Assembly: GCF_988243305.1 (NCBI RefSeq)
Contig: NZ_OZ547136.1
Direction: 5' to 3' (one strand)
Length of the DNA stretch: 64,000 bases
Shown here: positions 1-64,000 of the stretch, piece by piece
Numbering within the stretch: the stretch's first letter is position 1
Layout of the letters: each line of letters begins with the position of its first letter
Program-made: the position numbers and the translations under genes
The notes under the pieces: model-generated
What the model was told of the DNA's origin: nothing
Database searches by the model: none
The model's input: the letters and a program-made list of their open reading frames with translations, nothing else

Positions 1-1730
1 AAAACAGTGACTCACCCTTTAAAGATGTTTTTTCTAATGCGCATGAAGTCACAGCAGAAACGAAAGAAAATCGAACAATATACACACAGGTATTTGAAAT
101 TGATAATGGCATCGAGAAAAGATGCATTAATCACTGGCATACATTATGCAATCTGCCAGCCAGCGATCATGCTGTTTATATTTGTGGTTGGCAAGATATT
201 ACCGAGACGCGTGATTTAATTCACGCTCTCGAAGTAGAGAGAAATAAAGCGATCAATGCAACTGTCGCAAAAAGTCAGTTTCTGGCAACAATGAGTCACG
301 AAATAAGAACACCAATAAGCTCCATTATGGGCTTCCTGGAACTTCTGTCGGGTTCTGGTCTTAGCAAGGAACAACGGGTGGAGGCGATTTCACTTGCCTA
401 CGCCACCGGACAATCACTCCTCGGCTTAATTGGTGAAATCCTTGATGTCGACAAAATTGAGTCGGGTAACTATCAACTTCAACCACAATGGGTCGATATC
501 CCTACTTTAGTCCAGAACACTTGTCACTCTTTCGGTGCGATTGCTGCAAGCAAATCGATCGCATTAAGTTGCAGCAGTACGTTTCCTGAACATTACCTGG
601 TTAAGATCGACCCTCAGGCGTTTAAGCAGGTCTTATCTAATTTACTGAGCAATGCTCTCAAATTTACCACCGAGGGGGCAGTAAAAATTACGACCTCCCT
701 GGTTAACATTGATGACAACCACGCTGTAATCAAAATGACGATTATGGATTCTGGAAGTGGATTATCACAGGAAGAACAACAACAACTGTTTAAACGCTAT
801 AGCCAAACAAGTGCAGGTCGTCAGCAAACAGGTTCTGGTTTAGGCTTAATGATCTGCAAAGAATTAATTAAAAACATGCAGGGCGATTTGTCATTAGAAA
901 GTCATCCAGGCATAGGAACGACATTTACGATCACAATCCCGGTAGAAATTACCCAACAAGTGGCGACTGTCGAGGCAAAAGCAGAACAACCCATGACACT
1001 CCCTGAAAAGTTGAGCATATTAATCGCGGATGATCATCCGACCAACAGGCTATTACTCAAACGCCAGCTAAACCTATTAGGATATGATGTTGATGAAGCA
1101 ACTGATGGTGTGCAAGCGCTACACAAAGTCAGTATGCAACATTATGATCTGCTTATTACTGACGTTAATATGCCGAATATGGATGGTTTTGAGTTGACTC
1201 GCAAACTCCGTGAGCAAAATTCTTCCTTACCCATCTGGGGGCTTACAGCCAACGCACAGGCTAACGAACGTGAAAAAGGGTTAAATTGCGGCATGAACTT
1301 ATGTTTGTTCAAACCGTTGACCCTGGATGTACTGAAAACACATTTAAGTCAGTTACACCAGGTTGCGCCTATTGCACCTCAGTATCGCCACCTTGATATC
1401 GAGGCCCTGAAAAATAATACGGCGAACGATCTACAACTGATGCAGGAGATTCTCATGACTTTCCAGCATGAAACGCATAAAGATCTACCCGCTGCGTTTC
1501 ATGCACTAGAAGCTGGCGACAACAGAACTTTCCATCAGTGTATTCATCGCATCCACGGTGCAGCTAACATCCTGAATTTGCAAAAGTTGATTAATCTTAG
1601 CCATCAGTTAGAAATAACACCTGTTTCAGATGACAGTAAGCCTGAAATTCTTCAGCTGCTGAACTCTGTTAAAGAACACATTGCAGAGCTGGACCAGGAG
1701 ATAGCTGTTTTCTGTCAACAAAATGACTAA
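1..1730 (+). CDS. evgS: Hybrid sensor histidine kinase EvgS, C-terminal part (5' end lies outside the window)
   Basis: Frame 0 is open from the window edge with no stop until 1728-1730. H-box motif ATMSHEIRTP near 285-315, followed by an ATPase region, a receiver domain (LIADDHPTNR...DVNMPNMDG) and a C-terminal HPt-like segment. Listed ORF 291-1730 is the Met-initiated tail of this longer frame. Confidence 0.9.
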   Translation, partial: NSDSPFKDVFSNAHEVTAETKENRTIYTQVFEIDNGIEKRCINHWHTLCNLPASDHAVYICGWQDITETRDLIHALEVERNKAINATVAKSQFLATMSHEIRTPISSIMGFLELLSGSGLSKEQRVEAISLAYATGQSLLGLIGEILDVDKIESGNYQLQPQWVDIPTLVQNTCHSFGAIAASKSIALSCSSTFPEHYLVKIDPQAFKQVLSNLLSNALKFTTEGAVKITTSLVNIDDNHAVIKMTIMDSGSGLSQEEQQQLFKRYSQTSAGRQQTGSGLGLMICKELIKNMQGDLSLESHPGIGTTFTITIPVEITQQVATVEAKAEQPMTLPEKLSILIADDHPTNRLLLKRQLNLLGYDVDEATDGVQALHKVSMQHYDLLITDVNMPNMDGFELTRKLREQNSSLPIWGLTANAQANEREKGLNCGMNLCLFKPLTLDVLKTHLSQLHQVAPIAPQYRHLDIEALKNNTANDLQLMQEILMTFQHETHKDLPAAFHALEAGDNRTFHQCIHRIHGAANILNLQKLINLSHQLEITPVSDDSKPEILQLLNSVKEHIAELDQEIAVFCQQND

Positions 1731-1736
1731 ATAGCG

Positions 1737-1763
1737 GCTCCCACAATATTCAAATGTGGGAGC
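1737..1763. terminator. Hairpin between convergent evgS and yfdE (GCTCCCACA-loop-TGTGGGAGC), likely bidirectional terminator
   Basis: Perfect 9 bp inverted repeat with 9 nt loop lying between the two convergent stop codons, flanked by A/T-rich sequence. Confidence 0.6.
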
Positions 1764-1785
1764 TATTTACCAGCACATCTTACAT

Positions 1786-2931
1786 TTATGATGAGAACTC
1801 CTGGCGAATTTGTTCCCCATGTTGGTCGAGCGTTGCCGCTCCCGGCATAACATGCGGGTCCGCGCAGCCGCTGATTTTTATCGGATTACCTGGCATCATT
1901 ATTCCCCCGGCTTCAATCAACATATTTCTCGCCTGAGTTTGTGGCAAATTAATGGCCTCAGCCACACTTAATAACGGCGCGACGGGCACACCAACTTCAT
2001 GTATTTTGGCTAACCAAACTTCAGCTGCCTGCGTTTTTAACGTTCGCTCAATATATTGTTTAAGAATAGCCTGGTTTTGTACGCGTAAAATATTGCTGCT
2101 AAATCGGGGATCATTAACCAGTTCCGTAAGCTCCAGTGCCTGGCATAACGCAGAAAAAAGCTTGTCATTACCACAACAAATAGTAATCGGCTTATCCTGA
2201 GTATCAAAAACATCAAAAGGTGCCATGTAGGGATGGCGATTTCCCAGGCGTTGTGGTGACTTCCCTGTCGCAATATATGCCATCAGACCATGCTCCAGAA
2301 AACTCAGCGTGGCATCAAACATCGCTATATCGACATGCGCCCCTCTCTGGCTCTTTTCGCGGCCATAAAGTGCACTCACTATTCCGCTGAATAAATAGAC
2401 ACCGCCACATAAATCCGCAAGAGAGGTACCCACGCGCACTGGCGGAGCATCAGGGTACCCTGTTTCCATCATTATCCCGCTCATTGCCTGAATGATGGTA
2501 TCGTAGGCTGGAGCATCTTTTAGCGGGCCGGTATGCCCAAAACCTGACGATGAAGCATATATGAGACGCGGGTTGATTTCTTGTAGCGTTTCCCATGAAA
2601 ACCCCAGTTTTTCCATTGTACCTGGGCGAAAATTCTCAGCTAATACATCAGCTTGTTTAAGCATATTTATAAATATACTTTTATCGTGATCATTCTTTAA
2701 ATCAAGAACCACACTCTCTTTGCCATGATTAATAAAACTGTAATAGAGTGACTGTCCATCCACATAGGGACCAAATGTGCGGGTATCATCACCATGACCC
2801 GGCGGCTCAACTTTAATTACCCTTGCGCCCATATTACAAAGAAGTTGAGTTCCGAAAGGTCCATTAAGGACATGTGTCATATCGATAACTAATAAGCCTT
2901 CAAACGGCCCTTTGCATTCATTATTTGTCAT
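1786..2931 (-). CDS. yfdE: Acetyl-CoA:oxalate CoA-transferase, family III CoA-transferase
   Basis: ORF 1786-2970; translation matches family III CoA-transferases (CaiB/BaiF-like). I prefer the ATG at 2931 (MTNNECKGPF...) over the upstream GTG at 2970. Confidence 0.85.
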   Translation of the reverse strand: MTNNECKGPFEGLLVIDMTHVLNGPFGTQLLCNMGARVIKVEPPGHGDDTRTFGPYVDGQSLYYSFINHGKESVVLDLKNDHDKSIFINMLKQADVLAENFRPGTMEKLGFSWETLQEINPRLIYASSSGFGHTGPLKDAPAYDTIIQAMSGIMMETGYPDAPPVRVGTSLADLCGGVYLFSGIVSALYGREKSQRGAHVDIAMFDATLSFLEHGLMAYIATGKSPQRLGNRHPYMAPFDVFDTQDKPITICCGNDKLFSALCQALELTELVNDPRFSSNILRVQNQAILKQYIERTLKTQAAEVWLAKIHEVGVPVAPLLSVAEAINLPQTQARNMLIEAGGIMMPGNPIKISGCADPHVMPGAATLDQHGEQIRQEFSS

Positions 2932-2945
2932 TTGCTTATGCCTTG

Positions 2946-2976
2946 AAAAAAGCCGAAGGTGAAAAGACACTTCGGC
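2946..2976 (-). terminator. Stem-loop plus U-tract between yfdV stop and yfdE start (intra-operon terminator or attenuator candidate)
   Basis: On the minus strand, GCCGAAG-loop-CTTCGGC is followed by TTTTTT. It sits between the yfdV stop (3005) and the yfdE start (2931). Confidence 0.5.
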
Positions 2977-3004
2977 ATTTATGTAAAATCAATAACATGA
3001 TTAA

Positions 3005-3949
3005 TTATGAAACCAGTCGACTGACATAAATCCACAAAGGAGCCGTGACGACAAAGCCCAGTACGCTCACAGCCAATGATGCTGTACCAGTGCGGGTGTA
3101 GACATTAAACCGGCTGGCAATAATGATTCCGGAGAATGCCGGCGGTAAGGCGCCTGCCAGTACCATCATCTGCAAATGTTCGCTGTTCAAATGACATGCC
3201 ATACCCACGAGAAGCAGCGCCAGTGGCATCAGAATCAGCTTCAGGAAGGTGTTATAAGCAATTTCAGCACTGAACTCGAATTTATGTGCAGCCAGAGTCA
3301 ACCCCGCAGCGAATACCGCTACCCCTGAGTTAGCCTTCGCAATCAGATTAAAGGTTGGGTCCCATGCTGCCGGAATTTTTACCCCAACCAACACCAGGAT
3401 CGTTGCCAGAACAGGTGCCCATACTACTGGCTCCTTTGCCGCAGAAATTAATGCGCTCAGATTACTATTCTTCTTACCATCTGCTCCTGAGGAAGGATTC
3501 AGCAAATACAGACCAATAGGAATAGTAATTGCGTTAACAATAATAGAAATAATTGCTACAACTAAACCTGTTGATACGGAATCACCATAAATAGGATCGA
3601 GAACTGCAAATCCCAGGAATCCGATGGTAGGTGAACCTGCAATTAATGCACATACTGCTGCTTCTGCATGAGTACGTTTAAAAAATTTGTAGCAACCAAA
3701 CCAGGAGAAAAAGAAACATCCGACAATAACCACAAGTGATACAAGGGTCAGGCGAGTGTCCGCAAAAATCATTTCCCTGTTTGCCCGGGTAATAGAAACA
3801 AATAGGGCCGCAGGAAGAGCGTAGTTTAATACCAGTTTATTAAATGCCCGGGCTTGATCTTCTGAAAAAGTTTCTCGTCTGCCGCTAAAATAACCCAACA
3901 GCATGATTACGATAATAGGCAATAAATCGCCAATAAAAAATGTTAGCAT
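3005..3949 (-). CDS. yfdV: AEC-family (auxin efflux carrier-like) membrane transporter, putative oxalate/formate-linked
   Basis: 314 aa polytopic hydrophobic ORF; sits in an operon between oxc and yfdE. Confidence 0.85.
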
Positions 3950-4017
3950 AATAGTATTTCCGATAAGGGTCCCCTCACCATCGATAATGAGTTGGCAAGA
4001 GGAGACGATGTCAGTAT

Positions 4018-5712
4018 TTAATTACCAGCGACTTGTTTTGGGTTAAGTTTGGTAATATGGCCACTTTCAGTTCCTGCTGCAGGGTCGATGACCACATTAA
4101 TAATGGTCGGTTTGCGCGACTGAATACCGGTGGTTAAAGCATGACGAAGTTCATCTGTCGTAGTGACGTTATAGCCAACGCCACGAAACGCATCCATTAA
4201 TTTGTCATACCTTGCATGGTGCAATAGATCTGTTGGTGATGGTGCACCAGCGCCACTGAGATCAACACCGTCTCCTCTGTAGATGCCGCCATTATTAAAA
4301 ATAACGATCGTCACCGGCAGGTTATATCGACAAATCGTTTCAATCTCCATCCCACTGAAACCAAAAGCACTATCACCTTCAATGGCGACAACCGGAGAAC
4401 CAGAGGTCACGCTAGCACCGATGGCATAGCCCATACCGATGCCCATGACACCCCAGGTACCACAATCCAGACGGCGACGTGGTTTATACATATCAATAAT
4501 ATTTCGTGCATTATCCAGGGTATTTGCACCTTCATTAACTAAATAAATATCCTGGTTCTCGCGCAATACATCGCGCACAGCACTTAATGCATTAAAGTAA
4601 TTTAATGGTTGAGTATCTGTACTTAATTTTTCATGCATTTTTTGTGCATTTTGCTGCTTGTGGATATTTAAAATATCGCGCCATACCAGTGGAGTCGTAA
4701 ATGTGTTTTGTTTCAGTTCTGCCAGCATACCTTGCATACTGGATGCAATATCGCCAACGACTGGCACAGCAATGGGGCGGTTGCTGTCAATTTCCTGCGG
4801 TTCAATATCCAGTTGAATAAACTGTGTATCTGCCGCCCATCCTTTTTTACCGTGTGCCAGTAACCAATTCAGTCGTGCACCAACAAGCATGACAACGTCA
4901 GCATTTGCCAGGGCAAACGAACGCGCAGTTGCCGCAGAAAGTGGATGTGTATCTTCGAGGATCCCTTTCGCCATAGACATTGGCAGGAATGGAATCTGGG
5001 CACTTTCAATAAATTCACGAAGCTGTTCATCCGCTTGTGAATACGCCGCGCCTTTGCCAAGGATAACTAATGGTCGTTCAGCTTTTGCTAAAAGCGAAAT
5101 TGCGCTAGTGACTGACTTCGGGCATGGCAATAATGCTGGCGACGGATTTTCAACTTTTACAATCGTGGTTAACGCTTCGTCTTTTTCCATCGTCGCGGCC
5201 AGGACATTTGCTGGTAAATCAAGATAAACTCCGCCAGGGCGACCCGATACTGAGACCCGGATAGCGCGTGCCAATGCAATGCCAAGATCCTGCGGCTGAT
5301 TAACGCGAAATGCTGCTTTGGCATACGGTTTTGCCGCATTCATTTGGTCCAGCTCTTCATAATCACCTTGCTGTAGGTCGACGATCGCGCGGTCGCTGGA
5401 GCCGCTAATCATGATCATCGGAAAACCATTTACCGTTGCGTTGGCCAATGCGGTCAAACCATTGAGGAATCCTGGCGCAGACACTGTCAGGCAGATCCCT
5501 GGTTTTTGGGTAAGAAAACCGCTTGCCGCAGCGGCATAGCCTGCCGACTGCTCATGACGAAAACCAATATAACGAATGCCTTCCGCCTGGGCATGGCGTG
5601 CCATATCCGTCACAGGAATACCTACAACACCATAAATAGTGTCAATATTATTCTGTTTTAATGCTTCAACGATGATATGCATACCATCTGTCATTTGAAG
5701 TTGATCTGACAT
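4018..5712 (-). CDS. oxc: Oxalyl-CoA decarboxylase (thiamine-diphosphate dependent)
   Basis: 564 aa ORF with ThDP-enzyme architecture including a [14 protein letters not shown]-type ThDP-binding motif. Confidence 0.9.
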
Positions 5713-5765
5713 GATTAATAACCTCGAAATTTTTATAAATTGGGAGCCAGAAGCCCCCGTTAATA

Positions 5766-7016
5766 TCAGATGGCGTGGTTTTGCTTCATTGCAGCAATTT
5801 CATCGTCGCTATAACCCAGCTCCTGCAATACCACAGCGGTATGTTCACCTAATAGCGGCGCAGCTTTAATATCCGGCGTAAAGGCAGAGAATTTCATTGG
5901 ACAACCAACTGTCAGATATTTTCCACGCAACGGTTGTTCCACTTCAACAACACTGCCACTTTGGCGCAAAGAGGGATCAAGTGAAATTTCTTTCATACTT
6001 AAAACCGGTGCACAAGGAATATCAAACTGAGTCAAATAGGCCACTGCTTCATGTTTATCAATAGTGACAGTGTATTTTTCGATTTCAGCAAAAATATCGA
6101 AAATATGTGGCTGTCGGGCATGGGCTGTACTGTATGCCGGATCGGTAATCCAATCTGGTTTGCCGATGGCTTTACAGGTGTTTTCCCAGTTTTGCTCCTG
6201 AATAGTGAAATAAATATAGGCATTAGGATCGGTTTCCCAGCCTTTACATTTCAGGATCCAGCCAGGCTGACCGCCACCACCCGCATTACCACCGCGGGGA
6301 ACTGCATCACCAAATGTGCCATTCGGATACTGCGGGTATTCTTCCAGATAACCCAATTTATCGAGACGCTGCTGGTCGCGTAATTTCACGCGGCAAAGGT
6401 TCAATACGGCATCCTGCATTGACATGGTGACTCGTTGCCCACGCCCCGTTTTTTCGCGATGCAGCAAAGCAGCAAGTAAACCGATCAGTAAATGCATTCC
6501 GGTGTTGCTGTCACCCAACGCTGCAGCGCTTACCAGCGGCGGACCGTCCCAAAACCCCGTAGTGGATGCCGCGCCACCCGCTGCCTGAGCAACGTTTTCA
6601 TAGGCTTTTACATTCACATAAGGCGAACACTCATCAAACCCTTTGATCGAACCAAAAATCAGACGTGGATTGATTTCTTGAATATGCTCCCAGGTGAAGC
6701 CCATGTGATCAATGGCCCCTGGATGAAAGTTCTCGACTAAGATATCAGCTTCGCGGATCAGCTTTTCCATTACCTCTTTGCCTTCCGCTGTTTTGGTATT
6801 TAATTCAATAGAACGTTTGTTACTGTTAAGCATGGTGAAGTAAAGCGCATCGATATCAGGAATATCTCGCAGCTGGTGACGCGTTACGTCACCAACGCCG
6901 GGACGTTCAATTTTAATGACGTCAGCGCCAAACCAGGCCAGCATTTGAGTACAAGATGGGCCAGATTGCACACCGGTGAAATCGAGAACTTTAATTCCTT
7001 GAAGTGGAGTTGACAT
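5766..7016 (-). CDS. frc: Formyl-CoA:oxalate CoA-transferase
   Basis: 416 aa family III CoA-transferase immediately upstream of oxc in the same orientation. Confidence 0.9.
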
Positions 7017-7267
7017 AGCAATACCTATTAGTTAATTAAATATATGTTAATTTAGCGTTTATTTAAGGCATAACGCCCTCTATAAATAATCCGCAAAATA
7101 TCGTCGTAGCTGCACTCGATATTTTTAAATTCCTGTATCAAGTGCTGAAAATCATTTCATCGCCACTTCCAATTCCTTTCTGCATGGTAAGTAGTGAGGA
7201 CGAAAAGAAGAATATGATAAATATTGGTTCGCGGTAATCAGAGAGAGCCGCGACATTTGTGATGTTA

Positions 7268-7285
7268 TTCTTACAACTGTAAGAA
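7268..7285. promoter_or_regulatory. EvgA-box-like inverted repeat TTCTTACA-AC-TGTAAGAA upstream of frc
   Basis: Perfect 8-2-8 palindrome matching the EvgA consensus (TTCPyTACA N2 TGTAPuGAA), about 250 bp upstream of the frc start. Confidence 0.6.
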
Positions 7286-7528
7286 GCGCCGGTGATTTAC
7301 AAGTAAGGGTATGATTACGCCTTTTAAAGCGTACCATAAAACATAACATAATAAATGATTTGTGATGACACGGGATTATTGCGGTTTACTTTGAGGAAGA
7401 TAAAATGCGAGTTTATAGAACCGCGAGCGCCAAATAATTTTATGACCACAACCTGTCGTATTGTGGTCATAAAAAATTGTCGGCTGGAGGGAGTTAAATC
7501 CTTTACCTCAATATACTGCCTGTCAGCG

Positions 7529-8161
7529 TTAGTTCACAAACAGTGCTTCGCTATCGACGATGATTCCATCTTCCGCACCTTTAAGCGCCAGGTTTGCCTC
7601 GTAGTATTGCTTTTTATCAAGCAGTTTCTGCGCATCAGCAAGTGCATTACGAGTCTGTTTGAGCGGCATCAGATATTGGTTTTCCATTACGCCAACACCG
7701 GCCAGGCGCAGCTCTTCCATTGCGCCCTTTTTATCCCCTTTCGCCATTTTTTCGTTGGCAATTTTTATCGCGGCTTCTTTTTCGGGTGTCGCTACATAAC
7801 TCTCAGAAATTCCGACAGATGCATTAATGACAATATATTGGTCATCATTGACATTGGTCTTTTTACCTGGCTTAGCGAACTTTGCCCATTCGGTACTGTC
7901 ATCTGACAACAAAGCTGAAGCTTCATTGGTCAGTTCTTTTGCCTTTTCCGGATCGCCATGAAACAGAGCCAAGCGCGCTACCTGCACGTCACGCATCGCA
8001 TATAAACCTTGTTCAGAGATACGCTCTGCTGCTGCCGTTTTCTGGGTTTGCTGAACTTGCTGAGTTTGCTGTTGTGCCGCTACCGGTGCATTATCAGCCG
8101 CCCATACAGTTGAAGATGCCAGAATTGCTGTGACCATCGTAGCCATAATTAAACGTTTCAT
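7529..8161 (-). CDS. yfdX: YfdX-family periplasmic protein (EvgA-induced)
   Basis: 210 aa ORF with an N-terminal signal peptide ([21 protein letters not shown]) and a Q-rich region. Confidence 0.8.
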
Positions 8162-8258
8162 ACTTACCTCATTCTTTAACAGTTTTAGAAAACGCCGCCA
8201 TCATATTGGGTGAGCATGAAATGAGAAATCAGAGAGCAACGGTCATTTTGAAAGGGTT

Positions 8259-8276
8259 ATCTTACAGTTGTAGTTA
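8259..8276. promoter_or_regulatory. EvgA-box-like site (TCTTACA-GT-TGTAGTTA) upstream of yfdX
   Basis: Imperfect 8-2-8 inverted repeat of the EvgA-box type in the yfdX-ypdI divergent intergenic region. Confidence 0.45.
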
Positions 8277-8296
8277 TTATCGCAAGAAGTATTTTA

Positions 8297-8314
8297 GTCT
8301 TACAATTGTAGGAA
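8297..8314. promoter_or_regulatory. EvgA-box-like site (GTCTTACA-AT-TGTAGGAA) upstream of yfdX
   Basis: Second near-consensus EvgA-type palindrome, about 140 bp upstream of the yfdX start. Confidence 0.5.
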
Positions 8315-8456
8315 TATGCTTCCTGTCACAGAGAACTATTCTTATATACCAAAAAGAGATGTCATTTATTATATCGATGTAAATACTGATTAATTATATG
8401 TAAATACAGCAATAACGTCGTAGGTTTTCAGTGAACCATTTTCAGGATAACTTTCT

Positions 8457-8732
8457 ATGAAAGTAAACTTAATGCTTTTTAGCTTATTTTTATTGGTCTC
8501 TATTATGGCATGCAATGTTTTTGCATTTTCTATTTCTGGTGGTGGTAGTGAGGCGAGCTATAAAGAGACGGAAAAAACGTCAGCGATGACGACAACTCAC
8601 TCTACAAAATTTCAGCCATCACAGGCGATTTTGTTAAAAATGAGAGAAGATGCGCCACCATTAAACCTCACAGAAGAAATTCCGCCCCCTTTTCCGACAA
8701 AGGCGAATTATCTTATCCATCCTGTGCGATAG
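8457..8732 (+). CDS. ypdI: Small putative lipoprotein YpdI
   Basis: 91 aa ORF; signal peptide ending in a lipobox-like ...IMAC. Confidence 0.7.
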   Translation: MKVNLMLFSLFLLVSIMACNVFAFSISGGGSEASYKETEKTSAMTTTHSTKFQPSQAILLKMREDAPPLNLTEEIPPPFPTKANYLIHPVR

Positions 8733-8808
8733 CGTCTGTCACACGGCAGGTGAACAATCATGTCTGATGCTGATGTGAACACCTGCCCAAATGAGCCATC
8801 CTGACCCA

Positions 8809-9051
8809 CTACCGCCTGCCATATCCCACCATAAAGCGAATCATCAAGCCACAAGCCGGGGCAAGAAACATAAATATCCCCGTCACCAGTTCATTACCGC
8901 CAGTTAACCACATGGTGAAGTAATAAATGAGTGCAGCGAGGATCACCATGCCGAAGAAAGAAGAGACCGCCGATACCACGTTCAGTACCTGACCGATGTA
9001 TCCGCTTACGCAGACAATACACAGGGCGAGAAACATCCATAAATAAATCAT
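8809..9051 (-). CDS. yfdY: Small inner-membrane protein YfdY
   Basis: 80 aa ORF with two predicted TM segments. Confidence 0.7.
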   Translation of the reverse strand: MIYLWMFLALCIVCVSGYIGQVLNVVSAVSSFFGMVILAALIYYFTMWLTGGNELVTGIFMFLAPACGLMIRFMVGYGRR

Positions 9052-9403
9052 AGCTCAACCTCCTGCCGCGCTAAAAAACCTGTAACTTCAGTCACTTTAA
9101 TAGTAAGACAATCCTTAACCTCTGGCAATTTTTGCTAAGCATCAATGAAAACAGCATGTTAAATGCAAGACTGTTGCGTACGGAAAAATATTTACTTTGC
9201 ACGATTAATAATCAGTAGCTGAAAGCAGTCAGCGAGTGATAAAGTACAGATACCGCATTCATGCTCCTCGTGGTTATGTCCTGACTAGTCTTTACACTCT
9301 TTACAGGAACCATTGTCGTACATGATGGCCTAATCAATTGAGTGTACCGCTGTCGACATGGAATCTTCTGCGATACAACAATTCGTATCTACAGAAGGTA
9401 ACT

Positions 9404-10324
9404 ATGTTTCCAAAATGCAAATTTTCCCGCGAGTTTCTGCATCCTCGCTACTGGCTCACGTGGTTTGGGCTTGGTGTACTCTGGCTTTGGGTACAGCTTC
9501 CTTATCCTGTTCTCTGCTTTCTCGGCACGCGTATTGGCGCAATGGCGCGACCATTCCTGAAACGGCGTGAATCTATCGCCCGTAAAAACCTGGAACTTTG
9601 TTTCCCACAGCATTCTGCGGAAGAACGCGAGAAGATGATTGCCGAAAACTTTCGTTCACTCGGCATGGCGCTGGTAGAAACCGGCATGGCGTGGTTCTGG
9701 CCCGACAGTCGCGTACGTAAATGGTTTGATGTTGAAGGGTTGGATAACCTTAAACGCGCACAAATGCAAAATCGCGGCGTAATGGTTGTCGGCGTCCATT
9801 TTATGTCGCTGGAACTGGGCGGCCGCGTGATGGGACTGTGCCAACCAATGATGGCTACCTATCGTCCACATAATAATCAGCTGATGGAATGGGTGCAGAC
9901 CCGTGGGCGCATGCGCTCTAACAAAGCGATGATCGGCAGAAATAATCTGCGCGGCATTGTCGGTGCACTGAAGAAAGGTGAAGCGGTATGGTTTGCTCCC
10001 GATCAGGATTATGGTCGTAAAGGCAGCTCCTTCGCGCCGTTCTTTGCGGTGGAAAATGTTGCCACAACCAATGGTACGTATGTCCTTTCACGTCTCTCTG
10101 GCGCAGCCATGTTAACCGTAACGATGGTAAGAAAAGCGGATTACAGCGGATATCGTTTGTACATCACCCCAGAGATGGAAGGCTACCCGGCAGATGAAAA
10201 TCAAGCCGCTGCCTATATGAACAAGATTATCGAAAAAGAGATCATGCGCGCACCGGAGCAGTACCTCTGGATCCACCGTCGCTTTAAAACGCGCCCGGTG
10301 GGAGAATCGTCGCTATACATTTAA
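9404..10324 (+). CDS. lpxP: Lipid A biosynthesis palmitoleoyl acyltransferase (cold-induced)
   Basis: ORF 9338-10324; I prefer the ATG at 9404 (MFPKCKFSREF...), preceded by AAGGT. LpxL/LpxP-family acyltransferase, 306 aa. Confidence 0.85.
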   Translation: MFPKCKFSREFLHPRYWLTWFGLGVLWLWVQLPYPVLCFLGTRIGAMARPFLKRRESIARKNLELCFPQHSAEEREKMIAENFRSLGMALVETGMAWFWPDSRVRKWFDVEGLDNLKRAQMQNRGVMVVGVHFMSLELGGRVMGLCQPMMATYRPHNNQLMEWVQTRGRMRSNKAMIGRNNLRGIVGALKKGEAVWFAPDQDYGRKGSSFAPFFAVENVATTNGTYVLSRLSGAAMLTVTMVRKADYSGYRLYITPEMEGYPADENQAAAYMNKIIEKEIMRAPEQYLWIHRRFKTRPVGESSLYI

Positions 10325-10679
10325 CAAACTGCTCTTACTCTTTCCCTCCTCAAATCAGCCATAATAACCTCATGGTTTTTATGGCTTTTTTCTTAAGGTT
10401 TTTTCCTTCGCTGAATCTCTAATTATTACCGTCAGAAATTAAACTGTCGCCGATATGAGACACCTGTAAGTTACTAAAAGTAAATAAGAAAATGCCTCTT
10501 GTCTCGTTTTAGTTTTAGGCGTACATTAGCGCCGTCTGGAGCAGTTTAGCTCAGAATTCTGGGGTGATGCCCACGGTAAAATACAGGACTTTTAAGGTCG
10601 TTTTGCCCGGTGTCAACTCACTGTATCAGGTGTAATGAAGTCATTCAGGCGTAACAGTAATTACGCGGAGAGATGTAAA

Positions 10680-10751
10680 GTGAAATATTTCTTTATGGGC
10701 ATTTCTTTTATGGTCATCGTTTGGGCCGGTACTTTTGCCCTGATGATCTAA
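10680..10751 (+). CDS. ypdK: Small hydrophobic protein (23 aa) YpdK-like
   Basis: GTG-initiated ORF V/M-KYFFMGISFMVIVWAGTFALMI with GGAGAG 7-8 nt upstream. Below the ORF-track cutoff; found by reading the lpxP-alaC intergenic region. Confidence 0.5.
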   Translation: MKYFFMGISFMVIVWAGTFALMI

Positions 10752-10815
10752 AAGCAAACTGTGCAATGAAAAACAGGAGCCATCTGGCTCCTGTTTGCAT
10801 TTCTGGCGATGGTGT

Positions 10816-12054
10816 TTATTCCGCGTTTTCGTGAATATGTTTGCTGCTGGCGGGTAGTAAACCGTCGGCACGGAACATCGCTTTAATTCCACGAATCGCC
10901 TGACGAATACGGTCGCGGTTTTCAATCAGTGCAAAGCGAACATGCGTGTCGCCGTAGTCGCCAAAGCCAATCCCCGGAGAGACACAGACCTTCGCTTCGT
11001 TCAGCAGCTTCTTGGCAAATTCCAGCGAGCCCATGGCAGCATACGGTTCCGGGATTTTCGCCCAGACATACATCGAAGCCTTCGGCATTTCGACCATCCA
11101 GCCCGCTTCATGCAGCCCTTTAACCAGTACATCACGGCGGCGTTTGTACTGTTCGGCAATATCGCGCACGCACTGTTGATCGCCCTCCAGCGCCGCAATC
11201 GCTGCCACCTGCAACGGCGTAAAGGTGCCGTAATCGTGATAGCTTTTAATACGTGCCAGCGCGCTGACCAGCGTTTTGTTGCCAACCATAAAGCCGATAC
11301 GCCAGCCCGCCATGTTGTAGCTTTTCGACAGCGTAAAGAACTCGACCGCCACATCGCGTGCACCCGGCACCTGCATGATTGACGGCGCTTTCCAGCCATC
11401 GTAGACGATATCGGCATAGGCCAGGTCATGGACCACCAGCACATCGTAGCGTTTCGCCAGCGCCACAACCTTCTCAAAGAATTCCAGTTCCACGCATTGC
11501 GCGGTTGGGTTCGACGGGAAGCCGAGGATCATCATCTTCGGTTTCGGATAACTTTCGCGAATGGCGCGTTCCAGTTCGTTGAAGAAATCGACACCTTCCA
11601 CCAGCGGCACTGAGCGTACCTGCGCCCCGGCAATCACCGCGCCGTAAATATGAATCGGGTAGCTTGGATTAGGCACCAGTACAGTGTCACCATGATCCAG
11701 CGTCGCCAGCATCAGATGCGCCAGTCCCTCTTTCGAACCAATGGTGACGATAGCTTCTGATTCCGGGTCGATCTCGACGTCGTAGCGATCCTGATACCAG
11801 TGTGAAATGGCGCGACGTAGCCGCGGAATGCCGCGTGAAGTGGAGTAACCATGCGTGTCCGGGCGCTGGGCCACCGTACATAATTTTTCGACGATGTGCG
11901 GCGGAGTCGCACCGTCCGGGTTACCCATACTGAAATCGATAATATCTTCGCCGCGCCGACGCGCAGCCATTTTCAGTTCAGCGGTAATATTAAAAACGTA
12001 GGGCGGGAGACGATCAATGCGCGTAAAGCGACGTTCAGGGCGAGTGTCAGCCAT
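10816..12054 (-). CDS. alaC: Glutamate-pyruvate aminotransferase (PLP-dependent, class I/II)
   Basis: 412 aa ORF with aminotransferase fold motifs (...[12 protein letters not shown]...). Confidence 0.9.
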
Positions 12055-12430
12055 AATTTCCTCAGATTAACGTTAGCGCCCGGACCGTCCGAGCGACGCT
12101 GCCACGATGGTGGCTGTTTTGAAAATAGCCTGATTAATTTCTGTCTGTCCAGCGTTTTAGAACATTTTTATCAATGGCTTTAAATGAGGAACGCCACTTC
12201 AAAAACAGGAAATTTATCTGCGCTAACAAGAAAATTACCACTCATTTTATTAACATTATAATTTCAATAAATTTACCAAGCAGATGTGCATTATCAAGAG
12301 ATGCATTGCTAATACACCATTTATCTTTCAATCCCCTTTTAAAATTGTGGTTTTTCCTCAAAAACGGCCTGCTGGTCATCAGCCTTCAGGTTACCTATCA
12401 TAGAGGTTTAATCCTTATTCAGAGTCACCC

Positions 12431-14128
12431 GTGCACGAAATATTCAACATGCTGCTGGCGGTCTTCGATCGGGCAGCGTTAATGCTTATCTGCCTGTTCT
12501 TTCTCATCCGTATCCGCCTGTTTCGCGAACTGTTGCACAAGTCGGCGCACTCCCCAAAAGAGCTGCTCGCTGTTACCGCCATTTTCTCGCTGTTCGCCCT
12601 GTTCAGCACCTGGTCCGGCGTTCCCGTAGAAGGCTCGCTAGTGAACGTTCGTATTATCGCGGTGATGTCAGGCGGGATTCTGTTTGGCCCGTGGGTAGGC
12701 ATCATTACCGGCGTGATTGCGGGTATTCACCGGTATTTAATTGATATCGGCGGCGTGACGGCGATCCCCTGCTTTATCACCAGCATTCTGGCGGGTTGTA
12801 TATCGGGCTGGATCAACCTGAAAATCCCCAAAGCACAGCGCTGGCGCGTCGGTATTCTCGGCGGCATGTTATGTGAAACGTTGACCATGATTCTGGTGAT
12901 TGTCTGGGCACCAACTACCGCGTTGGGGATCGATATCGTCTCTAAAATCGGCATTCCGATGATCCTCGGTAGCGTCTGTATCGGCTTTATTGTGCTGCTG
13001 GTGCAAAGCGTTGAGGGCGAAAAAGAGGCCAGCGCCGCGCGGCAGGCCAAGCTGGCGCTGGATATCGCCAACAAAACGCTGCCGCTGTTTCGCCATGTCA
13101 ATAGCGAGTCATTACGCAAAGTTTGTGAAATTATCCGCGATGATATTCACGCCGATGCGGTGGCGATTACTAATACCGATCATGTGCTGGCCTATGTCGG
13201 CGTGGGCGAACACAACTATCAGAATGGCGATGACTTCATTAGCCCGACTACCCGACAGGCGATGAATTACGGAAAAATCATCATTAAAAACAATGATGAA
13301 GCCCACCGCACACCAGAGATTCATTCCATGCTGGTGATCCCATTGTGGGAGAAAGGCGTTGTGACCGGAACGCTGAAAATTTACTACTGCCACGCGCATC
13401 AGATCACTTCCTCATTACAGGAAATGGCGGTCGGTCTGTCGCAAATCATCTCCACGCAACTGGAGGTTTCACGCGCCGAGCAGCTACGTGAAATGGCAAA
13501 TAAGGCAGAGCTTCGCGCCCTGCAAAGCAAAATTAATCCCCATTTCCTGTTTAACGCTTTGAACGCTATTTCATCGTCAATCCGTCTGAATCCGGATACC
13601 GCTCGCCAGCTGATCTTTAATCTGTCGCGTTATCTGCGCTATAACATTGAATTAAAAGACGATGAGCAAATCGATATCAAAAAAGAGCTGTATCAAATTA
13701 AAGACTATATTGCCATTGAGCAGGCCCGCTTTGGCGACAAGCTGACGGTTATCTATGATATTGATGAAGAGGTGAATTGCTGCATTCCCAGCCTGCTGAT
13801 CCAGCCGTTGGTGGAAAACGCCATTGTCCACGGTATCCAGCCTTGCAAAGGTAAAGGCGTTGTCACCATCAGCGTTGCAGAGTGCGGTAATCGGGTACGT
13901 ATTGCGGTGCGAGATACCGGGCACGGCATCGATCCAAAGGTGATTGAGCGGGTCGAAGCGAACGAAATGCCGGGCAATAAAATTGGCCTGCTGAATGTCC
14001 ATCATCGCGTGAAGTTATTGTATGGCGAGGGGCTGCATATCCGCCGCCTGGAACCGGGGACGGAAATTGCGTTTTACATTCCTAACCAACGCACCCCAGT
14101 CGCCTCACAGGCTACGTTATTGCTTTGA
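12431..14128 (+). CDS. ypdA: LytS-type sensor histidine kinase (pyruvate-responsive YpdA)
   Basis: 565 aa, GTG start; N-terminal multi-TM 5TMR-LYT domain, GAF-like region, His-kinase core. Confidence 0.85.
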
Positions 14129-14142
14129 GCCGGAGTGATATT

Positions 14143-14877
14143 GTGAAAGTCATCATTGTTGAAGACGAATTCCTGGCACAACAGGAACTGAGCTGGCTAA
14201 TTAAAGAGCACAGCCAGATGGAGATTGTCGGCACCTTTGACGACGGTCTGGACGTGTTGAAGTTTTTGCAGCATAACCGCGTCGACGCCATTTTTCTGGA
14301 TATCAATATTCCGTCGCTGGATGGCGTGTTGCTGGCGCAAAACATCAGCCAGTTCGCCCATAAACCGTTTATTGTGTTCATCACCGCGTGGAAAGAACAT
14401 GCGGTAGAAGCATTTGAACTGGAAGCGTTTGACTACATTCTCAAACCGTATCAGGAGTCACGCATTACCGGGATGCTGCAAAAACTGGAAGCGGCCTGGC
14501 AACAACAGCAGACCAGCAGTACGCCTGCCACGACGGTAACGCGTGAGAATGACACCATTAATCTGGTGAAAGATGAGCGAATCATTGTCACGCCAATTAA
14601 CGATATCTATTACGCCGAAGCGCACGAGAAAATGACCTTTGTCTATACGCGGCGTGAATCCTACGTAATGCCGATGAACATTACCGAGTTTTGCAGCAAG
14701 CTGCCGCCGTCGCATTTTTTCCGCTGCCATCGCTCATTTTGTGTCAATCTGAACAAAATCCGCGAGATCGAACCGTGGTTTAATAACACCTATATTCTGC
14801 GGCTGAAAGATCTGGATTTTGAAGTGCCAGTCAGCCGCAGCAAAGTTAAAGAATTCCGCCAGTTAATGCATCTTTAA
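14143..14877 (+). CDS. ypdB: LytTR-family response regulator
   Basis: ORF 14125-14877; I prefer the GTG at 14143 (MKVIIVEDE...). Receiver domain plus C-terminal LytTR DNA-binding domain. Confidence 0.85.
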   Translation: MKVIIVEDEFLAQQELSWLIKEHSQMEIVGTFDDGLDVLKFLQHNRVDAIFLDINIPSLDGVLLAQNISQFAHKPFIVFITAWKEHAVEAFELEAFDYILKPYQESRITGMLQKLEAAWQQQQTSSTPATTVTRENDTINLVKDERIIVTPINDIYYAEAHEKMTFVYTRRESYVMPMNITEFCSKLPPSHFFRCHRSFCVNLNKIREIEPWFNNTYILRLKDLDFEVPVSRSKVKEFRQLMHL

Positions 14878-14889
14878 TCGGGAACTTTC

Positions 14890-15747
14890 ATGAAAGCACC
14901 AGGCTTGCCCGCCGATCAACAATTTTTCGCCGATCTGTTCAGCGGCCTGGTGCTTAACCCGCAACTACTGGGGCGCGTCTGGTTTGCCAGCCAGCCTGCC
15001 TCGTTACCGGTGGGCAGTTTATGTATTGATTTTCCCCGTCTGGATATCGTGCTGCGCGGCGAATACGGCAATCTGCTGGAAGCAAAGCAGCAACGTATGG
15101 TTGAAGGAGAAATGCTGTTTATTCCAGCGCGCGCGGCTAATTTACCGATCAACAACAAACCGGTGATGCTGTTAAGCCTGGTGTTCGCACCGACCTGGCT
15201 TGGGTTATCGTTTTACGATAGCCGTACCACGTCGTTGTTGCATCCTGCTCGCCAGATCCAGCTTCCCAGCCTGCAACGCGGCGAAGGTGAAGCAATGCTT
15301 ACTGCCCTCACCCATCTTAGCCGTTCGCCGCTGGAGCAGAATATCATTCAGCCGCTGGTGTTAAGTTTGCTGCATCTTTGCCGCAACGTGGTGAATATGC
15401 CGCCGGGTAATTCGCAGCCGCGCGGCGATTTTCTTTATCACAGCATTTGTAACTGGGTTCAGGATAATTATGCCCAGCCGCTCACCCGTGAGAGCGTGGC
15501 GCTGTTTTTTAATATCACGCCCAATCATCTGTCAAAACTGTTTGCGCAGCATGGAACAATGCGTTTTATCGAATATGTGCGTTGGGTGCGAATGGCGAAG
15601 GCGAGGATGATTTTGCAGAAATATCATCTGTCGATTCATGAAGTGGCGCAGCGTTGCGGCTTTCCGGACAGCGACTATTTTTGTCGCGTCTTCCGGCGTC
15701 AGTTTGGTCTGACGCCGGGAGAGTACAGCGCCCGCTTTCAGGGCTAA
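14890..15747 (+). CDS. ypdC: AraC-family transcriptional regulator
   Basis: 285 aa with a C-terminal AraC-type HTH. Confidence 0.8.
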   Translation: MKAPGLPADQQFFADLFSGLVLNPQLLGRVWFASQPASLPVGSLCIDFPRLDIVLRGEYGNLLEAKQQRMVEGEMLFIPARAANLPINNKPVMLLSLVFAPTWLGLSFYDSRTTSLLHPARQIQLPSLQRGEGEAMLTALTHLSRSPLEQNIIQPLVLSLLHLCRNVVNMPPGNSQPRGDFLYHSICNWVQDNYAQPLTRESVALFFNITPNHLSKLFAQHGTMRFIEYVRWVRMAKARMILQKYHLSIHEVAQRCGFPDSDYFCRVFRRQFGLTPGEYSARFQG

Positions 15748-15749
15748 CT

Positions 15750-18245
15750 TCAGAAGGTTAATTCCGTTTCCAGCAGCGTCAGGATGCTTTGCGCATCTTG
15801 CGCGGCGAACAGCGACTGGCGGAAGTTTTTATTCACCAGTTTACGCGCCAGCTGCGAGAAGACTTTCACATGATTCATCCCTTCGTTAGCGCCCAGTGTC
15901 AGCATGATCACCAGTTCGACTTCGCCCATTTCTGACTGCCAGTCAACCGGTTTCACTAGCCGGGCAATGCTGATACTGGAATGACGGATCCACTGAGATT
16001 TGGTGTGCGGGATCGCTACGCCAAAACCAACGCCTGTGGTAACAATCTCTTCCCGCTGCCAGACATCCTCTTCCAGCTCGAACGGATGTTCAGTGCGCCC
16101 GTTAACGCCGAGGTTACCGCACAGGAACTGGATCGCCTGCTCTTTATTGCTAAAGGACTGATCAACAAAGATATTCTCCAGCGCCAGCAGTGGGCGAACG
16201 TCTTCTTCCGGCGTAAAGGCGGTGAGTAACGCTTCAATTTCCTGCGCGCTGCGGCATTCACATGCCTGACGCGCCAGTTCCCGACACGCCTCGCTATCCA
16301 GTTGACGAAGCTGGCTTTTCACCGCCGGAATGCGCGGGCTACTCATACTTAACTCGTCCAGGCCCAGCCCAAGCAGTAGCGGCAGATAACGGCTTTCACC
16401 GCCCAGTTCACCGCAAATGCCTACCCATTTACCCCGCTGATGCGCAGTGGTAATAATCTGCTGCAACATGCGCAGGAACGATGGCGTAATCGGGTTATAC
16501 AGCGGCGATACGCGCGGGTTATTACGATCGACCGCATACAGATACTGGGTCATATCGTTAGAACCGATACTGAAGAAATCTACCTCATCGCAAAAGTGAT
16601 CGATGATGTAGCACACCGACGGCACTTCCACCATGATACCCAGCGTAATCGTCTCTGCATGACGCAGGCCATCGCGCTTAAGCTCAACGATCGCTTTTTG
16701 GATCTCGCCCTTCACCCATAAGATCTGATCGAGGCTGTGAACCATTGGGATCATCAACTGGGCGTTGCCGAAACTGGCGGCGCGCAAAATGGCCCGCAGT
16801 TGAGTGCGGAACAGGCCAGCAAATTCCGGGTAAATTCGTACCGCACGATAGCCGAGGAACGGGTTCTCTTCCTGGGGAATATTCAGATAAGGAATGCTTT
16901 TATCGCCGCCGATGTCCATTGTGCGGAAGATAATCGGCTTGTCGCCCGCTGCCAGTAGCACCTGCTGGTAGGCTTCAAATTGCTCCTGCTCGTCCGGCGC
17001 GCTGTCGCGATCCATATAGAGCATTTCAGTACGGAACAGCCCGACGCCTTCCGCGCCGTTGGCAAACGCGCCAGGCGCTTCCAGAGCGGTGCCAATATTC
17101 GCCGCGATATCAATACGCTTGTTATCACGGGAATAAGCCAGCTGCGCGGCAGCCTGCGCCTGCTGCTGCTGACGTTTATCTGCCAGCGTCTGCGCAACCT
17201 GATAATAACCGCTCACCGCGTCATCAGGATTAATCGCCAGCACGCCGCACTGGGCGTCAAGCACCGCCGGTTGCCCGGCATAACGCGCGATCGCATCCTG
17301 CGGCAAGCCACTCAGTACCGGGATCGCCGAGGCACGGGCCAGAATCAGGGTATGCGAGGTGCGCCCGGTTTTCTCCAGAATCATGCCCGCAAGATTTTTT
17401 AAATCGAGGCTCAAAAACTGGCTTGGGGTTAAATCCTCGGCCACCAGAATAGTCGGTTTTTCCAGCACCAGATTGTTGCGCGGCTTCAGTTCCGGCCAGG
17501 TGATATGCAGCAACTGTTCGCTGATATCGCGAATGTCGCTGACCCGCTCGCGCAGATAATCGCTGGCAGAAGCAGATAGTTTGGCGCAAACCTGCTCCAT
17601 ATTGCTGATGATCGCCGCCCCCAGTCCCTGATGCTGTTCTGCCATAAGGCGACGGATATTGCCTGCAAATTCATCATCCTGAATCAGCGACAAATGGGCG
17701 CTGAGGATAGTTTTGCTTTCGCCGTCACGCTCACGCAGCTGCTGGTTCAGTTGCTCGGCAAGCGTTGCCAGGCTGTGCTCCAGCCGGGTGGAGTCTTGCG
17801 CACTGGCAGGGATTACCCGATAACTATCGAGGCTGTCGCTCTGTAACAGGGTCAGCGTACCCACGCCGACGCCGCTTGCCAGCACATTGCCGTACAGTAA
17901 ATCAGGATTCAGACGGCTTAATGAACGCGGCAGCGGATGCGCCGTCAGTTCTGCCTGTGTTGGCTGGATGCTGTCGCTGTCGATAAAGCGCACCTGGATG
18001 TACTCTTCCAGCACGCGCCGCGCCTGCTCTTCATCGCTGCCGCTAATGTTCAGGCTGCAACTGTCATTAAATAAAGTGCCGGTGCCAATCAGCGCCAGCG
18101 AACTTTTCGCATCGGCCTTTGCGTTCTGGCGATGGTTGATGAAGGTGATTTCGCTTTGCCACTGGCTGCACTGTTCTTTAAGTTCCCACGCCGGACGAGC
18201 ATGCAGACCGTTTGGCAAAGGACAGAGAAATTGAATCGTTAACAT
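15750..18245 (-). CDS. fryA: PTS multiphosphoryl transfer protein (fused HPr-like, Enzyme I-like and EIIA-Fru-like domains)
   Basis: 831 aa ORF; the central region is Enzyme I-like (PEP-utilising enzyme) with HPr-like and EIIA-like modules. Confidence 0.9.
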   Translation of the reverse strand: MLTIQFLCPLPNGLHARPAWELKEQCSQWQSEITFINHRQNAKADAKSSLALIGTGTLFNDSCSLNISGSDEEQARRVLEEYIQVRFIDSDSIQPTQAELTAHPLPRSLSRLNPDLLYGNVLASGVGVGTLTLLQSDSLDSYRVIPASAQDSTRLEHSLATLAEQLNQQLRERDGESKTILSAHLSLIQDDEFAGNIRRLMAEQHQGLGAAIISNMEQVCAKLSASASDYLRERVSDIRDISEQLLHITWPELKPRNNLVLEKPTILVAEDLTPSQFLSLDLKNLAGMILEKTGRTSHTLILARASAIPVLSGLPQDAIARYAGQPAVLDAQCGVLAINPDDAVSGYYQVAQTLADKRQQQQAQAAAQLAYSRDNKRIDIAANIGTALEAPGAFANGAEGVGLFRTEMLYMDRDSAPDEQEQFEAYQQVLLAAGDKPIIFRTMDIGGDKSIPYLNIPQEENPFLGYRAVRIYPEFAGLFRTQLRAILRAASFGNAQLMIPMVHSLDQILWVKGEIQKAIVELKRDGLRHAETITLGIMVEVPSVCYIIDHFCDEVDFFSIGSNDMTQYLYAVDRNNPRVSPLYNPITPSFLRMLQQIITTAHQRGKWVGICGELGGESRYLPLLLGLGLDELSMSSPRIPAVKSQLRQLDSEACRELARQACECRSAQEIEALLTAFTPEEDVRPLLALENIFVDQSFSNKEQAIQFLCGNLGVNGRTEHPFELEEDVWQREEIVTTGVGFGVAIPHTKSQWIRHSSISIARLVKPVDWQSEMGEVELVIMLTLGANEGMNHVKVFSQLARKLVNKNFRQSLFAAQDAQSILTLLETELTF

Positions 18246-18269
18246 AACCGCTCCGGGTTAATCAGGAGA

Positions 18270-19307
18270 TCATCTGAAATCCGTCAGTTGAACAACCGTC
18301 TCACGGGTAAGACGTTGAATAAGGGCAGATAAAAGTTGCTGCATCTGCAAAATGTCGCGGCAATCGGCAATCGATGCCGCACAATGTCCGTGGCGCGTCG
18401 CTGGCCCCATCACCACCGTGGGTACGCCGGTGTCAGTTAAATGCACCGCTCCACCGTCCGTGCCGCCGTTGCTGAACATATCTGCCTGTAACGGCACGCC
18501 AATTTCTGCCGCCACGGTTTCAATCCACGCGGTAAGTTTTGGCGGCGCAATCAGCGACTTGTCGCTTAATACCAGCATCGGGCCGTTACCAATCTGGCGA
18601 TGGTTAGCCGCGCCATAATCAAAGTTTTTCGCCCAGCAGGCGGTATCCAGCACAATCGCAACGTCCGGTGAAACCGCACGGGTAGCGGTTTGCCCGCCGC
18701 GTAATCCCACCTCTTCGCTGGAGCTGGCCACCAGCCACACCTCCGCAGGCAGTTCGGCGTCGTGCAGCTCACGTAGTAACGTCACCAGCAGATAGCAACC
18801 GAGGCGATCATCAAAGGCTTTCCCCATCACCCGCTGGTGAGGGAGAACCTGAAAAGTTGTATCAAAGGTGACGCGATCGCCTGGACGAATTCCCGCCTGC
18901 ATCACTTCGTCATACGAGCGCGCACCAATGTCCACGCGCATGGCGCTGACGTCATTCCCCTGCCGGTCGCCGTCAAGCAGGCCTGGAATTTTGCACTCTT
19001 CACGGGTAGTGATACGCACCGACTGAAGCTGGCGGGCAGCCATGCGTACATTGCCAACCGGCAACACATCGATCGCCCCTTCGCGGGAGATGCTGCGCAC
19101 CATAAATCCCACTTCATCCATATGCGCACAGATCATCACCTTCGGACCTGTCGATTCATTGAGGCGGATCAGCACCGATCCCAGGCCATCAAATCGCACT
19201 TCTTTTTGCAGGCGATCCGCTTCTTCCAGCAGGATCTGCCGTACTTCCTGTTCCGAGGAGGCGATCGCATCTGCCTCGCTCAACGCTTTTAATAGCGATA
19301 AATCCAT
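18270..19307 (-). CDS. ypdE: M42-family aminopeptidase
   Basis: 345 aa ORF of the FrvX/YpdE metallo-aminopeptidase family; its start overlaps the ypdF stop by 1 nt. Confidence 0.85.
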
Positions 19308-20392
19308 TATGCCTCTCCCGTGAGCAACACTGTTTTCGGCATGGCGTAGAGCACTTCTGCGCCTTGCGGGGTAACCAGCACAACATCTTCGATGCGCACG
19401 CCCCCTTGCCCTGGCAAATAAATCCCCGGCTCCACGGTCAGCAACATGCCTGGCTGTAGCGTCGTGGTGTCCCGCGGTGAAAAACGCGGATCTTCATGGA
19501 CTTCAATACCGATGGCATGACCGGTGTTATGACCGAAATAGTCGCCAAATCCAGCCTCGGTAATCACCCGGCGCGCGGCGTCGTCAACCTGCTGGCAGCG
19601 CACGCCGGGGCGAATCGAGGAGATTGCTGCGAGCTGTGCCTGCAAAACAATCTGATAGACGTCAAACAGCGGGTGAAATTCGGCGCTCACCCCTTCGCCA
19701 TTCACAAGCAAGGTACGCGTCATATCAGAGCAGTACCCCTGATACAGCGCACCGAAATCGAGAGTGACAAACTCGCCCGCTGCAACAATCTTGTCGCTGG
19801 CTTTGCCGTGCGGCAGCGCCCCACGCCAGCCGCTGGCGACAATGGTATCGAAAGAGGCTTTTTCTGCGCCCTGCTGGCGCATAAACCACTCCAGTTCAGC
19901 GGCTATCTCGCGCTCGCTCATCCCCGCCTGAATAAAGCGGCGAATATGCTCAGCACCGCGATCGGCAATCCCACAGGCGAGGCGGATTTTCTCCACCTCC
20001 TCTGGCGTTTTGATTTGCCGCAGCACATCCGGCGTGGCGCTAACCAGTTTCGCATTGAGTTCAGACTGCCAGCGGTGCGCGGTTTCCCAACATACCTGCT
20101 GGCCTTCAAAACCGAGCGTTTGCAACTGCTCATCGGCAATGATTTGATTGACGATAGTGGTAAGCGTGTTCGTCGCGTCAAGCAAATGCAGCTGGTAGCC
20201 TTGCGTGCGGGCTTCTACATCCGCGTAATAGCGCGAGTCCACCAGAATGTGCGCACTTTCACGGCTAATCAGCACATAGCCTGATCCGGTGGAGATCCCC
20301 AGATGCGGCTGTTTGTTCTGCCGTGAGGAGAGAAGCACCGCATCCAGTTGTTGCGCCTTAAGCCAGTCACGCAGCGAAGCGAGTAATGTCAT
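19307..20392 (-). CDS. ypdF: M24-family Xaa-Pro aminopeptidase
   Basis: 361 aa ORF with creatinase/prolidase fold motifs. Confidence 0.85.
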
Positions 20393-20406
20393 CTGGATTT
20401 TCCTTC

Positions 20407-21654
20407 TTACAGGCTATCGATTAACAATTTGCCTTTACGGAACATCATCAGACGCAGGAACACCACCATCAGCGCAGTTATGACTGCCCCCAGCGCGATC
20501 CCCGCCATGTAGACGCCGAGGTTAGTGACCAGCGGCCATGCCCAGATAGCGGACTCCGGGAACCATTGCACTGCGCCCAGCCAGACTGCAGCGGTTGAGC
20601 CGACAATCGCGCCGACCATATAGGACGGAATGGCGGTGATGGGGCTTTCCAGTGCAAACGGAATCGCACCTTCACTGATCCCCATAAAGGCCAGGAACAT
20701 GGCGGTTTTACCCTGCGGATAAAGCTGAGCGTTGAACAGGCGTTTGCCGGTTAAACGGCGGTCGATAATGGTCGCCAGACCCAGACCAATCGGCGGAATA
20801 ACGATAGCGATAGAACGTGCGGTGACCGGTAATACGTGGTCCGTGGTAAAGCTGAAGGCAACGAAACCAGCTGCTTTGTTGATCGGGCCACCAAGGTCGA
20901 TTGCTGTCGCCGCGGCGATCCCCATCGCGTACATCAGCGCGCCCTTCTCACCTGCGGCAGTCAGCACGGTACGGATACCGCCGTTGATCCAGCCGCCAAA
21001 GGGGGTGATGACGTAGTACATCGCCAGCATGACAAAAATGGCGGAAAGAATCGGTAGCAAAAAAGTGGTTTTGAACGCTAACAGGAAATCCGGTAACTGG
21101 ATTTTCTGGTTCATCCATTTCACAAGGTAACCAGCAACGATAGAAATAATCAGGGCACCAATGAAGGTGGACGGCACCGGCGAAGAGGTCGCCCATTGCA
21201 TAGTGCTGGGATCGAAGTTCAGCAGTTGCGTCGGCTGGGTAGACATCAAGCCGCCGATAAAACCAGCCGGGAACGCCAGTTTGCCACCGATAGAGTTCGC
21301 CACAAATGCAGCAAACATCGGAATGGCGAAACCAAACAACACGCCGCCGAAGGATTGCGACAGCCAGGCAAATTTCAGTAAGGAAAGGTCGAAACCGGAG
21401 AATTTCCCGCTATTAAGAGCATCCATGATGCCGATATCAGCAGGAATTTTAAGCCAGCTATAAGCAATCAGCTGGCTGAAAGCGAGGATCACACCGCCCA
21501 TAATTAAGGTCGGCACCATGCGTGAAATCCCTGACATCACATGCTGCGGGAGTTCACCCCAGAAGCTGCTTTTAGAGGCCTGCGGATTCTTAACTGCCGC
21601 TGCCGCACCGGATGCGCCAGGCACAACGGTTGCACTGCGTTTTTTAATGGCCAT
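20407..21654 (-). CDS. fryC: PTS fructose-like EIIC component
   Basis: 415 aa polytopic membrane ORF of the EIIC-Fru family. Confidence 0.85.
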
Positions 21655-21675
21655 AACAATTATCCCTGTCGAATA

Positions 21676-22002
21676 TTACTGTTGTTCAGAGGCAATCATC
21701 TCTTCGATTTCTTTGATGATGCCCGCAGCGTTTTTAATTGCGTCCTGCAAAGTGATTTCATAAACGTCGCGTGATTCGAAACGTTCGTTATCTTCCGGGG
21801 TAACCGCCACGGAGTGGATGATGATGGTCGCTTCGGCGATATCCTGCGCGGTCAGACGATTCTGGATACCGTCCGCACCCTGGGTTTCAATTTTCACTTC
21901 ATAACCGGCTTCTACCGCCGCTTCTTCCAGCGCCTGAGCGGCCATAAAGGTGTGAGCCAGGCCCATTGGGCAGGCACATAAGGCAATCAGTTTCTTACTC
22001 AT
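21676..22002 (-). CDS. fryB: PTS fructose-like EIIB component
   Basis: ORF 21676-22053; I prefer the ATG at 22002 (MSKKLIALCACPMGLAHT...), which carries the EIIB active-site Cys motif. Confidence 0.8.
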   Translation of the reverse strand: MSKKLIALCACPMGLAHTFMAAQALEEAAVEAGYEVKIETQGADGIQNRLTAQDIAEATIIIHSVAVTPEDNERFESRDVYEITLQDAIKNAAGIIKEIEEMIASEQQ

Positions 22003-22221
22003 CGTTAATTCCTCGTTCAGTGATAGTTGACGAGTGAAATTATGAACGTGCAAAACAAATCGCCGTTACCAGACAAATAATGCATTTACTGGAGAATTAA
22101 TCCCGCTGTACGGAAGTGTGACGCAGGTCGGCCTTGTGAGGAGGACGCAAAGAAAAATTGAATTAACTGTATGATTTAAAAGATTATCGGGAGAGTTACC
22201 TCCCGATATAACAGGAAGGAT

Positions 22222-23187
22222 TTACAGAATGTGACCTAAGGTCTGGCGTAAATGTGCACCGGAACCGAGAAGACCCGGATTGTCATGGACGATGAGATAC
22301 ACCGGAATATCATGGACATATTCTTTAAAGCGCCCTTTATCTTCAAATGCGGCACGGAAACCGGAGGCTTTGAAGAACTCAAGGAAGCGCGGCACGATAC
22401 CGCCCGCAATAAACACGCCGCCAAATGTCCCGAGATTGAGCGCCAGATTGCCGCCAAAACGGCCCATAATGACGCAAAACAGCGACAATGCGCGGCGGCA
22501 ATCGGTGCAGCTGTCAGCCAGCGCGCGTTCGGTAATATCTTTTGGCTTGAGATTTTCTGGCAGGCGGTTGTCGGCTTTCACAATTGCGCGATACAAATTC
22601 ACCAGCCCAGGGCCAGAAAGCACACGTTCCGCCGAAACATGACCAATTTCCGCACGCAATATTTCGAGGATAATGGCCTCTTCTTCACTGTTCGGCGCAA
22701 AATCAACGTGACCGCCTTCGCCTGGCAAGCTTACCCAACGCTTATCTACATGGACCAGATGCGCAACCCCAAGCCCCGTTCCGGCACCGTAAACCGCAAT
22801 AGGCTTACCTTCGACCGGTTCTGCGCCACCAAACTGAATCAGATGCTCTTTTTTCAGCATCGGGATCGCCATCGATACAGCGGTAAAATCGTTAATAATT
22901 TCCAGATGGCTAAAACCGAGATTCTTTTTCATTTCGGCAATTGAGAACGCCCAGGTATGGTTGGTCATTGCCACCCAGTCACCGGTAATTGGGCAAGCGA
23001 TGGCAATACAGCCGTCTTTCACCTCGACCTTATGTTCTTCAAGATAAACGCGAATGACCGCTTCGAGGCTGGGGTAATCAAGCCCTGAATAGGTCTTAGC
23101 CTGCGAGATTTCACCACTGGCAATATCACACAGAGCAAGACGTGCGTTGGTGCCGCCCACATCACCGACTAATGCATACTTTGTCAT
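22222..23187 (-). CDS. glk: Glucokinase
   Basis: 321 aa ORF with the ROK-like/glucokinase N-terminal ATP motif ([14 protein letters not shown]). Confidence 0.95.
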
Positions 23188-23390
23188 TCTTCAACTGCTC
23201 CGCTAAAGTCAAAATAATTCTTTCTCACACTGTAAATACCTGGGGGCATAACAACAACGCCGGAAAGGCAGGCTCCCTGTAAATATCGATCTGGGTCACA
23301 CAATTACTTTATCGTTTCAGCACCAATTGCAGCGATGCCTTTTTGCAAGCTGGGCAAACTAAGTATCTGACCCCGCATAAGGAATAGAAT

Positions 23391-24647
23391 ATGCTCCATC
23401 CGCGAGCCAGAACCATGTTGTTATTATCGCTCCCCGCCGTGGCAATTGGGATTGCGTCCAGTCTTATTCTGATTGTGGTGATGAAAATCGCCTCGGCATT
23501 ACAGAATTTGCTCTGGCAACGACTGCCGGGAACTTTGGGGATAGCCCAGGATTCACCTTTCTGGATCATCGCCATATTAACGCTAACAGGTATTGCGGTG
23601 GGGTTGGTTATCCGTTTCAGCCAGGGGCATGCCGGACCAGACCCCGCCTGTGAACCGCTGATCGGCGCACCGGTTCCGCCCTCTGCGCTACCAGGGCTTA
23701 TCGTAGCATTAATTCTTGGTCTTGCTGGTGGCGTCAGCCTGGGGCCAGAACATCCGATCATGACCGTCAATATCGCCCTTGCGGTTGCCATTGGCGCTCG
23801 TCTGTTACCGCGCGTCAACCGAATGGAGTGGACTATTTTAGCCTCTGCCGGAACCATCGGCGCGCTGTTTGGCACACCTGTTGCGGCGGCGTTGATATTT
23901 TCGCAAACCTTAAATGGCAGTAGTGAAGTTCCGCTATGGGATCGTCTTTTTGCGCCGTTAATGGCGGCAGCAGCTGGTGCACTTACTACCGGATTATTTT
24001 TCCATCCCCATTTTTCACTGCCCATTGCGCATTACGGACAAATGGAAATGACCGATATTCTCAGCGGTGCAATTGTCGCGGCGATTGCCATCGCAGCAGG
24101 GATGGTCGCCGTATGGTGCTTACCACGGTTGCACGCGATGATGCATCAAATGAAAAATCCGGTGCTCGTGCTGGGTATTGGCGGATTTATTCTCGGTATT
24201 CTGGGGGTTATTGGTGGACCAGTTTCGCTGTTTAAAGGGCTGGATGAGATGCAGCAGATGGTGGCAAATCAGGCTTTCAGCACCAGCGATTACTTTTTGC
24301 TGGCGGTGATTAAACTTGCCGCCCTGGTCGTTGCTGCCGCCAGTGGCTTTCGCGGTGGGCGAATCTTCCCGGCAGTGTTTGTCGGGGTGGCATTAGGGTT
24401 GATGCTGCATGAGCACGTTCCCGCCGTTCCAGCGGCAATAACCGTTTCCTGCGCTATTCTCGGCATCGTGCTGGTGGTAACACGCGATGGCTGGTTAAGT
24501 CTTTTTATGGCGGCAGTCGTTGTACCCAATACCACATTGCTACCGCTGCTCTGTATCGTCATGCTTCCGGCATGGCTGTTATTAGCAGGTAAGCCGATGA
24601 TGATGGTCAATCGTCCGAAGCAACAGCCACCCCACGATAACGTTTAG
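23391..24647 (+). CDS. yfeO: Putative ion channel / ClC-like membrane protein YfeO
   Basis: 418 aa polytopic membrane ORF. Confidence 0.8.
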
Positions 24648-24761
24648 CAAAAAATGCTCTCCTTTATGATTTAAGAGTTATGGCGATGATACGGGGCTTT
24701 ACCTCCCCGTAATATTGCGTTAACAGGCCGCTGACGGCTTCGATCGTGAAGGAGAATAACA

Positions 24762-25088
24762 ATGTTCAGGTCACTGTTTCTGGCGGCCGCCCTGATGGCA
24801 TTTACCCCGCTTGCGGCAAACGCAGGTGAAATCACCCTACTGCCATCAATCAAATTACAAATTGGCGATCGCGATCATTACGGCAATTACTGGGACGGTG
24901 GTCACTGGCGCGACCGTGACTACTGGCATCGCAATTATGAATGGCGTAAGAACCGCTGGTGGCGTCATGATAATGGCTACCACCGTGGCTGGGATAAGCG
25001 TAAAGCGTATGAGCGTGGCTATCGTGAAGGCTGGCGCGATCGTGACGATCATCGCGGAAAAGGCCGCGGACATGGACACCGCCATTAA
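24762..25088 (+). CDS. ypeC: Secreted low-complexity protein YpeC (Arg/Asp/Trp/His-rich)
   Basis: 108 aa ORF with a signal peptide, then repeated RDxxW/HR motifs and a C-terminal GHGHRH. Confidence 0.7.
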
Positions 25089-25112
25089 ACACATTCGCCA
25101 ATGGAGCACAAT

Positions 25113-25225
<113 letters not shown>

Positions 25226-25228
25226 CAA

Positions 25229-26476
<1,248 letters not shown>

Positions 26477-26479
26477 CTA

Positions 26480-26501
26480 AAACATAGCCTTTGCTATGTT
26501 T
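26480..26501. promoter_or_regulatory. MntR operator palindrome AAACATAGC-CTTT-GCTATGTTT in the mntH leader
   Basis: Perfect 9-4-9 inverted repeat about 13 bp upstream of the mntH start codon. Confidence 0.75.
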
Positions 26502-26516
26502 CATGCTATGCCAAAC

Positions 26517-26535
26517 GAGAATGATTATCAAATTC
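26517..26535. promoter_or_regulatory. Fur-box-like site GAGAATGATTATCAAATTC upstream of mntH
   Basis: Close match to the 19 bp Fur consensus GATAATGATAATCATTATC, adjacent to the MntR palindrome. Confidence 0.65.
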
Positions 26536-26802
26536 ATTTAAATGGGTTGTGGTGATTTCTCTGATAGACCAGGATTATGACTACGAAAAGATTGATGACT
26601 TGAATGTTATGGTTATGTTTAATGTTAGCACATTTACATAACTTTCAGCTTCCATACACAACATAGCAGAAATGTATGACAGCTCACTATTTTTGAAGCT
26701 TGTCACAGGACGTCATTATAGTGTGTGTCAGATCTCGTTTTCCTTAACCATGTTACATAGAATGTGCACGGAAATTTAACCTGCCTCATATTTGGAGCAA
26801 AT

Positions 26803-28005
26803 ATGGACCGCGTCCTTCATTTTGTACTGGCACTTGCCGTTGTTGCGATTCTCGCACTGCTGGTAAGCAGCGACCGCAAAAAAATTCGTATCCGTTATGT
26901 TATTCAACTGCTTGTTATCGAAGTGTTACTGGCGTGGTTCTTCCTGAACTCCGACGTTGGTCTAGGCTTCGTGAAAGGCTTCTCCGAAATGTTCGAAAAA
27001 CTGCTCGGATTTGCCAACGAAGGGACTAACTTCGTCTTTGGTAGCATGAATGATCAAGGCCTGGCATTCTTCTTCCTGAAAGTGCTGTGCCCAATCGTCT
27101 TTATCTCTGCATTGATCGGTATTCTCCAGCACATTCGCGTGTTGCCGGTGATTATCCGCGCAATTGGTTTCCTGCTCTCCAAAGTCAACGGCATGGGCAA
27201 ACTGGAATCCTTTAACGCCGTCAGCTCCCTGATTCTGGGTCAGTCTGAAAACTTTATTGCCTATAAAGATATCCTTGGCAAAATCTCCCGTAACCGTATG
27301 TACACCATGGCAGCAACGGCGATGTCCACCGTGTCGATGTCCATCGTTGGTGCATACATGACCATGCTGGAACCGAAATACGTCGTTGCAGCGCTGGTAC
27401 TGAACATGTTCAGCACCTTTATCGTGCTGTCGCTGATCAACCCTTACCGTGTTGATGCCAGCGAAGAGAACATTCAGATGTCCAACCTACACGAAGGTCA
27501 GAGCTTCTTCGAAATGCTGGGTGAATACATTCTGGCAGGTTTCAAAGTTGCCATTATCGTTGCCGCAATGCTGATCGGCTTTATCGCCCTGATCGCCGCG
27601 CTGAACGCACTGTTTGCTACCGTGACTGGCTGGTTTGGCTACAGCATCTCCTTCCAGGGCATCCTGGGCTACATCTTCTATCCGATTGCATGGGTGATGG
27701 GTGTTCCTTCCAGTGAAGCACTGCAAGTGGGCAGTATCATGGCGACCAAACTGGTTTCCAACGAGTTCGTTGCGATGATGGATCTGCAGAAAATTGCTTC
27801 CACGCTCTCTCCGCGTGCTGAAGGCATCATCTCTGTGTTCCTGGTTTCCTTCGCTAACTTCTCTTCTATCGGGATTATCGCCGGTGCGGTTAAAGGCCTG
27901 AATGAAGAGCAAGGTAACGTGGTTTCTCGCTTCGGTCTGAAGCTGGTTTACGGCTCTACCCTGGTGAGTGTGCTGTCTGCGTCAATCGCAGCACTGGTGC
28001 TGTAA
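26803..28005 (+). CDS. nupC: Nucleoside:H+ symporter (CNT family)
   Basis: ORF 26764-28005; I prefer the ATG at 26803 ([10 protein letters not shown]...), preceded by GGAG. 400 aa. Confidence 0.9.
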
Positions 28006-28014
28006 GACCATACA

Positions 28015-28046
28015 TAAAAAAGCCGGGGATCATTCCCCGGCTTTTT
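28015..28046. terminator. Bidirectional rho-independent terminator between nupC and pdeA (AAAAAAGCCGGGGAtcaTTCCCCGGCTTTTTT)
   Basis: GC-rich hairpin flanked by an A-tract and a T-tract between the convergent stops. Confidence 0.85.
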
Positions 28047-28054
28047 TACGCCTG

Positions 28055-30244
28055 TTAATCAGCTAATGGCTGCGGGCGACCAATCAAATACCCTTGCAGA
28101 TATTGCACCCCGAGCTTATGCAATAGCGCCTGCTGCTGTTGCGTCTCGACAAACTCCGCGACCACACTCAATGACTTCGCTTTCGCCAGATCGGTAATTG
28201 ATCTCACAATCATCGCATCCAGCGTATTCGTGACGATATCTTTCACAAAGACGCCATCAATTTTGATGATATCAGCCTGCAAACGCTTTAACCGTTCGTA
28301 GTTGGCATAACCGGTGCCAAAGTCATCAATCGCAATCCGGAAACCAAACTTATGCAGTTGCTCGATGTTGTACATGCTGCTTTCTGCGTTAGAAAACGCC
28401 TGCTCCTCGGTGATCTCAAGAATGACCGCCTGCGGGGAGATGTTATAACGCTTAAACAGACGAATAATCCGCCCGGCAATATTCTTTTGCAGCAGCGTGA
28501 GCGGCATTAAATTGACTGAAAAGCGCGGGCCTTTTTTGTCGCAAGGATGTGTTGCCAGCCACTTCAACAGGGATTCCAGCACTTGCAAATCAAAACGCGC
28601 GCTAAGGTTAAACTGAGCAATAAGGGGCAGAAACTTATCCGGGGTCATAATGCCACCGTCATATTTCAGTCGCGCGAGGATCTCATCATAACCTTCACCC
28701 TCTTTGTTGCGAATTGGCTGGGCGTAGAGCAGCAAATCACCCTGATCTAACGCCGTGCGAATGGTATTCAGCAATAGCACCTGTTTAGTGGTCTGCCCGG
28801 AAACCATCTCCTCTCTGCTATCCAGCGCCAGCACATGGTGATGTGCGCAGGATTGCTCCGCCAGCCAGCTTAACTGCCCCAACAAGGGTTGCAGGGTTTC
28901 CTGATTTCCATCAAAACGCCCCCAGGCAGCACCATAGCCCATATCCAGCCCAGTATTGTTCCAGTGAATTTGCCGACTATTCAGGATGTTAACCATATGC
29001 TGGAGTCGCCCTTCCGTTTCCGGTCCACTCAGCACTAACAGCAGTTCACTACCCGGCAATTGATACAACTTTTCGTTTTCCTGCATCAACGGCAGCAGCG
29101 TACGGTAAATTGAGCGGATACAGTGAACGCGCATCATTAAGCCGTAATGACGACTCATAAACTCAAGATTATCAATGCGCAGGCAGCAAAAACTCTTGCC
29201 CGCCTCTTGCTCCGGCGCTTGCTCCAACGCACGAAAGTTGGGTAGGAGCGTTAACGGATCGGTCAGCGCCTGCAAATGCCAGCGGCGATTAAGCCATTCA
29301 CTGCGATGATAAATGCGCACCATATAGAGCAGGCAAACGCTAAAGGAAATCAGCACCGCGAGAATAAATGCCAGCGAATATTCGGTTAGTACCCCTTGCA
29401 AAAAGTTCTGGTTGTAATTCAGCAGGCAAAGCGTTGAAACAGCCCAGGTGAGATTTAAAAACGGATAGCGAAGCTTACCGACACCGAGGGTAAAGATGAT
29501 AAAGAAAACAGGTACCAGGTAACCGGCAATAAAGTCATTCTCATACGGTGTGCACATCAGAAGTAGCAGCACGCTAAGAGCTGCCAGCCAGCTTAAGGTA
29601 AATGCGCGTTTCTCTTTGCTCAACGACGGAGCGATATCCCTGCGCCACAATATCTGCGCAAAGTGGGGACTTACAATCATGCGAGTGAGATAGTAGAAAA
29701 GCATGTTGTAAATCAGCACAGCGGTGAAAAGGCTTAGTAAATCAACGACTGTGAAAATGGCATCCGCATCGCCGAAAAAGGTGGATATCTTTAGCGGGAA
29801 ATCAAAAAAGCTCCCCACAAGATACATGCTGCATTTGATGCCGATCGGCGTCACCAAACCAAGCCAGAAAAGACGTTGCCAGACATATCGGCTGGTCAAT
29901 CCATAACGCCAACGCGTCCCCAGCTGCCAGCGTAATATTGCGCAGGCACACAACACAACAAACGTCTGGCTGCCGAGCATGACCGCGGTCTGTAAAAAAG
30001 AGAGATGAAAGTTCCACAGATTGGTGCAAAACATCCCGCATAAAACGGGAACGACACCGCGCCAGCCAAAGATAAACAAGATTGACAGCATTACGCACAG
30101 TGGCATCCACGCCAGAAAGATATAACTGGAATGGATAATGGCAAGTGGCGAAATAAAACGGGATAGCTGAATAAGTACCACGGTGAGCGTAAACGCTAGT
30201 GTGAATATCTTGATATTTTTTATCAGGTTATGCTCCACAAACAT
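28055..30244 (-). CDS. pdeA: c-di-GMP phosphodiesterase with MASE1 membrane domain, degenerate GGDEF and EAL domain
   Basis: ORF 28055-30304; the likely start is the ATG at 30244 (MFVEHNLIKN...). The EAL domain is in the C-terminal region. Confidence 0.85.
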   Translation of the reverse strand: MFVEHNLIKNIKIFTLAFTLTVVLIQLSRFISPLAIIHSSYIFLAWMPLCVMLSILFIFGWRGVVPVLCGMFCTNLWNFHLSFLQTAVMLGSQTFVVLCACAILRWQLGTRWRYGLTSRYVWQRLFWLGLVTPIGIKCSMYLVGSFFDFPLKISTFFGDADAIFTVVDLLSLFTAVLIYNMLFYYLTRMIVSPHFAQILWRRDIAPSLSKEKRAFTLSWLAALSVLLLLMCTPYENDFIAGYLVPVFFIIFTLGVGKLRYPFLNLTWAVSTLCLLNYNQNFLQGVLTEYSLAFILAVLISFSVCLLYMVRIYHRSEWLNRRWHLQALTDPLTLLPNFRALEQAPEQEAGKSFCCLRIDNLEFMSRHYGLMMRVHCIRSIYRTLLPLMQENEKLYQLPGSELLLVLSGPETEGRLQHMVNILNSRQIHWNNTGLDMGYGAAWGRFDGNQETLQPLLGQLSWLAEQSCAHHHVLALDSREEMVSGQTTKQVLLLNTIRTALDQGDLLLYAQPIRNKEGEGYDEILARLKYDGGIMTPDKFLPLIAQFNLSARFDLQVLESLLKWLATHPCDKKGPRFSVNLMPLTLLQKNIAGRIIRLFKRYNISPQAVILEITEEQAFSNAESSMYNIEQLHKFGFRIAIDDFGTGYANYERLKRLQADIIKIDGVFVKDIVTNTLDAMIVRSITDLAKAKSLSVVAEFVETQQQQALLHKLGVQYLQGYLIGRPQPLAD

Positions 30245-30416
30245 GAGTACACTACTCTCACTGATCGGGGTTTTCAGGCACACAAATAATAAGTTTATTC
30301 GCATCGCGAAGCAAACAGGGGCCAGCCTGTTGCCGATTTTTCATCCAATGATGCTTTCACCAGGCGGCGCTAACCCGGACGTAGACTGTATTACAAAAGC
30401 GGCAAAAAGCAGAGAC

Positions 30417-30442
30417 AAAAAACCCCCGCTTTGCAGCGAGGG
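30417..30442 (-). terminator. Terminator of the tRNA-Ala operon
   Basis: On the minus strand, CCCTCGCtgcaaaGCGGGGG is followed by TTTTTT, downstream of alaX. Confidence 0.6.
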
Positions 30443-30451
30443 TTGGAAATT

Positions 30452-30527
<76 letters not shown>

Positions 30528-30566
30528 ACGATGCGTTTACGTACCAAATTTGCTGGGTGCAAAATT

Positions 30567-30642
<76 letters not shown>

Positions 30643-30674
30643 GTCACGTAAAGCTTGTCGAGTTGACGGGCGGC

Positions 30675-30703
30675 ATCATATGAATTCCGCCCGAATGTGT
30701 CAA
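30675..30703 (-). promoter_or_regulatory. Sigma70 promoter of the alaW-alaX operon (TTGACA, 17 bp spacer, TATGAT, then GC-rich discriminator)
   Basis: Minus-strand reading gives TTGACA (30703-30698) and TATGAT (30680-30675) followed by GCCGCCCG, a stringent-type discriminator. Confidence 0.65.
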
Positions 30704-30877
30704 CGGCAAATTGCAACGTGTAGTTTCAATCGCTGAAAAATCAGGCAAATGAACAATTTTGGAAAACCGCTCGCATTCAGTAGTTATTCATGTCACGGTT
30801 TCCTGTAAAGTGGTGTTATAAAATGAACTACTAATAGACCCACATACATTCAGGGAATTGTTATGTTCAAGGAGAGG

Positions 30878-31222
30878 ATGACGCCAGATGAACTTGCCAG
30901 ACTGACCGGCTATAGCCGCCAGACCATTAATAAATGGGTACGCAAGGAAGGCTGGACAACGTCACCAAAACCAGGCGTCCAGGGTGGCAAAGCCCGACTG
31001 GTTCACGTCAATGAACAGGTTCGTGAATATATTCGCAATGCTGAACGTCCAGAAGGTCAGGGAGAAGCGCCTGCCCTGTCTGGTGATGCGCCGCTTGAAG
31101 TGTTGCTGGTGACACTGGCGAAAGAGATGACGCCAGTTGAACAAAAACAGTTTACATCCTTGCTTCTGCGGGAAGGGATTATCGGATTATTACAACGCTT
31201 AGGGATTCGCGATAGCAAATAA
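30878..31222 (+). CDS. yfeC: Small putative HTH DNA-binding protein YfeC (YfeC/YfeD family)
   Basis: ORF 30863-31222; alternative ATG at 30878 (MTPDELARL...). Paralogous to the adjacent yfeD. Confidence 0.75.
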   Translation: MTPDELARLTGYSRQTINKWVRKEGWTTSPKPGVQGGKARLVHVNEQVREYIRNAERPEGQGEAPALSGDAPLEVLLVTLAKEMTPVEQKQFTSLLLREGIIGLLQRLGIRDSK

Positions 31223-31223
31223 T

Positions 31224-31616
31224 ATGAAAAGATTACGCAATAAAATGACCACCGAAGAACTGGCTGAATGCCTCGGTGTGGCTAAACAAACTGTTAACCG
31301 TTGGATCAGAGAAAAAGGCTGGAAAACGGAAAAATTTCCTGGCGTGAAAGGCGGTCGTGCCAGACTTATTCTGGTCGATACGCAAGTTTGCGAGTTTATT
31401 CAGAACACGCCAGCCTTCCATAACACGCCGATGCTTCTGGAAGCCGAAGAACCCCTTGCCGAATACGCACCGGGGATTCGCACTCCTGCTTATCGGCAAA
31501 TCATCAGCGCAATAGACAACATGACTCACAGTGAGCAGGAAAAAGTTGCGCAATTTTTGTCACGCGAAGGAATTCGTAATTTCCTTGCTCGTCTCGACAT
31601 AGATGAATCAGAATAA
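31224..31616 (+). CDS. yfeD: Small putative HTH DNA-binding protein YfeD (paralog of YfeC)
   Basis: 130 aa ORF sharing the T-EELA...G-QT-N-W-R-GW-T...PGV-GG-ARL pattern with yfeC. Confidence 0.8.
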   Translation: MKRLRNKMTTEELAECLGVAKQTVNRWIREKGWKTEKFPGVKGGRARLILVDTQVCEFIQNTPAFHNTPMLLEAEEPLAEYAPGIRTPAYRQIISAIDNMTHSEQEKVAQFLSREGIRNFLARLDIDESE

Positions 31617-32325
31617 ATAAATATCCTCCGGCATAGCCGGAGGTTTTTCAAATGCGCCTATAAGGCTCTCTTACCAGCCGCGCCCTAACAGGCGCACACG
31701 ATCTGACATTTGCATCCAACTTCGTTACTTACGGCCCGTAAACGGGCTGCCCGGATAGGGAATCGATAACTGCTCTCCCATTTTATCCTCTTCAAGCTGG
31801 TGCTTTATGTAATCCTGTATCTTCGCCGTGTTCTTACCCACCGTATCGACGTAATACCCTCTGCACCAGAACTCCCTGTTCCTGTATTTGAATTTCAAAT
31901 CACCAAACTGCTCGTAAAGCATCAGACTGCTTTTCCCTTTCAGATATCCCATAAAGCCTGATACGCTCATTTTGGGCGGGATCTCCACAAGCATATGGAT
32001 ATGATCTGCACAGCATTCAGCTTCCAGAATCCGTACACTTTTCCACTCACACAGCTTTCTCAAAATACAGCCTATTGCTCTACGCTTCTCTCTGTAGAAC
32101 ACCTGTCTTCGGTATTTTGGCGCAAATACTATGTGATATTTACAGTTCCATCGGGTGTGCGCTAAGCTCTTTTCGTTCCCCATTGGGACCCCCTTTTGAT
32201 TTCTTGTTTGACACTTGCAGTTGCCAGACCGCAAGGTGTTTTAACAAATCAAAAGGGGTTTTAATAACTGGCTCAAAGCTGAAAGCTTTCCGGAACCCCC
32301 AGCCTAGCTGGGGGTTTTCTGTGCA
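31617..32325 (-). mobile_element. IS200 (IS200/IS605 family), complete copy of about 709 bp; boundaries approximate
   Basis: Contains an IS200 tnpA, a subterminal hairpin CCTCCGGCATAGCCGGAGG (31625-31643) at the transposase-distal end, and at the transposase-proximal end a GC hairpin (32296-32314) plus a long stem-loop that sequesters the tnpA RBS. No terminal inverted repeats, as expected for IS200. Confidence 0.75.
31725..32183 (-). CDS. tnpA: IS200 transposase TnpA (HUH/Y1 single-strand transposase)
   Basis: 152 aa from MGNEKSLAHTRWNCKYHIVFAPKYRR..., with the HUH motif (ADHIHML) and a catalytic Tyr region. The ORF-track start at 32234 is an in-frame upstream extension. Confidence 0.9.
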   Translation of the reverse strand: MGNEKSLAHTRWNCKYHIVFAPKYRRQVFYREKRRAIGCILRKLCEWKSVRILEAECCADHIHMLVEIPPKMSVSGFMGYLKGKSSLMLYEQFGDLKFKYRNREFWCRGYYVDTVGKNTAKIQDYIKHQLEEDKMGEQLSIPYPGSPFTGRK

Positions 32326-32329
32326 CAAT

Positions 32330-32363
32330 AAAAAACGGCAGGGGTATCTCTCCTGCCGTTTAT
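32330..32363 (-). terminator. gltX rho-independent terminator
   Basis: Minus-strand RNA reads AAACGGCAGGagagataccCCTGCCGTTTTTT, 15 nt downstream of the gltX stop. Confidence 0.85.
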
Positions 32364-32377
32364 CTTTTATGCGCTAA

Positions 32378-33793
32378 TTACTGCTGATTTTCGCGTTCAG
32401 CAATAAAAGCCAGCGCTTTGTTGATACGCTCGATACTGCGGGTCTTACCGATTGCGTGAACGGTAACATCCAGCGCCGGAGACTGCCCCGCACCGGTTAC
32501 GGCGACACGCAGCGGCATACCAACTTTACCCATCCCCACTTCCAGCTCATCCGCCGTCGCCTGAATAGCGTGATGAACGTTTTCAGCGGTCCAGTCAGTA
32601 ATCGCGGCCAGTTTGTCACGAACCACTTCCAGCGGCTGACGCGCTACCGGACGCAGATGTTTTTTCGCGGCGTCGGCATCGAACTCAGCAAAATCTTCGT
32701 AGAAATAGCGGCAGCTCTGTGCCATCTCTTTCAGCGTCTTGCAGCGTTCACCCAGTAGTTTCACCAGATCAGCCAGCTGCGGGCCGTTACGGGTATCGAT
32801 ATTTTCCTGCTCAATGTGCCACTGTAAGTGAGTAGCAACATACTCCGGCGGCAGCGCGTTAATGTAGTGATGGTTCAGCCACAGCAGCTTGTCGGTGTTG
32901 AACGCACTGGCAGATTTGCTGACGGCATTCAGAGTGAAGTATTTGATCATCTCTTCACGAGTGAAGATTTCCTGATCGCCGTGGGACCAGCCCAGACGCA
33001 CCAGATAGTTCAGCAGTGCTTCTGGCAAATAACCGTCATCACGATACTGCATTACGCTGACCGCCCCGTGACGTTTGGACAGTTTTTTGCCGTCATCGCC
33101 GTTGATCATAGAAACGTGCGCGTAAACCGGTACCGGCGCTTTCAGTGCTTTAAGAATGTTGATCTGGCGTGGCGTGTTGTTGATATGGTCTTCGCCACGG
33201 ATAACGTGGGTGATTTCCATATCCCAGTCGTCAACCACCACACAGAAGTTATAGGTTGGAGAACCATCGGTACGACGGATAATCAGATCATCCAGCTCCT
33301 GGTTGCTGAATTCGATCGGACCACGGATCTGATCGTCAAAAACAACAGAACCTTCCTGCGGGTTAGCAAAACGTACAACACACGGTTCATCATCAGCATG
33401 ATGCTCATGGCTGTGGCGGCAGCGACCGTCATAACGCGGCTTCTCACCTTTCGCCATTTGCTCTTCGCGCAGCGCTTCCAGGCGCTCTTTAGAGCAATAG
33501 CATTTATAAGCAGTGCCCTCTTCCAGCATCTGATCGATCACCGCGTTGTAGCGATCAAAACGTTTGGTCTGGTAGTACGGACCTTCATCCCACTCCAGGC
33601 TCAGCCAGTTCATGCCATCCATAATGGCTTCGATAGCTTCCGGCGTGGAACGCTCAAGATCGGTGTCTTCAATACGCAGCACGAACTCACCGCCGTGGTT
33701 ACGTGCAAAAAGCCAGGAGTAAAGAGCAGTACGCGCGCCGCCAACGTGCAGATAGCCTGTTGGGCTTGGCGCGAAGCGAGTTTTGATTTTCAT
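32378..33793 (-). CDS. gltX: Glutamyl-tRNA synthetase
   Basis: 471 aa class I aaRS with a HIGH-type motif ([14 protein letters not shown]) and a KMSKS-type motif (KLSKR). Confidence 0.95.
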
Positions 33794-34006
33794 GAAATGG
33801 CCTTACGTTTAGAAAGATGCCGACAACCGGCAAATCCTGGAAAAATTGAGTGGGCGATATTCTATCACTCCCGCCTGATTCCTCAATGTAGTTCGGGTTG
33901 CAACCTTACGCATTATTGTTTTCGTTGACAAATTGCGCAACACGGTCTGTTTTGCGATCATCTTGCTTAAATTTACGACGAACGAACAATTTCTTTAGAA
34001 AATGCG

Positions 34007-34034
34007 TTGACTCATTTTGAACTCTCCCTATAAT
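34007..34034 (+). promoter_or_regulatory. Sigma70 promoter of the valU-valX-valY-lysV tRNA operon (TTGACT, 16 bp spacer, TATAAT)
   Basis: -35 at 34007-34012 and -10 at 34029-34034, about 17 bp upstream of the first tRNA. Confidence 0.75.
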
Positions 34035-34051
34035 GCGACTCCACACAGCGG

Positions 34052-34127
34052 GGGTGATTAGCTCAGCTGGGAGAGCACCTCCCTTACAAGGAGGGGGTCG
34101 GCGGTTCGATCCCGTCATCACCCACCA
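34052..34127 (+). tRNA. valU: tRNA-Val (anticodon UAC)
   Basis: GGGTGATTAGCTCAGCTGGGAGAGCACCTCCCTTACAAGGAGGGGGTCGGCGGTTCGATCCCGTCATCACCCACCA (76 nt). Confidence 0.95.
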
Positions 34128-34171
34128 ACTACTTTATGTAGTCTCCGCCGTGTAGCAAGAAATTGAGAAGT

Positions 34172-34247
34172 GGGTGATTAGCTCAGCTGGGAGAGCACCT
34201 CCCTTACAAGGAGGGGGTCGGCGGTTCGATCCCGTCATCACCCACCA
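34172..34247 (+). tRNA. valX: tRNA-Val (anticodon UAC)
   Basis: Identical 76 nt sequence, second copy. Confidence 0.95.
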
Positions 34248-34293
34248 CTTTCTCGCCAGCTAAATTTCTTGTAAAAATGTGAAGTACCGAAGT

Positions 34294-34369
34294 GGGTGAT
34301 TAGCTCAGCTGGGAGAGCACCTCCCTTACAAGGAGGGGGTCGGCGGTTCGATCCCGTCATCACCCACCA
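34294..34369 (+). tRNA. valY: tRNA-Val (anticodon UAC)
   Basis: Identical 76 nt sequence, third copy. Confidence 0.95.
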
Positions 34370-34373
34370 CTTC

Positions 34374-34449
34374 GGGTCGTTAGCTCAGTTGGTAGAGCAG
34401 TTGACTTTTAATCAATTGGTCGCAGGTTCGAATCCTGCACGACCCACCA
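34374..34449 (+). tRNA. lysV: tRNA-Lys (anticodon UUU)
   Basis: GGGTCGTTAGCTCAGTTGGTAGAGCAGTTGACTTTTAATCAATTGGTCGCAGGTTCGAATCCTGCACGACCCACCA (76 nt). Confidence 0.95.
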
Positions 34450-34454
34450 ATGTA

Positions 34455-34480
34455 AAAAAGCGCCCTAAAGGCGCTTTTTT
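34455..34480 (+). terminator. Terminator of the val/lys tRNA operon (AAAAAAGCGCCctaaaGGCGCTTTTTT)
   Basis: Perfect hairpin with flanking A-tract and T-tract immediately after lysV. Confidence 0.85.
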
Positions 34481-34586
34481 GCTATCTGCGATACTCAAAG
34501 ATTCGAACCTGCAGCAGGTTCGAGTTGAGCGCAGCGAAACAACGGAGCCGCTCGCGGCGACGGCCCGAAGGGCGAGCGAAGCGAGT

Positions 34587-34645
34587 CATCCTGCACGACC
34601 CACCAATGCAAAAAAGCGCCCTAAAGGCGCTTTTTTGCTATCTGC
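34587..34645 (+). repeat. Direct repeat of the lysV 3' end (from the T-arm) plus its terminator; tRNA-Lys 3' remnant
   Basis: ATCCTGCACGACCCACCAATGcAAAAAAGCGCCCTAAAGGCGCTTTTTTGCTATCTGC duplicates 34431-34488 with one mismatch; preceded by GCAGGTTCGAG and an inserted GC-rich segment. Confidence 0.7.
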
Positions 34646-34715
34646 AATTTGCGAAATTGCCTGATGCGCTTCGCTTATCAGACCAACTATGTCCGGCAGT
34701 TCCCGTGCCTCTCAT

Positions 34716-35600
34716 CTACTGCGCCAACGCCGCCAGCAGTTTAACCATCGCGGGCGTCACCTGCTGTGTTTCATAAACAATATATAAATCTGCAGGGATG
34801 CGCTGTTTGAGCGGACGGAAAATGACACCTGGCCAGTTCATTTGTGCGTAGCTGTCCGCTATCAATGTGATACCAATGCCCATACTGACCATAGCGAGTA
34901 CCGTTTGCGGTTCATTAACTTCGCGAATAACAACCGGTGAAAATCCCACCTGCTGGCAAACTCGCTGCAAAAAATCCCAGTCAGTGTAAACGGGCGGCAT
35001 TGTAACGAAATACTCGTCACCTAGCGCTTCCAGCGGGACGGTGGAAAATGATGAGAGATGATGCTCTTCAGGCATCGCCACCAGAAACGCCGATTCATGC
35101 AACCGTAAGCTGGTAAAACCTGCCGGTGGTTCTGTCGCCATTCTCCAGATTCCGGCATCGAGTTCACGTCGTTCCAGCAGGGCCATTTGCATCGCGGGCA
35201 TCTTTTCGCGAAAAAGAACGTCAACGTTAGGATTTTCCCTGAGGAATCGCCGCATAACCGGGCGCATCCGTCCCCACATTGCCGTTCCCACAACCCCGAG
35301 TTCAATCCGCCCTGCTTCTCCCCGACCTATTTGTTCAACCCGAGCCAATACATTATTTGCATTCACCAGCAATCGACGCGATTCTTCCATCAAGATTTTG
35401 CCCGCATGTGTCAGTACGACGCTGCGCGAATGGCGAATAAAAAGCTGCGTGCCGAGTTGATTTTCCAGCTCTTTAATATGAATACTGAGCGGAGGCTGAG
35501 ACATATTTAAACGCGCTGCTGCGCGACCAAAATGCAACTCTTCCGCTACGGCAAGAAAATAACGGAGCAACTTAAGATCTGTTCTATATACGCGTTCCAT
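34716..35600 (-). CDS. xapR: LysR-family regulator of the xanthosine operon
   Basis: ORF 34716-35615; I prefer the ATG at 35600 (MERVYRTDLKLLRYF...). N-terminal LysR HTH. Confidence 0.85.
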   Translation of the reverse strand: MERVYRTDLKLLRYFLAVAEELHFGRAAARLNMSQPPLSIHIKELENQLGTQLFIRHSRSVVLTHAGKILMEESRRLLVNANNVLARVEQIGRGEAGRIELGVVGTAMWGRMRPVMRRFLRENPNVDVLFREKMPAMQMALLERRELDAGIWRMATEPPAGFTSLRLHESAFLVAMPEEHHLSSFSTVPLEALGDEYFVTMPPVYTDWDFLQRVCQQVGFSPVVIREVNEPQTVLAMVSMGIGITLIADSYAQMNWPGVIFRPLKQRIPADLYIVYETQQVTPAMVKLLAALAQ

Positions 35601-35851
35601 AATTAAGTGCTCCATATAATAAATACATCGTATTAAATTATCATGGCATAAAGTATTTCACCACCAGATATCCGACATACATAAACACGATGGATAATAT
35701 ACCCGGCAATACATTTGGAACAGGAATAGGTAATCGCACGATTGTAAACAAAGCACCAATGCCAAAACCAACGCCAGAAGAAAATAAAATATCTTTCACT
35801 AATTAACCTTTATCATAAAAGCAGCCCCAAGGAACAGAGCTGCGAATCCTT

Positions 35852-37108
35852 TTAATGTGTAACTGAACGATGCGTTATCTTTTCAGGGTCATGGTTATAT
35901 TTAAACCCAAAGAAAAATATCACTGCGAGGAAAAGAGCATACCCTGCAAACATCAGCCAAATGGTATGCCAGTCTTTTACGCCATCCACCGAAAAGTAAT
36001 CTACTGCCATGCCACTCAGAATCGAGCCAACCCATGCGCCGACACCATTTACCATGGTCATAAAGAGCCCCTGCGCGCTGGCACGAATGCTGGAATCAAC
36101 TTCCTGTTCGACAAATACCGAACCAGAAATATTGAAGAAATCGAATGCACAGCCATAAACAATCATCGACAGCAGCAGCAAAATAAATCCGGTTGTTGAC
36201 GGATCGCCATAGGCGAAGAAGCCAAAGCGCAGCGTCCACGCCACCATACTCATCAGCATGACGGTTTTAATACCGAAACGCTTCAAAAAGAACGGTATCG
36301 TCAGAATGAAACCGACTTCAGCCATCTGTGAAACTGACAGTAAAATGGACGGGTATTTCACCACGAAGCTATCAGCAAACTCAGGATTACGGGCGAAATC
36401 ATGCAGGAACGGGTTGCCAAAAACGTTGGTAATTTGCAGCACCGCGCCCAGCATCATGGCGAAGAGGAAAAAGATAGCCATGCGTGGATTTTTAAACAGC
36501 ACGAAGGCATCCAGACCCAGCTTGCTGGCAAGCGATGTAGTCGCTTTTTTCTCCGCAACCGGAATCTTCGGCAAAGTCAGCGCATAAGCCGACAGCAGCA
36601 ATGACGCACCGGACGCGATATACAGCTGCAGACTACTCAATTCCAGATGCAGCAGGCTTACTGCCCACATGGCGACAATGAACCCCACCGTACCAAAAAC
36701 GCGAATGGGCGGGAAAGCGGTCACCGGGTCAAGCCCTGCCTGGGCAAGACAGGAATAAGAGACGCTGTTCGATAACGCAATAGTCGGCATAAACGCCATC
36801 GCATTGACTAACATCACCCAAAACATCATATCCGGATCAGTTACGGATGCCGCATAAAAAAGTACGCCTGCACACACCAGGTGACACAGCATGTATGCAC
36901 GTTCTGCACGCAGCCATTTGTCTGCGATGATCCCCATTATACCAGGCATAATAATCGCGGCGATCCCTTTGGAACTGTAAACCATGCCAACATTAGCGCC
37001 GGTGAAATGAAGGGTATTAATCATGTAAGAACCGAGGGTAACCAGCCAGCTCCCCCAGATAAAATATTGCAAAAAGGACATTACCTTTAAGCGCAAAGCG
37101 ATGCTCAT
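35852..37108 (-). CDS. xapB: Xanthosine:H+ symporter (MFS, nucleoside:H+ symporter family)
   Basis: 418 aa ORF with 12 predicted TM segments, NupG-like. Confidence 0.9.
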   Translation of the reverse strand: MSIALRLKVMSFLQYFIWGSWLVTLGSYMINTLHFTGANVGMVYSSKGIAAIIMPGIMGIIADKWLRAERAYMLCHLVCAGVLFYAASVTDPDMMFWVMLVNAMAFMPTIALSNSVSYSCLAQAGLDPVTAFPPIRVFGTVGFIVAMWAVSLLHLELSSLQLYIASGASLLLSAYALTLPKIPVAEKKATTSLASKLGLDAFVLFKNPRMAIFFLFAMMLGAVLQITNVFGNPFLHDFARNPEFADSFVVKYPSILLSVSQMAEVGFILTIPFFLKRFGIKTVMLMSMVAWTLRFGFFAYGDPSTTGFILLLLSMIVYGCAFDFFNISGSVFVEQEVDSSIRASAQGLFMTMVNGVGAWVGSILSGMAVDYFSVDGVKDWHTIWLMFAGYALFLAVIFFFGFKYNHDPEKITHRSVTH

Positions 37109-37167
37109 AATCGTTTCCTTGTCGCATCATTTGGCCTCACCCGCGAGGCCGTTTCTTATTGTTTTTC

Positions 37168-38001
37168 TCAGGCAATTTTGCGCAGAAAGCCACAAATAAG
37201 GTTGATGAAGTTCTGCTTAGAGAGCTCCGCAGCCGCCAGCGTTTGCGCATGTGACAATTTCACATCGCTTAAACCTTCCGCCATGTTGGTAATCGCAGAG
37301 ACCGCAACGACTTTAAGTTCGCAATGGCGAGCAGAAATAACCTCAGGCACCACAGACATACCAACAACATCCCCACCAATAATTTGCATCATGCGAATTT
37401 CCGCCGCAGTCTCGAAATTCGGACCCGGATACGAGACGAACACGCCCTCCGTCAGAGGGAACCCCTCTTCTTTCGCCACTTTTTGTAACAGTGCGCGGTA
37501 TTCCGCATCGTAGGCATTCGCCAGCGAGAAGAAGCGCTCACCAAAACGTTCATCATTAAGACCCACCATCGGCGTTCCCGGCATGGTGTTGATGTGATCT
37601 TTCAATGCGACCAGACTGCCGGCCCCCACTTCAGGACGCAGTGAGCCAGCCGCATTGGTGCAGAACAGCAACTCGCAGCCCAGCAACTTAAAGGTACGGA
37701 TTGCATCCATCATGATGGTCATCCCACGACCTTCGTAGAAATGTCCGCGACCTTTCATGCACGCCACTGGCACCCCCTGAAGATAACCCAGCACCAGCTC
37801 ACCCGCATGACCGTGTACGGTACTTACCGGGAACCCAGGCAGCTTTTCGTAGGAAATTGCGACCGCGTTCTCAATCTGATCGGCCAGCGCGCCCAGCCCG
37901 GAACCTAAAATAAAGGCCACTCGTGGCGTGAAATCAGGTTTATAAGTCTTGATAATATCTACGCAATACAGTGGGTTATGAGAAAACTGAGCCTGATACA
38001 T
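37168..38001 (-). CDS. xapA: Purine nucleoside phosphorylase II (xanthosine phosphorylase)
   Basis: 277 aa ORF of the PNP/MTAP family I. Confidence 0.9.
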   Translation of the reverse strand: MYQAQFSHNPLYCVDIIKTYKPDFTPRVAFILGSGLGALADQIENAVAISYEKLPGFPVSTVHGHAGELVLGYLQGVPVACMKGRGHFYEGRGMTIMMDAIRTFKLLGCELLFCTNAAGSLRPEVGAGSLVALKDHINTMPGTPMVGLNDERFGERFFSLANAYDAEYRALLQKVAKEEGFPLTEGVFVSYPGPNFETAAEIRMMQIIGGDVVGMSVVPEVISARHCELKVVAVSAITNMAEGLSDVKLSHAQTLAAAELSKQNFINLICGFLRKIA

Positions 38002-38249
38002 ATATATCCTTTTTTTGTAGGGTGGAATCTAACGCCTTTTTATAACGAGATTGCCCTAACTCATACCAATACACTTTTTTCATGTATCCGATAGTTATTC
38101 GATATCGATATATTTATATTTTTTCACTATTAATAGGCGGAAAAAACTGTATTGGTACTCTCCTTTCCATTGCATTAACAATATGCCGCTTTTAATCAAC
38201 CTTTTTATTAAGCAATCAACTAATAACGATCGGCATAGGGAATTATGCT

Positions 38250-39014
38250 ATGAAAAAACATCTTTTTACTCTGACACTCTCTTCTGTATTGGCAATACCA
38301 GCAGTATCCCATGCAGAATTTAAAGGCGGTTTTGCTGATATAGGTATTCATTATCTTGACTGGACTAGCAGAACCACTGAGAAATCGTCGACCAAATCAC
38401 ACAAAGATGATTTTGGATATCTGGAACTGGAAGGTGGCGCTAACTTTAGTTGGGGAGAAATGTACGGGTTCTTCGACTGGGAAAACTTTTATAATGATCG
38501 TCATGATAAACCGGGTAGCGAGCAGCGTTATACATTTAAAAATACCAACCGTATTTACCTGGGTGACACCGGATTTAATCTTTACCTGCACACGTATGGT
38601 ACCTACGGGTCTGCGAATCGTGTGAATTTCCACGACGATATGTTCCTGTACGGTGTCGGCTACAATTTCACCGGCAGCGGTTGGTGGTTCAAACCGTTCT
38701 TTGCAAAACGCTATACAGACCAAACCTATTATACCGGCGATAACGGTTATGTCGCCGGTTGGGTTGCAGGTTACAGCTTTATGCTGGGCAGTGAGAAATT
38801 CACCCTCACCAACTGGAACGAGTACGAGTTTGATCGTGATGCCACCTACGCGGCAGGTAATGGCGGCAAAGAAGGTCTGAACGGTGCCGTCGCACTTTGG
38901 TGGAATGCAACTTCACACATCACCACAGGGATTCAGTATCGTTATGCGGATGACAAACTGGGCGAAGATTTTTACCAGGATGCAATAATCTACTCCATCA
39001 AATTTAATTTCTGA
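38250..39014 (+). CDS. yfeN: Putative outer-membrane beta-barrel protein YfeN (possibly a Tsx/OmpK-like nucleoside channel)
   Basis: 254 aa ORF with a signal peptide (MKKHLFTLTLSSVLAIPAVSHA), Tyr/Gly/Asn/Trp-rich composition and a C-terminal ...KFNF typical of OMP barrels. Divergent from xapA. Confidence 0.7.
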   Translation: MKKHLFTLTLSSVLAIPAVSHAEFKGGFADIGIHYLDWTSRTTEKSSTKSHKDDFGYLELEGGANFSWGEMYGFFDWENFYNDRHDKPGSEQRYTFKNTNRIYLGDTGFNLYLHTYGTYGSANRVNFHDDMFLYGVGYNFTGSGWWFKPFFAKRYTDQTYYTGDNGYVAGWVAGYSFMLGSEKFTLTNWNEYEFDRDATYAAGNGGKEGLNGAVALWWNATSHITTGIQYRYADDKLGEDFYQDAIIYSIKFNF

Positions 39015-39051
39015 TTGATTACTGCCGGGGCTCCCGGCAGTATGAATAGCT

Positions 39052-39978
39052 CTATATCTGATACAACGGATCCCCTTCCCGCCCAGCCATTAGCGCACGG
39101 CCCTGGCCTCGTACCACGTCCCATAACGCTTGTGCGGCGGTGGAAAGTGAACGGTTCTTCCTGCGCACCAGCATCAACTGGCGTTCCACCACCGGCGTAA
39201 TGCGCTTTACCACCAGCGGGCTACCTTCAGGTAACGGCAGCGCCAGTGCGGGAAGAATACTAATGCCGATGCCTGCGGCTACCATCGGGAACAGCGTCGC
39301 CGGATGACCAATCTCCTGCACAATATTCGCCTGAATACCGTTGCGCGCCAGCGCTGCGTCAATCAGCGGTCGGCTGCCTGACGCGTAATCCTGCAACACC
39401 AATTTCGCTCCCTGTAATGCCTGCCAGGGTACATAATCTTCCGCGGCCAAAGCGCTATCGCGATGGCAAAGCAAGAAGAAAGGCTCGGAAAGAATCGCTT
39501 CACATTGCAGATCGCCCACTGGGCCTGGATCGATGACGATGCCAAAATCGACATCTCCCTGGCGAATACTTTCCATCACCCACTGCTGCGGACGATCGTG
39601 CAGGATAAACTGAATATCTGGATAGCGGCGATGGCTTTCAGCAATGCATTGCGGAATAAGATGCGCGGAAATGGTCTGGCTGGCAGCGACCCGAACTTTT
39701 CCGCTCAGTTGTTGCCCCATACGCCCGGTATCGCGCAACGTGCTGTTAAGTTCATCCAGCAGTCGCTCAAGACGCAAAGCCAACTGCTGCCCTGCATCTG
39801 TAAGCACCACTTCACGCGTGGTTCTGTCCAGCAGGCGAACACCAGTATGATTTTCCAGCTCCTTCACACTGTGACTCACTGCCGACTGGCTCAGGCCGAT
39901 ACGCTCTCCTGCACGACTAAAACTTTTCTCCTGCGCTACTGTGACGAAAACCTTTAATTGTTTTAAAGAATAATTCAT
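39052..39978 (-). CDS. yfeR: LysR-family transcriptional regulator
   Basis: 308 aa ORF with an N-terminal LysR HTH ([32 protein letters not shown]). Confidence 0.8.
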
Positions 39979-40067
39979 CTGTTTTCTTTATGAATGGATG
40001 CAATAAATCAATTTTATTTCTCAAACTGGAAGAAGCACAATAGAACCATCGATCATCTGGAGTCTTT

Positions 40068-41066
40068 ATGAAACTTTTTCGTATCCTCGATCCTTTCACC
40101 TTAACCCTGATCACGGTGGTGTTGCTGGCCTCTTTCTTTCCGGCCAGAGGCGATTTCGTCCCCTTCTTTGAAAATCTGACCACCGCAGCGATTGCCCTGC
40201 TGTTTTTTATGCACGGCGCGAAGTTGTCGCGTGAGGCGATTATTGCTGGCGGTGGGCACTGGCGACTGCATTTGTGGGTAATGTGCAGCACCTTCGTGCT
40301 GTTTCCTATTCTGGGCGTGCTGTTTGCCTGGTGGAAACCGATAAATGTCGACCCGATGCTCTACTCCGGTTTTCTCTACTTGTGCATTCTCCCCGCTACC
40401 GTGCAGTCTGCAATCGCCTTCACGTCAATGGCGGGCGGTAACGTTGCGGCGGCGGTTTGTTCTGCGTCAGCATCCAGCCTGCTGGGTATTTTCCTTTCAC
40501 CATTGCTGGTTGGCCTGGTGATGAATGTTCACGGTGCAGGGGGCAGCCTTGAGCAGGTCGGTAAAATTATGCTGCAACTGCTGCTGCCGTTTGTGTTGGG
40601 GCATCTTTCCCGGCCGTGGATTGGTGACTGGGTGTCGCGCAATAAAAAATGGATTGCGAAAACTGACCAGACGTCCATTCTGTTGGTGGTTTATACAGCG
40701 TTCAGTGAAGCCGTCGTTAATGGTATCTGGCATAAAGTTGGCTGGGGATCATTGCTGTTTATCGTGGTGGTCAGCTGCGTTCTTCTGGCTATCGTGATTG
40801 TAGTTAACGTCTTTATGGCACGCCGACTGGGCTTCAATAAAGCAGATGAAATTACTATCGTCTTTTGTGGTTCGAAAAAGAGTCTGGCAAATGGCATCCC
40901 GATGGCAAACATTCTTTTCCCCACAGCGGTGATCGGTATGATGGTGCTGCCTCTGATGATTTTCCATCAGATCCAATTGATGGTCTGTGCGGTGCTGGCG
41001 CGTCGATACAAACACCAAACCGAACAGTTACAGGCGCAGCAGGAAAGCCGCGCCAATAAAGCTTAA
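40068..41066 (+). CDS. yfeH: Putative bile acid:sodium symporter (BASS) family transporter
   Basis: 332 aa polytopic ORF divergent from yfeR. Confidence 0.8.
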   Translation: MKLFRILDPFTLTLITVVLLASFFPARGDFVPFFENLTTAAIALLFFMHGAKLSREAIIAGGGHWRLHLWVMCSTFVLFPILGVLFAWWKPINVDPMLYSGFLYLCILPATVQSAIAFTSMAGGNVAAAVCSASASSLLGIFLSPLLVGLVMNVHGAGGSLEQVGKIMLQLLLPFVLGHLSRPWIGDWVSRNKKWIAKTDQTSILLVVYTAFSEAVVNGIWHKVGWGSLLFIVVVSCVLLAIVIVVNVFMARRLGFNKADEITIVFCGSKKSLANGIPMANILFPTAVIGMMVLPLMIFHQIQLMVCAVLARRYKHQTEQLQAQQESRANKA

Positions 41067-41281
41067 AGAGGACGCTTCAGGGGCTGGACCAGTTGCGTCA
41101 GCCCCTCAGTTTTAATCAGCAGCGTGATTTGCATTAGCTCACCGAGCTTCCCTGCCGGGAACTCATCTTTGCGGGCAAACCACAGAAGATACTCCTCCGG
41201 CAGGTCGATTAAGCGACGCCCTTTGTATTTGCCAAACGGCATTATCGTATTGGCTATTTCAATCAGCTGCTCTTTTTCCAT
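41063..41281 (-). CDS. ypeB: Small conserved protein YpeB (DUF3820), co-transcribed downstream of ligA
   Basis: ORF 41063-41374; I prefer the ATG at 41281 (MEKEQLIEIANTIMPFGKYKGRRLIDLPEEYLLWF...), immediately after the ligA stop. Confidence 0.7.
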   Translation of the reverse strand: MEKEQLIEIANTIMPFGKYKGRRLIDLPEEYLLWFARKDEFPAGKLGELMQITLLIKTEGLTQLVQPLKRPL

Positions 41282-41282
41282 C

Positions 41283-43307
<2,025 letters not shown>

Positions 43308-43368
43308 TCAATGCTAAAAACCCCCGACAAGCGGGGGTTCGAAGAGGAGTTAATTTGCCTTAAGTGTA

Positions 43369-44355
43369 TCAGGCGTTGGCGTCTTTGACTTCGCGGATGA
43401 TGTCCTGGTACTCGCGCAATTTCTGCGGAGTCATCATACGGCGCTGATCGTCAAGCACTACACCGCCCACTTCATCGGCAATATGCTGCGCAGATTGCAG
43501 CATCAGCTTGAAGTTCTGCAGCTCGTCACCGTAAGACGGTACCTGCATAAAGATAGTGACACCCGGAGTAGTGAAATCCTTCATTTCAGGATCAAAGGTT
43601 CCCGGTTTCACCATATTCGCCAGGCTGAATAACGCCGGGCCGCTGCCATCCGGGCTAAGATGACGATGGTAAATATTCATATCGCCAAAAATGAAGCCCG
43701 CTTGTTGAATGCTGTTAAGAAGCAGTTCACCGTTTAGCTCGCTACCGTGATGCGCCGCGACGTTCATGATAATCACCGCTTCTTTGCGCTTCGGTTTATC
43801 CATAACTGGAGCCGGTTCCGCTACAGGCTCAGGCTGTGGTGCCGCTACGGGTTCTGCAGGCTGGAAAGCCTGTTGTGCCGGTTGCGGTGCTGAATGCACT
43901 GGCTGCGGCGCTGACGCGACTTGTGGCGAAACTGGCTGCTGCAACGGCTGTTCAGGCTGCGGCTGATAGGCAGGCTGCTGCACCGGCTGCGCTGGACGCG
44001 GAGCATGTTGCGGCGGTACCTGCGCTTCAGGCGGCTGCTGGACCGGTTGACGCGGCTGCGCAGACGCATAAGGCGGTTGGTACTGGTGTTGCGGCGACGG
44101 ACGAGCAGCCTCATGCTCCTGGGCGTTAGCCGGGGCATGATTCACGCGGTGAACACGAACCTCACCAACGCCCTCATCATCTTCGACATCCTCGTCATAA
44201 GAATCGTCGTCACGTTTTGACTTCATTCGTTTTAATGGCCGATCGCGGAACATAGAAGATCGTTCTTTACGGCTGGTCCAGAAACCATGTACCAGTAAAG
44301 CGATTATGGCGATCGCGCCAACAATGATTAATATCAGACGCAAATCCTGCATCAT
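43369..44355 (-). CDS. zipA: Cell division protein ZipA (FtsZ membrane anchor)
   Basis: ORF 43369-44406; I prefer the start at [18 protein letters not shown]... N-terminal TM segment, P/Q-rich linker, C-terminal FtsZ-binding domain. Confidence 0.9.
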
Positions 44356-44584
44356 TATATTCTCTGTTGTTCTAACACCTTGCCACCACGGCAAACATTT
44401 ACTCACTAAGAGTATTTGCCGATTACCTCAAGTGCAAGTGCACTATTAACTTTCACAGCACAAAGATAGATGAAATCGTGCTTTTTGCTGTTTTTTCGAA
44501 CATATCCTAACTGTCCATTGCGCAATTACCCGGTAAAATACGCAGAATTTTCCTGGGATTGGTCAAAAGGAGCTCATCCTGATT

Positions 44585-45346
44585 ATGGTTTCATCATTCA
44601 CATCTGCCCCACGCAGCGGTTTTTACTATTTTGCGCAAGGCTGGAAGCTCGTCTCGCAACCTGGGATTCGGCGTTTCGTTATTTTACCGCTGCTGGTCAA
44701 TATTTTGTTGATGGGGGGCGCATTCTGGTGGCTCTTTACGCAACTCGATGTCTGGATCCCGACTCTCATGAGTTATGTTCCGGACTGGTTACAATGGCTG
44801 AGCTATCTGTTGTGGCCTCTGGCTGTCATCTCTGTGCTGTTAGTGTTTGGCTATTTCTTCTCAACGATTGCTAACTGGATTGCCGCTCCGTTCAATGGTT
44901 TATTGGCTGAACAACTGGAAGCACGATTGACTGGCGCTACACCGCCAGATACCGGGATTTTCGGTATCATGAAAGATGTGCCGCGAATCATGAAACGCGA
45001 ATGGCAAAAATTTGCCTGGTATCTGCCGCGCGCAATTGTATTGCTAATTCTTTACTTCATCCCTGGTATTGGGCAAACCGTCGCGCCGGTACTGTGGTTC
45101 CTGTTTAGCGCCTGGATGTTAGCCATCCAGTATTGCGATTACCCCTTCGATAACCACAAAGTGCCGTTTAAAGAGATGCGCACCGCCCTGCGCACACGCA
45201 AAATCACCAATATGCAGTTTGGTGCTTTAACCAGCCTGTTTACGATGATCCCTCTGCTTAATCTGTTCATCATGCCCGTTGCCGTTTGTGGTGCGACGGC
45301 GATGTGGGTCGATTGCTATCGCGATAAACACGCGATGTGGCGGTAA
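44585..45346 (+). CDS. cysZ: Sulfate transporter CysZ
   Basis: 253 aa membrane ORF divergent from zipA and upstream of cysK. Confidence 0.9.
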
Positions 45347-45530
45347 CAATCTACCGGTTATTTTGTAAACCGTTTGTGTGAAACAGGGGTGGCTTATGCC
45401 GCCCCTTATTCCATCTTGCATGTCATTATTTCCCTTCTGCATATAGATATGCTAAATCCTTACTTCCGCATATTCTCTGAGCGGGTATGCTACCTGTTGT
45501 ATCCCAATTTCATACAGTTAAGGACAGGCC

Positions 45531-46502
45531 ATGAGTAAGATTTTTGAAGATAACTCGCTGACTATCGGTCACACGCCGCTGGTTCGCCTGAATCGCATCG
45601 GTAACGGACGCATTCTGGCGAAGGTGGAATCTCGTAACCCCAGCTTCAGCGTTAAGTGCCGTATCGGTGCTAACATGATTTGGGATGCCGAAAAGCGCGG
45701 CGTGCTGAAACCAGGCGTTGAACTGGTTGAACCAACCAGCGGTAATACCGGGATTGCACTGGCCTATGTCGCTGCCGCTCGCGGTTACAAACTTACCCTG
45801 ACCATGCCAGAAACCATGAGTATTGAACGCCGCAAGCTGCTGAAAGCGTTAGGTGCAAACCTGGTGCTGACCGAAGGTGCTAAAGGCATGAAAGGCGCAA
45901 TCCAAAAAGCAGAAGAAATTGTCGCCAGCAATCCAGAGAAATACCTGCTGCTGCAACAATTCAGCAATCCGGCAAACCCTGAAATTCACGAAAAAACCAC
46001 CGGTCCGGAGATCTGGGAAGATACCGACGGTCAGGTTGATGTATTTATTGCTGGCGTTGGGACTGGCGGTACGCTGACTGGCGTCAGCCGCTACATTAAA
46101 GGCACCAAAGGCAAGACCGATCTTATCTCTGTCGCCGTTGAGCCAACCGATTCTCCAGTTATCGCCCAGGCGCTGGCAGGTGAAGAGATTAAACCTGGCC
46201 CGCATAAAATTCAGGGTATTGGCGCTGGTTTTATCCCGGCTAACCTCGATCTCAAGCTGGTCGATAAAGTCATTGGCATTACCAATGAAGAAGCCATTTC
46301 TACCGCCCGTCGTCTGATGGAAGAAGAAGGTATTCTTGCAGGTATCTCTTCTGGAGCAGCTGTTGCCGCGGCGTTGAAACTACAAGAAGATGAAAGCTTT
46401 ACCAACAAGAATATTGTGGTTATTCTACCGTCATCGGGTGAGCGTTATTTAAGCACCGCATTGTTTGCCGATCTCTTCACTGAGAAAGAATTGCAACAGT
46501 AA
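45531..46502 (+). CDS. cysK: Cysteine synthase A (O-acetylserine sulfhydrylase A)
   Basis: 323 aa PLP enzyme with the SVKCR PLP-lysine motif. Confidence 0.95.
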
Positions 46503-46524
46503 TGCCAGCTTGTTAAAAATGCGT

Positions 46525-46552
46525 AAAAAAGCACCTTTTCAGGTGCTTTTTT
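46525..46552 (+). terminator. cysK terminator (AAAAAAGCACCttttcAGGTGCTTTTTT)
   Basis: Perfect hairpin plus T-tract 22 nt after the cysK stop. Confidence 0.85.
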
Positions 46553-46885
46553 GTGGCCTGCTTCAAACTTTCGCCCCTCCTGGCATTGATTCAGCCTGTC
46601 GGAACTGGTATTTAACCAGACTAATTATTTTGATGCGCGAAATTAATCGTTACAGGAAAAGCCAAAGCTGAATCGATTTTATGATTTGGTTCAATTCTTC
46701 CTTTAGCGGCATAATGTTTAATGACGTACGAAACGTCAGCGGTCAACACCCGCCAGCAATGGACTGTATTGCGCTCTTCGTGCGTCGCGTCTGTTAAAAA
46801 CTGGCGCTAACAATACAGGCTAAAGTCGAACCGCCAGGCTAGACTTTAGTTCCACAACACTAAACCTATAAGTTGGGGAAATACA

Positions 46886-47143
46886 ATGTTCCAGCAAGAA
46901 GTTACCATTACCGCTCCGAACGGTCTGCACACCCGCCCTGCTGCCCAGTTTGTAAAAGAAGCTAAGGGCTTCACTTCTGAAATTACTGTGACTTCCAACG
47001 GCAAAAGCGCCAGCGCGAAAAGCCTGTTTAAACTGCAGACTCTGGGCCTGACTCAAGGTACCGTTGTGACTATCTCCGCAGAAGGCGAAGACGAGCAGAA
47101 AGCGGTTGAACATCTGGTTAAACTGATGGCGGAACTCGAGTAA
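46886..47143 (+). CDS. ptsH: PTS phosphocarrier protein HPr
   Basis: 85 aa [26 protein letters not shown]... with the active-site His15 context. Confidence 0.95.
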
Positions 47144-47187
47144 TTTCCCGGGTTCTTTTAAAAATCAGTCACAAGTAAGGTAGGGTT

Positions 47188-48915
47188 ATGATTTCAGGCA
47201 TTTTAGCATCCCCGGGTATCGCTTTCGGTAAAGCTCTGCTTCTGAAAGAAGACGAAATTGTCATTGACCGGAAAAAAATTTCTGCCGACCAGGTTGATCA
47301 GGAAGTTGAACGTTTTCTGAGCGGTCGTGCCAAGGCATCAGCCCAGCTGGAAACGATCAAAACGAAAGCTGGTGAAACGTTCGGTGAAGAAAAAGAAGCC
47401 ATCTTTGAAGGGCATATTATGCTGCTCGAAGATGAGGAGCTGGAGCAGGAAATCATAGCCCTGATTAAAGATAAGCACATGACAGCGGACGCAGCTGCTC
47501 ATGAAGTTATCGAAGGTCAGGCTTCTGCCCTGGAAGAGCTGGATGATGAATACCTGAAAGAACGTGCGGCTGACGTACGTGATATCGGTAAGCGCCTGCT
47601 GCGCAACATCCTGGGCCTGAAGATTATCGACCTGAGCGCCATTCAGGATGAAGTCATTCTGGTTGCCGCTGACCTGACGCCGTCCGAAACTGCACAGCTG
47701 AACCTGAAGAAGGTGCTGGGTTTCATCACCGACGCGGGTGGCCGTACTTCCCACACCTCTATCATGGCGCGTTCTCTGGAACTGCCTGCTATCGTGGGTA
47801 CCGGTAGCGTCACCTCTCAGGTGAAAAATGACGACTATCTGATTCTGGATGCCGTAAATAATCAGGTTTACGTCAATCCAACCAACGAAGTTATTGATAA
47901 GATGCGCGCTGTTCAGGAGCAAGTGGCTTCTGAAAAAGCAGAGCTTGCTAAACTGAAAGATCTGCCAGCTATTACGCTGGACGGTCACCAGGTAGAAGTG
48001 TGCGCTAACATTGGTACGGTTCGTGACGTTGAAGGTGCAGAGCGTAACGGCGCTGAAGGCGTTGGTCTGTATCGTACTGAGTTTCTGTTCATGGACCGCG
48101 ACGCGCTGCCCACTGAAGAAGAACAGTTTGCTGCTTACAAAGCAGTGGCTGAAGCGTGTGGCTCGCAGGCGGTTATCGTTCGTACCATGGACATCGGCGG
48201 CGACAAAGAGCTGCCATACATGAACTTCCCGAAAGAAGAGAACCCGTTCCTCGGCTGGCGCGCTATCCGTATCGCGATGGATCGTAAAGAGATCCTGCGC
48301 GATCAGCTCCGCGCTATCCTGCGTGCCTCGGCTTTCGGTAAATTGCGCATTATGTTCCCGATGATCATCTCTGTTGAAGAAGTACGTGCACTGCGCAAAG
48401 AGATCGAAATCTACAAACAGGAACTGCGCGACGAAGGTAAAGCGTTTGACGAGTCTATTGAAATCGGCGTAATGGTGGAAACACCGGCTGCCGCAACAAT
48501 TGCACGTCATTTAGCCAAAGAAGTTGATTTCTTTAGTATCGGCACCAATGATTTAACGCAGTACACTCTGGCAGTTGACCGTGGTAATGATATGATTTCA
48601 CACCTTTACCAGCCAATGTCACCGTCCGTGCTGAACTTGATCAAGCAAGTTATTGATGCTTCTCATGCTGAAGGCAAATGGACTGGCATGTGTGGTGAGC
48701 TTGCAGGCGACGAACGTGCTACACTTCTGTTGCTGGGGATGGGTCTGGACGAATTCTCTATGAGCGCCATTTCTATCCCGCGCATTAAGAAGATTATCCG
48801 TAACACGAACTTCGAAGATGCGAAGGTGTTAGCAGAGCAGGCTCTTGCTCAACCGACAACGGACGAGTTAATGACGCTGGTTAACAAGTTCATTGAAGAA
48901 AAAACAATCTGCTAA
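47188..48915 (+). CDS. ptsI: PTS Enzyme I
   Basis: 575 aa ORF; phosphohistidine domain ([21 protein letters not shown]) and PEP-binding domain. Confidence 0.95.
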
Positions 48916-48955
48916 TCCACGAGATGCGGCCCAATTTACTGCTTAGGAGAAGATC

Positions 48956-49465
48956 ATGGGTTTGTTCGATAAACTGAAATCTCTGGTTTCCGACGACAAG
49001 AAGGATACCGGAACTATTGAGATCATTGCTCCGCTCTCTGGCGAGATCGTCAATATCGAAGACGTGCCGGATGTCGTTTTTGCGGAAAAAATCGTTGGTG
49101 ATGGCATTGCTATCAAACCAACTGGAAACAAAATGGTCGCGCCTGTAGACGGCACCATTGGTAAAATCTTTGAAACCAACCACGCGTTCTCTATCGAATC
49201 TGATAGCGGCGTTGAACTGTTCGTCCACTTCGGTATCGACACCGTTGAACTGAAAGGCGAAGGCTTCAAGCGTATTGCTGAAGAAGGTCAGCGCGTGAAA
49301 GTTGGCGATACTGTCATTGAATTTGATCTGCCGCTGCTGGAAGAGAAAGCCAAGTCTACCCTGACTCCGGTTGTTATCTCCAACATGGACGAAATCAAAG
49401 AACTGATCAAACTGTCCGGTAGCGTAACCGTGGGTGAAACCCCGGTTATCCGCATCAAGAAGTAA
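48956..49465 (+). CDS. crr: PTS glucose-specific EIIA (EIIA-Glc)
   Basis: 169 aa [19 protein letters not shown]... Confidence 0.95.
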
Positions 49466-49480
49466 TTCTTGCCGCAGTGA

Positions 49481-49507
49481 AAAATGGCGCCCATCGGCGC
49501 CATTTTT
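49481..49507. terminator. Bidirectional terminator between crr and pdxK (AAAATGGCGCCcatcGGCGCCATTTTTT)
   Basis: Perfect hairpin with flanking A and T runs; overlaps the pdxK stop codon. Confidence 0.85.
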
Positions 49508-50358
49508 TATGCTTCCGCCAGCGGCGGCAAAATCAATTCATCGCTCTCATGCTGCTGGGTGTAGCGCATCACTTCCAGTACGCGTAATCCCGCGCTATGT
49601 ACCGCGTCAGTTAATTCCTTACCTTTCAACAAGCCACTGATAAGCTGAGCACAAAACAGGTCGCCAGTCCCTTTCAGGTCAGTTTTAACCCGTGAATGGG
49701 AAATGACATTCACGCTGTCGGCACTGACCACCACCACCTGCATCTCCTGATTTTCTTCATTACCGGAGGCGCTGGTAATCACCACCCATTTTAATGTGTC
49801 TGAAAGCAGACTTTTTGCGGCAGCAATGGCACTGTCGAGATCGCGGCAATTTTTACCGGTCAGGATTTCCAGCTCAAAGATATTGGGGGTAATTCCCTGC
49901 GCTAGCGGCAGTAAATATTGTCGATACGCCTCGGGAAGGTCAGGTTTGACATAAATTCCGCTATCAATATCGCCAATCACCGGATCGACCATGATCAATA
50001 GGTCAGGATGGTCTTTGCGTAGTGCAGTCAGCCACTCGGCAAGGATTTTGATTTGCGATGCCGTTCCCATATAGCCCGTGGTTACAGCTCGAAGTTGGCG
50101 CAGCGCATCACGCTCCTGAAGCGCACGCAAATAGCCGCTAAACCATTCGTCCGGAATCGCACCACCGTAGAAAGTGTCATAATGCGGTGTATTGCTCAGC
50201 AATACCGTCGGCACGGCAAAGACATTCAGGCCGTTCTGTTTGATAGCAGGCACGGCAATGCTGTTGCCTACGCTGCCGTACACTACCTGCGACTGCACGG
50301 CGACGATATCCGCCTGCAATGCCCTGCTCTTATCGTTAAACAACAACAAACTACTCAT
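49507..50358 (-). CDS. pdxK: Pyridoxal/pyridoxine/pyridoxamine kinase
   Basis: 283 aa ORF of the PfkB/ribokinase superfamily. Confidence 0.9.
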
Positions 50359-50399
50359 TTAATTTTTTCTCCTTGCCGATGATCCTCATCGTATTCCAG

Positions 50400-50831
<432 letters not shown>

Positions 50832-50833
50832 TC

Positions 50834-51745
50834 TTAAATCCCCGCCCCCTGGCTAAAGTGTTCTTCCCCAAACACGCCGGTGGAGAGGTAGCGATCGCCG
50901 CGATCGCAGATGATCGCCACAACCACCGCGCCGGGGTTAGCTTTTGCCACGCGCAGTGCTCCGGCAACCGCGCCGCCGGAGCTAACGCCACAGAATATTC
51001 CTTCCCGCACCGCCAGTTCACGCATGGTGTTTTCCGCATCGCTCTGATGAATATCCAGCACCTCATCCACCAGCGAAGCGTTGAAAATCCCCGGCAGATA
51101 TTCCGCAGGCCAGCGGCGAATGCCGGGAATGCTACTGCCCTCTTCCGGCTGCAGGCCAACAATGGTCACCGGTTTGGATTGTTCGCGCATAAAGCGTGAA
51201 ACGCCGGTGATAGTGCCGGTTGTTCCCATGCTGGAGACAAAATGGGTAATGCGCCCGCCGGTTTGCTGCCAGATTTCCGGCCCGGTGGTGGTGTAATGGG
51301 CGTAAGGGTTATCAGGATTATTGAACTGATCGAGCAGCTTTCCTTCGCCACGATTCGCCATCTCCAGCGCCAGATCGCGCGCACCTTCCATGCCCTGCTC
51401 TTTGGTGACAAGAATCAGTTCCGCACCATAAGCACGCATCGCCGCACGGCGTTCCTGGCTCATGTTGTCGGGCATCAGCAATTTCATGCGATAGCCTTTA
51501 AGCGCGGCAATCATTGCCAGCGCAATGCCGGTGTTACCACTGGTGGCTTCGATCAGCACGTCACCCGGTTTAATTTCCCCGCGCTTTTCCGCCTCGACGA
51601 TCATCGAAAGCGCCGCACGATCTTTCACCGAACCTGCCGGGTTATTGCCTTCCAGTTTTAACCACACTTCACTGCCGTTATCCGGCCCCATTCGCTGCAA
51701 CTTCACCAGAGGCGTATTGCCAATTGTTTGTTCTAATGTACTCAC
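50834..51745 (-). CDS. cysM: Cysteine synthase B (O-acetylserine sulfhydrylase B)
   Basis: ORF 50834-51823; I prefer the GTG at 51745 (V/M-STLEQTIGNTPLVKL...). 303 aa. Confidence 0.9.
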   Translation of the reverse strand: MSTLEQTIGNTPLVKLQRMGPDNGSEVWLKLEGNNPAGSVKDRAALSMIVEAEKRGEIKPGDVLIEATSGNTGIALAMIAALKGYRMKLLMPDNMSQERRAAMRAYGAELILVTKEQGMEGARDLALEMANRGEGKLLDQFNNPDNPYAHYTTTGPEIWQQTGGRITHFVSSMGTTGTITGVSRFMREQSKPVTIVGLQPEEGSSIPGIRRWPAEYLPGIFNASLVDEVLDIHQSDAENTMRELAVREGIFCGVSSGGAVAGALRVAKANPGAVVVAIICDRGDRYLSTGVFGEEHFSQGAGI

Positions 51746-51768
51746 GATCTCTATCCATACGTGGTGTT

Positions 51769-51804
51769 GCCTGATGCGACGCTTGCGCGTCTTATCAGGC
51801 CTAC
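51769..51804. repeat. REP element (GCCTGATGCGACGCTTGCGCGTCTTATCAGGCCTAC) between cysA and cysM
   Basis: Canonical REP palindrome in the cysA-cysM intercistronic gap. Confidence 0.8.
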
Positions 51805-51878
51805 AGGTTACAAACCTTGCCATTAAAAAGCCCGGATCGCGGGAAGCGCCTCCGGGCGTTTAACATTCACTCAACCTA

Positions 51879-52976
51879 TCAGGCGCTTTGTGCGAGAGCA
51901 AGTTCCTCATCGCGGGTTTCAATACGCTCGTCGCCGTTATACAGCCGCGCATGTTGCAGACCAACGAATAAACGCTCGCCACGTTGCGGGGCGTCGTCGC
52001 CGTGCATCACGACCGTCAGCGCTTCGTTGTACCACCCCAGCGGCTGCACGACTAATTGGGTGTAGTGGCCTTTCGGGCTGGCTTCCAGTACCTGTACCGG
52101 CAGCGGCGAATCGAGGCTGGTACGGCGGCTGATATCCACTTCCCACGGGCGCAGGAAGAGATCCACCGGCCCCTGATACGCAGGTGTATAGCCCAGCGGC
52201 CAGCGATGTGCGCCAACATGGAACTGCCCGCCGCGAATGGTTCCCTGCAGGCGGTTCACTTCGCCCATAAATTCGAGCACAAAGCGGGTCGCTGGTTCGC
52301 GCCATACCTGATCCGGCGCATCAGCCTGCTCGATATTGCCCTGGCTCATCACCACTACACGATCGGCTACTTCGGTCGCTTCTTCCTGGTCATGGGTCAC
52401 GAATACGCTGGTAAATTTCAGTTCTTCATGCAGTTGACGCAACCAGCGACGCAGCTCTTTACGCACCTGCGCATCCAGCGCGCCAAACGGTTCATCAAGC
52501 AGCAGAATTTGCGGTTCTACAGCAAGCGCACGCGCCAGCGCCACACGCTGTTTCTGCCCGCCGGAAAGCTGCGCCGGATAACGATCCGCCAGATGGGCAA
52601 GCTGGACCATCTCGAGCAATTTTGTCACTTTCGCTTTGATAGCTGCGGCATTCGGGCGCTCGCGACGCGGCAGCACCGTCAGGCCAAAAGCGATATTGTC
52701 GAACACCGTCATATGGCGGAACAGCGCGTAATGCTGAAACACGAAACCGACTTTACGATCGCGCGCATGCAGGCGGCTGACGTCGGTGCCGTGGAAGCGA
52801 ATATGCCCGCTGGTTTGATGCTCAAGCCCGGCGATAATCCGCAGCAGCGTGGTTTTCCCGGAACCAGACGGCCCCAGCAATGCGACCATCTGACCAGAAG
52901 GAATATCCAGTGAGATATCGTTCAGCACCTGGGTGCGACCAAACGACTTCTTAATATTGGCAATCTCAATGCTCAT
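51879..52976 (-). CDS. cysA: Sulfate/thiosulfate ABC transporter ATP-binding protein
   Basis: 365 aa ORF with Walker A (GPSGSGKTT), ABC signature (LSGGQKQR) and Walker B (LLLDEP). Confidence 0.95.
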
Positions 52977-53841
52977 GATGTTCCTCCTGCTGCGCGCGTT
53001 TTTCCTGATTCTCCAGACGCCACTGCAACATACTCTTTAAAAACAGGGTGATAATCGCCATCAGCGTCAACAACGCGGCAGCGGTAAAGGAGCCGACGGT
53101 GTTGTAGTCTTGCTCCAGCAATTCAATCTGTAGCGGCAGCGAAAGTGTTTCGCCGCGAATCGAGCCGGAAACCACCGACACCGCACCAAACTCGCCAATC
53201 GCGCGGGCGTTGGTCAGCACCACGCCATAAAGCAGCGCCCAGCGGATGTTCGGCAGCGTGACGCGGCGAAACATCTGCCAGCCAGACGCGCCAAGCAAAA
53301 TCGCCGCTTCGTCTTCCTGGCTGCCCTGGCTTAACATCACCGGCACCAGCTCACGCACCACAAACGGACACGTCACGAAGATGGTGACCAGCACCATTCC
53401 CGGCCAGGAGAACATAATTTGCAGATTATGTTCATCCAGCCAGCCACCGAGCGGGCCGTTAGAGCCGTAAAACAGCAGATACACCAGACCGGCAACCACC
53501 GGCGACACGGCAAACGGAATGTCCAGCAGCGTCAGCAGCAACTGGCGTCCGGGGAAGTTAAAGCGCGTCACCAGCCAGGCCAGCAGAATGCCGAACACCA
53601 GGTTCACCGGCACGGCAATCAGCGCAATCATCACCGTCAGCCAGATGGCGTGCAGCATGTCCGGATCGGCCAGATTCTGTAAAACTGGCATCAGCCCTTT
53701 GCTGAATGCCTGCACGAAGATGTAAATCATCGGCACCAGCAGGATGAACGCCGAAACCAGCATCCCGATGCCAATCAGAAACCATTTGCCCCAGTTAATC
53801 GGGCGCGCGTCATAACGCTTCAATTGGGTAACTTCCGCCAT
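52966..53841 (-). CDS. cysW: Sulfate/thiosulfate ABC transporter permease
   Basis: 291 aa permease ORF; its start overlaps the cysU stop by 1 nt. Confidence 0.9.
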
Positions 53842-54674
53842 TAATGACCTACCACACGCCGACCAAAGCGACTTTGCAGAGTGTTAATTGAGAACAGCAG
53901 CAGCAGGGATGCCGCGAGGATCACCGAAGCAATCGCGCTCGCCGCCGGGTAATCAAACTCCTGCAAGCGCACAAAAATCATCAGCGACGTCACTTCCGTC
54001 TTCCAGGCAATGTTCCCGGCGATAAAAATTACCGCGCCAAACTCACCGAGGCTGCGGGTAAACGACAGCGCCACGCCCGCCACCAGCGCCGGAGAAAGCT
54101 CCGGCAGCACCACTTTGCAGAAACTCTGCCAGCGCGTTGCGCCGAGCGTTTCCGCCGCTTCTTCATATTCCGGGCCTAACTCTTCCAGCACCGGCTGCAC
54201 GGTACGCACCACAAACGGAATACTGGTAAAAGCCATCGCCACCGCAATCCCCAGCCAGGTATAGGTAACTTTGATATCAAACTTCGCCAGCCATTCACCG
54301 TAAAAACCGTTCACGGAAAAGAGCGAGGCCAGCGTCAAACCGGCGACTGCCGTTGGCAGCGCAAAGGGTAAATCCATCAGCGCATCAAGCAGCGTGCGGC
54401 CCGGAAAGCGATAACGGGTTAAGATCCACGCCATCAGCAGGCCGAAAACGCCGTTAAAAATTGATGCCACAAACGCCGACAGCAGCGTCACTTTGTAGGC
54501 CGCGACCACTTGTGGGTTGGTGATCACCTCCCAGTACTGCGCCCAGCTCATCTGAGCCAGCTGCATCACCAGCGCGGAGAGCGGCAGCAGCAAAATAAGG
54601 CACACAAACAGCAGACTGGTGCCGAGGCTTAAGGTAAAGCCCGGCAGCACGCGTCTTGATGAAACTGCAAACAT
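53841..54674 (-). CDS. cysU: Sulfate/thiosulfate ABC transporter permease
   Basis: 277 aa permease ORF; its start overlaps the cysP stop by 1 nt. Confidence 0.9.
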   Translation of the reverse strand: MFAVSSRRVLPGFTLSLGTSLLFVCLILLLPLSALVMQLAQMSWAQYWEVITNPQVVAAYKVTLLSAFVASIFNGVFGLLMAWILTRYRFPGRTLLDALMDLPFALPTAVAGLTLASLFSVNGFYGEWLAKFDIKVTYTWLGIAVAMAFTSIPFVVRTVQPVLEELGPEYEEAAETLGATRWQSFCKVVLPELSPALVAGVALSFTRSLGEFGAVIFIAGNIAWKTEVTSLMIFVRLQEFDYPAASAIASVILAASLLLLFSINTLQSRFGRRVVGH

Positions 54675-55690
54675 TAATTACGCCCCGCCGCTAACAGCTT
54701 GTCTAACTCGCCGCCGCTGGTGAAGTGGGTTTTCATCACTTCCGGCCAGGAGCCAAATTTGTCTTCCACGCGGAACAGTTCGGTCTGCGGGAATTTGTCT
54801 TTCAGTTTGTCCATGACTTCCGGGTTATTTACGCGGTAGTAATAGTCGGTGATGATGGTTTGCGCCTGCGGGCTGTAGAGCCAGTTCAGGTAAGCTTTTG
54901 CTGTTTTTTCCGTACCGTTGGCCTGCACGTTTTTATCGACCCACGCCACCGGGAATTCCGCCAGAATATTGGTTTTCGGAATCACCACTTCAAAGCCTTG
55001 CGCTTCATACTGTTTGCGAATGTTGTTCACTTCCGATTCAAAGCTAATCAGTACATCGCCCAGCCCGCGCTCGGCAAAAGTGGTGGTCGCGCCACGACCG
55101 CCGGTATCGAACACTTCAACGTTTTTCAGGAACTGGGTCATAAACTGTTCGGTTTTGGCTTTGTCGCCACCGTCAGCTTTATCCGCTGCGCCCCATGCCG
55201 CCAGATAGGTATAACGCGCGTTACCCGACGTTTTCGGATTCGGGAAAATCAGCTTCACGTCGGAGCGCACGAGGTCGTTCCAGTCGTGAATATTCTTCGG
55301 GTTGCCCTTACGCACCAGGAAGCCCATGGTGGAGTAGAACGGCGAGCTATTATTCGGCAGGCGCGACTGCCAGTCGGCCGGGATCAGCTTGCCTTTATCG
55401 TGCAGGATTTGTACGTCGGTCACCTGGTTATAAGTGACAACGTCGGCTTTTAAGCCCTGTAAAATCGCCAGCGCCTGTTTTGATGACCCGGCATGTGATT
55501 GTTTTATCGTCAGTTTGTCGCCGCCGTTATCTTTTGCCCATTGTTGCTCAAACGGCGGATTCAGGGCGGCAAACAGCTCGCGGGAGACGTCATAAGAACT
55601 GTTCAGCAGTTCCGTTGCCTGTACATGGCCCGCCAGCAGCAGAGAAGCGACCAGCGCGAGTGAGTTCTTTTTCAGTAAGTTAACGGCCAT
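54674..55690 (-). CDS. cysP: Periplasmic thiosulfate-binding protein
   Basis: 338 aa ORF with a signal peptide; sulfate/thiosulfate-binding protein family. Confidence 0.9.
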
Positions 55691-55860
55691 TGCGCACCCT
55701 TATAAATTTAATGACTTTCTAATAGCCATCATATTTATAACGGACGTGAAAGGAGTAACGGTTTTATATACCGTTTGGTGATTTGGAAGTTGAAAAGGGA
55801 ATAAGAACCGGGTTCAAGACGAAATCCTCCCCACAAATGCAGGGAGGAAACAGAGGTGAA

Positions 55861-56652
55861 TCAGATGCCGACGCTAACCGTCTCCGGCAGTGTGCTGCCG
55901 CCATCAATCACATTCTGTGTACCGGTTAAATAACTTGATTCATCCGATGCGAGGAAGGCTGCCAGTTCGCCGACTTCCAGCGGATCGGCGAGGCGACGCA
56001 TCGGGATTGCTTTTGCCATTTCAGTCAGCACCGATTCTGGATCTTCCGGGTTCGACTGGCGGGCAATGCTTTCCGCCATTGGCGTGCGAACGTATCCCGG
56101 GCAGATGGCGTTAACGCGAATACCAGACTGCGCGTACTCCACCGCCAGCGATTTAGTCAGGCCAACAATCGCCGCTTTCGTTAAGGCATACGCCGTTTCA
56201 CCCGGATCGGCCACCATATCGCCAGTGACTGAAGACATCATCACAATGCGACCATCTTTGCGGGCAATCATCTCCGGCAGCACCGCCTTCGTGACGTTCC
56301 ATACGCCTTTAATATTGATATCAATATGGAAATCGCGATCTTCATCGCTCATATCGAGGAAACTGCCCAGACGACAAACGCCTGCGTTATTCACCAGAAT
56401 ATCAATGCGCCCTTCTTTTTCCTTCGCGCGCTTAATAGCTGCGGCTACCGACGCCGGGTCACGCACATCGGCGACAACCGCCGTACAGCGATGACCACGA
56501 CCACACAGTTCGTCCGCCAGCTTTTCGATCTCAGGGGAGATATCCAGCAAGATTAGGTTTGCGCCATGACGCGCAAAAGTTCTGGCAATTCCTTCGCCAA
56601 TTCCCTGCAATGCGCCCGTAATCAGTGCTGTCTTGCCCGTGAGTTTACCCAT
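55861..56652 (-). CDS. ucpA: Short-chain dehydrogenase/reductase (SDR) oxidoreductase
   Basis: ORF 55861-56718; I prefer the ATG at 56652 (MGKLTGKTALITGALQGIG...). Rossmann TGxxxGIG motif; 263 aa. Confidence 0.85.
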   Translation of the reverse strand: MGKLTGKTALITGALQGIGEGIARTFARHGANLILLDISPEIEKLADELCGRGHRCTAVVADVRDPASVAAAIKRAKEKEGRIDILVNNAGVCRLGSFLDMSDEDRDFHIDINIKGVWNVTKAVLPEMIARKDGRIVMMSSVTGDMVADPGETAYALTKAAIVGLTKSLAVEYAQSGIRVNAICPGYVRTPMAESIARQSNPEDPESVLTEMAKAIPMRRLADPLEVGELAAFLASDESSYLTGTQNVIDGGSTLPETVSVGI

Positions 56653-56780
56653 TTTAATGCTCTCCTTGTTAATACAGAGCGTTACACTCCATTCCCTCTG
56701 AAAATACAGGATAAACAAAATATTGCTGCGGATCAGCTCACTAATTCAGGAAAATCTCAATCCAGTCGCTGCTTTATGCA

Positions 56781-57638
56781 TCATTTCAGGCGTTGCGTTA
56801 GCTCACTGCTGCGCTCAATCATTTTCAATGACTCCACATCATTGAGTTGCACAAGGCCAACAAACAGTAAATCGGTAACAGAATTTTGCGCCGTGCGGGT
56901 GGACATCGACGAGCTGCGCCATTCGGTTTCGCCAGAAACGGTATCGAGAGTGTAATGCGCCAGCCGCCGCAGCGGGGAATCGGTTAATGAGGTAATGGCA
57001 ATCACCGTTGCCCCCTGCTTTCGCGCTGCCTCGGCGCACAAGACAATCTCTTTTTTACTGCCGCTGTAAGAGATAGCGATTTGTACATCGCCTTTTTTCA
57101 GCGCCTGGGAAACGGTGGCTTGTACATGCGTGTCAGCTTCACAGGCCACACGATAACCAATTTTCATCAGTTTGAATGAAAGATCGCGCCCCACCAGCGC
57201 CGACCCGCCCAGGCCCGTTATCTGGATAAATGGCGCTTTACTGATGACCTCAATGATTTTTTGCAGCCGCGCGTAGTCGAACAACGCGCAGGTTTGCTCC
57301 AGCGCCAGCTCTTTTTCGCGATTCAGTTTGCGGGCAATCACTTCCAGCGAATCATCACTGGTAATCGAACTGTGCAGGTGCAGCGCCGTGGCATTCGTTT
57401 TCTCCCGGCTGGCACTGTATTCGCCAATTAACGCCATACGCAATTCAGTAAATCCTTGCGCGCCGAGCTTCTGGGCAAATTTCACAATGCTCGACTGACT
57501 GATGCCGAGCTGTTTCGCCATCTTGCGCGAAGAGACGGATTTCAGCTCACTCACGTTGGCCCGCAGAAAGTCAGCAATTTTTTGCTCGTTCTCGGTAAAT
57601 TCACTTTCCGCATTGCGTATTTTCGTCAGGTACAACAT
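56781..57638 (-). CDS. murR: RpiR/MurR-family regulator (HTH plus SIS domain) of murQP
   Basis: ORF 56781-57893; I prefer the ATG at 57638 ([14 protein letters not shown]...). 285 aa, divergent from murQ. Confidence 0.85.
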
Positions 57639-57801
57639 CTTCCACTCTCCTGGGCTGGCAGCAAAAATTCCGCTTAAGTTCTTATGACGCTCTTCACACT
57701 CTGCGAGTGTAGACTCAATGATTCCTTTAAGTCTGTCAATTCGGGATATATGATTCCATACATCTGCAATTATTTGATCGTAAATAGTAAGGTCACCACC
57801 G

Positions 57802-58698
57802 ATGCAACTTGAAAAGATGATTACCGAAGGCTCGAACGCCGCCTCGGCTGAAATTGACCGCGTATCAACGTTGGAAATGTGCCGGATTATCAACGATGAA
57901 GATAAAACCGTACCGCTTGCCGTTGAGCGCGTACTGCCGGATATCGCCGCGGCGATCGATGTTATCCACGCCCAGGTAAGCGGCGGCGGTCGACTGATTT
58001 ATCTCGGTGCGGGAACATCCGGTCGTCTGGGGATTCTGGATGCCAGCGAATGTCCGCCCACCTACGGCGTGAAACCGGGTTTGGTGGTTGGATTAATTGC
58101 TGGCGGCGAATATGCCATTCAGCACGCGGTGGAAGGCGCTGAAGATAGCCGGGAAGGTGGTGTTAATGATTTGAAAAACATCGGCTTAACCGCGCAGGAT
58201 GTGGTGGTTGGCATTGCGGCCAGTGGTCGCACGCCGTATGTAATTGCCGGACTGGAATACGCACGCCAGCTCGGCTGCCGCACAGTGGGAATTTCCTGTA
58301 ATCCCGGGAGCGCCGTTTCAACCACCGCTGAGTTTGCCATTACGCCAGTTGTTGGGGCCGAAGTGGTCACGGGTTCTTCGCGAATGAAAGCTGGCACGGC
58401 GCAGAAACTGGTGCTCAATATGCTCTCCACCGGGCTGATGATTAAATCCGGCAAAGTGTTCGGCAACCTGATGGTCGATGTGGTCGCCACCAACGAAAAA
58501 CTGCATGTGCGCCAGGTCAATATCGTCAAAAACGCCACCGGATGTAGCGCTGAGCAAGCGGAAGCGGCATTGGTTGCCTGCGACCGCAACTGTAAAACGG
58601 CCATTGTGATGGTGCTGAAAAATCTCGATGCCGCAGAAGCTAAAAAACGCCTGGATCAACACGGCGGCTTTATTCGTCAGGTTTTAGACAAGGAATAA
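57802..58698 (+). CDS. murQ: N-acetylmuramic acid 6-phosphate etherase (SIS domain)
   Basis: 298 aa ORF. Confidence 0.9.
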
Positions 58699-58701
58699 CC
58701 C

Positions 58702-60126
<1,425 letters not shown>

Positions 60127-60130
60127 TAAT

Positions 60131-61432
60131 ATGAAACGGACAATGCTCTATCTTTCTCTGCTGGCTGTCAGCTGTAGCGTCAGCGCCGCAAAATACCCTG
60201 TTCTGACAGAAAGTTCGCCAGAGAAAGCAAGGTTCAACGTCGAACGGCTTAACCAGATGGATCGCTGGATTAGCCAGCAAGTGGACGCCGGTTATCCCGG
60301 CGTAAACCTGCTGATTATAAAAGATAATCAGATTGTGTATCGCAAAGCCTGGGGAGCGGCGAAAAAGTACGATGGCAGCGTATTGATGGAACAGCCTGTC
60401 AAAGCCACCACCGGGACGCTGTATGACCTGGCTTCCAATACCAAGATGTACGCCACTAACTTTGCTCTGCAAAAGCTAATGAGCGAAGGCAAGCTGCATC
60501 CTGACGATCGGATTGCGAAATATATTCCGGGATTTGCCGATAGTCCAAATGACACCATCAAAGGCAAAAACACGCTGCGGATTTCTGACCTGCTGCATCA
60601 CAGCGGCGGTTTCCCGGCAGATCCGCAATACCCGAATAAAGCGGTCGCGGGCGCGTTATATTCCCAGGATAAAGGCCAGACGCTGGAGATGATCAAGCGC
60701 ACGCCGCTGGAGTATCAGCCCGGCAGCAAGCATATCTACAGCGATGTCGATTATATGCTGCTTGGATTTATCGTCGAGTCGGTTACCGGTCAGCCACTTG
60801 ACCGCTATGTTGAAGAGTCGATTTATCGCCCGCTCGGCCTGACGCATACGGTGTTTAATCCGCTACTGAAAGGCTTTAAACCGCAACAAATTGCCGCCAC
60901 GGAACTCAACGGCAATACCCGCGATGGCGTGATCCATTTCCCGAATATCCGCACCTCCACTCTCTGGGGTCAGGTGCACGATGAAAAAGCCTTTTATTCG
61001 ATGGGCGGCGTTTCCGGGCACGCAGGTTTGTTTTCCAATACCGGCGATATTGCGGTGTTAATGCAAACGATGCTGAACGGCGGCGGCTATGGCGATGTGC
61101 AGCTGTTCAGTGCGGAAACGGTGAAGATGTTCACCACCAGCTCTAAGGAAGATGCCACTTTTGGCCTCGGCTGGCGCGTGAATGGTAATGCCACTATGAC
61201 GCCGACGTTTGGCACGCTGGCAAGCCCGCAAACCTACGGTCACACTGGCTGGACCGGGACGGTGACCGTTATCGATCCGGTGAATCATATGGCGATTGTG
61301 ATGTTAAGCAATAAGCCGCATTCGCCAGTAGCCGATCCGCAAAAGAATCCCAATATGTTCGAAAGCGGTCAGTTGCCGATTGCAACTTATGGTTGGGTGG
61401 TTGATCAGGTGTATGCGGCGTTAAAGCAGTAA
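60131..61432 (+). CDS. yfeW: Serine beta-lactamase-like / penicillin-binding protein family protein (PBP4B-like)
   Basis: ORF 60044-61432; I prefer the ATG at 60131 (MKRTMLYLSLLAVS...). Signal peptide and SxxK-type motif (SNTK). Confidence 0.85.
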   Translation: MKRTMLYLSLLAVSCSVSAAKYPVLTESSPEKARFNVERLNQMDRWISQQVDAGYPGVNLLIIKDNQIVYRKAWGAAKKYDGSVLMEQPVKATTGTLYDLASNTKMYATNFALQKLMSEGKLHPDDRIAKYIPGFADSPNDTIKGKNTLRISDLLHHSGGFPADPQYPNKAVAGALYSQDKGQTLEMIKRTPLEYQPGSKHIYSDVDYMLLGFIVESVTGQPLDRYVEESIYRPLGLTHTVFNPLLKGFKPQQIAATELNGNTRDGVIHFPNIRTSTLWGQVHDEKAFYSMGGVSGHAGLFSNTGDIAVLMQTMLNGGGYGDVQLFSAETVKMFTTSSKEDATFGLGWRVNGNATMTPTFGTLASPQTYGHTGWTGTVTVIDPVNHMAIVMLSNKPHSPVADPQKNPNMFESGQLPIATYGWVVDQVYAALKQ

Positions 61433-61489
61433 TAAAAAGGCCAGTCAGTTGTGATACTGGCTGGACTTTAATCATCGAATCAGAAACGA

Positions 61490-62473
<984 letters not shown>

Positions 62474-62484
62474 TCAGACGCAAA

Positions 62485-63060
62485 TTAACGCCGCCAGATA
62501 ATTTTACTGACTTTCCAGTTTTTCAGGGTATCGTCCGAAGGCATTAACCCTTCAGGACCACTCCATTCCCCGCTGAACTGGTAGCTAATATGTTGACTGC
62601 CTTCGGCTTTACATTCGACGGCACGATTATCATCACCATCAGCTTTTTGGCAATTGCCAAATGCTTTGCTGTAAAGGTCGCTAAACGGTGTACCGATTTT
62701 AACACCGGTGTCAGCAGGAATATCGCTATCCAGCACATCAATGCGGCTGATCGTACCCTGATCGCCGTTAATCACCATCGCCACGTTGTCGCCTTTCATC
62801 ACTTCAAAAAAGCGCACCACGTTGCCGTTCGCGGTTTTCATTCCGCTGCGCAGGCGATAATCGCCATCAAGCGCATCGGCAATGGCTTGTTCTTGCAGTG
62901 GTGTGGACGCCGTTAATTCACCAACGCCCTGCTCGCTCACTTTGGTGGACGACCCAAACCAGTTCCACGGGTTAGCGGCAGACCAGTTAACTGACGACAT
63001 CGTGGAACAGCCGGTCAGCATCAACGGCATAGCGCATAACATTAAACGCAGCGATTTCAT
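62485..63060 (-). CDS. yfeY: Putative outer-membrane lipoprotein YfeY
   Basis: 191 aa ORF; signal peptide with a lipobox (LTGCS). Confidence 0.75.
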   Translation of the reverse strand: MKSLRLMLCAMPLMLTGCSTMSSVNWSAANPWNWFGSSTKVSEQGVGELTASTPLQEQAIADALDGDYRLRSGMKTANGNVVRFFEVMKGDNVAMVINGDQGTISRIDVLDSDIPADTGVKIGTPFSDLYSKAFGNCQKADGDDNRAVECKAEGSQHISYQFSGEWSGPEGLMPSDDTLKNWKVSKIIWRR

Positions 63061-63120
63061 GTCACTTCCTTTGGTTATTCAATAACGTTGCTTGGAGTGC
63101 AAATTCACCAAAAAGTGCCG

Positions 63121-63570
63121 TTATTCTTTTTCTTCATTAAAACAAGCGCGTAAACGTCGATTGGTCAGCAGCCAGATTAACGCCACAATATCCGCCACTA
63201 CCAGCGCCAGCCCGATACCGCTAACGGATTCACCGTTCAGCCACAGCCACGGTTGCCAGCAAAGTAAAACCACCTGCGCCAACAGCAACAGAAAATAGAG
63301 CACATGCCAGATACGGGGAAATGAAGCCCGCCGACCACTCAGCAAAAACGCCAGCACCGCCGGAATGCCGGGAATCAACCCCAGCCAGAAATTATCGTGA
63401 TCGGGATAAAACAGATTTAGCAGCGCAGTACCCTGCTCGCGCGACGCACCAGCAATGACAAACAGCACCCAGGTTCGCGCCTGAAGCAATAGCACAAGCC
63501 AGAAGAGCAAGGGTAAACGCAGGCGACCGTGCGCATCATAATGGACAGGATGAAACTCAGTACTCTTCAT
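63121..63570 (-). CDS. yfeZ: Inner-membrane protein YfeZ
   Basis: ORF 63121-63576 (start ambiguous between 63576 and 63570); 4 predicted TM segments. Confidence 0.7.
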
Positions 63571-63982
63571 CTTCAATCAAACGCTTACCCAGACTCAGCA
63601 CGTCGGCGTGTTCATATCCCAGGCGTTCATACATTCCGAGCACCATGTCGTTATCTTCCGGCACGTTGATCTGAATTTTCGGGCAGCCGCGAGCAATCAG
63701 CTTTTTCTCCAACCGATTAAGCAACGCATTAGCAATCCCACGCCCACGAAACTCTGGATGCACGCCAAGATAATAAGCAGACCCGCGATGACCATCATAA
63801 CCGCCCATCACCGTTCCGACCACTTCACCGTTTACCTCAGCGACCAGAAACAAACTGACGTCATGGTTCATCTTACGCTCGATGTCCATTTCCGGATCGT
63901 TCCACGGACGCAGCAAGTCGCAACGCTCCCAAAGGGTGATGACCTCTTCGAAATCTTCCTGGCGAAATACGCGTATCTCCAT
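63557..63982 (-). CDS. ypeA: GNAT-family N-acetyltransferase
   Basis: 141 aa ORF with acetyl-CoA binding motif region ([10 protein letters not shown]); its 3' end overlaps the yfeZ start. Confidence 0.8.
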
Positions 63983-64000
63983 GGTATTCGTTACCTTTTT

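Follow-up and report, generated by a model that had tools for sequence, protein, structure and literature searches.

Envelope or acid stress induces Asr, Spy, CpxP and ZraP, four small proteins that are exported by Sec and work independently of ATP. Asr is a disordered protein rich in His and Lys, ZraP binds Zn, and CpxP is an example of the small periplasmic modulators that form a known theme. Metal-binding His-rich tails or loops are found in ZnuA (a loop), in ZinT (the N-terminus) and in SlyD, HypB and Hpn, while short modules rich in Trp, Tyr, Gly and charged residues make up the choline-binding CW_binding_1 repeats, the glucan-binding YG repeats and the Arg/Trp-rich antimicrobial peptides, which bind sugars, teichoic acids or anionic lipids. 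Here we compare these systems with YpeC. In E. coli, ypeC is among the genes most strongly induced on envelope damage and is a direct target of MarA and SoxS. Its product belongs to the DUF2502 family. The ligand of YpeC, once identified, would fill a gap in the effector lists of the Rcs and the Mar/Sox regulons, both of which matter for antibiotic tolerance. The gene itself is already known; what we add is a sharper description of the family, with its YWDG-WR core, tandem variants, His-rich variable tails and a conserved dual stress promoter.

The closest relative of YpeC in E. coli is YaaX (b0005), which is 49% identical overall and likewise a Pfam DUF2502 member. Like YpeC, YaaX has a signal peptide, the shared N-terminal core (..W..HYEWR) and a His-rich tail, and it is Rcs-regulated and induced on envelope damage. 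The two proteins differ in the tail, which is Pro/His-rich in YaaX (PPPPPRHHKKAPHDHHGGHGPGKHHR) and lacks the YpeC-specific segment of residues 82-96, in the strength of induction (8-12-fold versus 42-60-fold) and in the position of the gene, with yaaX lying between thrC and yaaA and not beside mntH. Two-unit proteins of Yersiniaceae and others, such as Rouxiella WP_045047504 and Serratia WP_259005946, also belong to DUF2502, and the Rouxiella gene occupies the same position as ypeC (ipdC-gpr-[DUF2502]-><-mntH-nupC). However, these proteins contain two copies of the G.YWDG..WR unit at a distance of about 29 residues, whereas only one is present in YpeC, and they have tails rich in Gly/His, Gln or Asp/His.

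With Asr, Spy, CpxP and ZraP, YpeC shares its small size, Sec export and induction by stress. Searches of Pfam, the PDB and Foldseek gave no similarity in sequence or predicted fold to these four or to other characterised periplasmic stress proteins. Their regulators (PhoBR/RstAB, Bae/Cpx and ZraSR) differ from Rcs and Mar/Sox, and none of the four has the Trp/Tyr-rich YWDG core. The tails of YpeC and its family resemble ZnuA, ZinT, SlyD, HypB and Hpn in their His runs mixed with Gly or Asp (GHGHRH, GHGHGHHH, HHDHHH); this is a likeness of composition only, and no homology was found. The CW_binding_1 and YG repeats and the Arg/Trp-rich peptides may be regarded as chemical analogues of the YpeC core. 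Their motif order is different, however, YpeC belongs to neither of the two repeat families in Pfam, and it is an endogenous periplasmic protein, neither a surface anchor nor a toxin. We treat Spy/CpxP/ZraP, Asr and the choline- and glucan-binding families as functional analogies only.

Results

The window, a stretch of 64,000 nucleotides from contig NZ_OZ547136.1 (assembly GCF_988243305.1), carries on its plus strand an ORF at 24762..25088, which starts with ATG and encodes 108 amino acids followed by a TAA stop codon (25086..25088). The translation is identical to the peptide that a sequence-only reading of the same DNA had called YpeC, and both the Pfam match and the E. coli annotation agree with this name. 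The protein matches DUF2502 (PF10697) with 85.4 bits at a cutoff of 27 (E=3.1e-24), its residues 23-106 aligning to positions 1-90 of the 90 profile positions. DUF2502 was the only Pfam family found at E up to 1, and no NCBIfam model matched. By megablast, 5391 of the 5426 complete E. coli genomes carry the stretch with at least 80% of the query covered, annotated as 'ypeC: DUF2502 domain-containing protein YpeC', and the E. coli annotation places yfeO and mntH on either side. The feature is hence an already annotated core gene of E. coli.

The N-terminus shows a positive n-region, a hydrophobic h-region and an AXA site and has no lipobox Cys, as is typical of a Sec/signal peptidase I substrate. 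We read residues 1-21 (24762..24824, +) as the signal peptide, which signal peptidase I is predicted to cut off after A-N-A. A21 is invariant among the YpeC homologues and A19, P16 and L5-L11 are nearly so, which agrees with the earlier proposal of a secreted protein; export to the periplasm via Sec is accordingly predicted from the sequence. The mature protein would have 87 amino acids and about 11 kDa, a pI of about 10, a net charge of +7 and a GRAVY of -2.1, and it consists of 18.4% R, 14.9% G, 11.5% D, 10.3% H, 9.2% W and 8.0% Y. These six residues account for 83.6% of the last 73 positions, compared with 20.6% in four neighbouring proteins, showing that the compositional anomaly is real and well past chance. 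The extreme charged and aromatic make-up that had been noted at first sight was thus confirmed, as was the His-rich tail, with four His among the final 12 residues. Long ORFs also run through this stretch in other frames and on its opposite strand.

In order to define the family, YpeC was searched against sequence collections in two ways. A word-index search returned 278 clusters, all of them DUF2502, while a profile search run exhaustively over 1.84 billion representatives gave 120 clusters (50% identity) at E up to 1e-3. With only 120 clusters in the exhaustive search, DUF2502 is a small family. In an alignment of 106 sequences the signal peptide is followed at once by the signature P-x6-G-x2-D-x2-G-x-YWDG-x2-WR-x4-W. 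All its residues are present in YpeC (P28, G35, D38, G41, Y43, W44, D45, G46, W49, R50 and W55), and each is at least 90% conserved in these sequences. They lie within a core of about residues 28-70 (24843..24971, +), in which Trp, Tyr, Arg, Asp and Gly abound. Across about 20 genera YpeC keeps its start codon, its Shine-Dalgarno sequence and its signal peptide, and a good number of core positions never vary. The G.YWDG..WR unit is doubled in 30 distant members, with about 29 residues between the copies.

The core is followed by a low-complexity basic tail of residues 71-108 (24972..25085, +), in which we distinguish a YpeC-specific conserved segment of residues 82-96 (25005-25049, +) and a Gly/His-rich end of residues 97-108 (25050-25085, +). 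Among 56 YpeC orthologues the segment 82-96 is as well conserved as the core (0.86 and 0.85, respectively). H104 and H106 are nearly invariant in YpeC orthologues. The tails evolve fast, and those of distant DUF2502 proteins share no sequence relationship; they are rich in His/Asp, Pro/His, Gly/His or Gln, or finish with CPPGQAKKGNC. Taking 56 representatives with intact tails, the median His content is 13.5%, with at least 10% in 66% of them and at least 20% in 32%. About one third of the tails is not His-rich; these have much Gln, Gly and Pro or close with CPPGQAKKGNC. The recurrence of His-rich tails suggests that selection has favoured a polycation that can be titrated or can ligate metals. 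The family reaches into the Betaproteobacteria (Jeongeupia, Deefgea, Azonexus), which are not known to have an Rcs system, and the function of the core would therefore not be Rcs-specific.

The structure of YpeC was predicted with AlphaFold2 from two independent alignments, one of 20 and one of 106 sequences, which gave the same picture. Residues from about 30 to 70 reach a pLDDT of 82-90 (84-90 over 31-70) and are predicted to form a short helix (52-58) and a beta-hairpin (59-68). The junction with the signal peptide and the residues from 72 or 75 to 108 stay below 50, and the same low pLDDT marks the tail as a whole. A search for fold analogues in the PDB gave none, the best Foldseek match having E=5.4, and a PDB sequence search gave no match at E up to 10. 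YpeC is probably a small, novel folded module with a disordered tail, so that about half of the protein, and not all of it, would be disordered. The sequence-only reading had proposed a disordered periplasmic protein; according to the models this holds for about residues 72-108, while the core of residues 28-70 or so is predicted to fold.

The same reading had described the protein as almost entirely repeats, and this description did not stand. The motif WRDRD does occur twice. A repeated 5-mer, however, also arises in 4.9% of composition-preserving shuffles of the core. When the N-half (34-70) was aligned with the C-half (71-108), the Smith-Waterman score was 36, compared with 43.5 +/- 7.7 for shuffled C-halves, 86% of which score at least as high as the real one. 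Neither the Smith-Waterman comparison nor the 5-mer shuffles detected internal repeats above composition. Since the half-versus-half score lies below that of the shuffles and a repeated 5-mer turns up in some of them, we conclude that YpeC is compositionally biased and not truly repeat-built; residues 28-70 or so form one conserved, predicted-folded unit. The possibility that a segment of the C-half is a decayed second YWDG unit was also considered and was ruled out, its alignment score not exceeding that of the shuffles.

Upstream of ypeC the marbox GCATTTTTTGCTAAA, a site for MarA/SoxS that reads on the minus strand, lies at 24643..24657, where it overlaps the TAG stop codon of yfeO (24645-24647). 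In E. coli MarA binds upstream of ypeC at this sequence in vivo, as seen by ChIP-seq, and strongly in vitro ('+++'), and ypeC is also a SoxS target by ChIP-exo (PMC5684230). Salmonella SoxS binds the identical site by ChIP-seq (PMC10268841), and the sequence in the window is identical to both the E. coli MarA and the Salmonella SoxS site. A marbox with at most two mismatches was found in 60 of 77 Enterobacteriaceae loci, in most of them 115-120 bp before the ATG, and the site stands out as a conserved block when the upstream regions are aligned. This spacing is kept whatever gene lies upstream: yfeO adjoins ypeC only in Escherichia, while other genera have about 3 kb of ipdC-gpr DNA in its place (PMC5770404). 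The ypeC promoter carries a marbox of the Mar/Sox/Rob type, the binding itself being taken from the published data.

A second conserved element, TAAGA-GTTAT-GGCGA (24672..24686, +), abuts the putative -35 element. It can be read as an RcsB-like half-site or as two inverted arms that match imperfectly around a 5-nt spacer. In the upstream alignment of 20 genera the block TTARGAGTT..SCGAT (24670-24687) is conserved and its TT..GAGT is invariant. The canonical RcsB box is TN(G/A)GAN4TC(T/C)NA (PMC7913699), and no copy with at most one mismatch exists in 24500-24800. Of 73 loci, 10 match a variant of this box with an N5 spacer perfectly, 20 match it with one mismatch and 40, E. coli among them, with two, and a TAAGA/TAGGA half-site is conserved beside the putative -35 element. 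Judged by its sequence and position, the block 24672..24686 may be an RcsB site, and direct control of ypeC by RcsB is plausible; because the canonical box is absent, Rcs control could also be indirect.

The putative promoter itself (24686..24715, +) is of a weak sigma-70 type, with ATGATA (24686-24691) as the -35 and TAATAT (24710-24715) as the -10 element and a predicted transcription start at about 24722. The -10 positions TAAnAT are invariant across 20 genera, and the 18-nt spacer (24692-24709, +) holds a GC-rich dyad, CGGGG..CCCCG, that is conserved in the 20-genus alignment. A sigma-70 consensus scan found no consensus-grade promoter upstream of ypeC, which fits a dependence on activators. 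Two features mark the 5' leader (24725..24754, +): a small hairpin at 24725-24740, which is conserved, and at 24750-24754 the Shine-Dalgarno sequence AGGAG, which in the upstream alignment is part of an invariant AAGGAGA. In 18 genera the hairpin persists, in places with changes on both sides, and has a weak covariation term of -0.64 kcal/mol. RNAalifold support is weak for both small hairpins, and an Rfam scan returned nothing in the leader.

Published expression data place ypeC in the same programmes. Treatment with a LolCDE inhibitor at two doses raised ypeC 42-fold and 60-fold by RNA-seq and yaaX 8-12-fold, in a response that is dominated by annotated Rcs-regulated genes (osmB, bdm, the wca genes, ypfG and yaiY) and in which spy and cpxP are co-induced (PMC5105897). 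In an O157:H7 isolate with a disrupted rcsB, ypeC was 23.7-fold lower (PMC5343319). The list of the RcsB regulon includes yaaX (PMC2731931), which is also induced by colicin M, and a Serratia DUF2502 promoter has been cloned as an Rcs reporter (PMC8470065). In the literature we found no report of a MarA/SoxS effect on the ypeC mRNA level, and the searchable literature, including the locus tags b2390 and STM2407, gave no ypeC mutant phenotype. Taking the transcriptomes and the ChIP data together, we are highly confident that the gene is ypeC and that it is under the Rcs and the Mar/Sox/Rob stress programmes. The regulation evidence points to envelope and antibiotic stress and not to metals.

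On the other side of ypeC lies mntH (25229..26467, -), which is convergent with it across a 140-bp gap. The genes converge and therefore share no transcript. The gap is filled with REP-type palindromic elements (25100..25221, no strand assigned), which appear as sub-threshold matches to the REP-derived Rfam family naRNA4 (25062-25145 and 25170-25221, 48 bits compared with a gathering score of 59.5); a megablast query that includes the REP stretch has a median of three match places per genome. A consensus-mismatch scan detected no Fur, MntR, Zur or NikR operator at the ypeC promoter. The best scores upstream of ypeC, 12/19 for Fur, 11/18 for MntR, 14/23 for Zur and 8/12 for NikR, are at background level. 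As the positive control, the upstream side of mntH gave a perfect MntR palindrome (26480-26501, 18/18) and a Fur-like box (26517-26535, 15/19), both 1.7 kb from the ypeC promoter. We conclude that ypeC is neither co-regulated nor co-transcribed with mntH.

The junction between ypeC and mntH is kept in most Enterobacteriaceae loci, and the arrangement DUF2502-><-Nramp is found in three further Enterobacterales loci, one of them the Rouxiella locus, with DUF2502 proteins of about 35-40% identity; in one of the other two a methyltransferase gene is inserted between the DUF2502 gene and mntH. Several Citrobacter loci lack mntH up to a distance of 4 kb. The paralogue yaaX of E. coli (thrC-yaaX-yaaA) and the Serratia-type genes (pheST-ihfA-DUF2502-btuC) have no Nramp gene beside them. 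In Jeongeupia, Deefgea, Azonexus and others the family occurs in unrelated contexts, with clpB, usp and Na/H exchanger genes seen as neighbours among distant members. The neighbourhoods of 10 non-Escherichia members revealed no recurrent partner beyond the inherited mntH synteny, no consistent metal gene was seen beside DUF2502 at the other loci, and no rcs genes stood beside DUF2502 in any locus examined. The adjacency of ypeC and mntH is best read as inherited synteny and gives no evidence of function. Regarding the metal link that had been drawn from the neighbouring mntH, the adjacency is real and order-wide, but the genes are convergent, REP elements lie between them and ypeC has no metal box. 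As to the metal regulation raised at that time, the consensus scan gave no Fur, MntR, Zur or NikR box, and the reported regulators are Rcs and MarA/SoxS; the link to manganese transport comes down to a gene order that is conserved but convergent. Nucleic-acid binding, which had also been suggested, is unlikely for a periplasmic protein.

Discussion

On balance we lean towards reading YpeC as a stoichiometric binder or shield that acts in the periplasm during envelope stress. The protein is too small for an enzyme and has no catalytic motif, and for these reasons a stoichiometric mode of action is proposed. How it might bind is a more tentative matter, on which we would not insist. Going by composition, the core rich in Trp, Tyr, Arg and Asp could stack on sugar rings and form salt bridges to phosphates or carboxylates, with peptidoglycan, the head groups of LPS or phospholipids, periplasmic glucans and intermediates of colanic acid as candidate ligands. 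The His-rich tail might add a charge that depends on pH or on metals; with the His residues protonated, the charge of YpeC rises from about +7 to about +16. Core and tail together would help to stabilise or shield the envelope while the Rcs and Mar/Sox programmes are on. The His-rich tails and the order-wide mntH junction would suit a role in metal handling equally well.

Such a role would make YpeC a periplasmic metal binder or buffer, whose His/Asp/Gly tail chelates Zn, Ni, Cu or Mn and which may pass Mn or Fe to MntH or spare MntH. His-rich tails with many HD, HG or HH runs are a trait of the family, H104 and H106 are nearly invariant in the orthologues, the DUF2502-><-Nramp junction persists even at about 35-40% identity, and in cusS mutants the expression of yaaX shifts together with that of zraP and the cus genes (PMC10920338). 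However, ypeC and mntH converge on REP elements, the ypeC promoter has no box for Fur, MntR, Zur or NikR, and the regulation reported is all Rcs and Mar/Sox. DUF2502 genes at other loci have no consistent metal neighbours, several Citrobacter loci have no mntH close by, about one third of the tails is not His-rich, and the best-conserved part of YpeC is the His-poor core. We consider a dedicated metal binder rather unlikely on this evidence, although the recurrence of His-rich tails with unrelated sequences across the family keeps the idea alive, as does the conserved junction with mntH. Slightly less probable still is a 'hydrophilin' or periplasmic chaperone that needs no ATP and holds envelope proteins in solution during stress, as is reported for Asr, Spy and CpxP. 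The small, exported, hydrophilic (GRAVY -2.1), basic and half predicted-disordered protein would fit this description, and so would the co-induction of spy and cpxP on Lol inhibition. The part that defines DUF2502 is nevertheless the predicted-folded aromatic core and not the tail, neither sequence nor fold resembles Spy, CpxP, ZraP or any PDB entry, and the literature we found reports no Cpx or Bae regulation of ypeC.

It appears very improbable to us that YpeC is a feedback modulator that adjusts signalling by binding an envelope-stress sensor such as RcsF, IgaA or a porin complex. The theme is known from CpxP, and in an Rcs-type response the induction of ypeC is among the strongest; the family nevertheless extends to the Betaproteobacteria, which are not known to have an Rcs system, and in the loci examined its genes do not sit beside rcs genes. 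A spurious, non-functional low-complexity ORF, which the extreme composition and the long ORFs in the other frames and on the opposite strand could bring to mind, is effectively refuted by the pattern of conservation, with the start codon, Shine-Dalgarno sequence and signal peptide kept and core residues invariant across about 20 genera; the 120 clusters of the exhaustive search and the strongly regulated transcription speak against it as well, and we attach next to no weight to it.

Returning to the periplasmic binder or shield, a bolder version may be sketched, which we regard as improbable. The YWDG-WR core could be an undescribed mini-fold for an envelope polyanion or glycan and, in combination with the His tail, a stress-induced binder that is switched by metal or pH. 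A functional tie to the Nramp transporter, whose neighbour it has remained all through the Enterobacterales, would also be conceivable, for instance through the buffering of periplasmic Mn or Zn while the envelope is leaky.

The tail, to which these ideas assign the switch, is also the part of YpeC that varies in length between species in a slippage-like manner. Units of HRGWDK come and go after residues 74/79, a GGWGRG insertion follows residue 100 and the (G)H runs at the end differ in length; the indels among the orthologues cluster after residues 74/79, 100 and 108.

The marbox of ypeC (24643-24657) overlaps the stop codon of the upstream gene yfeO in Escherichia, while in most other genera a stretch of about 3 kb carrying ipdC and gpr separates yfeO from ypeC. 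The ypeC promoter block is the same in genera with and without the intervening ipdC-gpr, as seen when the window is set against loci L008-L081 of the comparison set. In Escherichia, ipdC-gpr appears to have been lost by a deletion whose end coincides exactly with the ypeC promoter.

Within this promoter, a GC-rich dyad, CGGGG-CTTTACCT-CCCCG (24692-24709), lies in the spacer that separates the putative -35 from the putative -10 element. The dyad is retained in most genera and shows a few two-sided changes, such as AAAGC..GCTTC in Salmonella; a repressor site and a DNA structure are both possibilities. Downstream, the predicted 5' leader contains a small hairpin, AGGCCG-CTGA-CGGCTT (24725-24740), which is conserved between genera, its G-C pairs being exchanged for A-U and G-U, and whose loop carries a 23-nt insertion in Raoultella. 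The RNAalifold support for this hairpin is weak. It may shield the mRNA at its 5' end, or may be the target of a small RNA.

The sites upstream of mntH served as the positive control in this analysis. We found a perfect MntR-type palindrome, AAACATAGC-N4-GCTATGTTT (26480-26501), adjoined by a Fur-box-like site, GAGAATGATTATCAAATTC (26517-26535, matching at 15/19 positions). Together they represent the dual Mn/Fe control that is expected of mntH.

Between ypeC and mntH, which are convergent, the gap is filled with REP-type palindromic elements (25062-25221). All three matches there to the REP-derived Rfam family naRNA4 (48.7, 48.1 and 29.2 bits) stayed below the gathering score of 59.5, and for a megablast query that took in the REP stretch, the median number of places matched in an E. 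coli genome was 3. The junction of the DUF2502 and Nramp genes is breakable, since in one divergent Enterobacterales genome (GCA_017052175.1, locus L091) a methyltransferase gene (Pfam hits to PCMT / Methyltransf_3; L091:4392-5081) is inserted between the two.

A subgroup of the DUF2502 proteins replaces the His-rich tail with a conserved C-terminal CPPGQAKKG(N/R)C, a motif that is covered by no family in Pfam. The members are P0162, P0179, P0186, P0194, P0197, P0203, P0211, P0217 and P0218, with example genes at L082:4001-4375 and L087:4001-4324; both members for which the organism was identified are betaproteobacterial (Jeongeupia and Azonexus). The two Cys residues of the motif could form a disulphide loop.

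Around 24850-25109, the biased codon content of ypeC gives rise to three further long ORFs, two on the minus strand (83 and 84 aa) and one on the plus strand in another frame (119 aa). We rejected them as genes and regard them as mechanical by-products.

Enterobacterial ypeC DNA was also seen in two assemblies labelled as other organisms. The one labelled Rhizobium wenxiniae (L002) has it on a contig of 398 bp, with 100% identity to YpeC of E. coli, and the one labelled Chryseobacterium sp. 18061 (L055) shows the complete yfeO-ypeC-mntH-nupC synteny; both assemblies are most likely contaminated or mislabelled.

Follow-up and report, generated by a model that had tools for sequence, protein, structure and literature searches.

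Operators of the DtxR/MntR and Fur families can overlap core promoters, B. subtilis MntR being one example, and the LacI operator O1 at +11 is an operator close to a start site. In systems of this type a metal-loaded dimer occupies an inverted repeat over the -10/+1 region or over the -35 element and blocks productive initiation, and by analogy the same may be proposed for mntH of E. coli. The sequence motif found at mntH is specific to enterobacterial MntR. The abstracts of Patzer and Hantke from 2001 and of Kehres from 2002 reportedly describe an MntR footprint over a near-perfect palindrome, a Fur motif that overlaps the likely -35 element, an inverted repeat between the likely -10 element and the ribosome binding site and an OxyR motif just upstream of the -35, and Kehres is said to call the promoter hexamers 'likely'. 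A 2021 review describes separate MntR, Fur and OxyR sites in the mntH promoter of E. coli, with both Fur and MntR acting as repressors, and credits Patzer & Hantke 2001 with Mn2+-dependent protection by MntR and with derepression in an mntR mutant (PMC8632737). The site analysed here is this already known Fur/MntR(/OxyR) promoter of mntH; it is the very locus described for E. coli and Salmonella by Patzer & Hantke and by Kehres, and there is no substantive difference between the two. A full-text literature search combining the operator sequence with MntR gave nothing beyond chance matches in primer tables. Bryant 2014 names mntH solely as an insertion site.

The window, by which we mean the whole 64-kb stretch of DNA that was analysed, is a piece of the E. 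coli chromosome, and the elements of interest lie in its mntH-nupC intergenic region. A 501-bp query around them matched 5424 of the 5426 complete E. coli genomes at an identity of at least 95%, and positions in the window are converted to K-12 coordinates by adding 2,486,239. The mntH coding sequence extends over 25229..26467 on the minus strand, both as an open reading frame and in the RefSeq annotation, and encodes an NRAMP Mn2+/H+ symporter of 412 aa, an assignment in line with the NCBIfam model NF001923 (score of 622.6 bits, cutoff 430). Its start codon at 26467 is the one annotated by RefSeq, including in K-12 (b2392). The divergent gene on the plus strand is nupC with a start at 26803, so that the two ATGs are separated by 336 nt in E. 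coli. The K-12 genome also carries an annotated mntR gene (b0817).

Directly in front of mntH, at 26480..26501, we found a perfect 9-4-9 inverted repeat that reads AAACATAGC-AAAG-GCTATGTTT on the mntH strand, its two 9-nt arms (26480-26488 and 26493-26501) being 100% complementary and separated by a 4-nt spacer. On the mntH strand, TTGATAATCATTCTCGTTTGGCATAGCATG is followed by the palindrome AAACATAGCAAAGGCTATGTTT, then by TAGAGGCACAAG and the ATG. With 12 nt between the palindrome and the ATG, the last base of the palindrome is at -13 from the A, in full agreement with the original prediction of a perfect 9-4-9 repeat about 13 bp from the mntH start codon. The same prediction had the palindrome overlap the likely ribosome binding site region. 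The repeat abuts the Shine-Dalgarno (SD) sequence GAGG (26474..26477 on the minus strand, 6 nt before the ATG), but the SD itself, starting 2 nt past the palindrome, lies outside of it and there is no overlap. In the window as a whole, perfect 9-N4-9 palindromes occur five times where 0.31 would be expected; the four besides this one are GC-rich and terminator-like, and symmetry alone is not decisive for the identity of an operator. The mntH palindrome, which has a single match in the 64-kb window at up to three mismatches (0.03 expected), is judged to be real because of its identity and its conservation rather than its symmetry. A chance palindrome was rejected on the basis of this conservation and of the motif that it has in common with other MntR targets.

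Conservation was followed across the mntH loci of 80 Enterobacteriaceae species whose MntH proteins share 89-99% identity, using an 80-row alignment in which the window is joined by 79 further species and, for the operator core, a set of 81 sequences. The core AAACATAGCAAAGGCTAT was identical in all 81, and the AAAG spacer was identical in every locus except one. The distance between palindrome and ATG stayed within 9-13 nt across species, the exception being one locus with a 16-bp duplication, and both the mntH ATG and the GG of the SD were invariant in the 80-row alignment, nearly all species compared using either GAGG or GGGG. Changes in the right arm were never compensated in the left arm, the half-sites being kept independently of each other. 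As judged from this alignment, the operator is conserved among relatives as a DNA site.

Within the E. coli genome, the inverted repeat core ATAGC-N4-GCTAT is common to mntH and to dps, mntP and mntS, whose promoters are reported to be under MntR control. The single dps site (AAGTATAGCACCGGCTATGTGT) precedes the ATG of its gene by 46 nt, and the two mntP sites (GAATTTAGCCAAAGCTATGTTT and AGACATAGCTTAGGCTATATTA) precede theirs by about 420 nt and about 380 nt. All three were recovered with no more than three mismatches, where the chance expectation was zero, and the mntS site came from a looser scan. At mntP (yebN) the two copies of the inverted repeat match the motif at 15/18 each and, unlike the mntH operator, are far from the ATG. 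By published accounts MntR activates mntP, the leader of which contains a yybP-ykoY riboswitch according to a review, and the opposite outcome at mntP and mntH, brought about by the same protein and the same motif, follows from the position of the sites. At mntS/rybA, the motif AGATATAGCACAGGCTATATTA (14/18) coincides with the annotated rybA 5' end: as at mntH, the operator overlaps the promoter, with the annotated 5' end falling inside the operator spacer. The two differ in that mntS has no adjacent Fur box, and in that the mntS -10 element overlaps the first four bases of the operator whereas one nucleotide separates the mntH operator from its -10.

The Fur box of mntH, GAATTTGATAATCATTCTC, occupies 26517..26535 on the minus strand and matches the consensus GATAATGATAATCATTATC at 15 of 19 positions. 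A consensus search allowing up to three mismatches gave no match in the window; the 19-mer emerged by scoring, where 15/19 was the joint top score of the 64 kb. The two further Fur-like matches with this score are inside the coding sequences of xapA and ligA and are not real sites. A gap of 15 nt separates the 19-mer from the palindrome, and both this distance and the match bear out the original prediction of a Fur-like 19-mer 15 bp further upstream. Using an information-theory model, Chen et al. 2007 (PMC2189734) reported a Fur cluster of two sites, 25 bp and 19.9 bits centred at U00096.2 position 2,510,784, which corresponds to 26523 in the window, and they credit Patzer & Hantke for the mntH Fur cluster. 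The 19-mer contains the -35 hexamer TTGATA and most of the spacer between the -35 and -10 elements, and in the 80-row alignment its TTGATAA, ATT and C are invariant. Directly upstream of the -35, at 26542..26578 on the minus strand, lies the best match of the window to the classical OxyR consensus (13/20), which also holds a conserved block, CTATCAGAGAAATCA, and which we tentatively assign as an OxyR site. Taken together, the conservation, the shared motif and the Fur scoring show that the identities originally given to the two elements before mntH, an MntR operator and a Fur box, were right.

These sites are organised around a promoter. A promoter scan returned TTGATA (26526..26531, minus strand) as the -35 and TAGCAT (26503..26508, minus strand) as the -10 element, with a spacer of 17 nt and a score of 9/12. 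The -35 was invariant in 80 of 80 rows, and in the -10 element positions 1, 2 and 6 were invariant: the hexamer varied between species as TAGCAT, TAATAT, TAACAT, TAGCTT, TAGTTT and TAGCCT, but always conformed to TAnnnT. The distance from TTGATAAT to the palindrome was either 29 or 30 nt, and the spacer between -35 and -10 is therefore 16 or 17 nt. Such a pattern of TTGATAA, TAnnnT and 16-17-nt spacing is the signature of a working sigma70 promoter, and the promoter that is conserved is the same as that found by the consensus scan (TTGATA-17-TAGCAT).

For the position of the transcription start site (TSS), we turned to published start sites from E. coli and Salmonella. In the E. coli dataset of Kim et al. 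2012 (PMC3415461), two distal TSSs are found on the mntH (minus) strand, one at 26614 (147 nt before the ATG, extended -10 TGcTAACAT, 5 reads) and one at 26653 (186 nt before the ATG, TGcTATGTT, 11 reads), together with two plus-strand starts of nupC, namely a 'nupC' TSS at 26455 inside codon 5 of mntH (13 reads) and a second one at 26770. Transcription from 26455 runs antisense over the palindrome and the Fur box. The Salmonella 4/74 atlas (Srikumar et al. 2015, PMC4643027) lists for mntH a primary TSS at 2,522,831, the usage of which goes down from 67.6 in ESP to 10.2 in macrophages, and a secondary TSS at 2,522,704 that goes up 3.8-fold, from 20.0 to 75.6, while the nupC TSSs are at 2,522,664, 2,522,729, 2,522,890 and 2,522,986. 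We anchored these positions using the distance between the mntH and nupC ATGs, which is 343 nt in two Salmonella loci. The outer nupC TSSs are 322 nt apart (2,522,986 - 2,522,664), which equals 343 - 33 + 12 and is as expected if they are the homologues of the E. coli starts at 26770 and 26455; this puts the Salmonella mntH ATG at 2,522,676, a coordinate that is derived from the anchors and not from the 4/74 genome sequence. With the ATG in this position, every TSS of the atlas is a purine 6-8 nt past a recognisable -10 element, and three Salmonella TSSs coincide base for base with the E. coli TSSs at 26455, 26614 and 26770. The E. coli start at 26614 is thus homologous to the Salmonella 'primary' TSS that goes down in macrophages. 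One Salmonella plus-strand start, 3.1-fold up in macrophages, falls inside the Fur box and likewise gives rise to transcription antisense over the operators.

The Salmonella mntH start that is induced in macrophages is the bracketed A in TTGATA-17-TAGCAT-GAAACAT-[A]GCAAAGG, 28 nt before the ATG. By homology, the regulated TSS of E. coli would be at 26495 on the minus strand, an A at position 7 of the palindrome, giving a leader of 28 nt; the position is experimental for Salmonella and predicted for E. coli. The single E. coli TSS dataset that we consulted (Kim 2012, PMC3415461) has no 5' end at the proximal promoter or at 26495; its data probably come from repressing conditions. We also considered GATAAT within the Fur box as an alternative -10 element, which would give a TSS at about 26517 and a 50-nt leader containing the whole palindrome, and rejected it, as such a promoter would have to use CCACAA for its -35 and as the start mapped in Salmonella corresponds to 26495. 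The start is predicted within and not downstream of the palindrome, and the start codon of mntH is at 26467, so that neither of the two findings named as speaking against the original prediction applies. It is the short leader of only about 28 nt that accounts for an operator as close as 12 nt to the start codon, rather than a site deep inside a leader or an unusual mode of action.

Relative to +1 at 26495, the OxyR-like site extends from -83 to -47, the Fur 19-mer from -40 to -22, the -35 hexamer from -36 to -31, the -10 element from -13 to -8, the MntR operator from -6 to +16 and the SD from +19 to +22, with the AUG at +29. We consider it very probable that the two elements are the MntR and Fur operators of a proximal, metal-regulated mntH promoter, with the TSS inside the left arm of the palindrome, and that RNA polymerase is blocked at this promoter. 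In such a scenario, the sigma70 promoter TTGATA-17-TAGCAT would direct initiation about 7 nt further on, at the A in the left palindrome arm (26495). Mn2+-loaded MntR on the palindrome (-6 to +16) would cover both the TSS and the -10 at its downstream edge, and Fe2+-loaded Fur on the Fur box (-40 to -22) would cover the -35 and the spacer, each of the two, independently of the other, excluding or trapping RNA polymerase at the promoter. Since both repressor sites lie within the span of promoter-bound RNA polymerase, either one alone could block productive initiation. We infer steric exclusion as the mode of repression, the sequence alone being compatible with either exclusion or trapping of the polymerase. 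The OxyR-like site (-83 to -47) would fit activation by peroxide. The 28-nt leader from 26495 is predicted to be unstructured (z of +1.56), and its GAGG, 6 nt before the AUG, would serve as SD. The original prediction had gone further and suggested that MntR may block initiation or very early elongation rather than only promoter binding. This reading finds no support, since an operator from -6 to +16 corresponds to ordinary promoter-overlapping repression. Being a DNA-binding protein, MntR cannot block translation initiation, and the SD is located outside the palindrome. The idea of interference with early elongation may hold only in the altered form of a candidate roadblock for transcripts that come from the distal promoters.

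The distal TSSs at 26614 and 26653 are upstream of both operators, and transcripts from the distal promoters therefore contain both. On the same strand, a strong RNA 3' end was mapped by Term-seq to 26549 (K-12 position 2,512,788) in two data sheets of Adams et al. 2021 (PMC7815308), whose filter implies that a TSS precedes each listed 3' end by more than 20 nt. This 3' end is 82 nt before the mntH ATG, the Fur 19-mer follows it at 14 nt and the -35 at 18 nt, and neither folding (z of -0.34 and -1.36) nor a terminator scan revealed a terminator hairpin before it. The literature searched contains no description of an sRNA from between mntH and nupC. One explanation would be that, beyond promoter occlusion, bound Fur and MntR, or else a polymerase waiting at the proximal promoter, act as roadblocks to distal transcription, generating the end at 26549 and gating read-through into ypeD (see below) and mntH. 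The existence of distal TSSs on the mntH strand, the implied upstream TSS for a strong 3' end that no hairpin precedes, and the distances of 14 nt to the Fur 19-mer and 18 nt to the -35 are all consistent with this. From the active site of a stalled polymerase to its front edge it is about as far as from 26549 to the Fur box or the -35. The argument is purely positional, however, and Rho termination, processing or exonuclease trimming would explain the 3' end equally well; we regard the roadblock as a possible but on balance unlikely proposal.

The distal transcripts also bear on a different explanation of the palindrome, according to which it acts mainly as RNA, as a Mn2+-sensing, terminator-like hairpin in the 5' UTR of mntH. 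The abstract of Shi, Zhao and Kong from 2014 is said to describe a GCUAUG that pairs alternatively with either of two CAUAGC copies, and we take these sequences to be the MntR palindrome and the CATAGC upstream of it. Reviews credit Shi et al. 2014 with a terminator-like riboswitch that responds to Mn2+ in the 5' UTR of Salmonella mntH (PMC8632737 and other reviews), an element said to be conserved in E. coli and other enterics. Physically this is the same sequence as the operator, and it is likewise proposed to mediate Mn2+ control of mntH, but the riboswitch needs transcription to begin ahead of the palindrome, at a distal promoter. Along with the claim itself and its reported conservation across enterics, the folding of the RNA speaks for this explanation: the full palindrome folds with -9.4 kcal/mol and a z of -4.95 and is followed by UUUU, and transcripts from 26614 and 26653 would include the hairpin. 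The phylogenetic record does not bear it out. Among 67 distinct sequences, seven of the nine pairs never vary and not a single pair has changed on both sides, so that there is no covariation. A C-G pair of the hairpin is broken without compensation in 50 of the 67, another pair in 13 of the 67, and in those genera in which the C-G pair is broken, which are most genera, the stem is reduced to 5 bp and -4.0 kcal/mol. What serves as the upstream 'CAUAGC copy' in this model is the -10 hexamer, with its TAnnnT variation between species, and no compensatory change was seen for the alternative pairing with this copy.

Evidence at the level of termination points in the same direction. The stem is rich in A and U, with three of the four U's paired inside the full stem, a terminator scan found no terminator-like site at the palindrome, and an Rfam scan of the region returned only eukaryotic families far below threshold and no family here. 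The E. coli Term-seq tables contain no 3' end at the U-run, the sole entry with the prefix 25127 being 2512788. Furthermore, as the regulated TSS is placed inside the left arm, the regulated mRNA would keep only AGC of this arm, and the hairpin could form only on transcripts from the distal promoters. A palindrome that works mainly as a riboswitch is thus rather improbable to us, and the DNA operator fully accounts for the conservation of the hairpin; in Salmonella and Escherichia, the hairpin may have an extra, minor RNA-level role on transcripts from the distal promoters.

A further explanation invokes translation of the intergenic region. RefSeq annotates a small ORF of 29 aa, ypeD (b4819), at 26448..26537 on the minus strand, which spans the Fur box, the palindrome and the mntH start. 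The ORF comes from ribosome profiling (reported detection by Ribo-RET/Ribo-Api) and was reported as conserved in Salmonella and Citrobacter koseri. Its ATG is upstream of the proximal TSS, which means that YpeD could be translated only from distal-promoter RNA. If the region were conserved for encoding YpeD, the palindrome and the Fur-like sequence would be by-products of coding, and the RefSeq annotation, the detection by ribosome profiling, the reported conservation in the two other genera and the retention of the ypeD ATG in 72 of 81 sequences all fit with this idea. The reading frame itself does not: the start codon is lost in the other 9 of the 81 sequences, in three lineages of Escherichia ypeD ends after only 8 codons, and in most genera a 1-nt indel leads to an ORF of 11 or 23 aa in another frame, so that across species versions of 8, 11, 23, 24, 25, 29 and 31 aa occur in differing frames. 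The DNA of the region lacks third-position periodicity, with whole blocks being invariant, and the sole conserved stretches of YpeD, LIIIL and KHSKGY, are what the Fur box and the MntR operator yield when translated in this frame. As the frame is not kept, we rejected coding constraint on ypeD as the source of the conservation and regard this explanation as extremely improbable, in favour of two repressor operators at the proximal promoter.

Collectively, our analysis re-identifies a long-studied promoter and leaves the understanding of mntH regulation unchanged. What it adds to the known mntH promoter is that the sites are invariant across 80 species, that the -10 element carries a TAnnnT signature and that the Salmonella atlas places the regulated TSS inside the operator. 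The layout with two promoters reconciles the conflicting models of an operator between the -10 and the ribosome binding site on the one hand and of a riboswitch hairpin in the 5' UTR on the other. The apparent conservation of YpeD is that of operator DNA, which calls for caution in the annotation of small ORFs within regulatory DNA. Finally, the unexplained strong RNA 3' end just upstream of the Fur box represents a testable candidate for a protein roadblock. If this were true, the same two DNA sites would control mntH at both initiation and elongation, they would set the amount of RNA with ypeD and the palindrome hairpin that reads through from the constitutive distal promoters into mntH, and the abundant short RNA that ends at 26549 might have a function of its own.

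Two distal mntH starts, at 26614 and 26653 on the minus strand (Kim 2012), are preceded by the extended -10 elements TGcTAACAT and TGcTATGTT, respectively. The Salmonella homologue of the 26614 start is classed as 'primary' and falls 6.6-fold in macrophages, a response opposite to that of the proximal mntH TSS. On the same strand, the Term-seq tables of Adams 2021 place a strong RNA 3' end at 26549 (K-12 position 2,512,788), which is 82 nt 5' of the mntH ATG and 14 nt 5' of the Fur 19-mer, and distal RNAs stopping at this base would measure ~66 or ~105 nt. We found no terminator hairpin before the 3' end, and a roadblock, Rho or processing may be its cause. The end falls within an OxyR-like site (26542-26578), the top-scoring match to the OxyR consensus in the window (13/20), which overlaps the conserved block CTATCAGAGAAATCA immediately 5' of the proximal -35; the half-site at this block is better in most other genera than in E. 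coli. At 26546, immediately upstream of ypeD, the window reads ACAACCC versus ACAATCC in the K-12 sequence quoted by the Term-seq table, and this one-base difference from K-12 MG1655 means that the window is not MG1655.

Transcription also starts on the opposite strand. A TSS assigned to 'nupC' lies at 26455 (plus strand), within mntH codon 5, behind the promoter TTGCGT-16-TACTCT, and its RNA crosses both the MntR palindrome and the Fur box in antisense; Salmonella has a TSS at the identical base. A further plus-strand Salmonella start, with the element TGcTATGTT, is located inside the Fur box (~1448 in the Salmonella mntH locus L014, equivalent to E. coli 26520); in macrophages it goes up 3.1-fold, alongside the proximal start of mntH. 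The corresponding E. coli -10, TATGCC, is weaker.

Elsewhere in the window, Fur-consensus matches of 15/19 occur in the coding sequences of xapA (38337-38355) and ligA (43232-43250), both probably by chance. Besides the MntR palindrome there are four perfect 9-N4-9 palindromes (10773-10794, 28021-28042, 46528-46549 and 49483-49504), all of them GC-rich, and the one at 28021, right behind the nupC stop codon, looks like a terminator.

Among the collected mntH loci, the distance from the MntR operator to the ATG is 9-13 nt in all but that of Trabulsiella odontotermitis (L030), where 16 bp of the SD region are duplicated in tandem between the two, reading CAGAGGCAGAA TATTT CAGAGGCAGAAA (~1451-1500 in the locus). 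RefSeq places ypeD (b4819), encoding the 29-aa small protein YpeD, at 26448-26537 on the minus strand of the window, so that its codons cover the Fur box and the MntR palindrome as well as the start of mntH. In a comparison of 80 Enterobacteriaceae species neither frame nor length of YpeD was kept, the product shrinking to 8 aa in three lineages of Escherichia, whereas elsewhere other frames give lengths of 11 or 23 aa. The 'conserved' YpeD residues are a codon reading of operator DNA.

Follow-up and report, generated by a model that had tools for sequence, protein, structure and literature searches.

In a 64,000-nucleotide stretch of Escherichia coli DNA, hereafter called the window, the convergent genes nupC and pdeA meet at an unoccupied junction of apparently ancestral type. 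The junction holds a shared palindrome, predicted to terminate transcription in both directions, the core of which is a target of the insertion sequence IS186; this palindrome is split by IS186 in K-12, as in roughly 17% of the complete E. coli genomes. We assign this reading a probability of about 0.88. The vacant site is a known K-12 peculiarity, IS186C, viewed from the other side. The observation is correct but ordinary and already known, because the uninterrupted form is the common one and IS186C is a recognized peculiarity of the reference strain. The added value lies only in how exactly the site fits the target rule of IS186, in the form in which later papers quote that rule, and in the apparently repeated use of the site in nature. 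The features of the junction are as follows.

26803-28005, plus strand: nupC, nucleoside:H+ symporter, TAA stop codon at 28003-28005 (open reading frame list, TIGR00804 and RefSeq annotation).
28006-28054, unstranded: spacer of 49 bp between the convergent stop codons, with only the hairpin and short flanks inside.
28015-28048, unstranded: perfect palindrome of 34 nt, consisting of T-A6-GCCGGGGA, the loop TCAT and TCCCCGGC-T6-A.
28025-28038, unstranded: vacant IS186 target, GGGGATCATTCCCC, fitting GGGG(N6/N7)CCCC as quoted in PMC6925257.
28026-28037, unstranded: 12-bp target that is duplicated upon insertion, GGGATCATTCCC in the window and GGGATAATTCCC in K-12 (alignment overlap and junction sequences).
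28055-30244, minus strand: pdeA (yfeA), GGDEF/EAL protein of the c-di-GMP phosphodiesterase type, complement of the stop codon at 28055-28057 (open reading frame list and RefSeq annotation).

The gene ends named in the first-pass annotation, 28005 for nupC and 28055 for pdeA, both matched the open reading frame list. The mechanically called frames are longer at their 5' ends: that of nupC begins at 26764 with GTG, the start equivalent to RefSeq being 26803, and that of pdeA extends to 30304. The NupC protein reached 486.8 bits against TIGR00804 at a cut-off of 442 and was assigned to this family. The pdeA product matched EAL/GGDEF c-di-GMP phosphodiesterase families with E-values of about 1e-40, all of them under the equivalog cut-offs. 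Furthermore, 661 bp around the junction were 100% identical to a stretch of strain Ecol_316 annotated by RefSeq as nupC and pdeA. Judged by these matches, the identities of both genes are secure. The sequence around the junction reads ...ctggtgctgTAAgaccatacaTAAAAAAGCCGGGGAtcatTCCCCGGCTTTTTTAcgcctgTTAatcagc... in the window. A search of positions 27900-28160 against Rfam returned no family at the gathering score, leaving the spacer without a described RNA family. In a permissive Rfam scan, the only matches stayed below threshold and belonged to unrelated families, chiefly of sRNAs and leaders; the majority overlapped the hairpin, and all were rejected.

The palindrome was delimited by an inverted-repeat finder. 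Its arms (28015-28029 and 28034-28048) are 15 nt long, 100% complementary and separated by the 4-nt loop TCAT. A perfect hairpin had previously been placed at 28015-28046; its perfection and its start were borne out, and the end was set 2 nt short of the actual position 28048. Within the arms, a G+C-rich core stem is formed by pairing of 28022-28029 with 28034-28041, where GCCGGGGA and TCCCCGGC provide seven G:C pairs and one A:U pair. This core is bordered by an A6 tract (28016-28021) and a T6 tract (28042-28047), placing U6 directly 3' of the stem in the RNA of both strands. The palindrome starts 9 nt past the nupC stop codon and 6 nt past that of pdeA. The spacer RNA folded with -25.1 kcal/mol (z -6.7) for the plus strand and with -31.1 kcal/mol (z -7.1) for the minus strand, and none of 200 dinucleotide shuffles folded equally well. 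A scan of the whole window revealed the nupC-pdeA hairpin as the longest perfect hairpin palindrome across its 64 kb; shuffled windows contained only 0-2 hairpins whose arms were 10 nt or longer. The palindrome is far beyond chance.

The hairpin call rests on folding and palindrome search, not on a consensus promoter/terminator scanner. A simple scanner of this type reported just a truncated 5-bp stem on the plus strand, with a count no higher than that in shuffled sequence. A promoter-like match on the minus strand from 28058 to 28029 was weak, at chance level, and was discarded. Elsewhere in the window, smaller palindromes composed of an A-tract, a stem and a T-tract were observed, e.g., at 46525-46552 and 49480-49507.

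A G+C-rich stem-loop is located past each stop codon with a U-run directly 3' of the stem, and the convergent nupC (plus strand) and pdeA (minus strand) share one symmetric hairpin with both an A-tract and a U-tract. As the hairpin is followed by U6 on either strand, we infer that the palindrome is a bidirectional Rho-independent terminator, that is, an intrinsic terminator in both directions. Transcripts of either strand would form an 8-bp G+C-rich stem, which A:U pairs can lengthen to 14-15 bp, and six U. The hairpin would thereby end the nupC as well as the pdeA transcript and define both 3' ends, and it may block antisense transcription from each gene into the other. A prevalent class of bidirectional terminators located between convergent genes has been described in E. 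coli (Ju et al. 2019, as cited in bioRxiv 10.1101/2022.10.23.513370).

The palindrome might primarily have a function other than termination, as a 3' stabilizer protecting against exonucleases, as a site of polymerase pausing or collision, or as a REP-like or protein-binding element. According to the bioRxiv preprint cited above, some bidirectional terminators of E. coli are poor at intrinsic termination in a single direction and serve as pause sites where polymerases collide; additionally, strain N96 carries the hairpin twice, flanking a REP-like sequence. However, the element described here shows the full canonical intrinsic signature of stem, tetraloop and U6 on both strands, unlike elements of the collision type, and direct reading of the 49-bp spacer revealed no REP-like sequence. 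Moreover, such functions would be compatible with termination. A primary role other than termination is thus very unlikely, and a two-way terminator is the reading preferred here.

The same junction is interrupted in K-12. The genome of MG1655 (NC_000913.3) carries the feature 'insertion sequence:IS186C' at 2514273-2515617, with insL3 (b2394) between nupC (b2393) and pdeA (b2395), and W3110 has the same arrangement with 100% identity over the 10 kb compared. The first-pass annotation had placed an IS186 copy at this position of MG1655, and rightly so; it had also named the same 49-bp junction in MG1655 as the result that would contradict it. That result was not obtained: the spacer of MG1655 measures 1,398 bp. 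This length is the sum of the 49 bp, an IS186 element of 1,337 bp with perfect 22-bp terminal repeats, and a 12-bp duplication. The two junctions in MG1655 read ...AAAAAAGCCGGGGATAATTCCC/ATAAGCGCTAACTTAAGGGTTG... and ...CAACCCTTAAGTTAGCGCTTAT/GGGATAATTCCCCGGTTTTTTT..., the slash marking the boundary. IS186 lies inside the hairpin loop, with the target duplication GGGATAATTCCC on each side; the exact boundary between element and duplication can be placed only to within a few bases, the target itself being nearly palindromic. Alignment of the window with MG1655 yielded two blocks, 23761-28037 and 28026-31621, the 12-bp overlap of which is the insertion point. IS186 was found at the orthologous position, flanked by the 12-bp duplication, in MG1655, W3110, EA7, UMNK88 and one ST131 strain.

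Insertion of IS186 apparently affected the fold. In K-12, the two halves of the hairpin are 1.3 kb apart, and the RNAs of the two junctions gave z-scores of -0.65 and -1.14, neither of which beats shuffled sequence. A significant fold (z -5.1 and -4.65) was obtained for the empty K-12-type allele, as present in E. coli B. From the distance between the halves and the loss of a significant fold, we conclude that nupC and pdeA have probably both lost their native terminator in K-12.

The distribution of the two states was surveyed in the RefSeq complete E. coli genomes, 5,424 of which gave a match. Junction states were counted by coverage thresholds, without inspection of individual genomes:

contiguous, uninterrupted junction: 4,459 of 5,424 genomes (82%).
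nupC/IS186 junction in K-12 orientation: 472 of 5,424 genomes.
IS186 reversed at the same position: 465 of 5,424 genomes, e.g., UMNK88, EA7 and ATCC 8739.
other states: 28 of 5,424 genomes, e.g., IS2 inside IS186 (Stbl4) or nupC deleted (ST2747).

Carriers of IS186 at the junction, both orientations included, amount to about 920-940 of 5,426 genomes (about 17%). A 49-mer specific for the true junction of IS186 with the right flank was present in 921 genomes (858 exact, 45 with one mismatch); this 49-mer is blind to an occupied junction of the window type, because the two allele differences leave no exact word of 28 bases. When IS186 and one copy of the duplication are removed from the K-12 sequence, the empty site is predicted to read AAAAAAGCCGGGGATAATTCCCCGGTTTTTTT, and exactly this sequence occurs in E. 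coli B ATCC 11303 and in O111:H- 11128. Further empty alleles were found:

TAAT loop with GGC: O157:H7, GN06758 and PAR.
TCAT loop with GGC: the window and Ecol_316.
1-bp deletion in the loop: ZLWT.

The contiguous majority and the recovery of the reconstructed K-12 site in two strains are in line with the initial description of the junction as pristine. As the empty state is the majority state, exists in several alleles and occurs in strains as unlike as O157:H7, O111 and E. coli B, the empty nupC-pdeA site is likely ancestral. A search for outgroup junctions with the pattern AAAGCCGGGGN6CCCCGGYTTTTT gave no Escherichia or Salmonella junction among the matches listed; the pattern is generic and found at least 120 look-alike hairpins in unrelated phyla.

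The window lineage itself could have become empty secondarily, either through precise excision of IS186 or because recombination brought in an empty allele. The region has a mosaic composition: at the junction, 661 bp are identical to Ecol_316, whereas identity is only about 98.5% in the 40 kb around them, and this pattern makes a recombinational replacement of the stretch plausible in principle. However, no footprint of IS186, such as a retained 12-bp duplication, was seen at the site, where the hairpin is perfect, and 82% of the genomes are empty. Furthermore, the window allele (TCAT, GGC) occurred at none of the five occupied junctions that were read, W3110 being included by identity. The terminal repeat of IS186, a member of the IS4 family (22-23 bp, (C)ATAAGCGCTAACTTAAGGGTTG), had no match with up to three mismatches anywhere in the 64-kb window. 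We regard secondary loss as highly improbable; IS186 would never have inserted at this site in the window lineage, precise loss being less likely.

A non-K-12 background had been proposed from the outset and agrees with the comparison to MG1655. The flanks of the junction are 98.4% and 97.5% identical (1.6-2.5% different), and the hairpin differs at two positions, the loop being TCAT instead of TAAT and GGC replacing GGT. In the TAAT/GGT allele, the stem contains a G:U pair on one strand and an A-C mismatch on the other. The best match around the junction among complete E. coli genomes was 98.8% identical over 12.5 kb, and positions 40000-50000 were 99.8% identical to strain C4. By these identities, the window is clearly E. 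coli and not K-12, and its lineage is mosaic, with no close representative among complete E. coli genomes. The absence of IS186, being the majority state, excludes only K-12 and the other lineages with IS186 at this position.

The preferred target of IS186 is 5'-GGGG(N6/N7)CCCC, as quoted in PMC6925257, which cites saiSree et al. 2001 and others. A pattern search for this rule found a single match in the 64-kb window, with about 0.85 expected by chance, and this match is the core of the hairpin. By this rule, the GGGG-N6-CCCC core of the stem-loop doubles as a preferred target; in K-12 and about 17% of complete E. coli genomes, an IS186 copy sits in the loop between duplicated 12-bp targets and divides the putative terminator.

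Forward and reverse copies of IS186 are identical over 1,337 bp, share the same duplication and have nearly identical flanks; EA7 and MG1655 differ by one SNP in 3.2 kb of flanking sequence. Owing to this near-identity, the two orientations alone cannot separate independent insertion from inversion in situ. A single ancestral insertion could have been followed by inversion via the 22-bp terminal inverted repeats, and the shared features of EA7 and MG1655 are what such a history would leave. Yet in NZ_CP157672, labelled ST-131, where the allele is GGC and the flanks share only 97.8% identity with K-12, IS186 occupies the identical position and is bounded by the same duplication, and the one-mismatch junction of 45 genomes also speaks against one insertion as the sole origin, as does the match of the site to the quoted target consensus. 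Most simply, IS186 inserted independently at least once more, and inversion instead of repeated insertion appears possible but doubtful. Since the ST131 insertion occupies the identical position on divergent flanks, the nupC-pdeA terminator is, in the simplest reading, a recurrent hot spot of IS186 like the lon promoter.

Recurrence at one terminator might also mean that these insertions were kept by selection, by altering 3'-end formation and the expression of pdeA (c-di-GMP turnover) or of nupC. A possible route would be read-through from nupC into insL and antisense transcription into pdeA. We consider selection unlikely; if it did act, K-12 would be atypical for nupC and pdeA. We know of no phenotype of IS186 in the nupC-pdeA hairpin. 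A literature search for IS186 together with nupC or yfeA found no report among the papers searched, which is weak evidence of novelty.

The junction provides a clean marker against K-12 and the other lineages with IS186 at this site, although its practical value is small. The K-12 reference strain probably lacks the terminator that nupC and pdeA natively share. K-12 is the strain behind most terminator maps, and such maps would be silent on this site because IS186 splits the hairpin there. With the native element missing, catalogues of terminators and studies of 3'-UTRs that are based on K-12 would omit it and may misjudge both 3' ends. Additionally, the occurrence of IS186 at a single position, whichever its orientation and on haplotypes that diverge, offers a natural example of the GGGG-N6-CCCC rule, as quoted, acting on a terminator hairpin.

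Compared with IS186C of MG1655, the window shares the chromosomal junction, and the flanks align position by position as far as 28037 on one side and from 28026 on the other; the window differs in being without IS186 and in its hairpin allele (TCAT + GGC, in MG1655 TAAT + GGT). With the class of Ju et al. 2019, as the preprint presents it, the nupC-pdeA element has in common that a single hairpin-encoding element lies between a convergent pair and is placed to form both 3' ends. The members stressed there are unlike intrinsic terminators and depend on polymerase collisions, whereas the element described here has canonical A- and U-tracts and is predicted to be an ordinary intrinsic terminator each way. 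The hot spots of IS186, e.g., the lon promoter (PMC6925257, PMC3045373), resemble the junction, as far as these papers describe them, in a GGGG-N6-CCCC core with a single fixed insertion point that accepts either orientation and is used again in independent lineages. The difference from the lon promoter, known here as quoted by others, is that the target is a terminator hairpin between genes and not a promoter. The finding extends the known behaviour of IS186, leaves it unchanged and is what the biology of IS186 predicts.

The lineage of the window was examined by comparison with the complete RefSeq E. coli genomes. None of these genomes matched the window closely throughout its length. The best match to 26700-39200 in this set reached 98.8%, positions 40000-50000 were 99.8% identical to strain C4, and positions 27700-28360 were 100% identical in Ecol_316, a RefSeq comparison genome. 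The lineage of the window is mosaic and sparsely sampled.

Alignment of the yfeD-gltX interval revealed an insert of about 705 bp in the window (31622-32326, minus strand), which is missing from both MG1655 and Ecol_316. It contains two features:

32193-32316, minus strand, Rfam STnc490 match (146 bits)
32294-32316, hairpin

This insert with its STnc490 match and hairpin fits the IS200 copy named in the first-pass annotation. Furthermore, a yfeS-containing segment of about 960 bp (38277-39239 in L002, from Ecol_316) is missing at 50825-50829 of the window, where yfeK almost directly adjoins the cysM side. Near the tRNA-Val/Lys cluster, a 4.5-kb segment (34490-39051) is common to the window and K-12, in which it comprises RtT, xapR, xapB, and xapA; Ecol_316 carries a small FlxA-like gene in its place. 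This segment is a further presence/absence polymorphism.

A hairpin scan of the whole window identified further perfect palindromes with an A-tract, a stem, and a T-tract, with arms of 11-13 nt:

10771-10796, perfect A-tract/stem/T-tract palindrome
34454-34480, perfect A-tract/stem/T-tract palindrome
34608-34638, perfect A-tract/stem/T-tract palindrome
46525-46552, perfect A-tract/stem/T-tract palindrome
49480-49507, perfect A-tract/stem/T-tract palindrome

They share the bidirectional-terminator style of the nupC-pdeA hairpin; their sites include one 3' of cysK and one between crr and pdxK.

The nupC-pdeA junction itself varies among strains. The spacer of strain N96 (NZ_CM169999) is 142 bp long and contains the terminator hairpin twice, one copy on either side of the REP-like sequence GCCTGATAAGCGTAGCGCATCAGGC, the second copy being degenerate (CCCTGC); it is a longer, alternative form of the spacer. 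In strain ST2747 (NZ_CP007394), nupC is entirely deleted, and mntH/ypeD directly adjoins pdeA.

At the identical nucleotide position, 465 complete genomes carry IS186 reversed with respect to K-12. EA7, UMNK88, and ATCC 8739 are among the carriers. The sequence of the opposite-orientation copy is identical to that of the K-12 copy, and it may have originated by independent insertion or by inversion in situ. An IS186 junction with one mismatch is common to 45 genomes. In the 'ST-131' strain (L134, NZ_CP157672; 1654-3051), IS186 occupies the K-12 position on a divergent haplotype, which is 97.8% identical to K-12 and carries the GGC allele of the hairpin arm; this constitutes evidence for an independent hit at the site used in K-12.

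Follow-up and report, generated by a model that had tools for sequence, protein, structure and literature searches.

The window analysed here, a stretch of 64,000 nucleotides from contig NZ_OZ547136.1 (RefSeq assembly GCF_988243305.1), carries in this order pdeA, two tRNA-Ala genes, yfeC, yfeD, an insert, gltX, and three tRNA-Val genes with tRNA-Lys. The insert, located at 31616..32326 on the minus strand, is a complete copy of the known element IS200C of the IS200/IS605 family, with a length of 711 bp as obtained by comparison with the empty site in L001, L002 and L013. On one side it meets yfeD (31224..31616, plus strand, 130 aa), whose stop codon TAA at 31614-31616 abuts the right end of the IS; drawn in this way, the block touches the last base of the stop codon and leaves the protein unaltered. 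On the other side lies gltX (32378..33793, minus strand), the gene of glutamate-tRNA ligase, which is co-oriented with the transposase gene tnpA and situated upstream of it. The target of integration is the intrinsic terminator of gltX (32327..32358, minus strand), composed of a hairpin at 32336-32358 (-16.5 kcal/mol) and the T-tract TTTTTTATT, which runs from 32335 to 32327. A preliminary description, made from the letters of the DNA alone, had already recognized an IS200 copy adjoining both the yfeD stop codon and the gltX terminator, the latter being placed at 32330-32363 and not at the hairpin and T-tract positions given above; the open reading frame, the hairpins and the stem-loop that it listed for the element were all recovered at its positions or 1-2 nt away from them.

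Over 31617-32325 the window could be aligned end to end, with 100% identity (709/709), to copies annotated by RefSeq/PGAP as 'IS200/IS605-like element IS200C family transposase', and the name IS200C as used here rests on this annotation of identical copies, not on an ISfinder reference. Full-length copies occur in 2,063 complete E. coli genomes, and some match is found in 3,094 of 5,426, the IS200 places in these genomes amounting to 10,749; the window carries the commonest IS200C allele, present at many loci. The ends of the element were defined from 74 left and 29 right flanks of independent copies. On the right, 28 of 29 distinct copies finish with …ATATTTATT, the flanks diverging immediately beyond, and on the left TT precedes GTGCACAG in 74 of 74 distinct flanks; in IS orientation the element of the window accordingly reads 5'-GTGCACAGAAAA…ATATTTATT-3'. 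The dinucleotide TT is invariant at both junctions, which leaves a 2-nt ambiguity in drawing the IS ends. The length of about 709 bp proposed at first has to be replaced by the 711 bp of the inserted block, while the proposed completeness is borne out by the end-to-end match, the family model, the HUH motif and catalytic tyrosine of the transposase, and the Rfam STnc490 match described below. No further IS200 copy was found in the window, where the left-end hairpin occurs once (chance expectation for its 19-mer, 0.01 per window). IS200C is a known element, and its site in the window is a characteristic one.

The single open reading frame of the 711 bp is tnpA (31725..32183, minus strand, stop codon included), encoding a Y1 HUH transposase of 152 aa; the element consists of tnpA only, lacking both tnpB and iscB. 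The assignment as IS200 TnpA, suggested early on, is well founded: the protein matches the NCBIfam model NF033573 (transpos_IS200) with E=6.7e-43 and 145.9 bits (cutoff 55), residues 61-63 form the HUH motif (H61-I-H63), and Tyr125 is the catalytic tyrosine, in line with the use of the Y125F variant as a catalytically dead control for IS200 TnpA (PMC4513863). Homologues of known structure comprise 2EC2 (E=1.2e-22), the ISHp608 transposase 2A6M (E=1.1e-18) and the ISDra2 transposase 2XM3 (E=4e-16), the IS200, IS608 and ISDra2 transposases in the PDB spanning E=1e-22 to 2e-14.

Neither end carries a terminal inverted repeat: an inverted-repeat scan of the element returned hairpins at 31620-31648 and 32294-32316, and none of the pairings joins the two termini, as the preliminary description had maintained. 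Both hairpins it had drawn, at 32296-32314 in the left end (LE) and at 31625-31643 in the right end (RE), are perfect 8-bp stems with 3-nt loops. The LE subterminal hairpin, AACCCCCAGC-TAG-GCTGGGGGTT (32294..32316, minus strand, -18.7 kcal/mol), occupies IS nt 11-33 here, compared with nt 12-34 as published (PMC4513863). In Salmonella IS200 this hairpin is a bidirectional Rho-independent terminator against impinging transcription, by which ≈ 85% of the upstream transcripts are stopped (PMC5435999). The RE subterminal hairpin, CCTCCGGC-TAT-GCCGGAGG (31625..31643, minus strand, -15.5 and -15.9 kcal/mol), is terminator-like on both strands, being followed by ATATTTATT in the sense of tnpA and by TTTTTC for transcripts coming from yfeD. 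The same ATATTTATT forms the terminal tail of the RE (31616..31624, minus strand), which extends up to the right cleavage site and is found in 28 of 29 copies.

Between the LE hairpin and tnpA, the leader contains a long inverted repeat, whose arms 32190-32205 and 32243-32258 pair to form the 5'UTR stem-loop (32189..32258, minus strand; published as nt 69-138). The leader folds with -43.9 kcal/mol (z=-4.1), a stability reached by 0 of 200 shuffled sequences, and in the predicted fold the Shine-Dalgarno sequence AAGGGGGU is buried in the stem, so that the sequestration of the tnpA ribosome-binding site claimed beforehand agrees with the pairing of the arms, the z-score and the position of this motif. 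The Rfam model RF01405 (STnc490) matches 32193-32316 over its full length (model positions 1-124) with 146.4 bits against a gathering score of 56; the model matches the tnpA-sense strand, whereas STnc490/art200 is defined as antisense in the literature. In Salmonella, the stem-loop region of the 5'UTR is the source of the processed sRNA 5'tnpA, a repressor of invF with effects on more than 70 genes (PMC5435999). The antisense RNA art200 has its 5' ends at IS nt 153/154, comprises 90 nt, and shows complementarity to the 5'UTR as well as to tnpA's first three codons (PMC4513863); with IS nt 1 set at 32326, an art200 (STnc490) of ≈ 90 nt is predicted, by homology only, at approximately 32174..32263 on the plus strand. 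Expression, Hfq binding and a regulatory role of the IS200 leader RNAs have been published only for Salmonella and for an IS200 from Salmonella placed in E. coli K-12 (PMC4513863, PMC5435999), and by analogy the expression of tnpA in the window should be low owing to the stem in which the Shine-Dalgarno sequence is hidden, to art200 and to Hfq; translation of TnpA, in particular, would be held down by the 5'UTR stem-loop together with art200. The preliminary suggestion of a regulatory leader RNA and of rare transposition is in line with the same two papers. A simple promoter scan of 31100-32500 found no sigma-70-like site, in agreement with the published statement that the promoter elements of IS200 tnpA are undefined and weak.

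IS200 has been called mostly dormant, its transposition being barely detectable (PMC4513863), and this description lends some support to a reading of the window copy as a fossil that is no longer mobile. Such a relic is very improbable, since the open reading frame and both ends are intact, the sequence is the commonest allele at many loci, and insertions at yfeD/gltX itself have been recurrent and recent, as set out below. Moreover, hardly any sequence difference is reported between IS200 copies that are active and those that are not, and de-repression allows the Salmonella TnpA to transpose in E. coli (PMC4513863). Judged by its sequence, the IS200C copy in the window is apparently functional.

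The empty counterpart of the locus reads TCAG, followed by A or C and ATAAATAAAAAACGG, in its longer form …GATGAATCAG, A or C, ATAAATAAAAAACGGCAGG… (L001, L002, L013), whereas the window reads …TCAGAATA/AATAAATATCCTCC…TGTGCAC/AATAAAAAACGG… across the insert, with slashes at the junctions. From this comparison it follows that the inserted block comprises 711 bp and that no target bases were duplicated or lost; in both types of junction described below, the left and right flanks add up to the exact sequence of the empty site, leaving no target-site duplication. Since AATAAA is present at both junctions, the placement of the block at the gltX site can slide by up to 6 nt (rightwards). Of 5,426 complete E. 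coli genomes, 5,398 have the gltX flank, whereas queries spanning the junctions detected the two junctions in no more than 9. In the K-12-like strain 8A (L002) and in an O16:H48 strain only the gltX flank was matched, and these sites are empty, in accordance with the statement in the preliminary description that K-12 carries no IS200 at this position; the empty site that it proposed to look for in related genomes was likewise found. Occupation of so few genomes identifies the insertion as lineage-specific and not ancestral, again as had been supposed. The left flank of the window shows 0/640 differences from that of the empty-site genome VCSW7. The last codon of yfeD, GAA (Glu) in the window and GCA (Ala) in K-12-type sequences, was considered as a footprint of the insertion and rejected, as the empty site of VCSW7 also has GAA.

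When the nine occupied genomes are compared with the window, two insertion points emerge that are 3 nt apart. Type 1 is located after …TTTTTTATT on the gltX-sense strand and comprises the window, Ec42 and 98210, the last with one ATAA unit missing; type 2 follows …TTTTTT, 3 nt upstream, in 14EC020, HCM-28C-2, AF40, 10034940-2 and 15.03CC, and a variant with one extra A, type 2', is found in DETEC-S792 and B19374. The junctions are AATA/IS/AATAAAAAACGG in type 1 and ATAAAT/IS/AAAAAACGG in type 2, and the orientation of IS200 is identical in 10 of 10 copies at the gltX site. Three type-2 genomes possess K-12-type flanks up to both ends of the IS, with 1/640 and 0-1/1300 differences from strain 8A, and share their IS allele with 98210, the left flank of which differs at 44/640 positions. 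The IS of AF40 differs from all others at 23-26/706 positions, yet the left flank of AF40 shows no difference from the window's, while Ec42 and 98210 have identical flanks and IS copies that differ at 4 positions. From two junction points, at least three flank backgrounds and discordant IS alleles we infer at least three independent insertions at yfeD/gltX, all in one orientation. Part of the allele discordance may stem from gene conversion between IS copies; as gene conversion is able to produce a discordance of alleles and flanks, this evidence is supporting only, and the junction types and the K-12-type flanks are firmer.

One should consider in this context whether a single ancestral insertion, passed on vertically or by recombination, could have given rise to all ten copies, the junction differences being due to slippage in the (ATAA)n/A-run. 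Slippage evidently occurs at this site, as seen from the ATAA unit lost in 98210 and the A gained in type 2', and the window and Ec42 share type 1 with a divergence of the IS (5/706) similar to that of the flanks (15/1940). Nonetheless, each junction class rebuilds the empty site exactly, so that a single slip does not suffice to turn one into the other: conversion of type 1 into type 2 requires a 3-nt loss on one side and a matching 3-nt gain on the opposite side, and still both restore the empty site. A single event also has to contend with the three genomes in which K-12-type sequence, including the different terminator loop GGCAGGATATTATCTCCTGCC, extends up to both ends of the IS, with the mere nine occupied genomes among 5,398 that have the gltX flank, and with the 4-35 IS200 places per occupied genome (against a median of 1). 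On this evidence one ancestral insertion is hardly credible. The view of the insertion as a strain marker, put forward at the outset, must be modified along these lines, in that the insertion is indeed not ancestral, but with at least three events it is recurrent and not a single marker.

As to the neighbouring genes, in the empty genomes the gltX terminator is bidirectional and common to gltX and yfeD. Its hairpin and T-tract are intact despite the insertion, and the effect on gltX is expected to be nil; transcripts that read through this terminator would then meet the LE hairpin. For transcripts of yfeD, on the other hand, the probable end is now the RE hairpin with its TTTTT, which starts 9 nt past the yfeD stop codon, has -15.5 kcal/mol and was flagged as terminator-like; given this arrangement, it is reasonable to suggest, as was done at first, that yfeD obtains a terminator or 3'UTR from the IS, and the role is plausible. 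The element itself is expected to be insulated by the gltX terminator and the LE hairpin upstream and by the RE hairpin downstream. Whether the copy has been co-opted is a separate matter; it might be kept as yfeD terminator or 3'UTR, or for regulation in trans by 5'tnpA and art200 as in Salmonella. A plausible yfeD terminator, the RNA elements intact in the window copy and the action of 5'tnpA on invF and more than 70 genes (PMC5435999) would fit such a role. Retention for function is nevertheless improbable, as the insertion is rare (9/5,426) and polymorphic, a good bidirectional terminator already exists at the empty site, and other IS200C copies in a genome would give the same RNAs. Moreover, the known 5'tnpA target invF (SPI-1) is a Salmonella gene.

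The position of the copy at the end of the gltX T-tract is understood here as a consequence of the target preference of IS200. Read in the orientation of the IS, the left junction is CCTGCCGTTTTTTATT/GTGCAC…, so that the flank stops with the end of the U-tract of the gltX terminator. In all, 74 distinct IS200C left flanks were assembled from 96 stretches (exact left-end matches on metagenome contigs) and the loci already retrieved. T is present at positions -1 and -2 in 74/74 and at -5 in 73/74 of these flanks, and position -3 is T or A in 64/74. A GC-rich hairpin with a T-rich tail ends exactly at the junction (…TT/GTGCAC) in 67 of the 74 sites (91%), compared with 1.3% of random positions, 17% of all TTWTT motifs in the window and 29% of the intergenic ones (OR 23, p=3e-18), all of these values being obtained with a home-made and lenient hairpin detector. 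Abutting the T-tract of a terminator is the rule for IS200C sites, and the gltX site is typical. Several other terminators have been used twice, with slightly shifted junctions (L022/L087, L025/L095, L024/L085 and L083/L102).

The same pattern extends to relatives of the element. Among the matches listed, multi-copy families with the hairpin CCCCAGCTAGGCTGGGG occur in Vibrio ruber, Mailhella, Desulfovibrio, a Bacillota MAG, Peptococcaceae, Oxalobacter, Brenneria and Dickeya, and their copies part ≈ 13 nt ahead of the hairpin, at a point that immediately follows a host hairpin with its T-run. A crude cross-species count at a fixed offset of 13 nt gave hairpin plus T-run at 77/112 sites, and TnpA was nearby in 25/33 of the listed 17-mer sites with enough downstream sequence; the cross-phylum pattern rests on the multi-copy families with a visible boundary, not on this count. 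A preprint of 2025-26 (10.1101/2025.07.22.666184) describes terminator-like sequences as enriched immediately upstream of ISs, with the strongest effect for IS200/IS605. In the literature searched, which did not include the key older reviews, this family-level enrichment was all that could be found, and no mechanistic account of terminator targeting by IS200 was encountered.

Taken together, we regard this reading as highly probable: the window holds a complete IS200C, inserted without duplication at the end of the gltX T-tract, the clade uses T-runs following hairpins, and insertion here has been recurrent. What the data show is the identity and completeness of the element, its ends, the empty site, its rarity and recurrence, and the association with terminators; guide pairing, a part of the hairpin in targeting, the effects on transcription and the activity of the copy are deduced from them. 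Mechanistically, IS200C would integrate as single-stranded DNA, without target duplication, directly 3' of the gltX terminator T-tract, and the IS200 clade generally would do so at T-runs preceded by GC-rich hairpins, at the 3' end of the run (TTWTT/). The strand receiving the insertion would be the gltX-sense strand, presumably the lagging-strand template: the GC skew of the plus strand is negative throughout the window, which marks the tnpA/gltX-sense strand as such, and it is a rule of the IS200/IS605 family that the active (top) strand lies on the lagging-strand template. For 50 independent loci, 34 orientations fit this rule by local GC skew, with p=0.015 against 50% and p=0.07 against a 55% baseline.

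A rationale for the T-run is offered by IS608, in which a 4-nt guide located 5' of each hairpin recognizes the tetranucleotides of cleavage site and target by base pairing, the target remaining on the left flank (PMC5934647). The window copy has AAAA in front of both hairpins, …CAGAAAA/CCCCC… in the LE and …TTGAAAAA/CCTCC… in the RE, and the RE terminates with TATT. The candidate left guide AAAA (32315..32318, minus strand) is directly 5' of the core of the LE hairpin, and the candidate right guide AAAAA (31644-31648, minus strand) directly 5' of the RE hairpin. For the left guide, pairing with the T-rich target is predicted, and most likely it is this pairing with the T-tract, as in IS608, that directs the element to its site; an AAAA guide, a TATT right end and a TTWTT target would account for the T-run specificity. 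Among the matches listed, relatives belonging to several phyla have kept GAAAAC 5' of the hairpin. No covariation of guide and target was seen among these relatives, all of which have GAAAAC and T-runs.

The terminator hairpin would contribute in some further way. Its involvement may reflect a structural likeness to the RE, where a hairpin is likewise followed by ATATTTATT, or it may reflect selection against polar insertions, and the static data fit both. In the first case, TnpA would read host terminators as a combined signal of structure and sequence, the AAAA guide acting on the T-tract and an RE-like GC hairpin capturing the site, a mechanism we put forward tentatively and would not yet call probable. 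In the second, IS200 integrates at any exposed TTWTT, the hairpin plays no part, and only harmless copies behind terminators persist. It can be rationalized that, with strong terminators at both ends of the IS, insertions in genes, promoters and 5'UTRs are polar and are purged; an upstream hairpin, moreover, is already present at 29% of the intergenic TTWTT sites. An IS200-type insertion in inv of Y. pestis, historically selected, is reportedly located inside the gene. The hisD984 insertion, likewise one of the historically selected ones, is also inside a gene (PMC4513863), indicating that sites other than terminators can be used. Such survivorship is nonetheless doubtful as the sole cause, as 91% of IS200C sites exceed the 29% of intergenic T-runs by far, many copies are 100% identical and hence recent, in several phyla the junction is placed exactly where the terminator T-tract has its 3' end, and the same terminators (gltX and the four pairs of loci listed above) were used repeatedly a few nt apart.

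If recognition of structure and sequence by TnpA is correct, every terminator is a reusable and transcriptionally silent safe harbour, and both the same-orientation repeats at yfeD/gltX and the conservation of the arrangement in taxa ranging from Enterobacteria to Bacillota and Desulfovibrionaceae would be explained. Class C group II introns, which home just downstream of intrinsic terminator stem-loops, offer a functional analogy for such a safe harbour, and no more than that; they are retrohoming ribozymes with a reverse transcriptase, unrelated to IS200C in mechanism and sequence. Already as an empirical rule, the preference for terminator tails may be of practical value: it predicts the locations of IS200-type elements and accounts both for their tolerance at high copy number and for the repeated use of the same intergenic sites. 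It also suggests a simple and testable rule of target recognition, the targeting of IS200 TnpA not having been found defined in the literature searched. Targeting of terminator tails and its mechanism are the only mildly interesting part of the locus, the window copy being a common E. coli insertion sequence whose site is typical and probably neutral; it serves mainly to mark a lineage and to urge caution in annotation. Because the same intergenic terminators are used repeatedly, a shared IS200 site is unsafe as evidence of common ancestry.

Among known systems, Salmonella IS200 has the same layout, with the LE terminator at nt 12-34, a tnpA start near nt 40, the stem-loop at nt 69-138, art200, and a TnpA of 152 aa with Y125 (PMC4513863); it is quoted as 707 bp, compared with 711 bp here by empty-site comparison, and otherwise no difference was noted. 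Relative to IS200C of E. coli, the sequence is identical, only the insertion site at yfeD/gltX being rare. IS1541 of Yersinia, likened here by its description, is a closely related high-copy orthologue of IS200 that also expresses STnc490 (PMC4513863). IS608 of Helicobacter pylori and ISDra2 share with IS200C a homologous Y1 HUH TnpA, subterminal hairpins, the lack of terminal inverted repeats and of target-site duplication, an orientation-specific mode of insertion 3' of a short target kept on the left flank, and a 4-nt sequence at the guide position 5' of the hairpins. In contrast to both, IS200C has no tnpB and targets the T-run TTWTT instead of TTAC or TTGAT; furthermore, a GC hairpin of the host adjoins nearly all IS200C insertions, a feature not described for IS608, and the pairing of the guide in IS200C is modelled on that element. 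Finally, the TnpA_REP proteins of the REP/RAYT system are Y1 HUH relatives that recognize extragenic GC-rich hairpins. The TnpA of the window matched the REP-type model NF047646 only weakly (31 bits, below the cutoff of 80) and, unlike those proteins, is a bona fide IS200 TnpA within a complete IS.

The gap between yfeD and gltX draws more than one member of the IS200/IS605 family, as seen in strain EC556, where another element of this family, consisting of insQ/tnpB and a tnpA pseudogene (locus L012, 3281-4791), lies within the last codon of yfeD. This element, which differs from IS200C and is also found in EC571 and EC581 (match rows H91 and H92), has the junction …TCAGC/TTGACATCC… in yfeD and provides the gene with a new TGA stop. 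In both EC556 and DETEC-S792 a second IS200C copy (about 1500-2240 in L012 as well as in L005, the DETEC-S792 locus) adjoins the tRNA-Ala operon terminator, with the junction …AAGCGGGGGTTTTTT/GTG directly past it. This copy is a further terminator-tail insertion, only ~1.5 kb from the yfeD/gltX site; the equivalent position in the window, between pdeA (30304) and tRNA-Ala (30455), is empty. EC556 carries one tRNA-Ala gene (L012, 2247-2322), in contrast to the two tandem copies in the window (30455-30527 and 30570-30642) and most relatives. On the other side of the locus, an RtT RNA (RF00391, 51.6 bits; window 34480-34605, plus strand) downstream of the tRNA-Val ×3/tRNA-Lys cluster (34052-34446) looks like ordinary tRNA-operon context. 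The yfeD locus of HCM-28C-2, one of the occupied genomes, has undergone several IS events: yfeC is missing, and yfeD has lost its 5' end to an IS4-like element, ISVsa5, and a fragment of the IS110 family (L011, 1-1785).

The last codon of yfeD is itself polymorphic (window 31612; L001 and L002 versus L013 among the empty-site loci). K-12-like and THO-006 genomes end in GCA (Ala), whereas the window, the empty-site genome VCSW7 and the occupied genome AF40 end in GAA (Glu); the allele is thus independent of the presence of the IS. The (ATAA)n/A-run at the right-end junction of the IS differs in length among genomes, being 4 nt shorter in 98210 (L004, 1430-1470) and 1 nt longer in DETEC-S792 and B19374 (L005 and L008), which suggests either slippage after insertion or slightly differing target alleles.

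At the left end, six of the nine genomes with the insertion have a short pseudo-CDS in their PGAP annotation, in the opposite orientation to tnpA (L003, 2831-2911; L004, 2122-2202; L005, 4096-4173; L006 and L007, 2584-2661; L011, 2469-2546; equivalent to window 32297-32377, plus strand), labelled 'IS200/IS605 family transposase, incomplete, missing N-terminus'. This feature runs across the left-end hairpin and the terminator of gltX as well as the interval as far as the gltX stop, and looks like an annotation artefact that arises from translation of the hairpin sequence. The same hairpin, a terminator, lies within a match to Rfam RF01405 (STnc490) at window 32193-32316 on the tnpA-sense strand. 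Since STnc490/art200 was defined as an RNA antisense to the tnpA 5'UTR (PMC4513863), the match marks the art200 locus but apparently not the art200 strand. An additional 13-nt inverted repeat, 85% complementary (31653-31665/31684-31696), is situated inside IS200C, in the stretch from the tnpA stop to the right-end hairpin.

Among the matches listed (L110-L229), the 17-nt core of the left-end hairpin, CCCCAGCTAGGCTGGGG, is exactly kept in IS200-like elements of far-removed taxa, namely Bacillota, Desulfovibrionaceae, Vibrio, Oxalobacter, Leptospira and Saccharibacteria MAGs. This exact conservation reflects either an unusually strong constraint on the DNA hairpin or recent horizontal spread; the TnpA proteins of the listed elements with this core share 40% to 97% identity with the E. 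coli protein.

Follow-up and report, generated by a model that had tools for sequence, protein, structure and literature searches.

Background

The closest described relatives of the element studied here are the tRNA-linked repeats (TLRs), which lie in tRNA and rRNA operons and whose last 18-19 bp reproduce the 3' end of the gene upstream (PMC8144298). By the account that Stenum et al. 2021 (PMC8144298) give of this earlier work, Egan and Landy made the first observation of TLRs in 1978, and Rudd compiled them in 1999. E. coli K-12 carries 22 copies at ten loci (PMC8144298), and the EcoGene list also holds 22 TLRs of K-12. Small RNAs of the TLR family, RrA, RrB and RrF, are located between terminators T1 and T2 of rrnA, rrnB and rrnD (PMC8144298). 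At rrnB, the TLR between the two terminators is expressed by read-through, and the proposal is that its tail guides RNase E to the kind of cut by which the RNA upstream is also matured (PMC8144298). A further point of comparison is the RtT RNA of Rfam (RF00391), which is rttR in the tyrT-tyrV operon (Bosl and Kersten 1991, as cited through Stenum et al. 2021). For the TLR family as a whole, the literature gives no known function (PMC8144298).

Here we describe the region downstream of lysV in a 64-kb stretch of DNA (the window), where the 3' end of this tRNA gene and its terminator occur twice. The element that produces this layout is an already known and routinely annotated TLR/RtT RNA repeat. 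A first-pass annotation of the region had described the arrangement correctly and had offered two origins for it, a decayed tRNA-Lys gene and an integrase footprint; neither origin held up, and the described RtT/TLR family had gone unrecognised.

Organization of the lysV locus

The order of genes in the window, gltX, then valU-valX-valY-lysV, then xapR, is that of E. coli (Table 1). A repeat finder reported a 61-nt direct repeat in two copies with 97% identity, the two mismatches being T/C at 34453/34609 and G/A at 34490/34646. Each copy is made up of 18 nt of lysV tail, a hairpin terminator and 12 nt of flank; the repeat starts inside the lysV T-loop and therefore holds the last 18 nt of the gene. 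The 18-mer, ATCCTGCACGACCCACCA, is identical at 18 of 18 positions at 34432-34449 and 34588-34605, and these are its only occurrences in the 64-kb window, where 0.05 would be expected by chance. The duplication had been reported earlier with a single mismatch, which is correct over the slightly shorter span then considered, and with about 19 nt of lysV, which has to be revised to the 18 nt measured here, along with small shifts of the boundaries.

The TLR unit begins at 34450 on the + strand, immediately after the end of lysV at 34449. The repeating unit is 156 nt long (tail 18, terminator and flank 43, body 95), and the window holds about 1.4 units, so that the lysV tail and terminator occur twice. 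The 95 nt between the repeat copies (34493-34587) have a G+C content of 63%, rising to 74% in their GC-rich part, and no second copy of this GC-rich insert occurs in the 64-kb window. Both the T-arm-like fragments and the GC-rich insert that had been noted between the copies are indeed present.

Table 1. Features of the lysV region and its repeat, in window coordinates
Feature	Position	Strand	Remarks
Promoter-like site, valU-valX-valY-lysV operon	34007..34034	+	TTGACT, 16-nt spacer, TATAAT; 11/12 matches
valU, valX, valY, three tRNA-Val(UAC) genes	34052..34369	+	tRNA searches; names from MG1655 annotation
lysV, tRNA-Lys(UUU)	34374..34449	+	ARAGORN; Rfam tRNA model 79.2 bits
Direct repeat, copy 1	34432..34492	+	last 18 nt of lysV, terminator 1, flank GCTATCTGCGAT
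Terminator 1	34452..34482	.	GCGCC/GGCGC stem between A6 and T6; -19.1 kcal/mol; role inferred from form
Rfam RF00391 (RtT RNA) match	34480..34605	+	51.6 bits, gathering score 45; full model length, positions 1-130
Body of the repeat (apparently rlV), TLR 95 nt between repeat copies	34493..34587	+	aligned with 32 other TLRs
Palindromic hairpin, helix P2	34500..34526	+	-15.9 kcal/mol; 6/6 pairs
Most conserved family core	34561..34587	+	CGGCCCGAAGGGCGAG, small hairpin, then CGAGTC
Direct repeat, copy 2	34588..34648	+	18-nt lysV 3'-end copy (34588-34605), terminator 2, flank GCTATCTGCAAT
Terminator 2	34608..34638	.	-21.1 kcal/mol; faces tRNA operon and convergent xapR
xapR, convergent neighbour, outside repeat	34714..35598	-	coordinates transferred from extracted locus L001 (+32988)

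The body opens with GATTCGAACCTGC, an exact 13-nt reverse complement of GCAGGTTCGAATC in lysV (inverted repeat I2). One base further on, GCAGGTTCGA repeats the T-stem 5' strand and TTCGA in direct orientation, with 10 of 10 matches. Helix P2 brings the two kinds of copy together: its 5' side is the inverted lysV T-arm copy ATTCGAACCTGC (14/17), and its 3' side is the direct T-stem 5' strand with TTCGA (10/10). At its other end the body runs directly into the tail copy with no gap.

These features invite the reading that the repeat is the relic of an extra tRNA-Lys gene, which would require a tandem duplication of lysV with its terminator, after which the second copy lost its 5' two-thirds to overwriting or scrambling. 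The two T-arm halves of lysV are both in the unit, as is the complete acceptor 3' strand including CCA, such that tRNA-Lys positions 49-76 are left intact when the GC-rich core is removed; each unit also has its own terminator copy, and tandem tRNA-Lys arrays do exist. However, neither ARAGORN nor the Rfam tRNA model found a tRNA or pseudo-tRNA in 34480-34650, even at E values up to 10. Likeness to a D-arm or an anticodon arm is absent from the unit, in which only T-arm and acceptor 3' sequences are present.

Both terminator hairpins have the symmetric layout A6-GCGCC-CTAAA-GGCGC-T6. A simple terminator scan detected neither of them (34452-34482, 34608-34638), apparently because the A and T runs lengthen the stem, and they were folded directly instead. 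Both hairpins are intact, with the energies given in Table 1, in line with the earlier description of two tandem terminators before xapR. Given their symmetry, they may act bidirectionally, which could include stopping the convergent xapR transcript. The promoter-like site in Table 1 is the sole sigma-70-like site upstream on the + strand, and no promoter-like site was found inside the repeat, in 34450-34650. In the predicted fold of a read-through transcript covering 34374-34650, the second tail copy, and not the gene's own 3' strand, is the pairing partner of the lysV 5' acceptor strand. If that predicted fold occurs in the cell, read-through transcripts could misfold tRNA-Lys.

A reading frame on the + strand at 34525-34776 passes through the core and would encode an arginine-rich peptide (RSRSRRRPEGRAKR) resembling the annotated "protamine-like protein" Tpr (RCRRQRPEGRSAQR); the Tpr frame used for this comparison lies inside the tyrT repeats (extracted locus L003, 1588-1677, - strand). 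The sole start in the frame at 34525-34776 is a TTG buried in a hairpin. A peptide gene like tpr was rejected here: the frame is arginine-rich in the core, but it has no credible start and reads through the terminator. The GC-rich core seems to yield the arginine-rich frame as a by-product, and this casts doubt on tpr too.

Identity of the repeat

The segment matches the RtT RNA model of Rfam over its full length (Table 1), and in other E. coli genomes this interval is annotated as "RtT sRNA" by PGAP, the pipeline of NCBI. The curated MG1655 record has no feature between lysV and xapR, so the repeat is easily mistaken there for a pseudogene or an att scar. Since the repeat has been described and standard pipelines annotate it already, it calls for no particular further work.

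The window repeat appears to be rlV, the lysV copy among the 22 TLRs of K-12. The strain table of Stenum et al. 2021 has a 96-bp TLR deletion printed as "rIV" (PMC8144298); by our estimate this deletion starts about 75 nt downstream of lysV, so we read the entry as rlV. Exact copies of 18-nt tails were counted in MG1655 at lysV (1), tyrT/tyrV (4), the lysT operon (5), serX (3), argV/Z/Q (3) and proK (1), and a total of 22 is reached when serW', a fourth serX copy and three rRNA copies, all named in PMC8144298, are added. The core AACG-hairpin-CGGCCCGAAGGGCGAG-hairpin-CGAGT.ATCC is common to all extracted units, and after it comes the tail of their own gene. The window copy differs from that of K-12 W3110 by one base in the 102 nt compared. 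Two checks on other loci and strains gave the same picture: the identity of the tail with the lysV 3' end holds across most strains, and the body is present at other TLR loci.

Structure and spread of the family

Thirty-three long-type TLR units from 18 genomes, linked to Tyr, Pro and Lys tRNAs, were placed in a structural alignment, in which CCCG.AGGG and its flanking bases are invariant. The five-helix structure is paired in 91.7% of the cells of this alignment, as against 28-48% when the partners are slid. Eleven pairs have changed on both sides, and the covariation score was reached by none of 500 shuffles. RNAalifold independently recovered the outer helix, where A-U, G-C and C-G alternate by tRNA type. 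The units also resemble the neighbouring gene: the 5' part of the unit matches the reverse complement of the cognate T-arm at a mean of 13.5 of 17 positions (10.2 in a shuffled-stem control), and the direct copy of the T-stem 5' strand with TTCGA matches at a mean of 9.0 of 10 across the aligned units.

The conserved core also adjoins Tyr, Pro, Arg and Ser tRNA genes and the 5S rRNA gene, with each copy ending in the 3' end of its own gene. A body homologous to those linked to such different genes is not what a tRNA-Lys pseudogene would have, and compensatory changes in the helices are not those of free decay. Together with the empty tRNA searches, this makes decay of an extra lysV copy very improbable as the origin of the repeat. 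A very old tRNA-gene origin may apply to the TLR family as a whole.

When one genome per species was scanned with a sequence pattern, at least 120 stretches matched, which include many chance matches in GC-rich genomes and represent a sample rather than a census; the pattern (CAACG...) misses the E. coli lysV copy itself, which has CGACG. Among the matches listed, TLRs follow tRNA-Lys, tRNA-Tyr, tRNA-Pro(CGG), tRNA-Pro(UGG) and tRNA-Arg(ACG) in many Enterobacterales and in Orbaceae, and weaker relatives occur in Marinobacterium, Amphritea and Photobacterium. The tail copy carries the species-specific changes of the adjoining tRNA, for example of tRNA-Tyr in Enterobacter sp. BIGb0383 and of tRNA-Arg in Serratia oryzae. 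Also among the matches listed, the same core with a 5' arm complementary to the local tail was seen outside the Enterobacterales, in Marinobacterium lutimaris, an Amphritea MAG, Gilliamella, Zophobihabitans and Photobacterium. The Marinobacterium tail matches the nearest tRNA-Arg(CCG) over its first ~10 nt only, so the linked gene may be another.

The 156-nt unit of the window, with its internal terminator, is also located behind tRNA-Lys genes of Klebsiella sp., Pantoea sp., Mixta sp. and Erwinia persicina, where the number of tandem copies ranges from one to three (Klebsiella sp. BIGb0407 has one and three, Pantoea sp. IMH three). The serX units of K-12 have a terminator in every unit too. 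In Erwinia persicina and Acerihabitans arboris, the Lys-linked TLR locus adjoins gltX, as it does in E. coli. Since the same 156-nt unit is found in other genera, and the gltX neighbourhood is kept in these two species, the arrangement is old.

Within this type, the lysV copy and its twin after lysQ have the lowest RF00391 scores, at 46.7-52 bits against 75-83 in other genera. Of the 10 pairs of outer helix P1, by which the 5' arm would join the tail copy, the lysV copy has 5, compared with 8-10 in most members, and Rfam marks four mispairs; the sequence of the middle hairpin also departs from the family consensus. With its low scores and weak P1, the E. coli lysV copy may not fold or be processed like the tyrT copies.

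Variation in copy number at lysV and lysQ

The lysV site of E. coli carries zero, one or two copies of the repeat. The empty site is that of strain E20, where the sequence equals a single copy of the 61 nt exactly, and REL606 is another natural non-carrier; one unit is present in the window, and two are present in strain EC0880B_R4 (extracted locus L006, 693-974). In EC0880B_R4, a laboratory-derived isolate with the sole two-copy allele examined, the units differ at several bases of the T-arm hairpin (CCTGCAGCAGGTTT and GCTGCCGCAGGTTC), so the second is not a fresh duplicate of the first. The junction of the repeat with the xapR flank was found in 1910 of 5426 complete E. coli genomes and that with an alternative flank in 380 more, such that about 42% of the 5426 have at least one lysV copy and about 58% have none. 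A full-length copy of the core is present somewhere in 3239 genomes.

In 2509 of the 5426 genomes, a near-identical unit is also located behind lysQ, where the lysT operon ends. The coordinates of this twin are 1354-1509 in the extracted MG1655 locus L008 and 1582-1737 in a second extracted locus, L005. The left repeat copy of the lysQ unit carries the lysV-type flank CTGCGAT and the right copy the lysQ flank, which suggests that the unit moved from lysV to lysQ by homologous recombination.

The DNA beyond the second terminator (from about 34652 in the window) is of two types in E. coli: xapR-xapB-xapA-yfeN before yfeR, as in K-12, or a small FlxA-like gene only, as in REL606 and XJ6-3 (extracted loci L136, 4320-4420, and L137, 4395-4490). 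The break between them is at CTGCRATTTG, 3 nt beyond the end of the 61-nt repeat. In strain XJ6-3, the interval from yfeD to gltX, immediately upstream of the tRNA operon, also has an insertion of IS200/IS605 type (extracted locus L137, 370-2014); it carries TnpB and truncated TnpA genes and is missing from K-12 and REL606. The repeat and the xap segment vary independently, all four combinations of presence and absence being found, and the xap segment was therefore rejected as an island tied to the repeat.

The 3' ends and T-loops of tRNA genes are classic integration sites, and the two copies of the lysV 3' end could in principle be the attL and attR sites of a phage or island that had entered lysV and was later almost wholly deleted. 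In keeping with this, the direct repeat begins in the T-loop, and the DNA just downstream varies by strain between xapRBA-yfeN and the FlxA-like gene. However, both tail copies lie on one side of the variable xap segment, and there are only 95 nt between them, belonging to a chromosomal repeat family found by five to six other kinds of stable-RNA genes. The repeat also extends 43 nt past the tRNA, through the terminator and native lysV flank, and is identical there to the empty site. The neighbours are gltX and xapR, with no integrase or phage gene within several kb.

Searches of phage and plasmid libraries with the insert gave no genuine matches, only tiny or mislabelled chromosomal fragments with gltX or purU as neighbours. 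Two of the records concerned, NZ_CP098226.1 and NZ_CP079158.1, are filed as plasmids and are actually chromosomal, one having broken gltX pieces around lysV and the other purU-ychJ-rssA by tyrT; several other "plasmid" matches are records of 0.3 to 4.9 Mb. With this, the footprint of an integrase-mediated event suggested by the first-pass annotation is close to excluded.

As evidence against its own reading, that annotation had named an ancient duplication, invariant across Enterobacteriaceae and free of mobile sequence. This largely applies: the architecture is indeed old and widespread in Enterobacterales with no mobile DNA, but it is not invariant, since copy number varies.

Proposed mechanism and possible roles

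We consider it very probable that the full explanation is a TLR copy subject to recombination, read-through, processing of its tail and dispensability, in the manner set out below. Changes in copy number (0-2 in E. coli, 1-3 elsewhere) would occur through homologous recombination between the 61-nt or 156-nt direct repeats, as we infer from the alleles seen. The unit would move between lysV and lysQ by recombination in the tRNA and terminator sequence that they have in common.

The repeat would have no promoter of its own. Since none is apparent inside the unit and the sole strong site is the one upstream of the operon, at 34007-34034, transcription would take place only on read-through of terminator 1, and would be stopped at terminator 2. 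For the lysV copy, such read-through is proposed by analogy only, with the rrnB TLR as the model. A tail identical to the tRNA could let normal tRNA 3' processing, that is, an RNase E cut and trimming, set the 3' end of the RNA. The E. coli lysV copy is partly eroded and probably does nothing essential, given that it is missing from most genomes, that its outer helix is degraded and that a strain without all 22 TLRs exists.

A different possibility is that the lysV repeat is a purposeful small RNA, kept at a low level by leakage through terminator 1 and acting as a regulator or decoy like RrA, RrB and RrF, or as a mimic of the tRNA-Lys 3' end. The family does have a conserved structure with covariation, on which there is also a CaCoFold remark in PMC7657543, and the architecture of the unit is kept across genera. 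The two-terminator layout is that of rrB, for which expression, processing and binding to Hfq and CsrA are described (PMC8144298). Against such a role, about 58% of complete E. coli genomes have no lysV copy, and in this copy the outer helix is eroded and the scores are the lowest within the type. Earlier work on the family also weighs against it: the stringent-response role once claimed for the tyrT copy was withdrawn, each of the 19 tRNA-linked TLRs scores <0.01 as a CsrA binder, a strain without all 22 TLRs was built, and its authors state that TLRs have no known function (PMC8144298). We regard a purposeful small RNA at lysV as unlikely.

Two regularities of the long type might point to something less passive than a repeat that only recombines. 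The body starts with a reverse-complement copy of the T-arm of the neighbouring gene, and the core sits exactly inside a direct T-loop copy, between TTCGA and AT. TLRs could then be products of an unrecognised copying process at stable-RNA 3' ends, in which, for example, template switching at the T-arm quasi-palindrome would seed new units. Alternatively, they could be a selected RNA mimic of the upper half of tRNA, and the RNA would engage tRNA 3'-end enzymes or toxins. The lysV copy would be a recent product in the first case and a working decoy in the second. We hold either version to be distinctly improbable, and keep to the passive TLR copy described above.

The lysV locus could be of use for the study of TLRs, because different strains naturally have 0, 1 or 2 copies.

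Comparison with known systems

Integrase att duplications at tRNA genes resemble the lysV repeat in that a direct repeat of the 3' part of the tRNA starts in the T-loop. They differ in that the lysV repeat has no island or integrase and continues through the terminator, and in that the intervening DNA is a chromosomal repeat family.

With RrA, RrB and RrF, the lysV repeat shares its position, which is at the end of a stable-RNA operon with a terminator on either side, a 3' end that copies that of the upstream gene, and the core AACGTTGC...GCAACGGCCCGGAGGG. Unlike it, they follow 5S rRNA, their two terminators differ from each other in sequence, and they are of the short type, which has no T-arm hairpin. 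Their expression and protein binding are experimentally established, whereas the lysV copy is described here from its sequence.

The RtT RNA of Rfam, rttR in the tyrT-tyrV operon, is matched by the window repeat over the full length of the model and in the order of its parts: 5' arm, T-arm-like hairpin, two small hairpins, CCCGAAGGG and a tRNA-identical tail. Where the four copies at the tyrT locus reach 133-137 bits, the lysV copy has 51.6, a half-broken outer helix and a middle hairpin of different sequence. A terminator precedes it, unlike the tyrT copies, and its tail is that of tRNA-Lys and not tRNA-Tyr.

The best counterparts are the K-12 TLRs themselves, rlV in particular. The window repeat follows directly after a tRNA gene on the same strand, and has an 18-nt identical tail and a GC-rich core. 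Its position between two terminators is that of the TLRs after serX, proK, lysQ and rrnB. It shows no essential difference from the TLRs of K-12.

Follow-up and report, generated by a model that had tools for sequence, protein, structure and literature searches.

Several small membrane proteins of E. coli modulate transporters, as in the pairs AcrZ-AcrB, KdpF-KdpABC, MgtS-MgtA and SgrT-PtsG. XapX, the peptide considered here, is encoded in the xap locus and shares with these proteins a length of about 50 residues or fewer, a hydrophobic sequence, a gene that lies beside or is co-regulated with that of a transporter and, according to our proposal, dispensability for basic activity. AcrZ, KdpF, MgtS and SgrT are either soluble or made of one transmembrane helix, and experiments have demonstrated their binding, whereas XapX is a predicted two-helix hairpin with a conserved proline loop. 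The XapX family, unlike proteins of the AcrZ type, is also found away from transporters. We use the AcrZ-type proteins as a working analogy for the mechanism of XapX.

A second set of comparable sequences are the ORFs described in "The Cryptic Bacterial Microproteome" (PMC11188072), which, like xapX, are short, hydrophobic and intergenic, bear signs of purifying selection and possibly interact with the product of a neighbouring gene. Neither xap nor DUF1427 occurs in the main text of that study, and XapX differs from those ORFs in that a curated family and a RefSeq entry exist for it. It is thus known to databases, and "cryptic" only in K-12.

The curated family is NCBIfam TIGR03510 ("XapX domain"). 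Judging from the family name and its TIGRFAMs description, we take the position for which it was named to be that between xapB and xapR, and the E. coli protein is evidently the namesake. Compared with the members of TIGR03510 and of Pfam family PF07235 (DUF1427), XapX shows no difference in kind, having about 50 residues, a hydrophobic sequence and the same loop motif. In a domain census from 2005, DUF1427 was thought to be restricted to plant-associated Proteobacteria (PMC554113), which is contradicted by the enterobacterial and Firmicute members found here. Our full-text literature search returned this census as the only paper with DUF1427, and no paper discussing XapX. The points added by the present analysis are modest: an apparently ancestral place of xapX in the xap cassette, its repeated loss, a deoC gene inserted after xapX in the Budviciaceae and a second nucleoside context.

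The xapX reading frame and its family

The window, i.e. the whole stretch of 64,000 nucleotides (contig NZ_OZ547136.1) that was analysed, contains gltX, three tRNA-Val and one tRNA-Lys genes, xapR, xapB, xapA and yfeN in the order of the E. coli xap locus. Between xapB and xapR, the coding sequence of xapX occupies positions 35641-35799 of the minus strand and comprises 52 codons followed by TGA, with a GTG start codon at 35799 and the last base of the stop codon at 35641. The ORF listing returned the coordinates and the peptide given in the initial annotation, and the RefSeq CDS WP_000651752.1 has the same extent. In K-12 MG1655 the gene lies at 2522518-2522676, also on the minus strand. A Shine-Dalgarno-like AAAGG was read from the sequence at 35807-35811 (minus strand), 7 nt upstream of the GTG, and is probably the ribosome-binding site; the AAGG contained in it (35807-35810) had been noticed before and placed at a distance of about 8 nt. 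Such motifs precede every ortholog, in the form AAAGG or as GAAGGA (Citrobacter enshiensis), GGGGG (Enterobacter) or the strong AAAGGAGG of Chimaeribacter, while the start codon varies between GTG and ATG. Since a frame of 52 codons is unremarkable in an AT-rich spacer, the ORF by itself cannot demonstrate an excess over chance.

Against TIGR03510, the XapX peptide scored 64.2 bits (E=5.8e-18, cutoff 27.8), with residues 4-50 of the peptide matching positions 2-48 of the 49-position profile. A Pfam scan of the E. coli peptide gave no match at E<=1, so the link to DUF1427 was made via its relatives and via the names assigned by PGAP: all 17 aligned relatives match TIGR03510, and ten of these 17 also match PF07235 (best E=4.3e-6). 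One distant member has a weak precomputed match to PF07235. An exhaustive profile search yielded 77 cluster representatives at E<=1e-3, mostly of 45-95 residues, and the motif common to the relatives is K/R-LP(I/V)PAP-x-(V/A)(L/A)(P/G)G, situated between two hydrophobic segments.

RefSeq/PGAP annotates WP_000651752.1 as "DUF1427 family protein" at the identical position of an ST131 genome, in which the ORF matches that of the window exactly. Of 5426 complete E. coli genomes, 4077 contain the region; among those listed, nearly all that have it, and all with an intact cassette, carry a "DUF1427 family protein" at this position. In the curated record of K-12 MG1655, the ORF is intact and no feature is placed there. 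The initial annotation had described the frame as unannotated, which applies to the K-12 MG1655 reference only, RefSeq entries of E. coli elsewhere carrying WP_000651752.1 under this name. The K-12 reference accordingly lacks a gene that is intact, under purifying selection and annotated in other E. coli, and anyone who engineers or models the xapAB-xapR switch, or deletes the "xapB-xapR intergenic region", also affects a conserved membrane protein.

Evidence for coding comes from the substitution pattern. Window and K-12 MG1655 differ at seven sites within xapX, all of them synonymous third-position changes that leave the proteins identical; the probability of seven out of seven synonymous changes by chance is about 0.247^7 = 6e-5 (S=37.8, N=115.2 sites). 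Among seven taxa, dN/dS (Nei-Gojobori) ranged from 0.004 to 0.30 in those pairs where it was computable, with synonymous sites near saturation. The variable columns of the same seven taxa are distributed over the three codon positions as 19/12/45, and the remaining two frames of the region pick up stop codons in some taxa. Orthologs of exactly 52 codons were found in at least nine other genera. These include Salmonella serovars, Chimaeribacter, Citrobacter enshiensis, Enterobacter and Entomohabitans, to which a scan of species-representative genomes, biased toward close orthologs by its query (the close-ortholog alignment), added Pseudocitrobacter, Phytobacter, Citrobacter sp. On2M, Pragia and two Limnobaculum species. 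In the GC-rich Chimaeribacter, the protein is conserved although the DNA is saturated with changes.

The synonymous pattern, the codon periodicity, the retained 52 codons and the translation signals are together characteristic of a translated gene rather than of conserved regulatory DNA, and we regard it as almost certain that the ORF at 35641-35799 is a real gene of the XapX family. The initial annotation had left the choice between a real small membrane protein and a chance ORF in promoter DNA, and had pointed to synonymous substitutions and conservation as a means to separate the two. Conservation at the codon level was indeed found. The coding substitution pattern, the TIGR03510 membership and a predicted two-helix hairpin (see below) all speak for the protein, and the synonymous pattern and the retention of length, frame and sequence across genera led us to reject the chance ORF.

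Structure and topology predictions

AlphaFold2, run with the family alignment, predicted two helices (residues 2-20 and 31-50) connected by a 10-residue loop, with a mean pLDDT of 74. This agrees with the earlier suggestion of a one- or two-pass membrane peptide, in its two-pass form, and we infer that XapX is likely to be a helical hairpin of the inner membrane. The first helix displays a GxGxGxG glycine face. Glycine-zipper-like patterns of this type are associated with oligomerisation. The loop consists of a basic residue followed by LPIPxPN-VLPG and is the most conserved element of the family. A sequence search of the PDB with the family profile gave no match, and hence no relative with a solved structure.

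For the orientation in the membrane we considered the distribution of basic residues. Over 57 family members, the tails contain 3.1 K+R per protein compared with 0.75 in the loop, from which an N-in/C-in topology with a periplasmic proline loop appears probable. In the E. coli protein, basic residues are distributed 1/1/1, so the topology signal is ambiguous for this protein alone.

Gene order, distribution and loss

In the window, all genes of the cassette are encoded on the minus strand. The first gene is xapA (37168-38001; ORF and RefSeq annotation), which encodes xanthosine phosphorylase. It is followed by xapB (35852-37108; ORF and RefSeq), coding for a xanthosine:H+ symporter of the NHS family of MFS transporters; it is the next gene upstream of xapX, with its stop codon at 35852-35854. 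The gene for the LysR-type activator, xapR (34716-35600, from the RefSeq annotation of the identical sequence), follows, with its ATG at 35600 and a start at MERVY that is conserved across orthologs. The order given in the initial annotation, with xapX ending upstream of xapR, was right; the 41 bp quoted there is a coordinate difference, the actual gap being 40 nt.

The order xapA-xapB-xapX-xapR was found in the window and at least ten other taxa. In every orthologous locus xapX comes directly after xapB, and its distance to xapR varies between 39 and 119 nt. In Chimaeribacter the four-gene cassette is located between metG and AraC-type regulators and not between yfeN and gltX, from which we conclude that the four xap genes move together. 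Repeated horizontal transfer of xapR with xapA has been reported (PMC2395238), which fits a mobile cassette. In the Budviciaceae (Pragia, Limnobaculum), a gene for a DeoC-family aldolase is inserted between xapX and xapR, and xapX follows about 108 nt behind xapB; xapX is therefore not simply a leader of xapR, it stays with the structural genes. In Limnobaculum eriocheiris (positions 2637-5914 of the extracted locus), the xapX ORF is still alignable in what appears to be a decaying xap locus, with an internal stop codon in XapB and with XapR in two overlapping pieces, as if frameshifted.

Further relatives occur in other surroundings. A homolog with 47% identity, from a metagenome-assembled genome (MAG) of an uncultured member of the Enterobacterales, lies between a gene for a NupC-type concentrative nucleoside transporter (together with yjdM) and genes of the DeoB/DeoD type. 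Distant family members were seen next to an FMN reductase and an AraC regulator, on a phage-like contig and next to a formamidase; given these unrelated contexts, the family is not specific to nucleoside transport. Two loci from Thermoanaerobacter/Caldanaerobacter contain an ORF of the XapX family (at about 4001-4144) with 40% identity, flanked by a peptidase C26/CoA-disulfide-reductase-like pair and by genes for DJ-1/PfpI and an Old-Yellow-Enzyme-type (flavin) reductase. With this ORF in thermophilic Firmicutes, the family reaches well beyond the Proteobacteria.

XapB orthologs with 77-89% identity occur much more widely than XapX. The cassettes of Klebsiella huaxiensis, C. freundii and an Enterobacter consist of xapA-xapB-xapR, with xapX missing, and no XapX-like remnant was detected in their xapB-xapR spacers of 100, 97 and 67 nt, respectively. 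A comparison of Citrobacter sp. On2M, which has xapX, with C. freundii and Klebsiella, which do not, showed that they have the sequence to either side of the gene in common, so a clean indel of about 190 nt seems to account for the difference. In a neighbour-joining tree of XapB, the loci without xapX fall into two separate positions inside clades that otherwise carry it, and all deep branches have the gene. Read parsimoniously, the tree makes xapX the ancestral fourth gene of the cassette, lost at least twice independently. The presence/absence polymorphism offers a ready comparison, both between Citrobacter sp. On2M and C. freundii and between two lineages of Enterobacter.

Within E. coli, the xap cassette was detected in 4102 of the 5426 complete genomes, with no match in the other 1324 (about 24%); the xanthosine system is accessory within this species. 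Two E. coli loci are disrupted by insertion sequences: in FDAARGOS_944 (NZ_CP065613.1, positions 4145-4842 of the extracted locus) an IS1 replaces xapA, xapB and xapX, leaving xapR beside yfeN, and in NCTC9041 (NZ_LR134296.1) an IS30 interrupts the cassette. A 341-bp spacer region of the window is 100% identical to that of ST131, the whole 3.3-kb cassette being about 97.5% identical to ST131 and 99.8% identical to the bovine strain C4, a pattern that may point to mosaicism through recombination. The tRNA cluster between gltX and xapR (34052-34449) consists of three tRNA-Val(UAC) and one tRNA-Lys in the window and in K-12, compared with two tRNA-Val and one tRNA-Lys in the ST131 genome (1769-2046 of its locus).

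Expression signals and possible functions

Between the stop codon of xapB and the start of xapX, the minus strand contains a stem-loop followed by UUUU (35817-35843). The stem (35821-35843) has nine pairs and a 5-nt loop, the U-tract covers 35817-35820, and the minimum free energy amounts to -13.1 kcal/mol in the window and -15.2 kcal/mol in K-12. Window and K-12 differ at four positions of the stem, each time by a change from G-U to A-U or G-C that leaves the pair intact, a pattern suggestive of selection acting on the RNA structure. In Salmonella, Enterobacter, Citrobacter On2M, Klebsiella and Pragia, though not in Entomohabitans, xapB is likewise followed by a hairpin of this kind, which is retained even in taxa without xapX. 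As several of these hairpins have no U-tract, they may be attenuators or stabilisers rather than efficient terminators; the element in the window may likewise act as a weak terminator, an attenuator or an mRNA-stabilising element. An Rfam scan of the spacer returned only a sub-threshold chance match and no known RNA element.

Co-transcription of xapX after xapB, which the initial annotation had considered, is plausible from the gene order, though not guaranteed, as the hairpin and U-tract separate the two genes. The hairpin and the GTG lie too close together to accommodate a promoter, and we thus infer that xapX would be reached by read-through from the xanthosine-induced xapA promoter. The xapX ORF is not mentioned in the main texts of two E. 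coli start-site profiling studies or in the one supplement searched, which belongs to the second of them. The cells in those studies were presumably grown without xanthosine, and with an uninduced xap operon the absence would cause no surprise. Neither xapR or xapB nor any K-12 position of the form 25224xx-25227xx was found in the possibly partial supplements of the Cappable-seq, SMRT-Cappable-seq and Stringer et al. studies.

The promoter of xapR was not located in our sigma-70 scan of the spacer, which gave a single consensus match where 1.7 are expected from shuffled sequences. This match (-35 ATGATA, -10 TATTAT; 35616-35644, minus strand) overlaps the stop codon of xapX and is a weak candidate for the xapR promoter, whose role is doubtful since transcription from it is predicted to begin only at, or downstream of, the Shine-Dalgarno sequence of xapR. 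According to PMC7205307, which cites Seeger 1995 on this point, expression of xapR is constitutive and not subject to autoregulation. By gSELEX, a peak of RNA polymerase-sigma54 was mapped in vitro to the xapB/xapR spacer (K-12 2,520,564 in the coordinates of PMC8743547), and gSELEX with NtrC gave another peak of sigma54 RNA polymerase in xapA/xapB (PMC8743547). We searched positions 35600-35860 for a sigma54 promoter and rejected this possibility for the spacer, as no TGGCAC-N5-TTGCW-like site with two or fewer mismatches was present.

The explanation that we consider well supported overall is that xapX is a gene of the XapX family which encodes a predicted membrane hairpin and belongs to the xap cassette; the role proposed for it is an accessory one. 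According to our proposal, xapX would probably be translated from that part of the xapAB transcript, induced by xanthosine, which extends through the stem-loop behind xapB. The product would insert into the inner membrane as a hairpin, with both termini inside and the proline loop facing the periplasm, and would most plausibly pack against XapB through its glycine-rich first helix. XapX would then be a dispensable accessory protein or modulator of nucleoside uptake, neither an enzyme nor an obligate subunit.

Its assignment to nucleoside transport in particular is drawn by analogy and is tentative, its probability being low. It is favoured by the constant position of xapX after xapB and by the NupC-DeoB/DeoD context of the MAG homolog, while the three taxa that keep the cassette without xapX, and distant members that have no transporter as neighbour, count against it. 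In a more specific version, which we consider rather unlikely, XapX would be a microprotein dedicated to the regulation of nucleoside permeases: inserted beside XapB, or beside a NupC-type carrier in the case of the MAG relative, it would tune either uptake or the all-or-none induction switch of the xanthosine system. If this were true, lineages without xapX would have an xap system of different behaviour, and the widespread DUF1427/XapX family would have its first function.

XapX might instead be a small membrane module of a generic kind, whose role has nothing to do with xanthosine and which became part of the cassette by history; a peptide of membrane stress or homeostasis, a pore built from oligomers or a hitch-hiker would be examples. 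The heterogeneous contexts of the distant members, the repeated loss of xapX without loss of the cassette and the glycine-zipper-like helix face, which is compatible with self-association, are all consistent with such a module. A position after xapB that has remained stable under purifying selection across Enterobacteriaceae, Yersiniaceae and Budviciaceae, and the second, independent nucleoside context with NupC and DeoB/DeoD, are less easily reconciled with it, and we give this explanation only a small chance.

It appears very improbable that xapX acts in cis, i.e. that translation of this frame upstream of xapR serves to couple or tune the expression of xapR, with the peptide itself being unimportant. 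In E. coli, no more than 40 nt separate the end of the frame from xapR, and the frame sits after the terminator-like hairpin behind xapB, a placement that could group it with xapR. However, purifying selection acts on the amino-acid sequence and not just on the frame, and elsewhere the domain is found as a protein of its own, in unrelated contexts. Moreover, the distance to xapR is variable, deoC intervenes in Pragia and Limnobaculum, and xapR persists without xapX in Klebsiella, C. freundii and Enterobacter.

We also see hardly any prospect for XapX as a small subunit that the XapB permease could not do without for its folding or activity, in the manner of KdpF, which stabilises KdpABC. The gene, when present, is always immediately downstream of xapB, and the predicted hairpin with its glycine-rich face would be suited to helix packing. 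Co-retention with the transporter across lineages, as for a KdpF-like protein, was not observed: XapB proteins with 77-88% identity are kept together with xapA and xapR in three taxa without xapX, and the at least two independent losses implied by the XapB tree, in which xapB was retained, argue that XapX is not an obligate subunit.

The idea of a chance ORF in AT-rich regulatory DNA containing the xapR promoter, with its conservation due to regulatory constraint at the DNA level, can draw on the base composition of the spacer, the sigma-70-like match over the stop codon and the in vitro binding of RNA polymerase-sigma54 (PMC8743547), but may be dismissed almost outright in view of codon-periodic and overwhelmingly synonymous changes, a protein kept in Chimaeribacter, the match to a curated family, a promoter-like match not above chance and a spacer without sigma54 consensus.

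Minor observations in the spacer concern a 5-codon mini-ORF, ATGATAAAGGTTAATTAG, at 35799-35816 (minus strand), which we treated as probably due to chance, since Salmonella does not have it and it was not observed ahead of the other orthologs. It is present in both the window and K-12 (ATG ATA AAG GTT AAT TAG), and its TAG overlaps the GTG of xapX by one base.

Follow-up and report, generated by a model that had tools for sequence, protein, structure and literature searches.

The gene yfeN of Escherichia coli lies next to the genes of the xanthosine operon and encodes an outer-membrane barrel protein, which raises the question of whether its product serves as the outer-membrane channel for xanthosine or other nucleosides. 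The locus was analyzed within a 64-kb window, the whole stretch of DNA studied here, which originates from a non-K-12 E. coli. The interval 38002–39014 consists of the 248-bp spacer between xapA and yfeN, in which position 38002 directly follows the xapA start codon, and the coding sequence of yfeN (38250–39014, plus strand), which begins with ATG and encodes 254 amino acids followed by a stop codon. The minus strand carries the genes xapA (37168–38001), encoding xanthosine phosphorylase (TIGR01699 XAPA, E = 4e-160), and xapB (35852–37108), encoding the xanthosine/nucleoside:H+ symporter (PF03825, Nuc_H_symport, E = 9e-189; TIGR00889). The explanation that best fits the data, with a probability of about 0.6, assigns YfeN to a mobile xap cassette as its outer-membrane nucleoside channel, the gene probably being co-induced with xapAB. 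Standard annotation already covers the gene, the family and the position; what is added here is comparative evidence that supports the assignment of yfeN to the xap cassette, and a model of the yfeN promoter.

YfeN begins with MKKHLFTLTLSSVLAIPAVSHA, followed by EFKGG; this N-terminus shows the n/h/c organization of Sec signal peptides, with a basic n-region and a hydrophobic core. The part coding for the signal peptide, residues 1–22, occupies positions 38250–38315 (plus strand), and cleavage is predicted at an AxA-type site after residue 22, between SHA and EF. The C-terminus, YSIKFNF, with its final Phe and alternating aromatic and hydrophobic residues, follows the pattern of the beta-signal of outer-membrane proteins, and the terminal Phe is nearly invariant in the alignment of the YfeN subfamily (alignment A1). 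Both features of outer-membrane targeting, the signal peptide and the aromatic beta-signal, are therefore present in the translation, and the signal peptide, the C-terminal Phe and the divergent arrangement of yfeN beside xapA-xapB, as described in the original prediction, are borne out. A Shine–Dalgarno-like sequence AGGGAA (38237–38242, plus strand), located 7 nt before the ATG, is conserved among close relatives (alignment A2). Downstream, a GC-rich hairpin with a stem of 8–9 bp and a 3-nt loop (39022–39040; MFE −18.6 kcal/mol, z −3.2) separates the convergent genes yfeN and yfeR; a generic terminator scan called no terminator in the region 37900–39150, missing this hairpin because it lacks a T-run. 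To the right of yfeN lie yfeR, yfeH, ypeB and ligA. The gene yfeR was considered as a regulator of yfeN and set aside, since it is convergent with yfeN, divergent from yfeH and retained in O157, where yfeN is absent.

YfeN matches the profile PF03502 (Channel_Tsx) over its full length (model positions 2–244 of 244), the score being 151.7 bits where the gathering cut-off is 27.2 (E = 4e-44), and is matched by the NCBIfam equivalog PRK11528. PF03502 was found in all 120 homologues among the matches listed, with the exception of one fragment. The same gene is annotated by RefSeq in thousands of E. coli genomes, its product being named ‘nucleoside-specific channel-forming Tsx family protein’ or ‘outer membrane protein OmpK’, and YfeN has been described as a putative Tsx-family outer-membrane protein (PMC7797564). 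The supposed membership in the Tsx/OmpK family is thus confirmed by the profile search and agrees with the standard annotation.

The AlphaFold2 model of YfeN, built on a 20-sequence alignment, is predicted with confidence (pLDDT 88.5, pTM 0.82) and comprises 12 strands, the first barrel strand starting from residue 24, and a low-confidence N-terminal helix at residues 2–19. Among solved structures, the best Foldseek match of this model was Tsx of E. coli (1TLW; E = 8e-9, TM 0.64–0.69), in agreement with the Tsx-like fold expected for the predicted 12-stranded barrel; NanC and KdgM were among the next-best structural matches. Direct comparison of YfeN with Tsx by BLASTP gave no significant match (best E 0.024 over 33 amino acids), phmmer of YfeN against PDB sequences gave no matches, and the profile of the YfeN subfamily (alignment A1), searched against the same sequences, gave weak matches to NanC (E = 0.03) and none to Tsx. 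Accordingly, family membership rests on the broader Pfam profile together with the fold. YfeN is a distant paralogue of Tsx, and its assignment to this family and fold is close to certain. Several shorter YfeN-like clusters are also present in the protein database.

The YfeN subfamily has 47 invariant positions. Each strand of the predicted model was split into two faces and the more polar face was taken as the lumen; in this analysis, 28 subfamily-invariant residues are located on the presumed lumen face versus 11 on the lipid face. The invariant residues of the presumed lumen face include the aromatic residues F28, W38, F55, F74, Y112, Y116, F150, W171, Y175, F177, W189 and W217 and the ionizable residues E59, E61, D76, E78, R93, K97, K148, E191 and R231. 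In Tsx, pairs of aromatic residues with ionizable residues beside them line a narrow channel and make up the nucleoside-binding sites Nuc0–Nuc2, a design which the predicted lumen face of YfeN appears to fit. In addition to PF03502, Tsx (PDB 1TLW/1TLY; TC 1.B.10) and YfeN have in common the signal peptide, the C-terminal Phe and genomic or regulatory ties to nucleoside uptake, and may also share the conserved aromatic and ionizable residues, which in YfeN are placed on the predicted lumen face. The two proteins differ in sequence, with about 13–15% identity in structural alignments, and in length (254 amino acids in YfeN versus 294 in Tsx), which indicates shorter loops in YfeN. The gene tsx is a stand-alone core gene controlled by CytR/CRP (PMC3454398), whereas yfeN is a gene of an accessory cassette, adjacent to xapA and preceded by a different upstream box. 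It is likely that YfeN functions as a nucleoside channel; selectivity for xanthosine is doubtful.

In the window, yfeN is part of a variable 4.4-kb cassette, xapR-xapX-xapB-xapA-yfeN (34660–39050). The gene xapR (34716–35600, minus strand), in its annotated form of 294 amino acids, encodes the LysR-type activator of xapAB (RefSeq annotation; PF00126 and PF03466; NF007439, 529 bits), and a small XapX/DUF1427 gene (35641–35799, minus strand; TIGR03510 XapX, E = 6e-18) encodes 52 amino acids; xapX accompanies the xap cassette in most taxa. The left edge of the cassette adjoins three tRNA-Val genes and one tRNA-Lys gene. From E. coli O157:H7 the cassette is absent as one block: homology with the window ends near position 34659 and restarts at 39051, a single base short of the yfeR stop codon, and about 400 bp with a FlxA-like gene are found in place of xap-yfeN. 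Among 5426 complete E. coli genomes, yfeN is present in 4089 and xapB-xapA in 4088; the full-length gene (at least 80% coverage) was found in 4070 genomes, and a probe extending from the 5' end of xapA through yfeN to the end of yfeR was at least 80% covered in 4055.

Some lineages deviate from this arrangement. In E. coli SCPM-O-B-8794 (locus L006), the genes xapRBA share only 71–78% identity with those of the window, compared with 92% for yfeN and the right flank; this step in identity indicates a recombination breakpoint between xapA and yfeN, near the yfeN start. One E. coli lineage carries an additional Nuc_H_symport gene, divergent from yfeN. Parts of the cassette and its flank are sometimes broken: xapB is frameshifted at locus L001, and yfeR contains an internal stop in O157. 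Among the five ‘plasmid’ matches to the cassette are clearly chromosomal records, 4.9 Mb and 1.4 Mb in size, and these matches are uninformative on plasmid carriage.

Beyond E. coli, a cross-genus scan with one genome per species returned 80 loci. Every YfeN homologue with at least 70% identity is adjoined by xap genes, in eight genera of two families, namely, Escherichia, Salmonella, Citrobacter, Pseudocitrobacter, Phytobacter, Entomohabitans, Limnobaculum and Pragia. The scan loci at this level of identity belong to Escherichia, Pseudocitrobacter, four Citrobacter, Phytobacter, Entomohabitans, two Limnobaculum and Pragia, and the same xap-yfeN gene order was found in Salmonella. The genes xapA-xapB-xapR stand beside yfeN even at loci with an unrelated right flank. 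In Limnobaculum and Pragia the cluster is represented by xapR-deoC-xapX-xapB-xapA<>deoB-like-yfeN, and in Rahnella (64% identity) yfeN is followed at a distance of 45 bp by a Nuc_H_symport gene on the same strand, the product of which is 66% identical to XapB. At an identity of at least 64%, 13 loci were found, all with xap genes alongside, with the exception of Budvicia, in which yfeN lies without xap between modE and a modF-like gene. The gene is conserved from Enterobacteriaceae to Budviciaceae, and the xap-linked YfeN proteins are monophyletic in a neighbor-joining tree calculated without bootstrap. The boundaries in O157, the counts in E. coli genomes and the synteny show that yfeN shares the gains, losses and conservation of the xap genes, Budvicia and the recombinant E. 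coli lineage being exceptions. The link of yfeN to xapA-xapB, originally proposed from adjacency, is thus strengthened by co-presence and co-absence in E. coli, by synteny in eight genera and by a shared box in the spacer. A strictly ‘dedicated’ channel, as worded in the original prediction, is opposed by xap-less Budvicia and by homologues with 54–63% identity, which at about 70 loci are located between ampG and cyoA, nucleoside genes being absent nearby (Yersinia, Xenorhabdus, Photorhabdus, Proteus, Providencia, Morganella, Moellerella and Plesiomonas).

More distant members of the family, with 43–48% identity, were found in loci of nucleoside transport and catabolism: deoR<>ompK-nupC-deoC-deoA-deoB-deoD in Vreelandella, nupC-ompK-deoC-deoA-deoB-deoD in Shewanella, and two Tsx-family genes beside deoD-deoB-deoC in Endozoicomonas. 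In V. cholerae, ompK is repressed by CytR along with udp, cdd and nupC (PMC4581735). OmpK of Vibrio is similar to YfeN in RefSeq name and length and through these homologues of nupC/deo loci. In the YfeN clade the partners are the NHS-type transporter XapB and the trimeric-type phosphorylase XapA, in place of NupC and DeoD; the presumed regulator also differs, being a LysR-type activator for yfeN rather than CytR or DeoR.

The spacer between xapA and yfeN, with 34% GC, contains an 18-nt inverted repeat with arms at 38064–38081 and 38140–38157. The arm at 38140–38157 (plus strand), GAAAAAACTGTATTGGTA, faces yfeN and ends in the −35-like sequence TTGGTA; the arm at 38064–38081 (minus strand), GAAAAAAGTGTATTGGTA, faces xapA, has the same TTGGTA ending and shares 17 of 18 positions with the yfeN copy. 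Within the 64-kb window, the box has only these two matches at no more than three mismatches, versus 0.08 expected, one for each gene, and both have the same orientation relative to their genes. The −10 hexamer of xapA, TATAAA (38039–38044, minus strand), recognized by cross-species conservation, is located 19 nt after its box; at the same distance after the other box, the −10-like hexamer AACAAT (38177–38182, plus strand) may belong to a promoter of yfeN. Between the two boxes lies a perfect palindrome, TCGATATCGA (38099–38108), a candidate regulator site. A conserved block, GATA…GATATCGAT, is found at this central palindrome (alignment A2), and in Pragia and Limnobaculum longer palindromes occupy the place of TCGATATCGA.

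The proposal of a yfeN promoter is derived from cross-species footprinting. The box core [G/A]TATTGG is kept 100–185 bp upstream of yfeN in 14 taxa, and in all 14 it is followed after 18–19 nt by an A/T-rich −10-like hexamer, the variants of which include TAACAAT, TAATAAT, TATTAT and TAAAAT. On the xapA side, the core was found in 12 of 12 sequences, most of which have TATAAA at a fixed distance from the box, with a clear exception at the E. coli SCPM locus. In the alignment of eight genera, TATAA does not vary. A generic sigma-70 scan called no promoter for yfeN or xapA, as expected for weak, activator-dependent promoters.

The promoter PxapAB has one XapR site overlapping the −35 element and a second site upstream (PMC7205307); the supplement of that study gives primers and no coordinates of XapR sites. 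The position of the xapA-side box fits the published site overlapping the −35 of PxapAB, which makes the 18-nt box a candidate XapR site. It is possible that the distal box merely serves xapA, as the second of its XapR sites. This possibility is also part of a different explanation, in which YfeN is a general channel for nucleosides or small solutes, redundant with Tsx, which was co-transferred with xap and is not controlled by XapR. Such an explanation is unlikely, although it has several facts on its side: of the two XapR sites that PxapAB requires, one is upstream (PMC7205307) and might be the distal box; the sister clade occupies the housekeeping ampG-cyoA context; Budvicia retains yfeN alone; the breakpoint in SCPM-O-B-8794 separates xapA from yfeN; and the AT-rich spacer is typical of silenced, acquired DNA. 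However, the box core and the fixed spacing of the hexamer are kept upstream of yfeN in Limnobaculum, Pragia, Rahnella and Budvicia, where xapA is not the divergent neighbor, and in Limnobaculum and Pragia the yfeN box lies behind deoB and a GC-rich hairpin. This conservation argues that the distal box is part of a yfeN promoter and not only an upstream site of xapA. The same orientation of the box relative to both genes and the near-perfect co-occurrence of yfeN and xap in E. coli also speak against a merely co-transferred general channel.

A study of HusR (YnfL) reported a gSELEX peak in the shared xapA-yfeN spacer and listed yfeN as a possible target only; a HusR-dependent increase in stationary phase was reported for xapA and none was reported for yfeN. 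The conservation of the boxes is compatible with PxapA and PyfeN being mirror-image, activator-dependent modules arranged around the central palindrome, but true membership of yfeN in the XapR regulon is tentative, and the chances of control by XapR or xanthosine in some form fall a little short of even. The model of a yfeN promoter with a mirrored 18-nt box was not found in the searchable literature and comes from the sequence alone.

In the proposed mechanism, with YfeN as the nucleoside channel of the xap cassette, the protein would be exported through the Sec system and inserted by BAM as a monomeric 12-stranded barrel, where it would mediate the outer-membrane entry of purine nucleosides, xanthosine included. 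Passage of the nucleosides through the inner membrane would be the task of XapB, and their phosphorolysis that of XapA. The gene yfeN would have its own promoter mirroring PxapA and consisting of the 18-nt box, the weak −35 sequence TTGGTA, a long spacer of 19 nt and a −10-like hexamer. Given such mirroring, yfeN and xapA are probably induced at the same time, XapR with xanthosine being the most plausible trigger, in which case one xanthosine signal would provide the outer-membrane channel, the inner-membrane symporter and the phosphorylase together. Tsx is available to E. coli in any case, and general porins should be enough when xanthosine is millimolar, which would explain why the genetics of xap never needed yfeN. 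In the literature searched, YfeN has only passing mentions, and expression, binding or transport data for it were not found. The yfeN mutant of the Keio collection had no phage phenotype, and no phage of the BASEL collection depended on yfeN; the S121P change in YfeN had no effect in a study of cellobiose; in a study of Crp in Y. pestis and in a carbamazepine study, yfeN appears in lists only.

The design proposed for yfeN, in which the gene for a small specific channel stands beside the genes for the inner-membrane transporter and the first catabolic enzyme and is co-induced with them, is known for LamB/mal, ScrY/scr, BglH/bgl, NanC/nan, KdgM and ChiP. These channels belong to protein families and folds other than those of YfeN, LamB, ScrY and BglH being trimers of 16- or 18-stranded barrels. 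Co-induction is proven for channels of this type, whereas for yfeN it would follow from the proposed promoter.

Two major alleles of yfeN are found in E. coli, between which dS is 0.57, versus 0.07–0.10 for yfeR, yfeH and xapR, and dN/dS is 0.031; the alleles differ at 10 residues, three of which are in the signal peptide. The gene is under strong purifying selection. The yfeN of the window is matched at an identity of at least 99% in only one of the 5426 complete genomes (strain NY1601), and the other allele is the one that fits the K-12 sequences given in PMC12844172. Phage-driven diversifying selection was considered as the cause of this deep dimorphism and rejected, given the dN/dS of 0.031 and the mere 10 residues of difference.

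The alleles bear on a second alternative, in which YfeN is mainly a surface receptor for phages or colicins, an outer-membrane protein with an adhesin-like or structural role, or a channel for a compound other than nucleosides. Tsx and OmpK of Vibrio are classic phage receptors (for T6 and KVP40, respectively). This precedent, together with the discussion of OmpK as a vibriophage receptor in the literature, the unusually deep split of yfeN into two alleles and the weak similarity of the subfamily profile to NanC, gives the alternative some basis. It is nevertheless improbable: the few residue differences and the low dN/dS show no sign of diversification of surface loops, no BASEL phage requires yfeN, the gene recurs in loci of nucleoside transport or catabolism in four or more unrelated lineages, and the conserved residues map to the predicted lumen face rather than to the loops. 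A decaying or cryptic yfeN without current function is highly improbable, since the lack of a known phenotype, the shorter YfeN-like clusters and the occasional breakage of neighboring genes (xapB in L001, yfeR in O157) are set against a dN/dS of 0.031 accumulated over a dS of 0.57, which rules out pseudogene decay, a full-length gene in 4070 genomes and conservation from Enterobacteriaceae to Budviciaceae with the 47 invariant positions of the subfamily.

If YfeN is the nucleoside channel of the xap cassette and yfeN a member of the XapR regulon, this would be the first function for the protein, the gene of which is one of the remaining y-genes of E. coli. The xanthosine pathway would then be complete from the medium to the cytoplasm, with YfeN, XapB and XapA acting in succession under XapR. 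An outer-membrane step, and possibly an additional positive feedback, would be added to a circuit that has been modeled as a bistable switch of xapAB only. Quantitative models of the xap switch (e.g., PMC7205307) ignore the outer membrane, and an inducible channel could matter at low xanthosine. The case would, moreover, cleanly illustrate how a small ‘selfish’ cassette that moves horizontally can bring along an outer-membrane pore of its own.

The cassette xapR-xapX-xapB-xapA-yfeN is absent from about one quarter of complete genomes of E. coli. In the genome of E. coli O157:H7, the entire block from xapR to yfeN (window 34660-39050) is replaced by a segment of about 400 bp (L002 7605-8011), encoding a 113-aa 'FlxA-like family protein', the gene of which slightly overlaps the end of yfeR; yfeR itself contains an internal stop there and is annotated as a pseudogene. 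On its left side, the cassette directly adjoins three genes of tRNA-Val(UAC) and one of tRNA-Lys(UUU) (34052-34449), followed by short repeats (34430-34660), which carry the annotation of RtT sRNA in the locus of E. coli 2018-01-1CC (L001). Clusters of tRNA genes are classic places for genes to be gained or lost. On the right, a GC-rich hairpin without a T-run (39022-39040; -18.6 kcal/mol, z -3.2) is located between the convergent genes yfeN and yfeR and may serve as a bidirectional terminator; the junction of the O157 deletion lies about 10 bp from it, on the far side.

The gene of XapX/DUF1427 (35641-35799, minus strand), encoding a membrane-like protein of 52 aa, is located between xapR and xapB and accompanies the cassette in most genera, with identity of 67-100%. 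In strain 2018-01-1CC, xapB (L001 1957-3209) is annotated as frameshifted, while xapA, xapR and yfeN are intact; one part of the cassette can decay without the others.

In representatives of Limnobaculum and Pragia (L011, L037 and L009), the xap cluster is inserted at a site flanked by modE and a modF-like gene and includes deoC and a gene for a deoB-like metalloenzyme (L011 2783-3588 and 6265-7494), the latter located between xapA and yfeN; in L. allomyrinae, deoC is split into two ORFs. This cluster is a fuller purine-nucleoside catabolic island. In Budvicia, only yfeN is found at the same site.

An insertion between xapA and yfeN was also found in the genome of E. coli SCPM-O-B-8794 (L006), namely, a second gene of the Nuc_H_symport family (6500-7760, minus strand), the product of which is 62% identical to XapB. 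Paired CCAATAC…GTATTGG boxes are present in the spacer between this gene and yfeN (7801-7896). The genes xapRBA of this locus are only 71-78% identical to those of the window and are therefore Citrobacter-like.

Two motifs of HusR (YnfL), reported for K-12, correspond to positions 38042-38057 and 38452-38467. The motif within yfeN (38452-38467, GGGGAGAAATGTACGG) is intact in the window, whereas that in the spacer, overlapping the stretch between the proposed -35 and -10 elements of xapA, has four mismatches (TAGCGAGGTTGTCCCG in K-12, TAACGAGATTGCCCTA in the window).

Comparison with L001 showed that the region 37600-39200, comprising the 5' part of xapA, the spacer and yfeN, is represented by two deeply diverged haplotypes among E. 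coli. Identity of the spacer is 81.5%, and dS reaches 0.57 for yfeN versus 0.07-0.10 for yfeR, yfeH and xapR; protein identity is still about 96%. The gene yfeN is 95-99% identical to that of the window in about 1640 genomes and 90-95% identical in about 2330. Such divergence could represent an old balanced polymorphism or a segment imported from another species.
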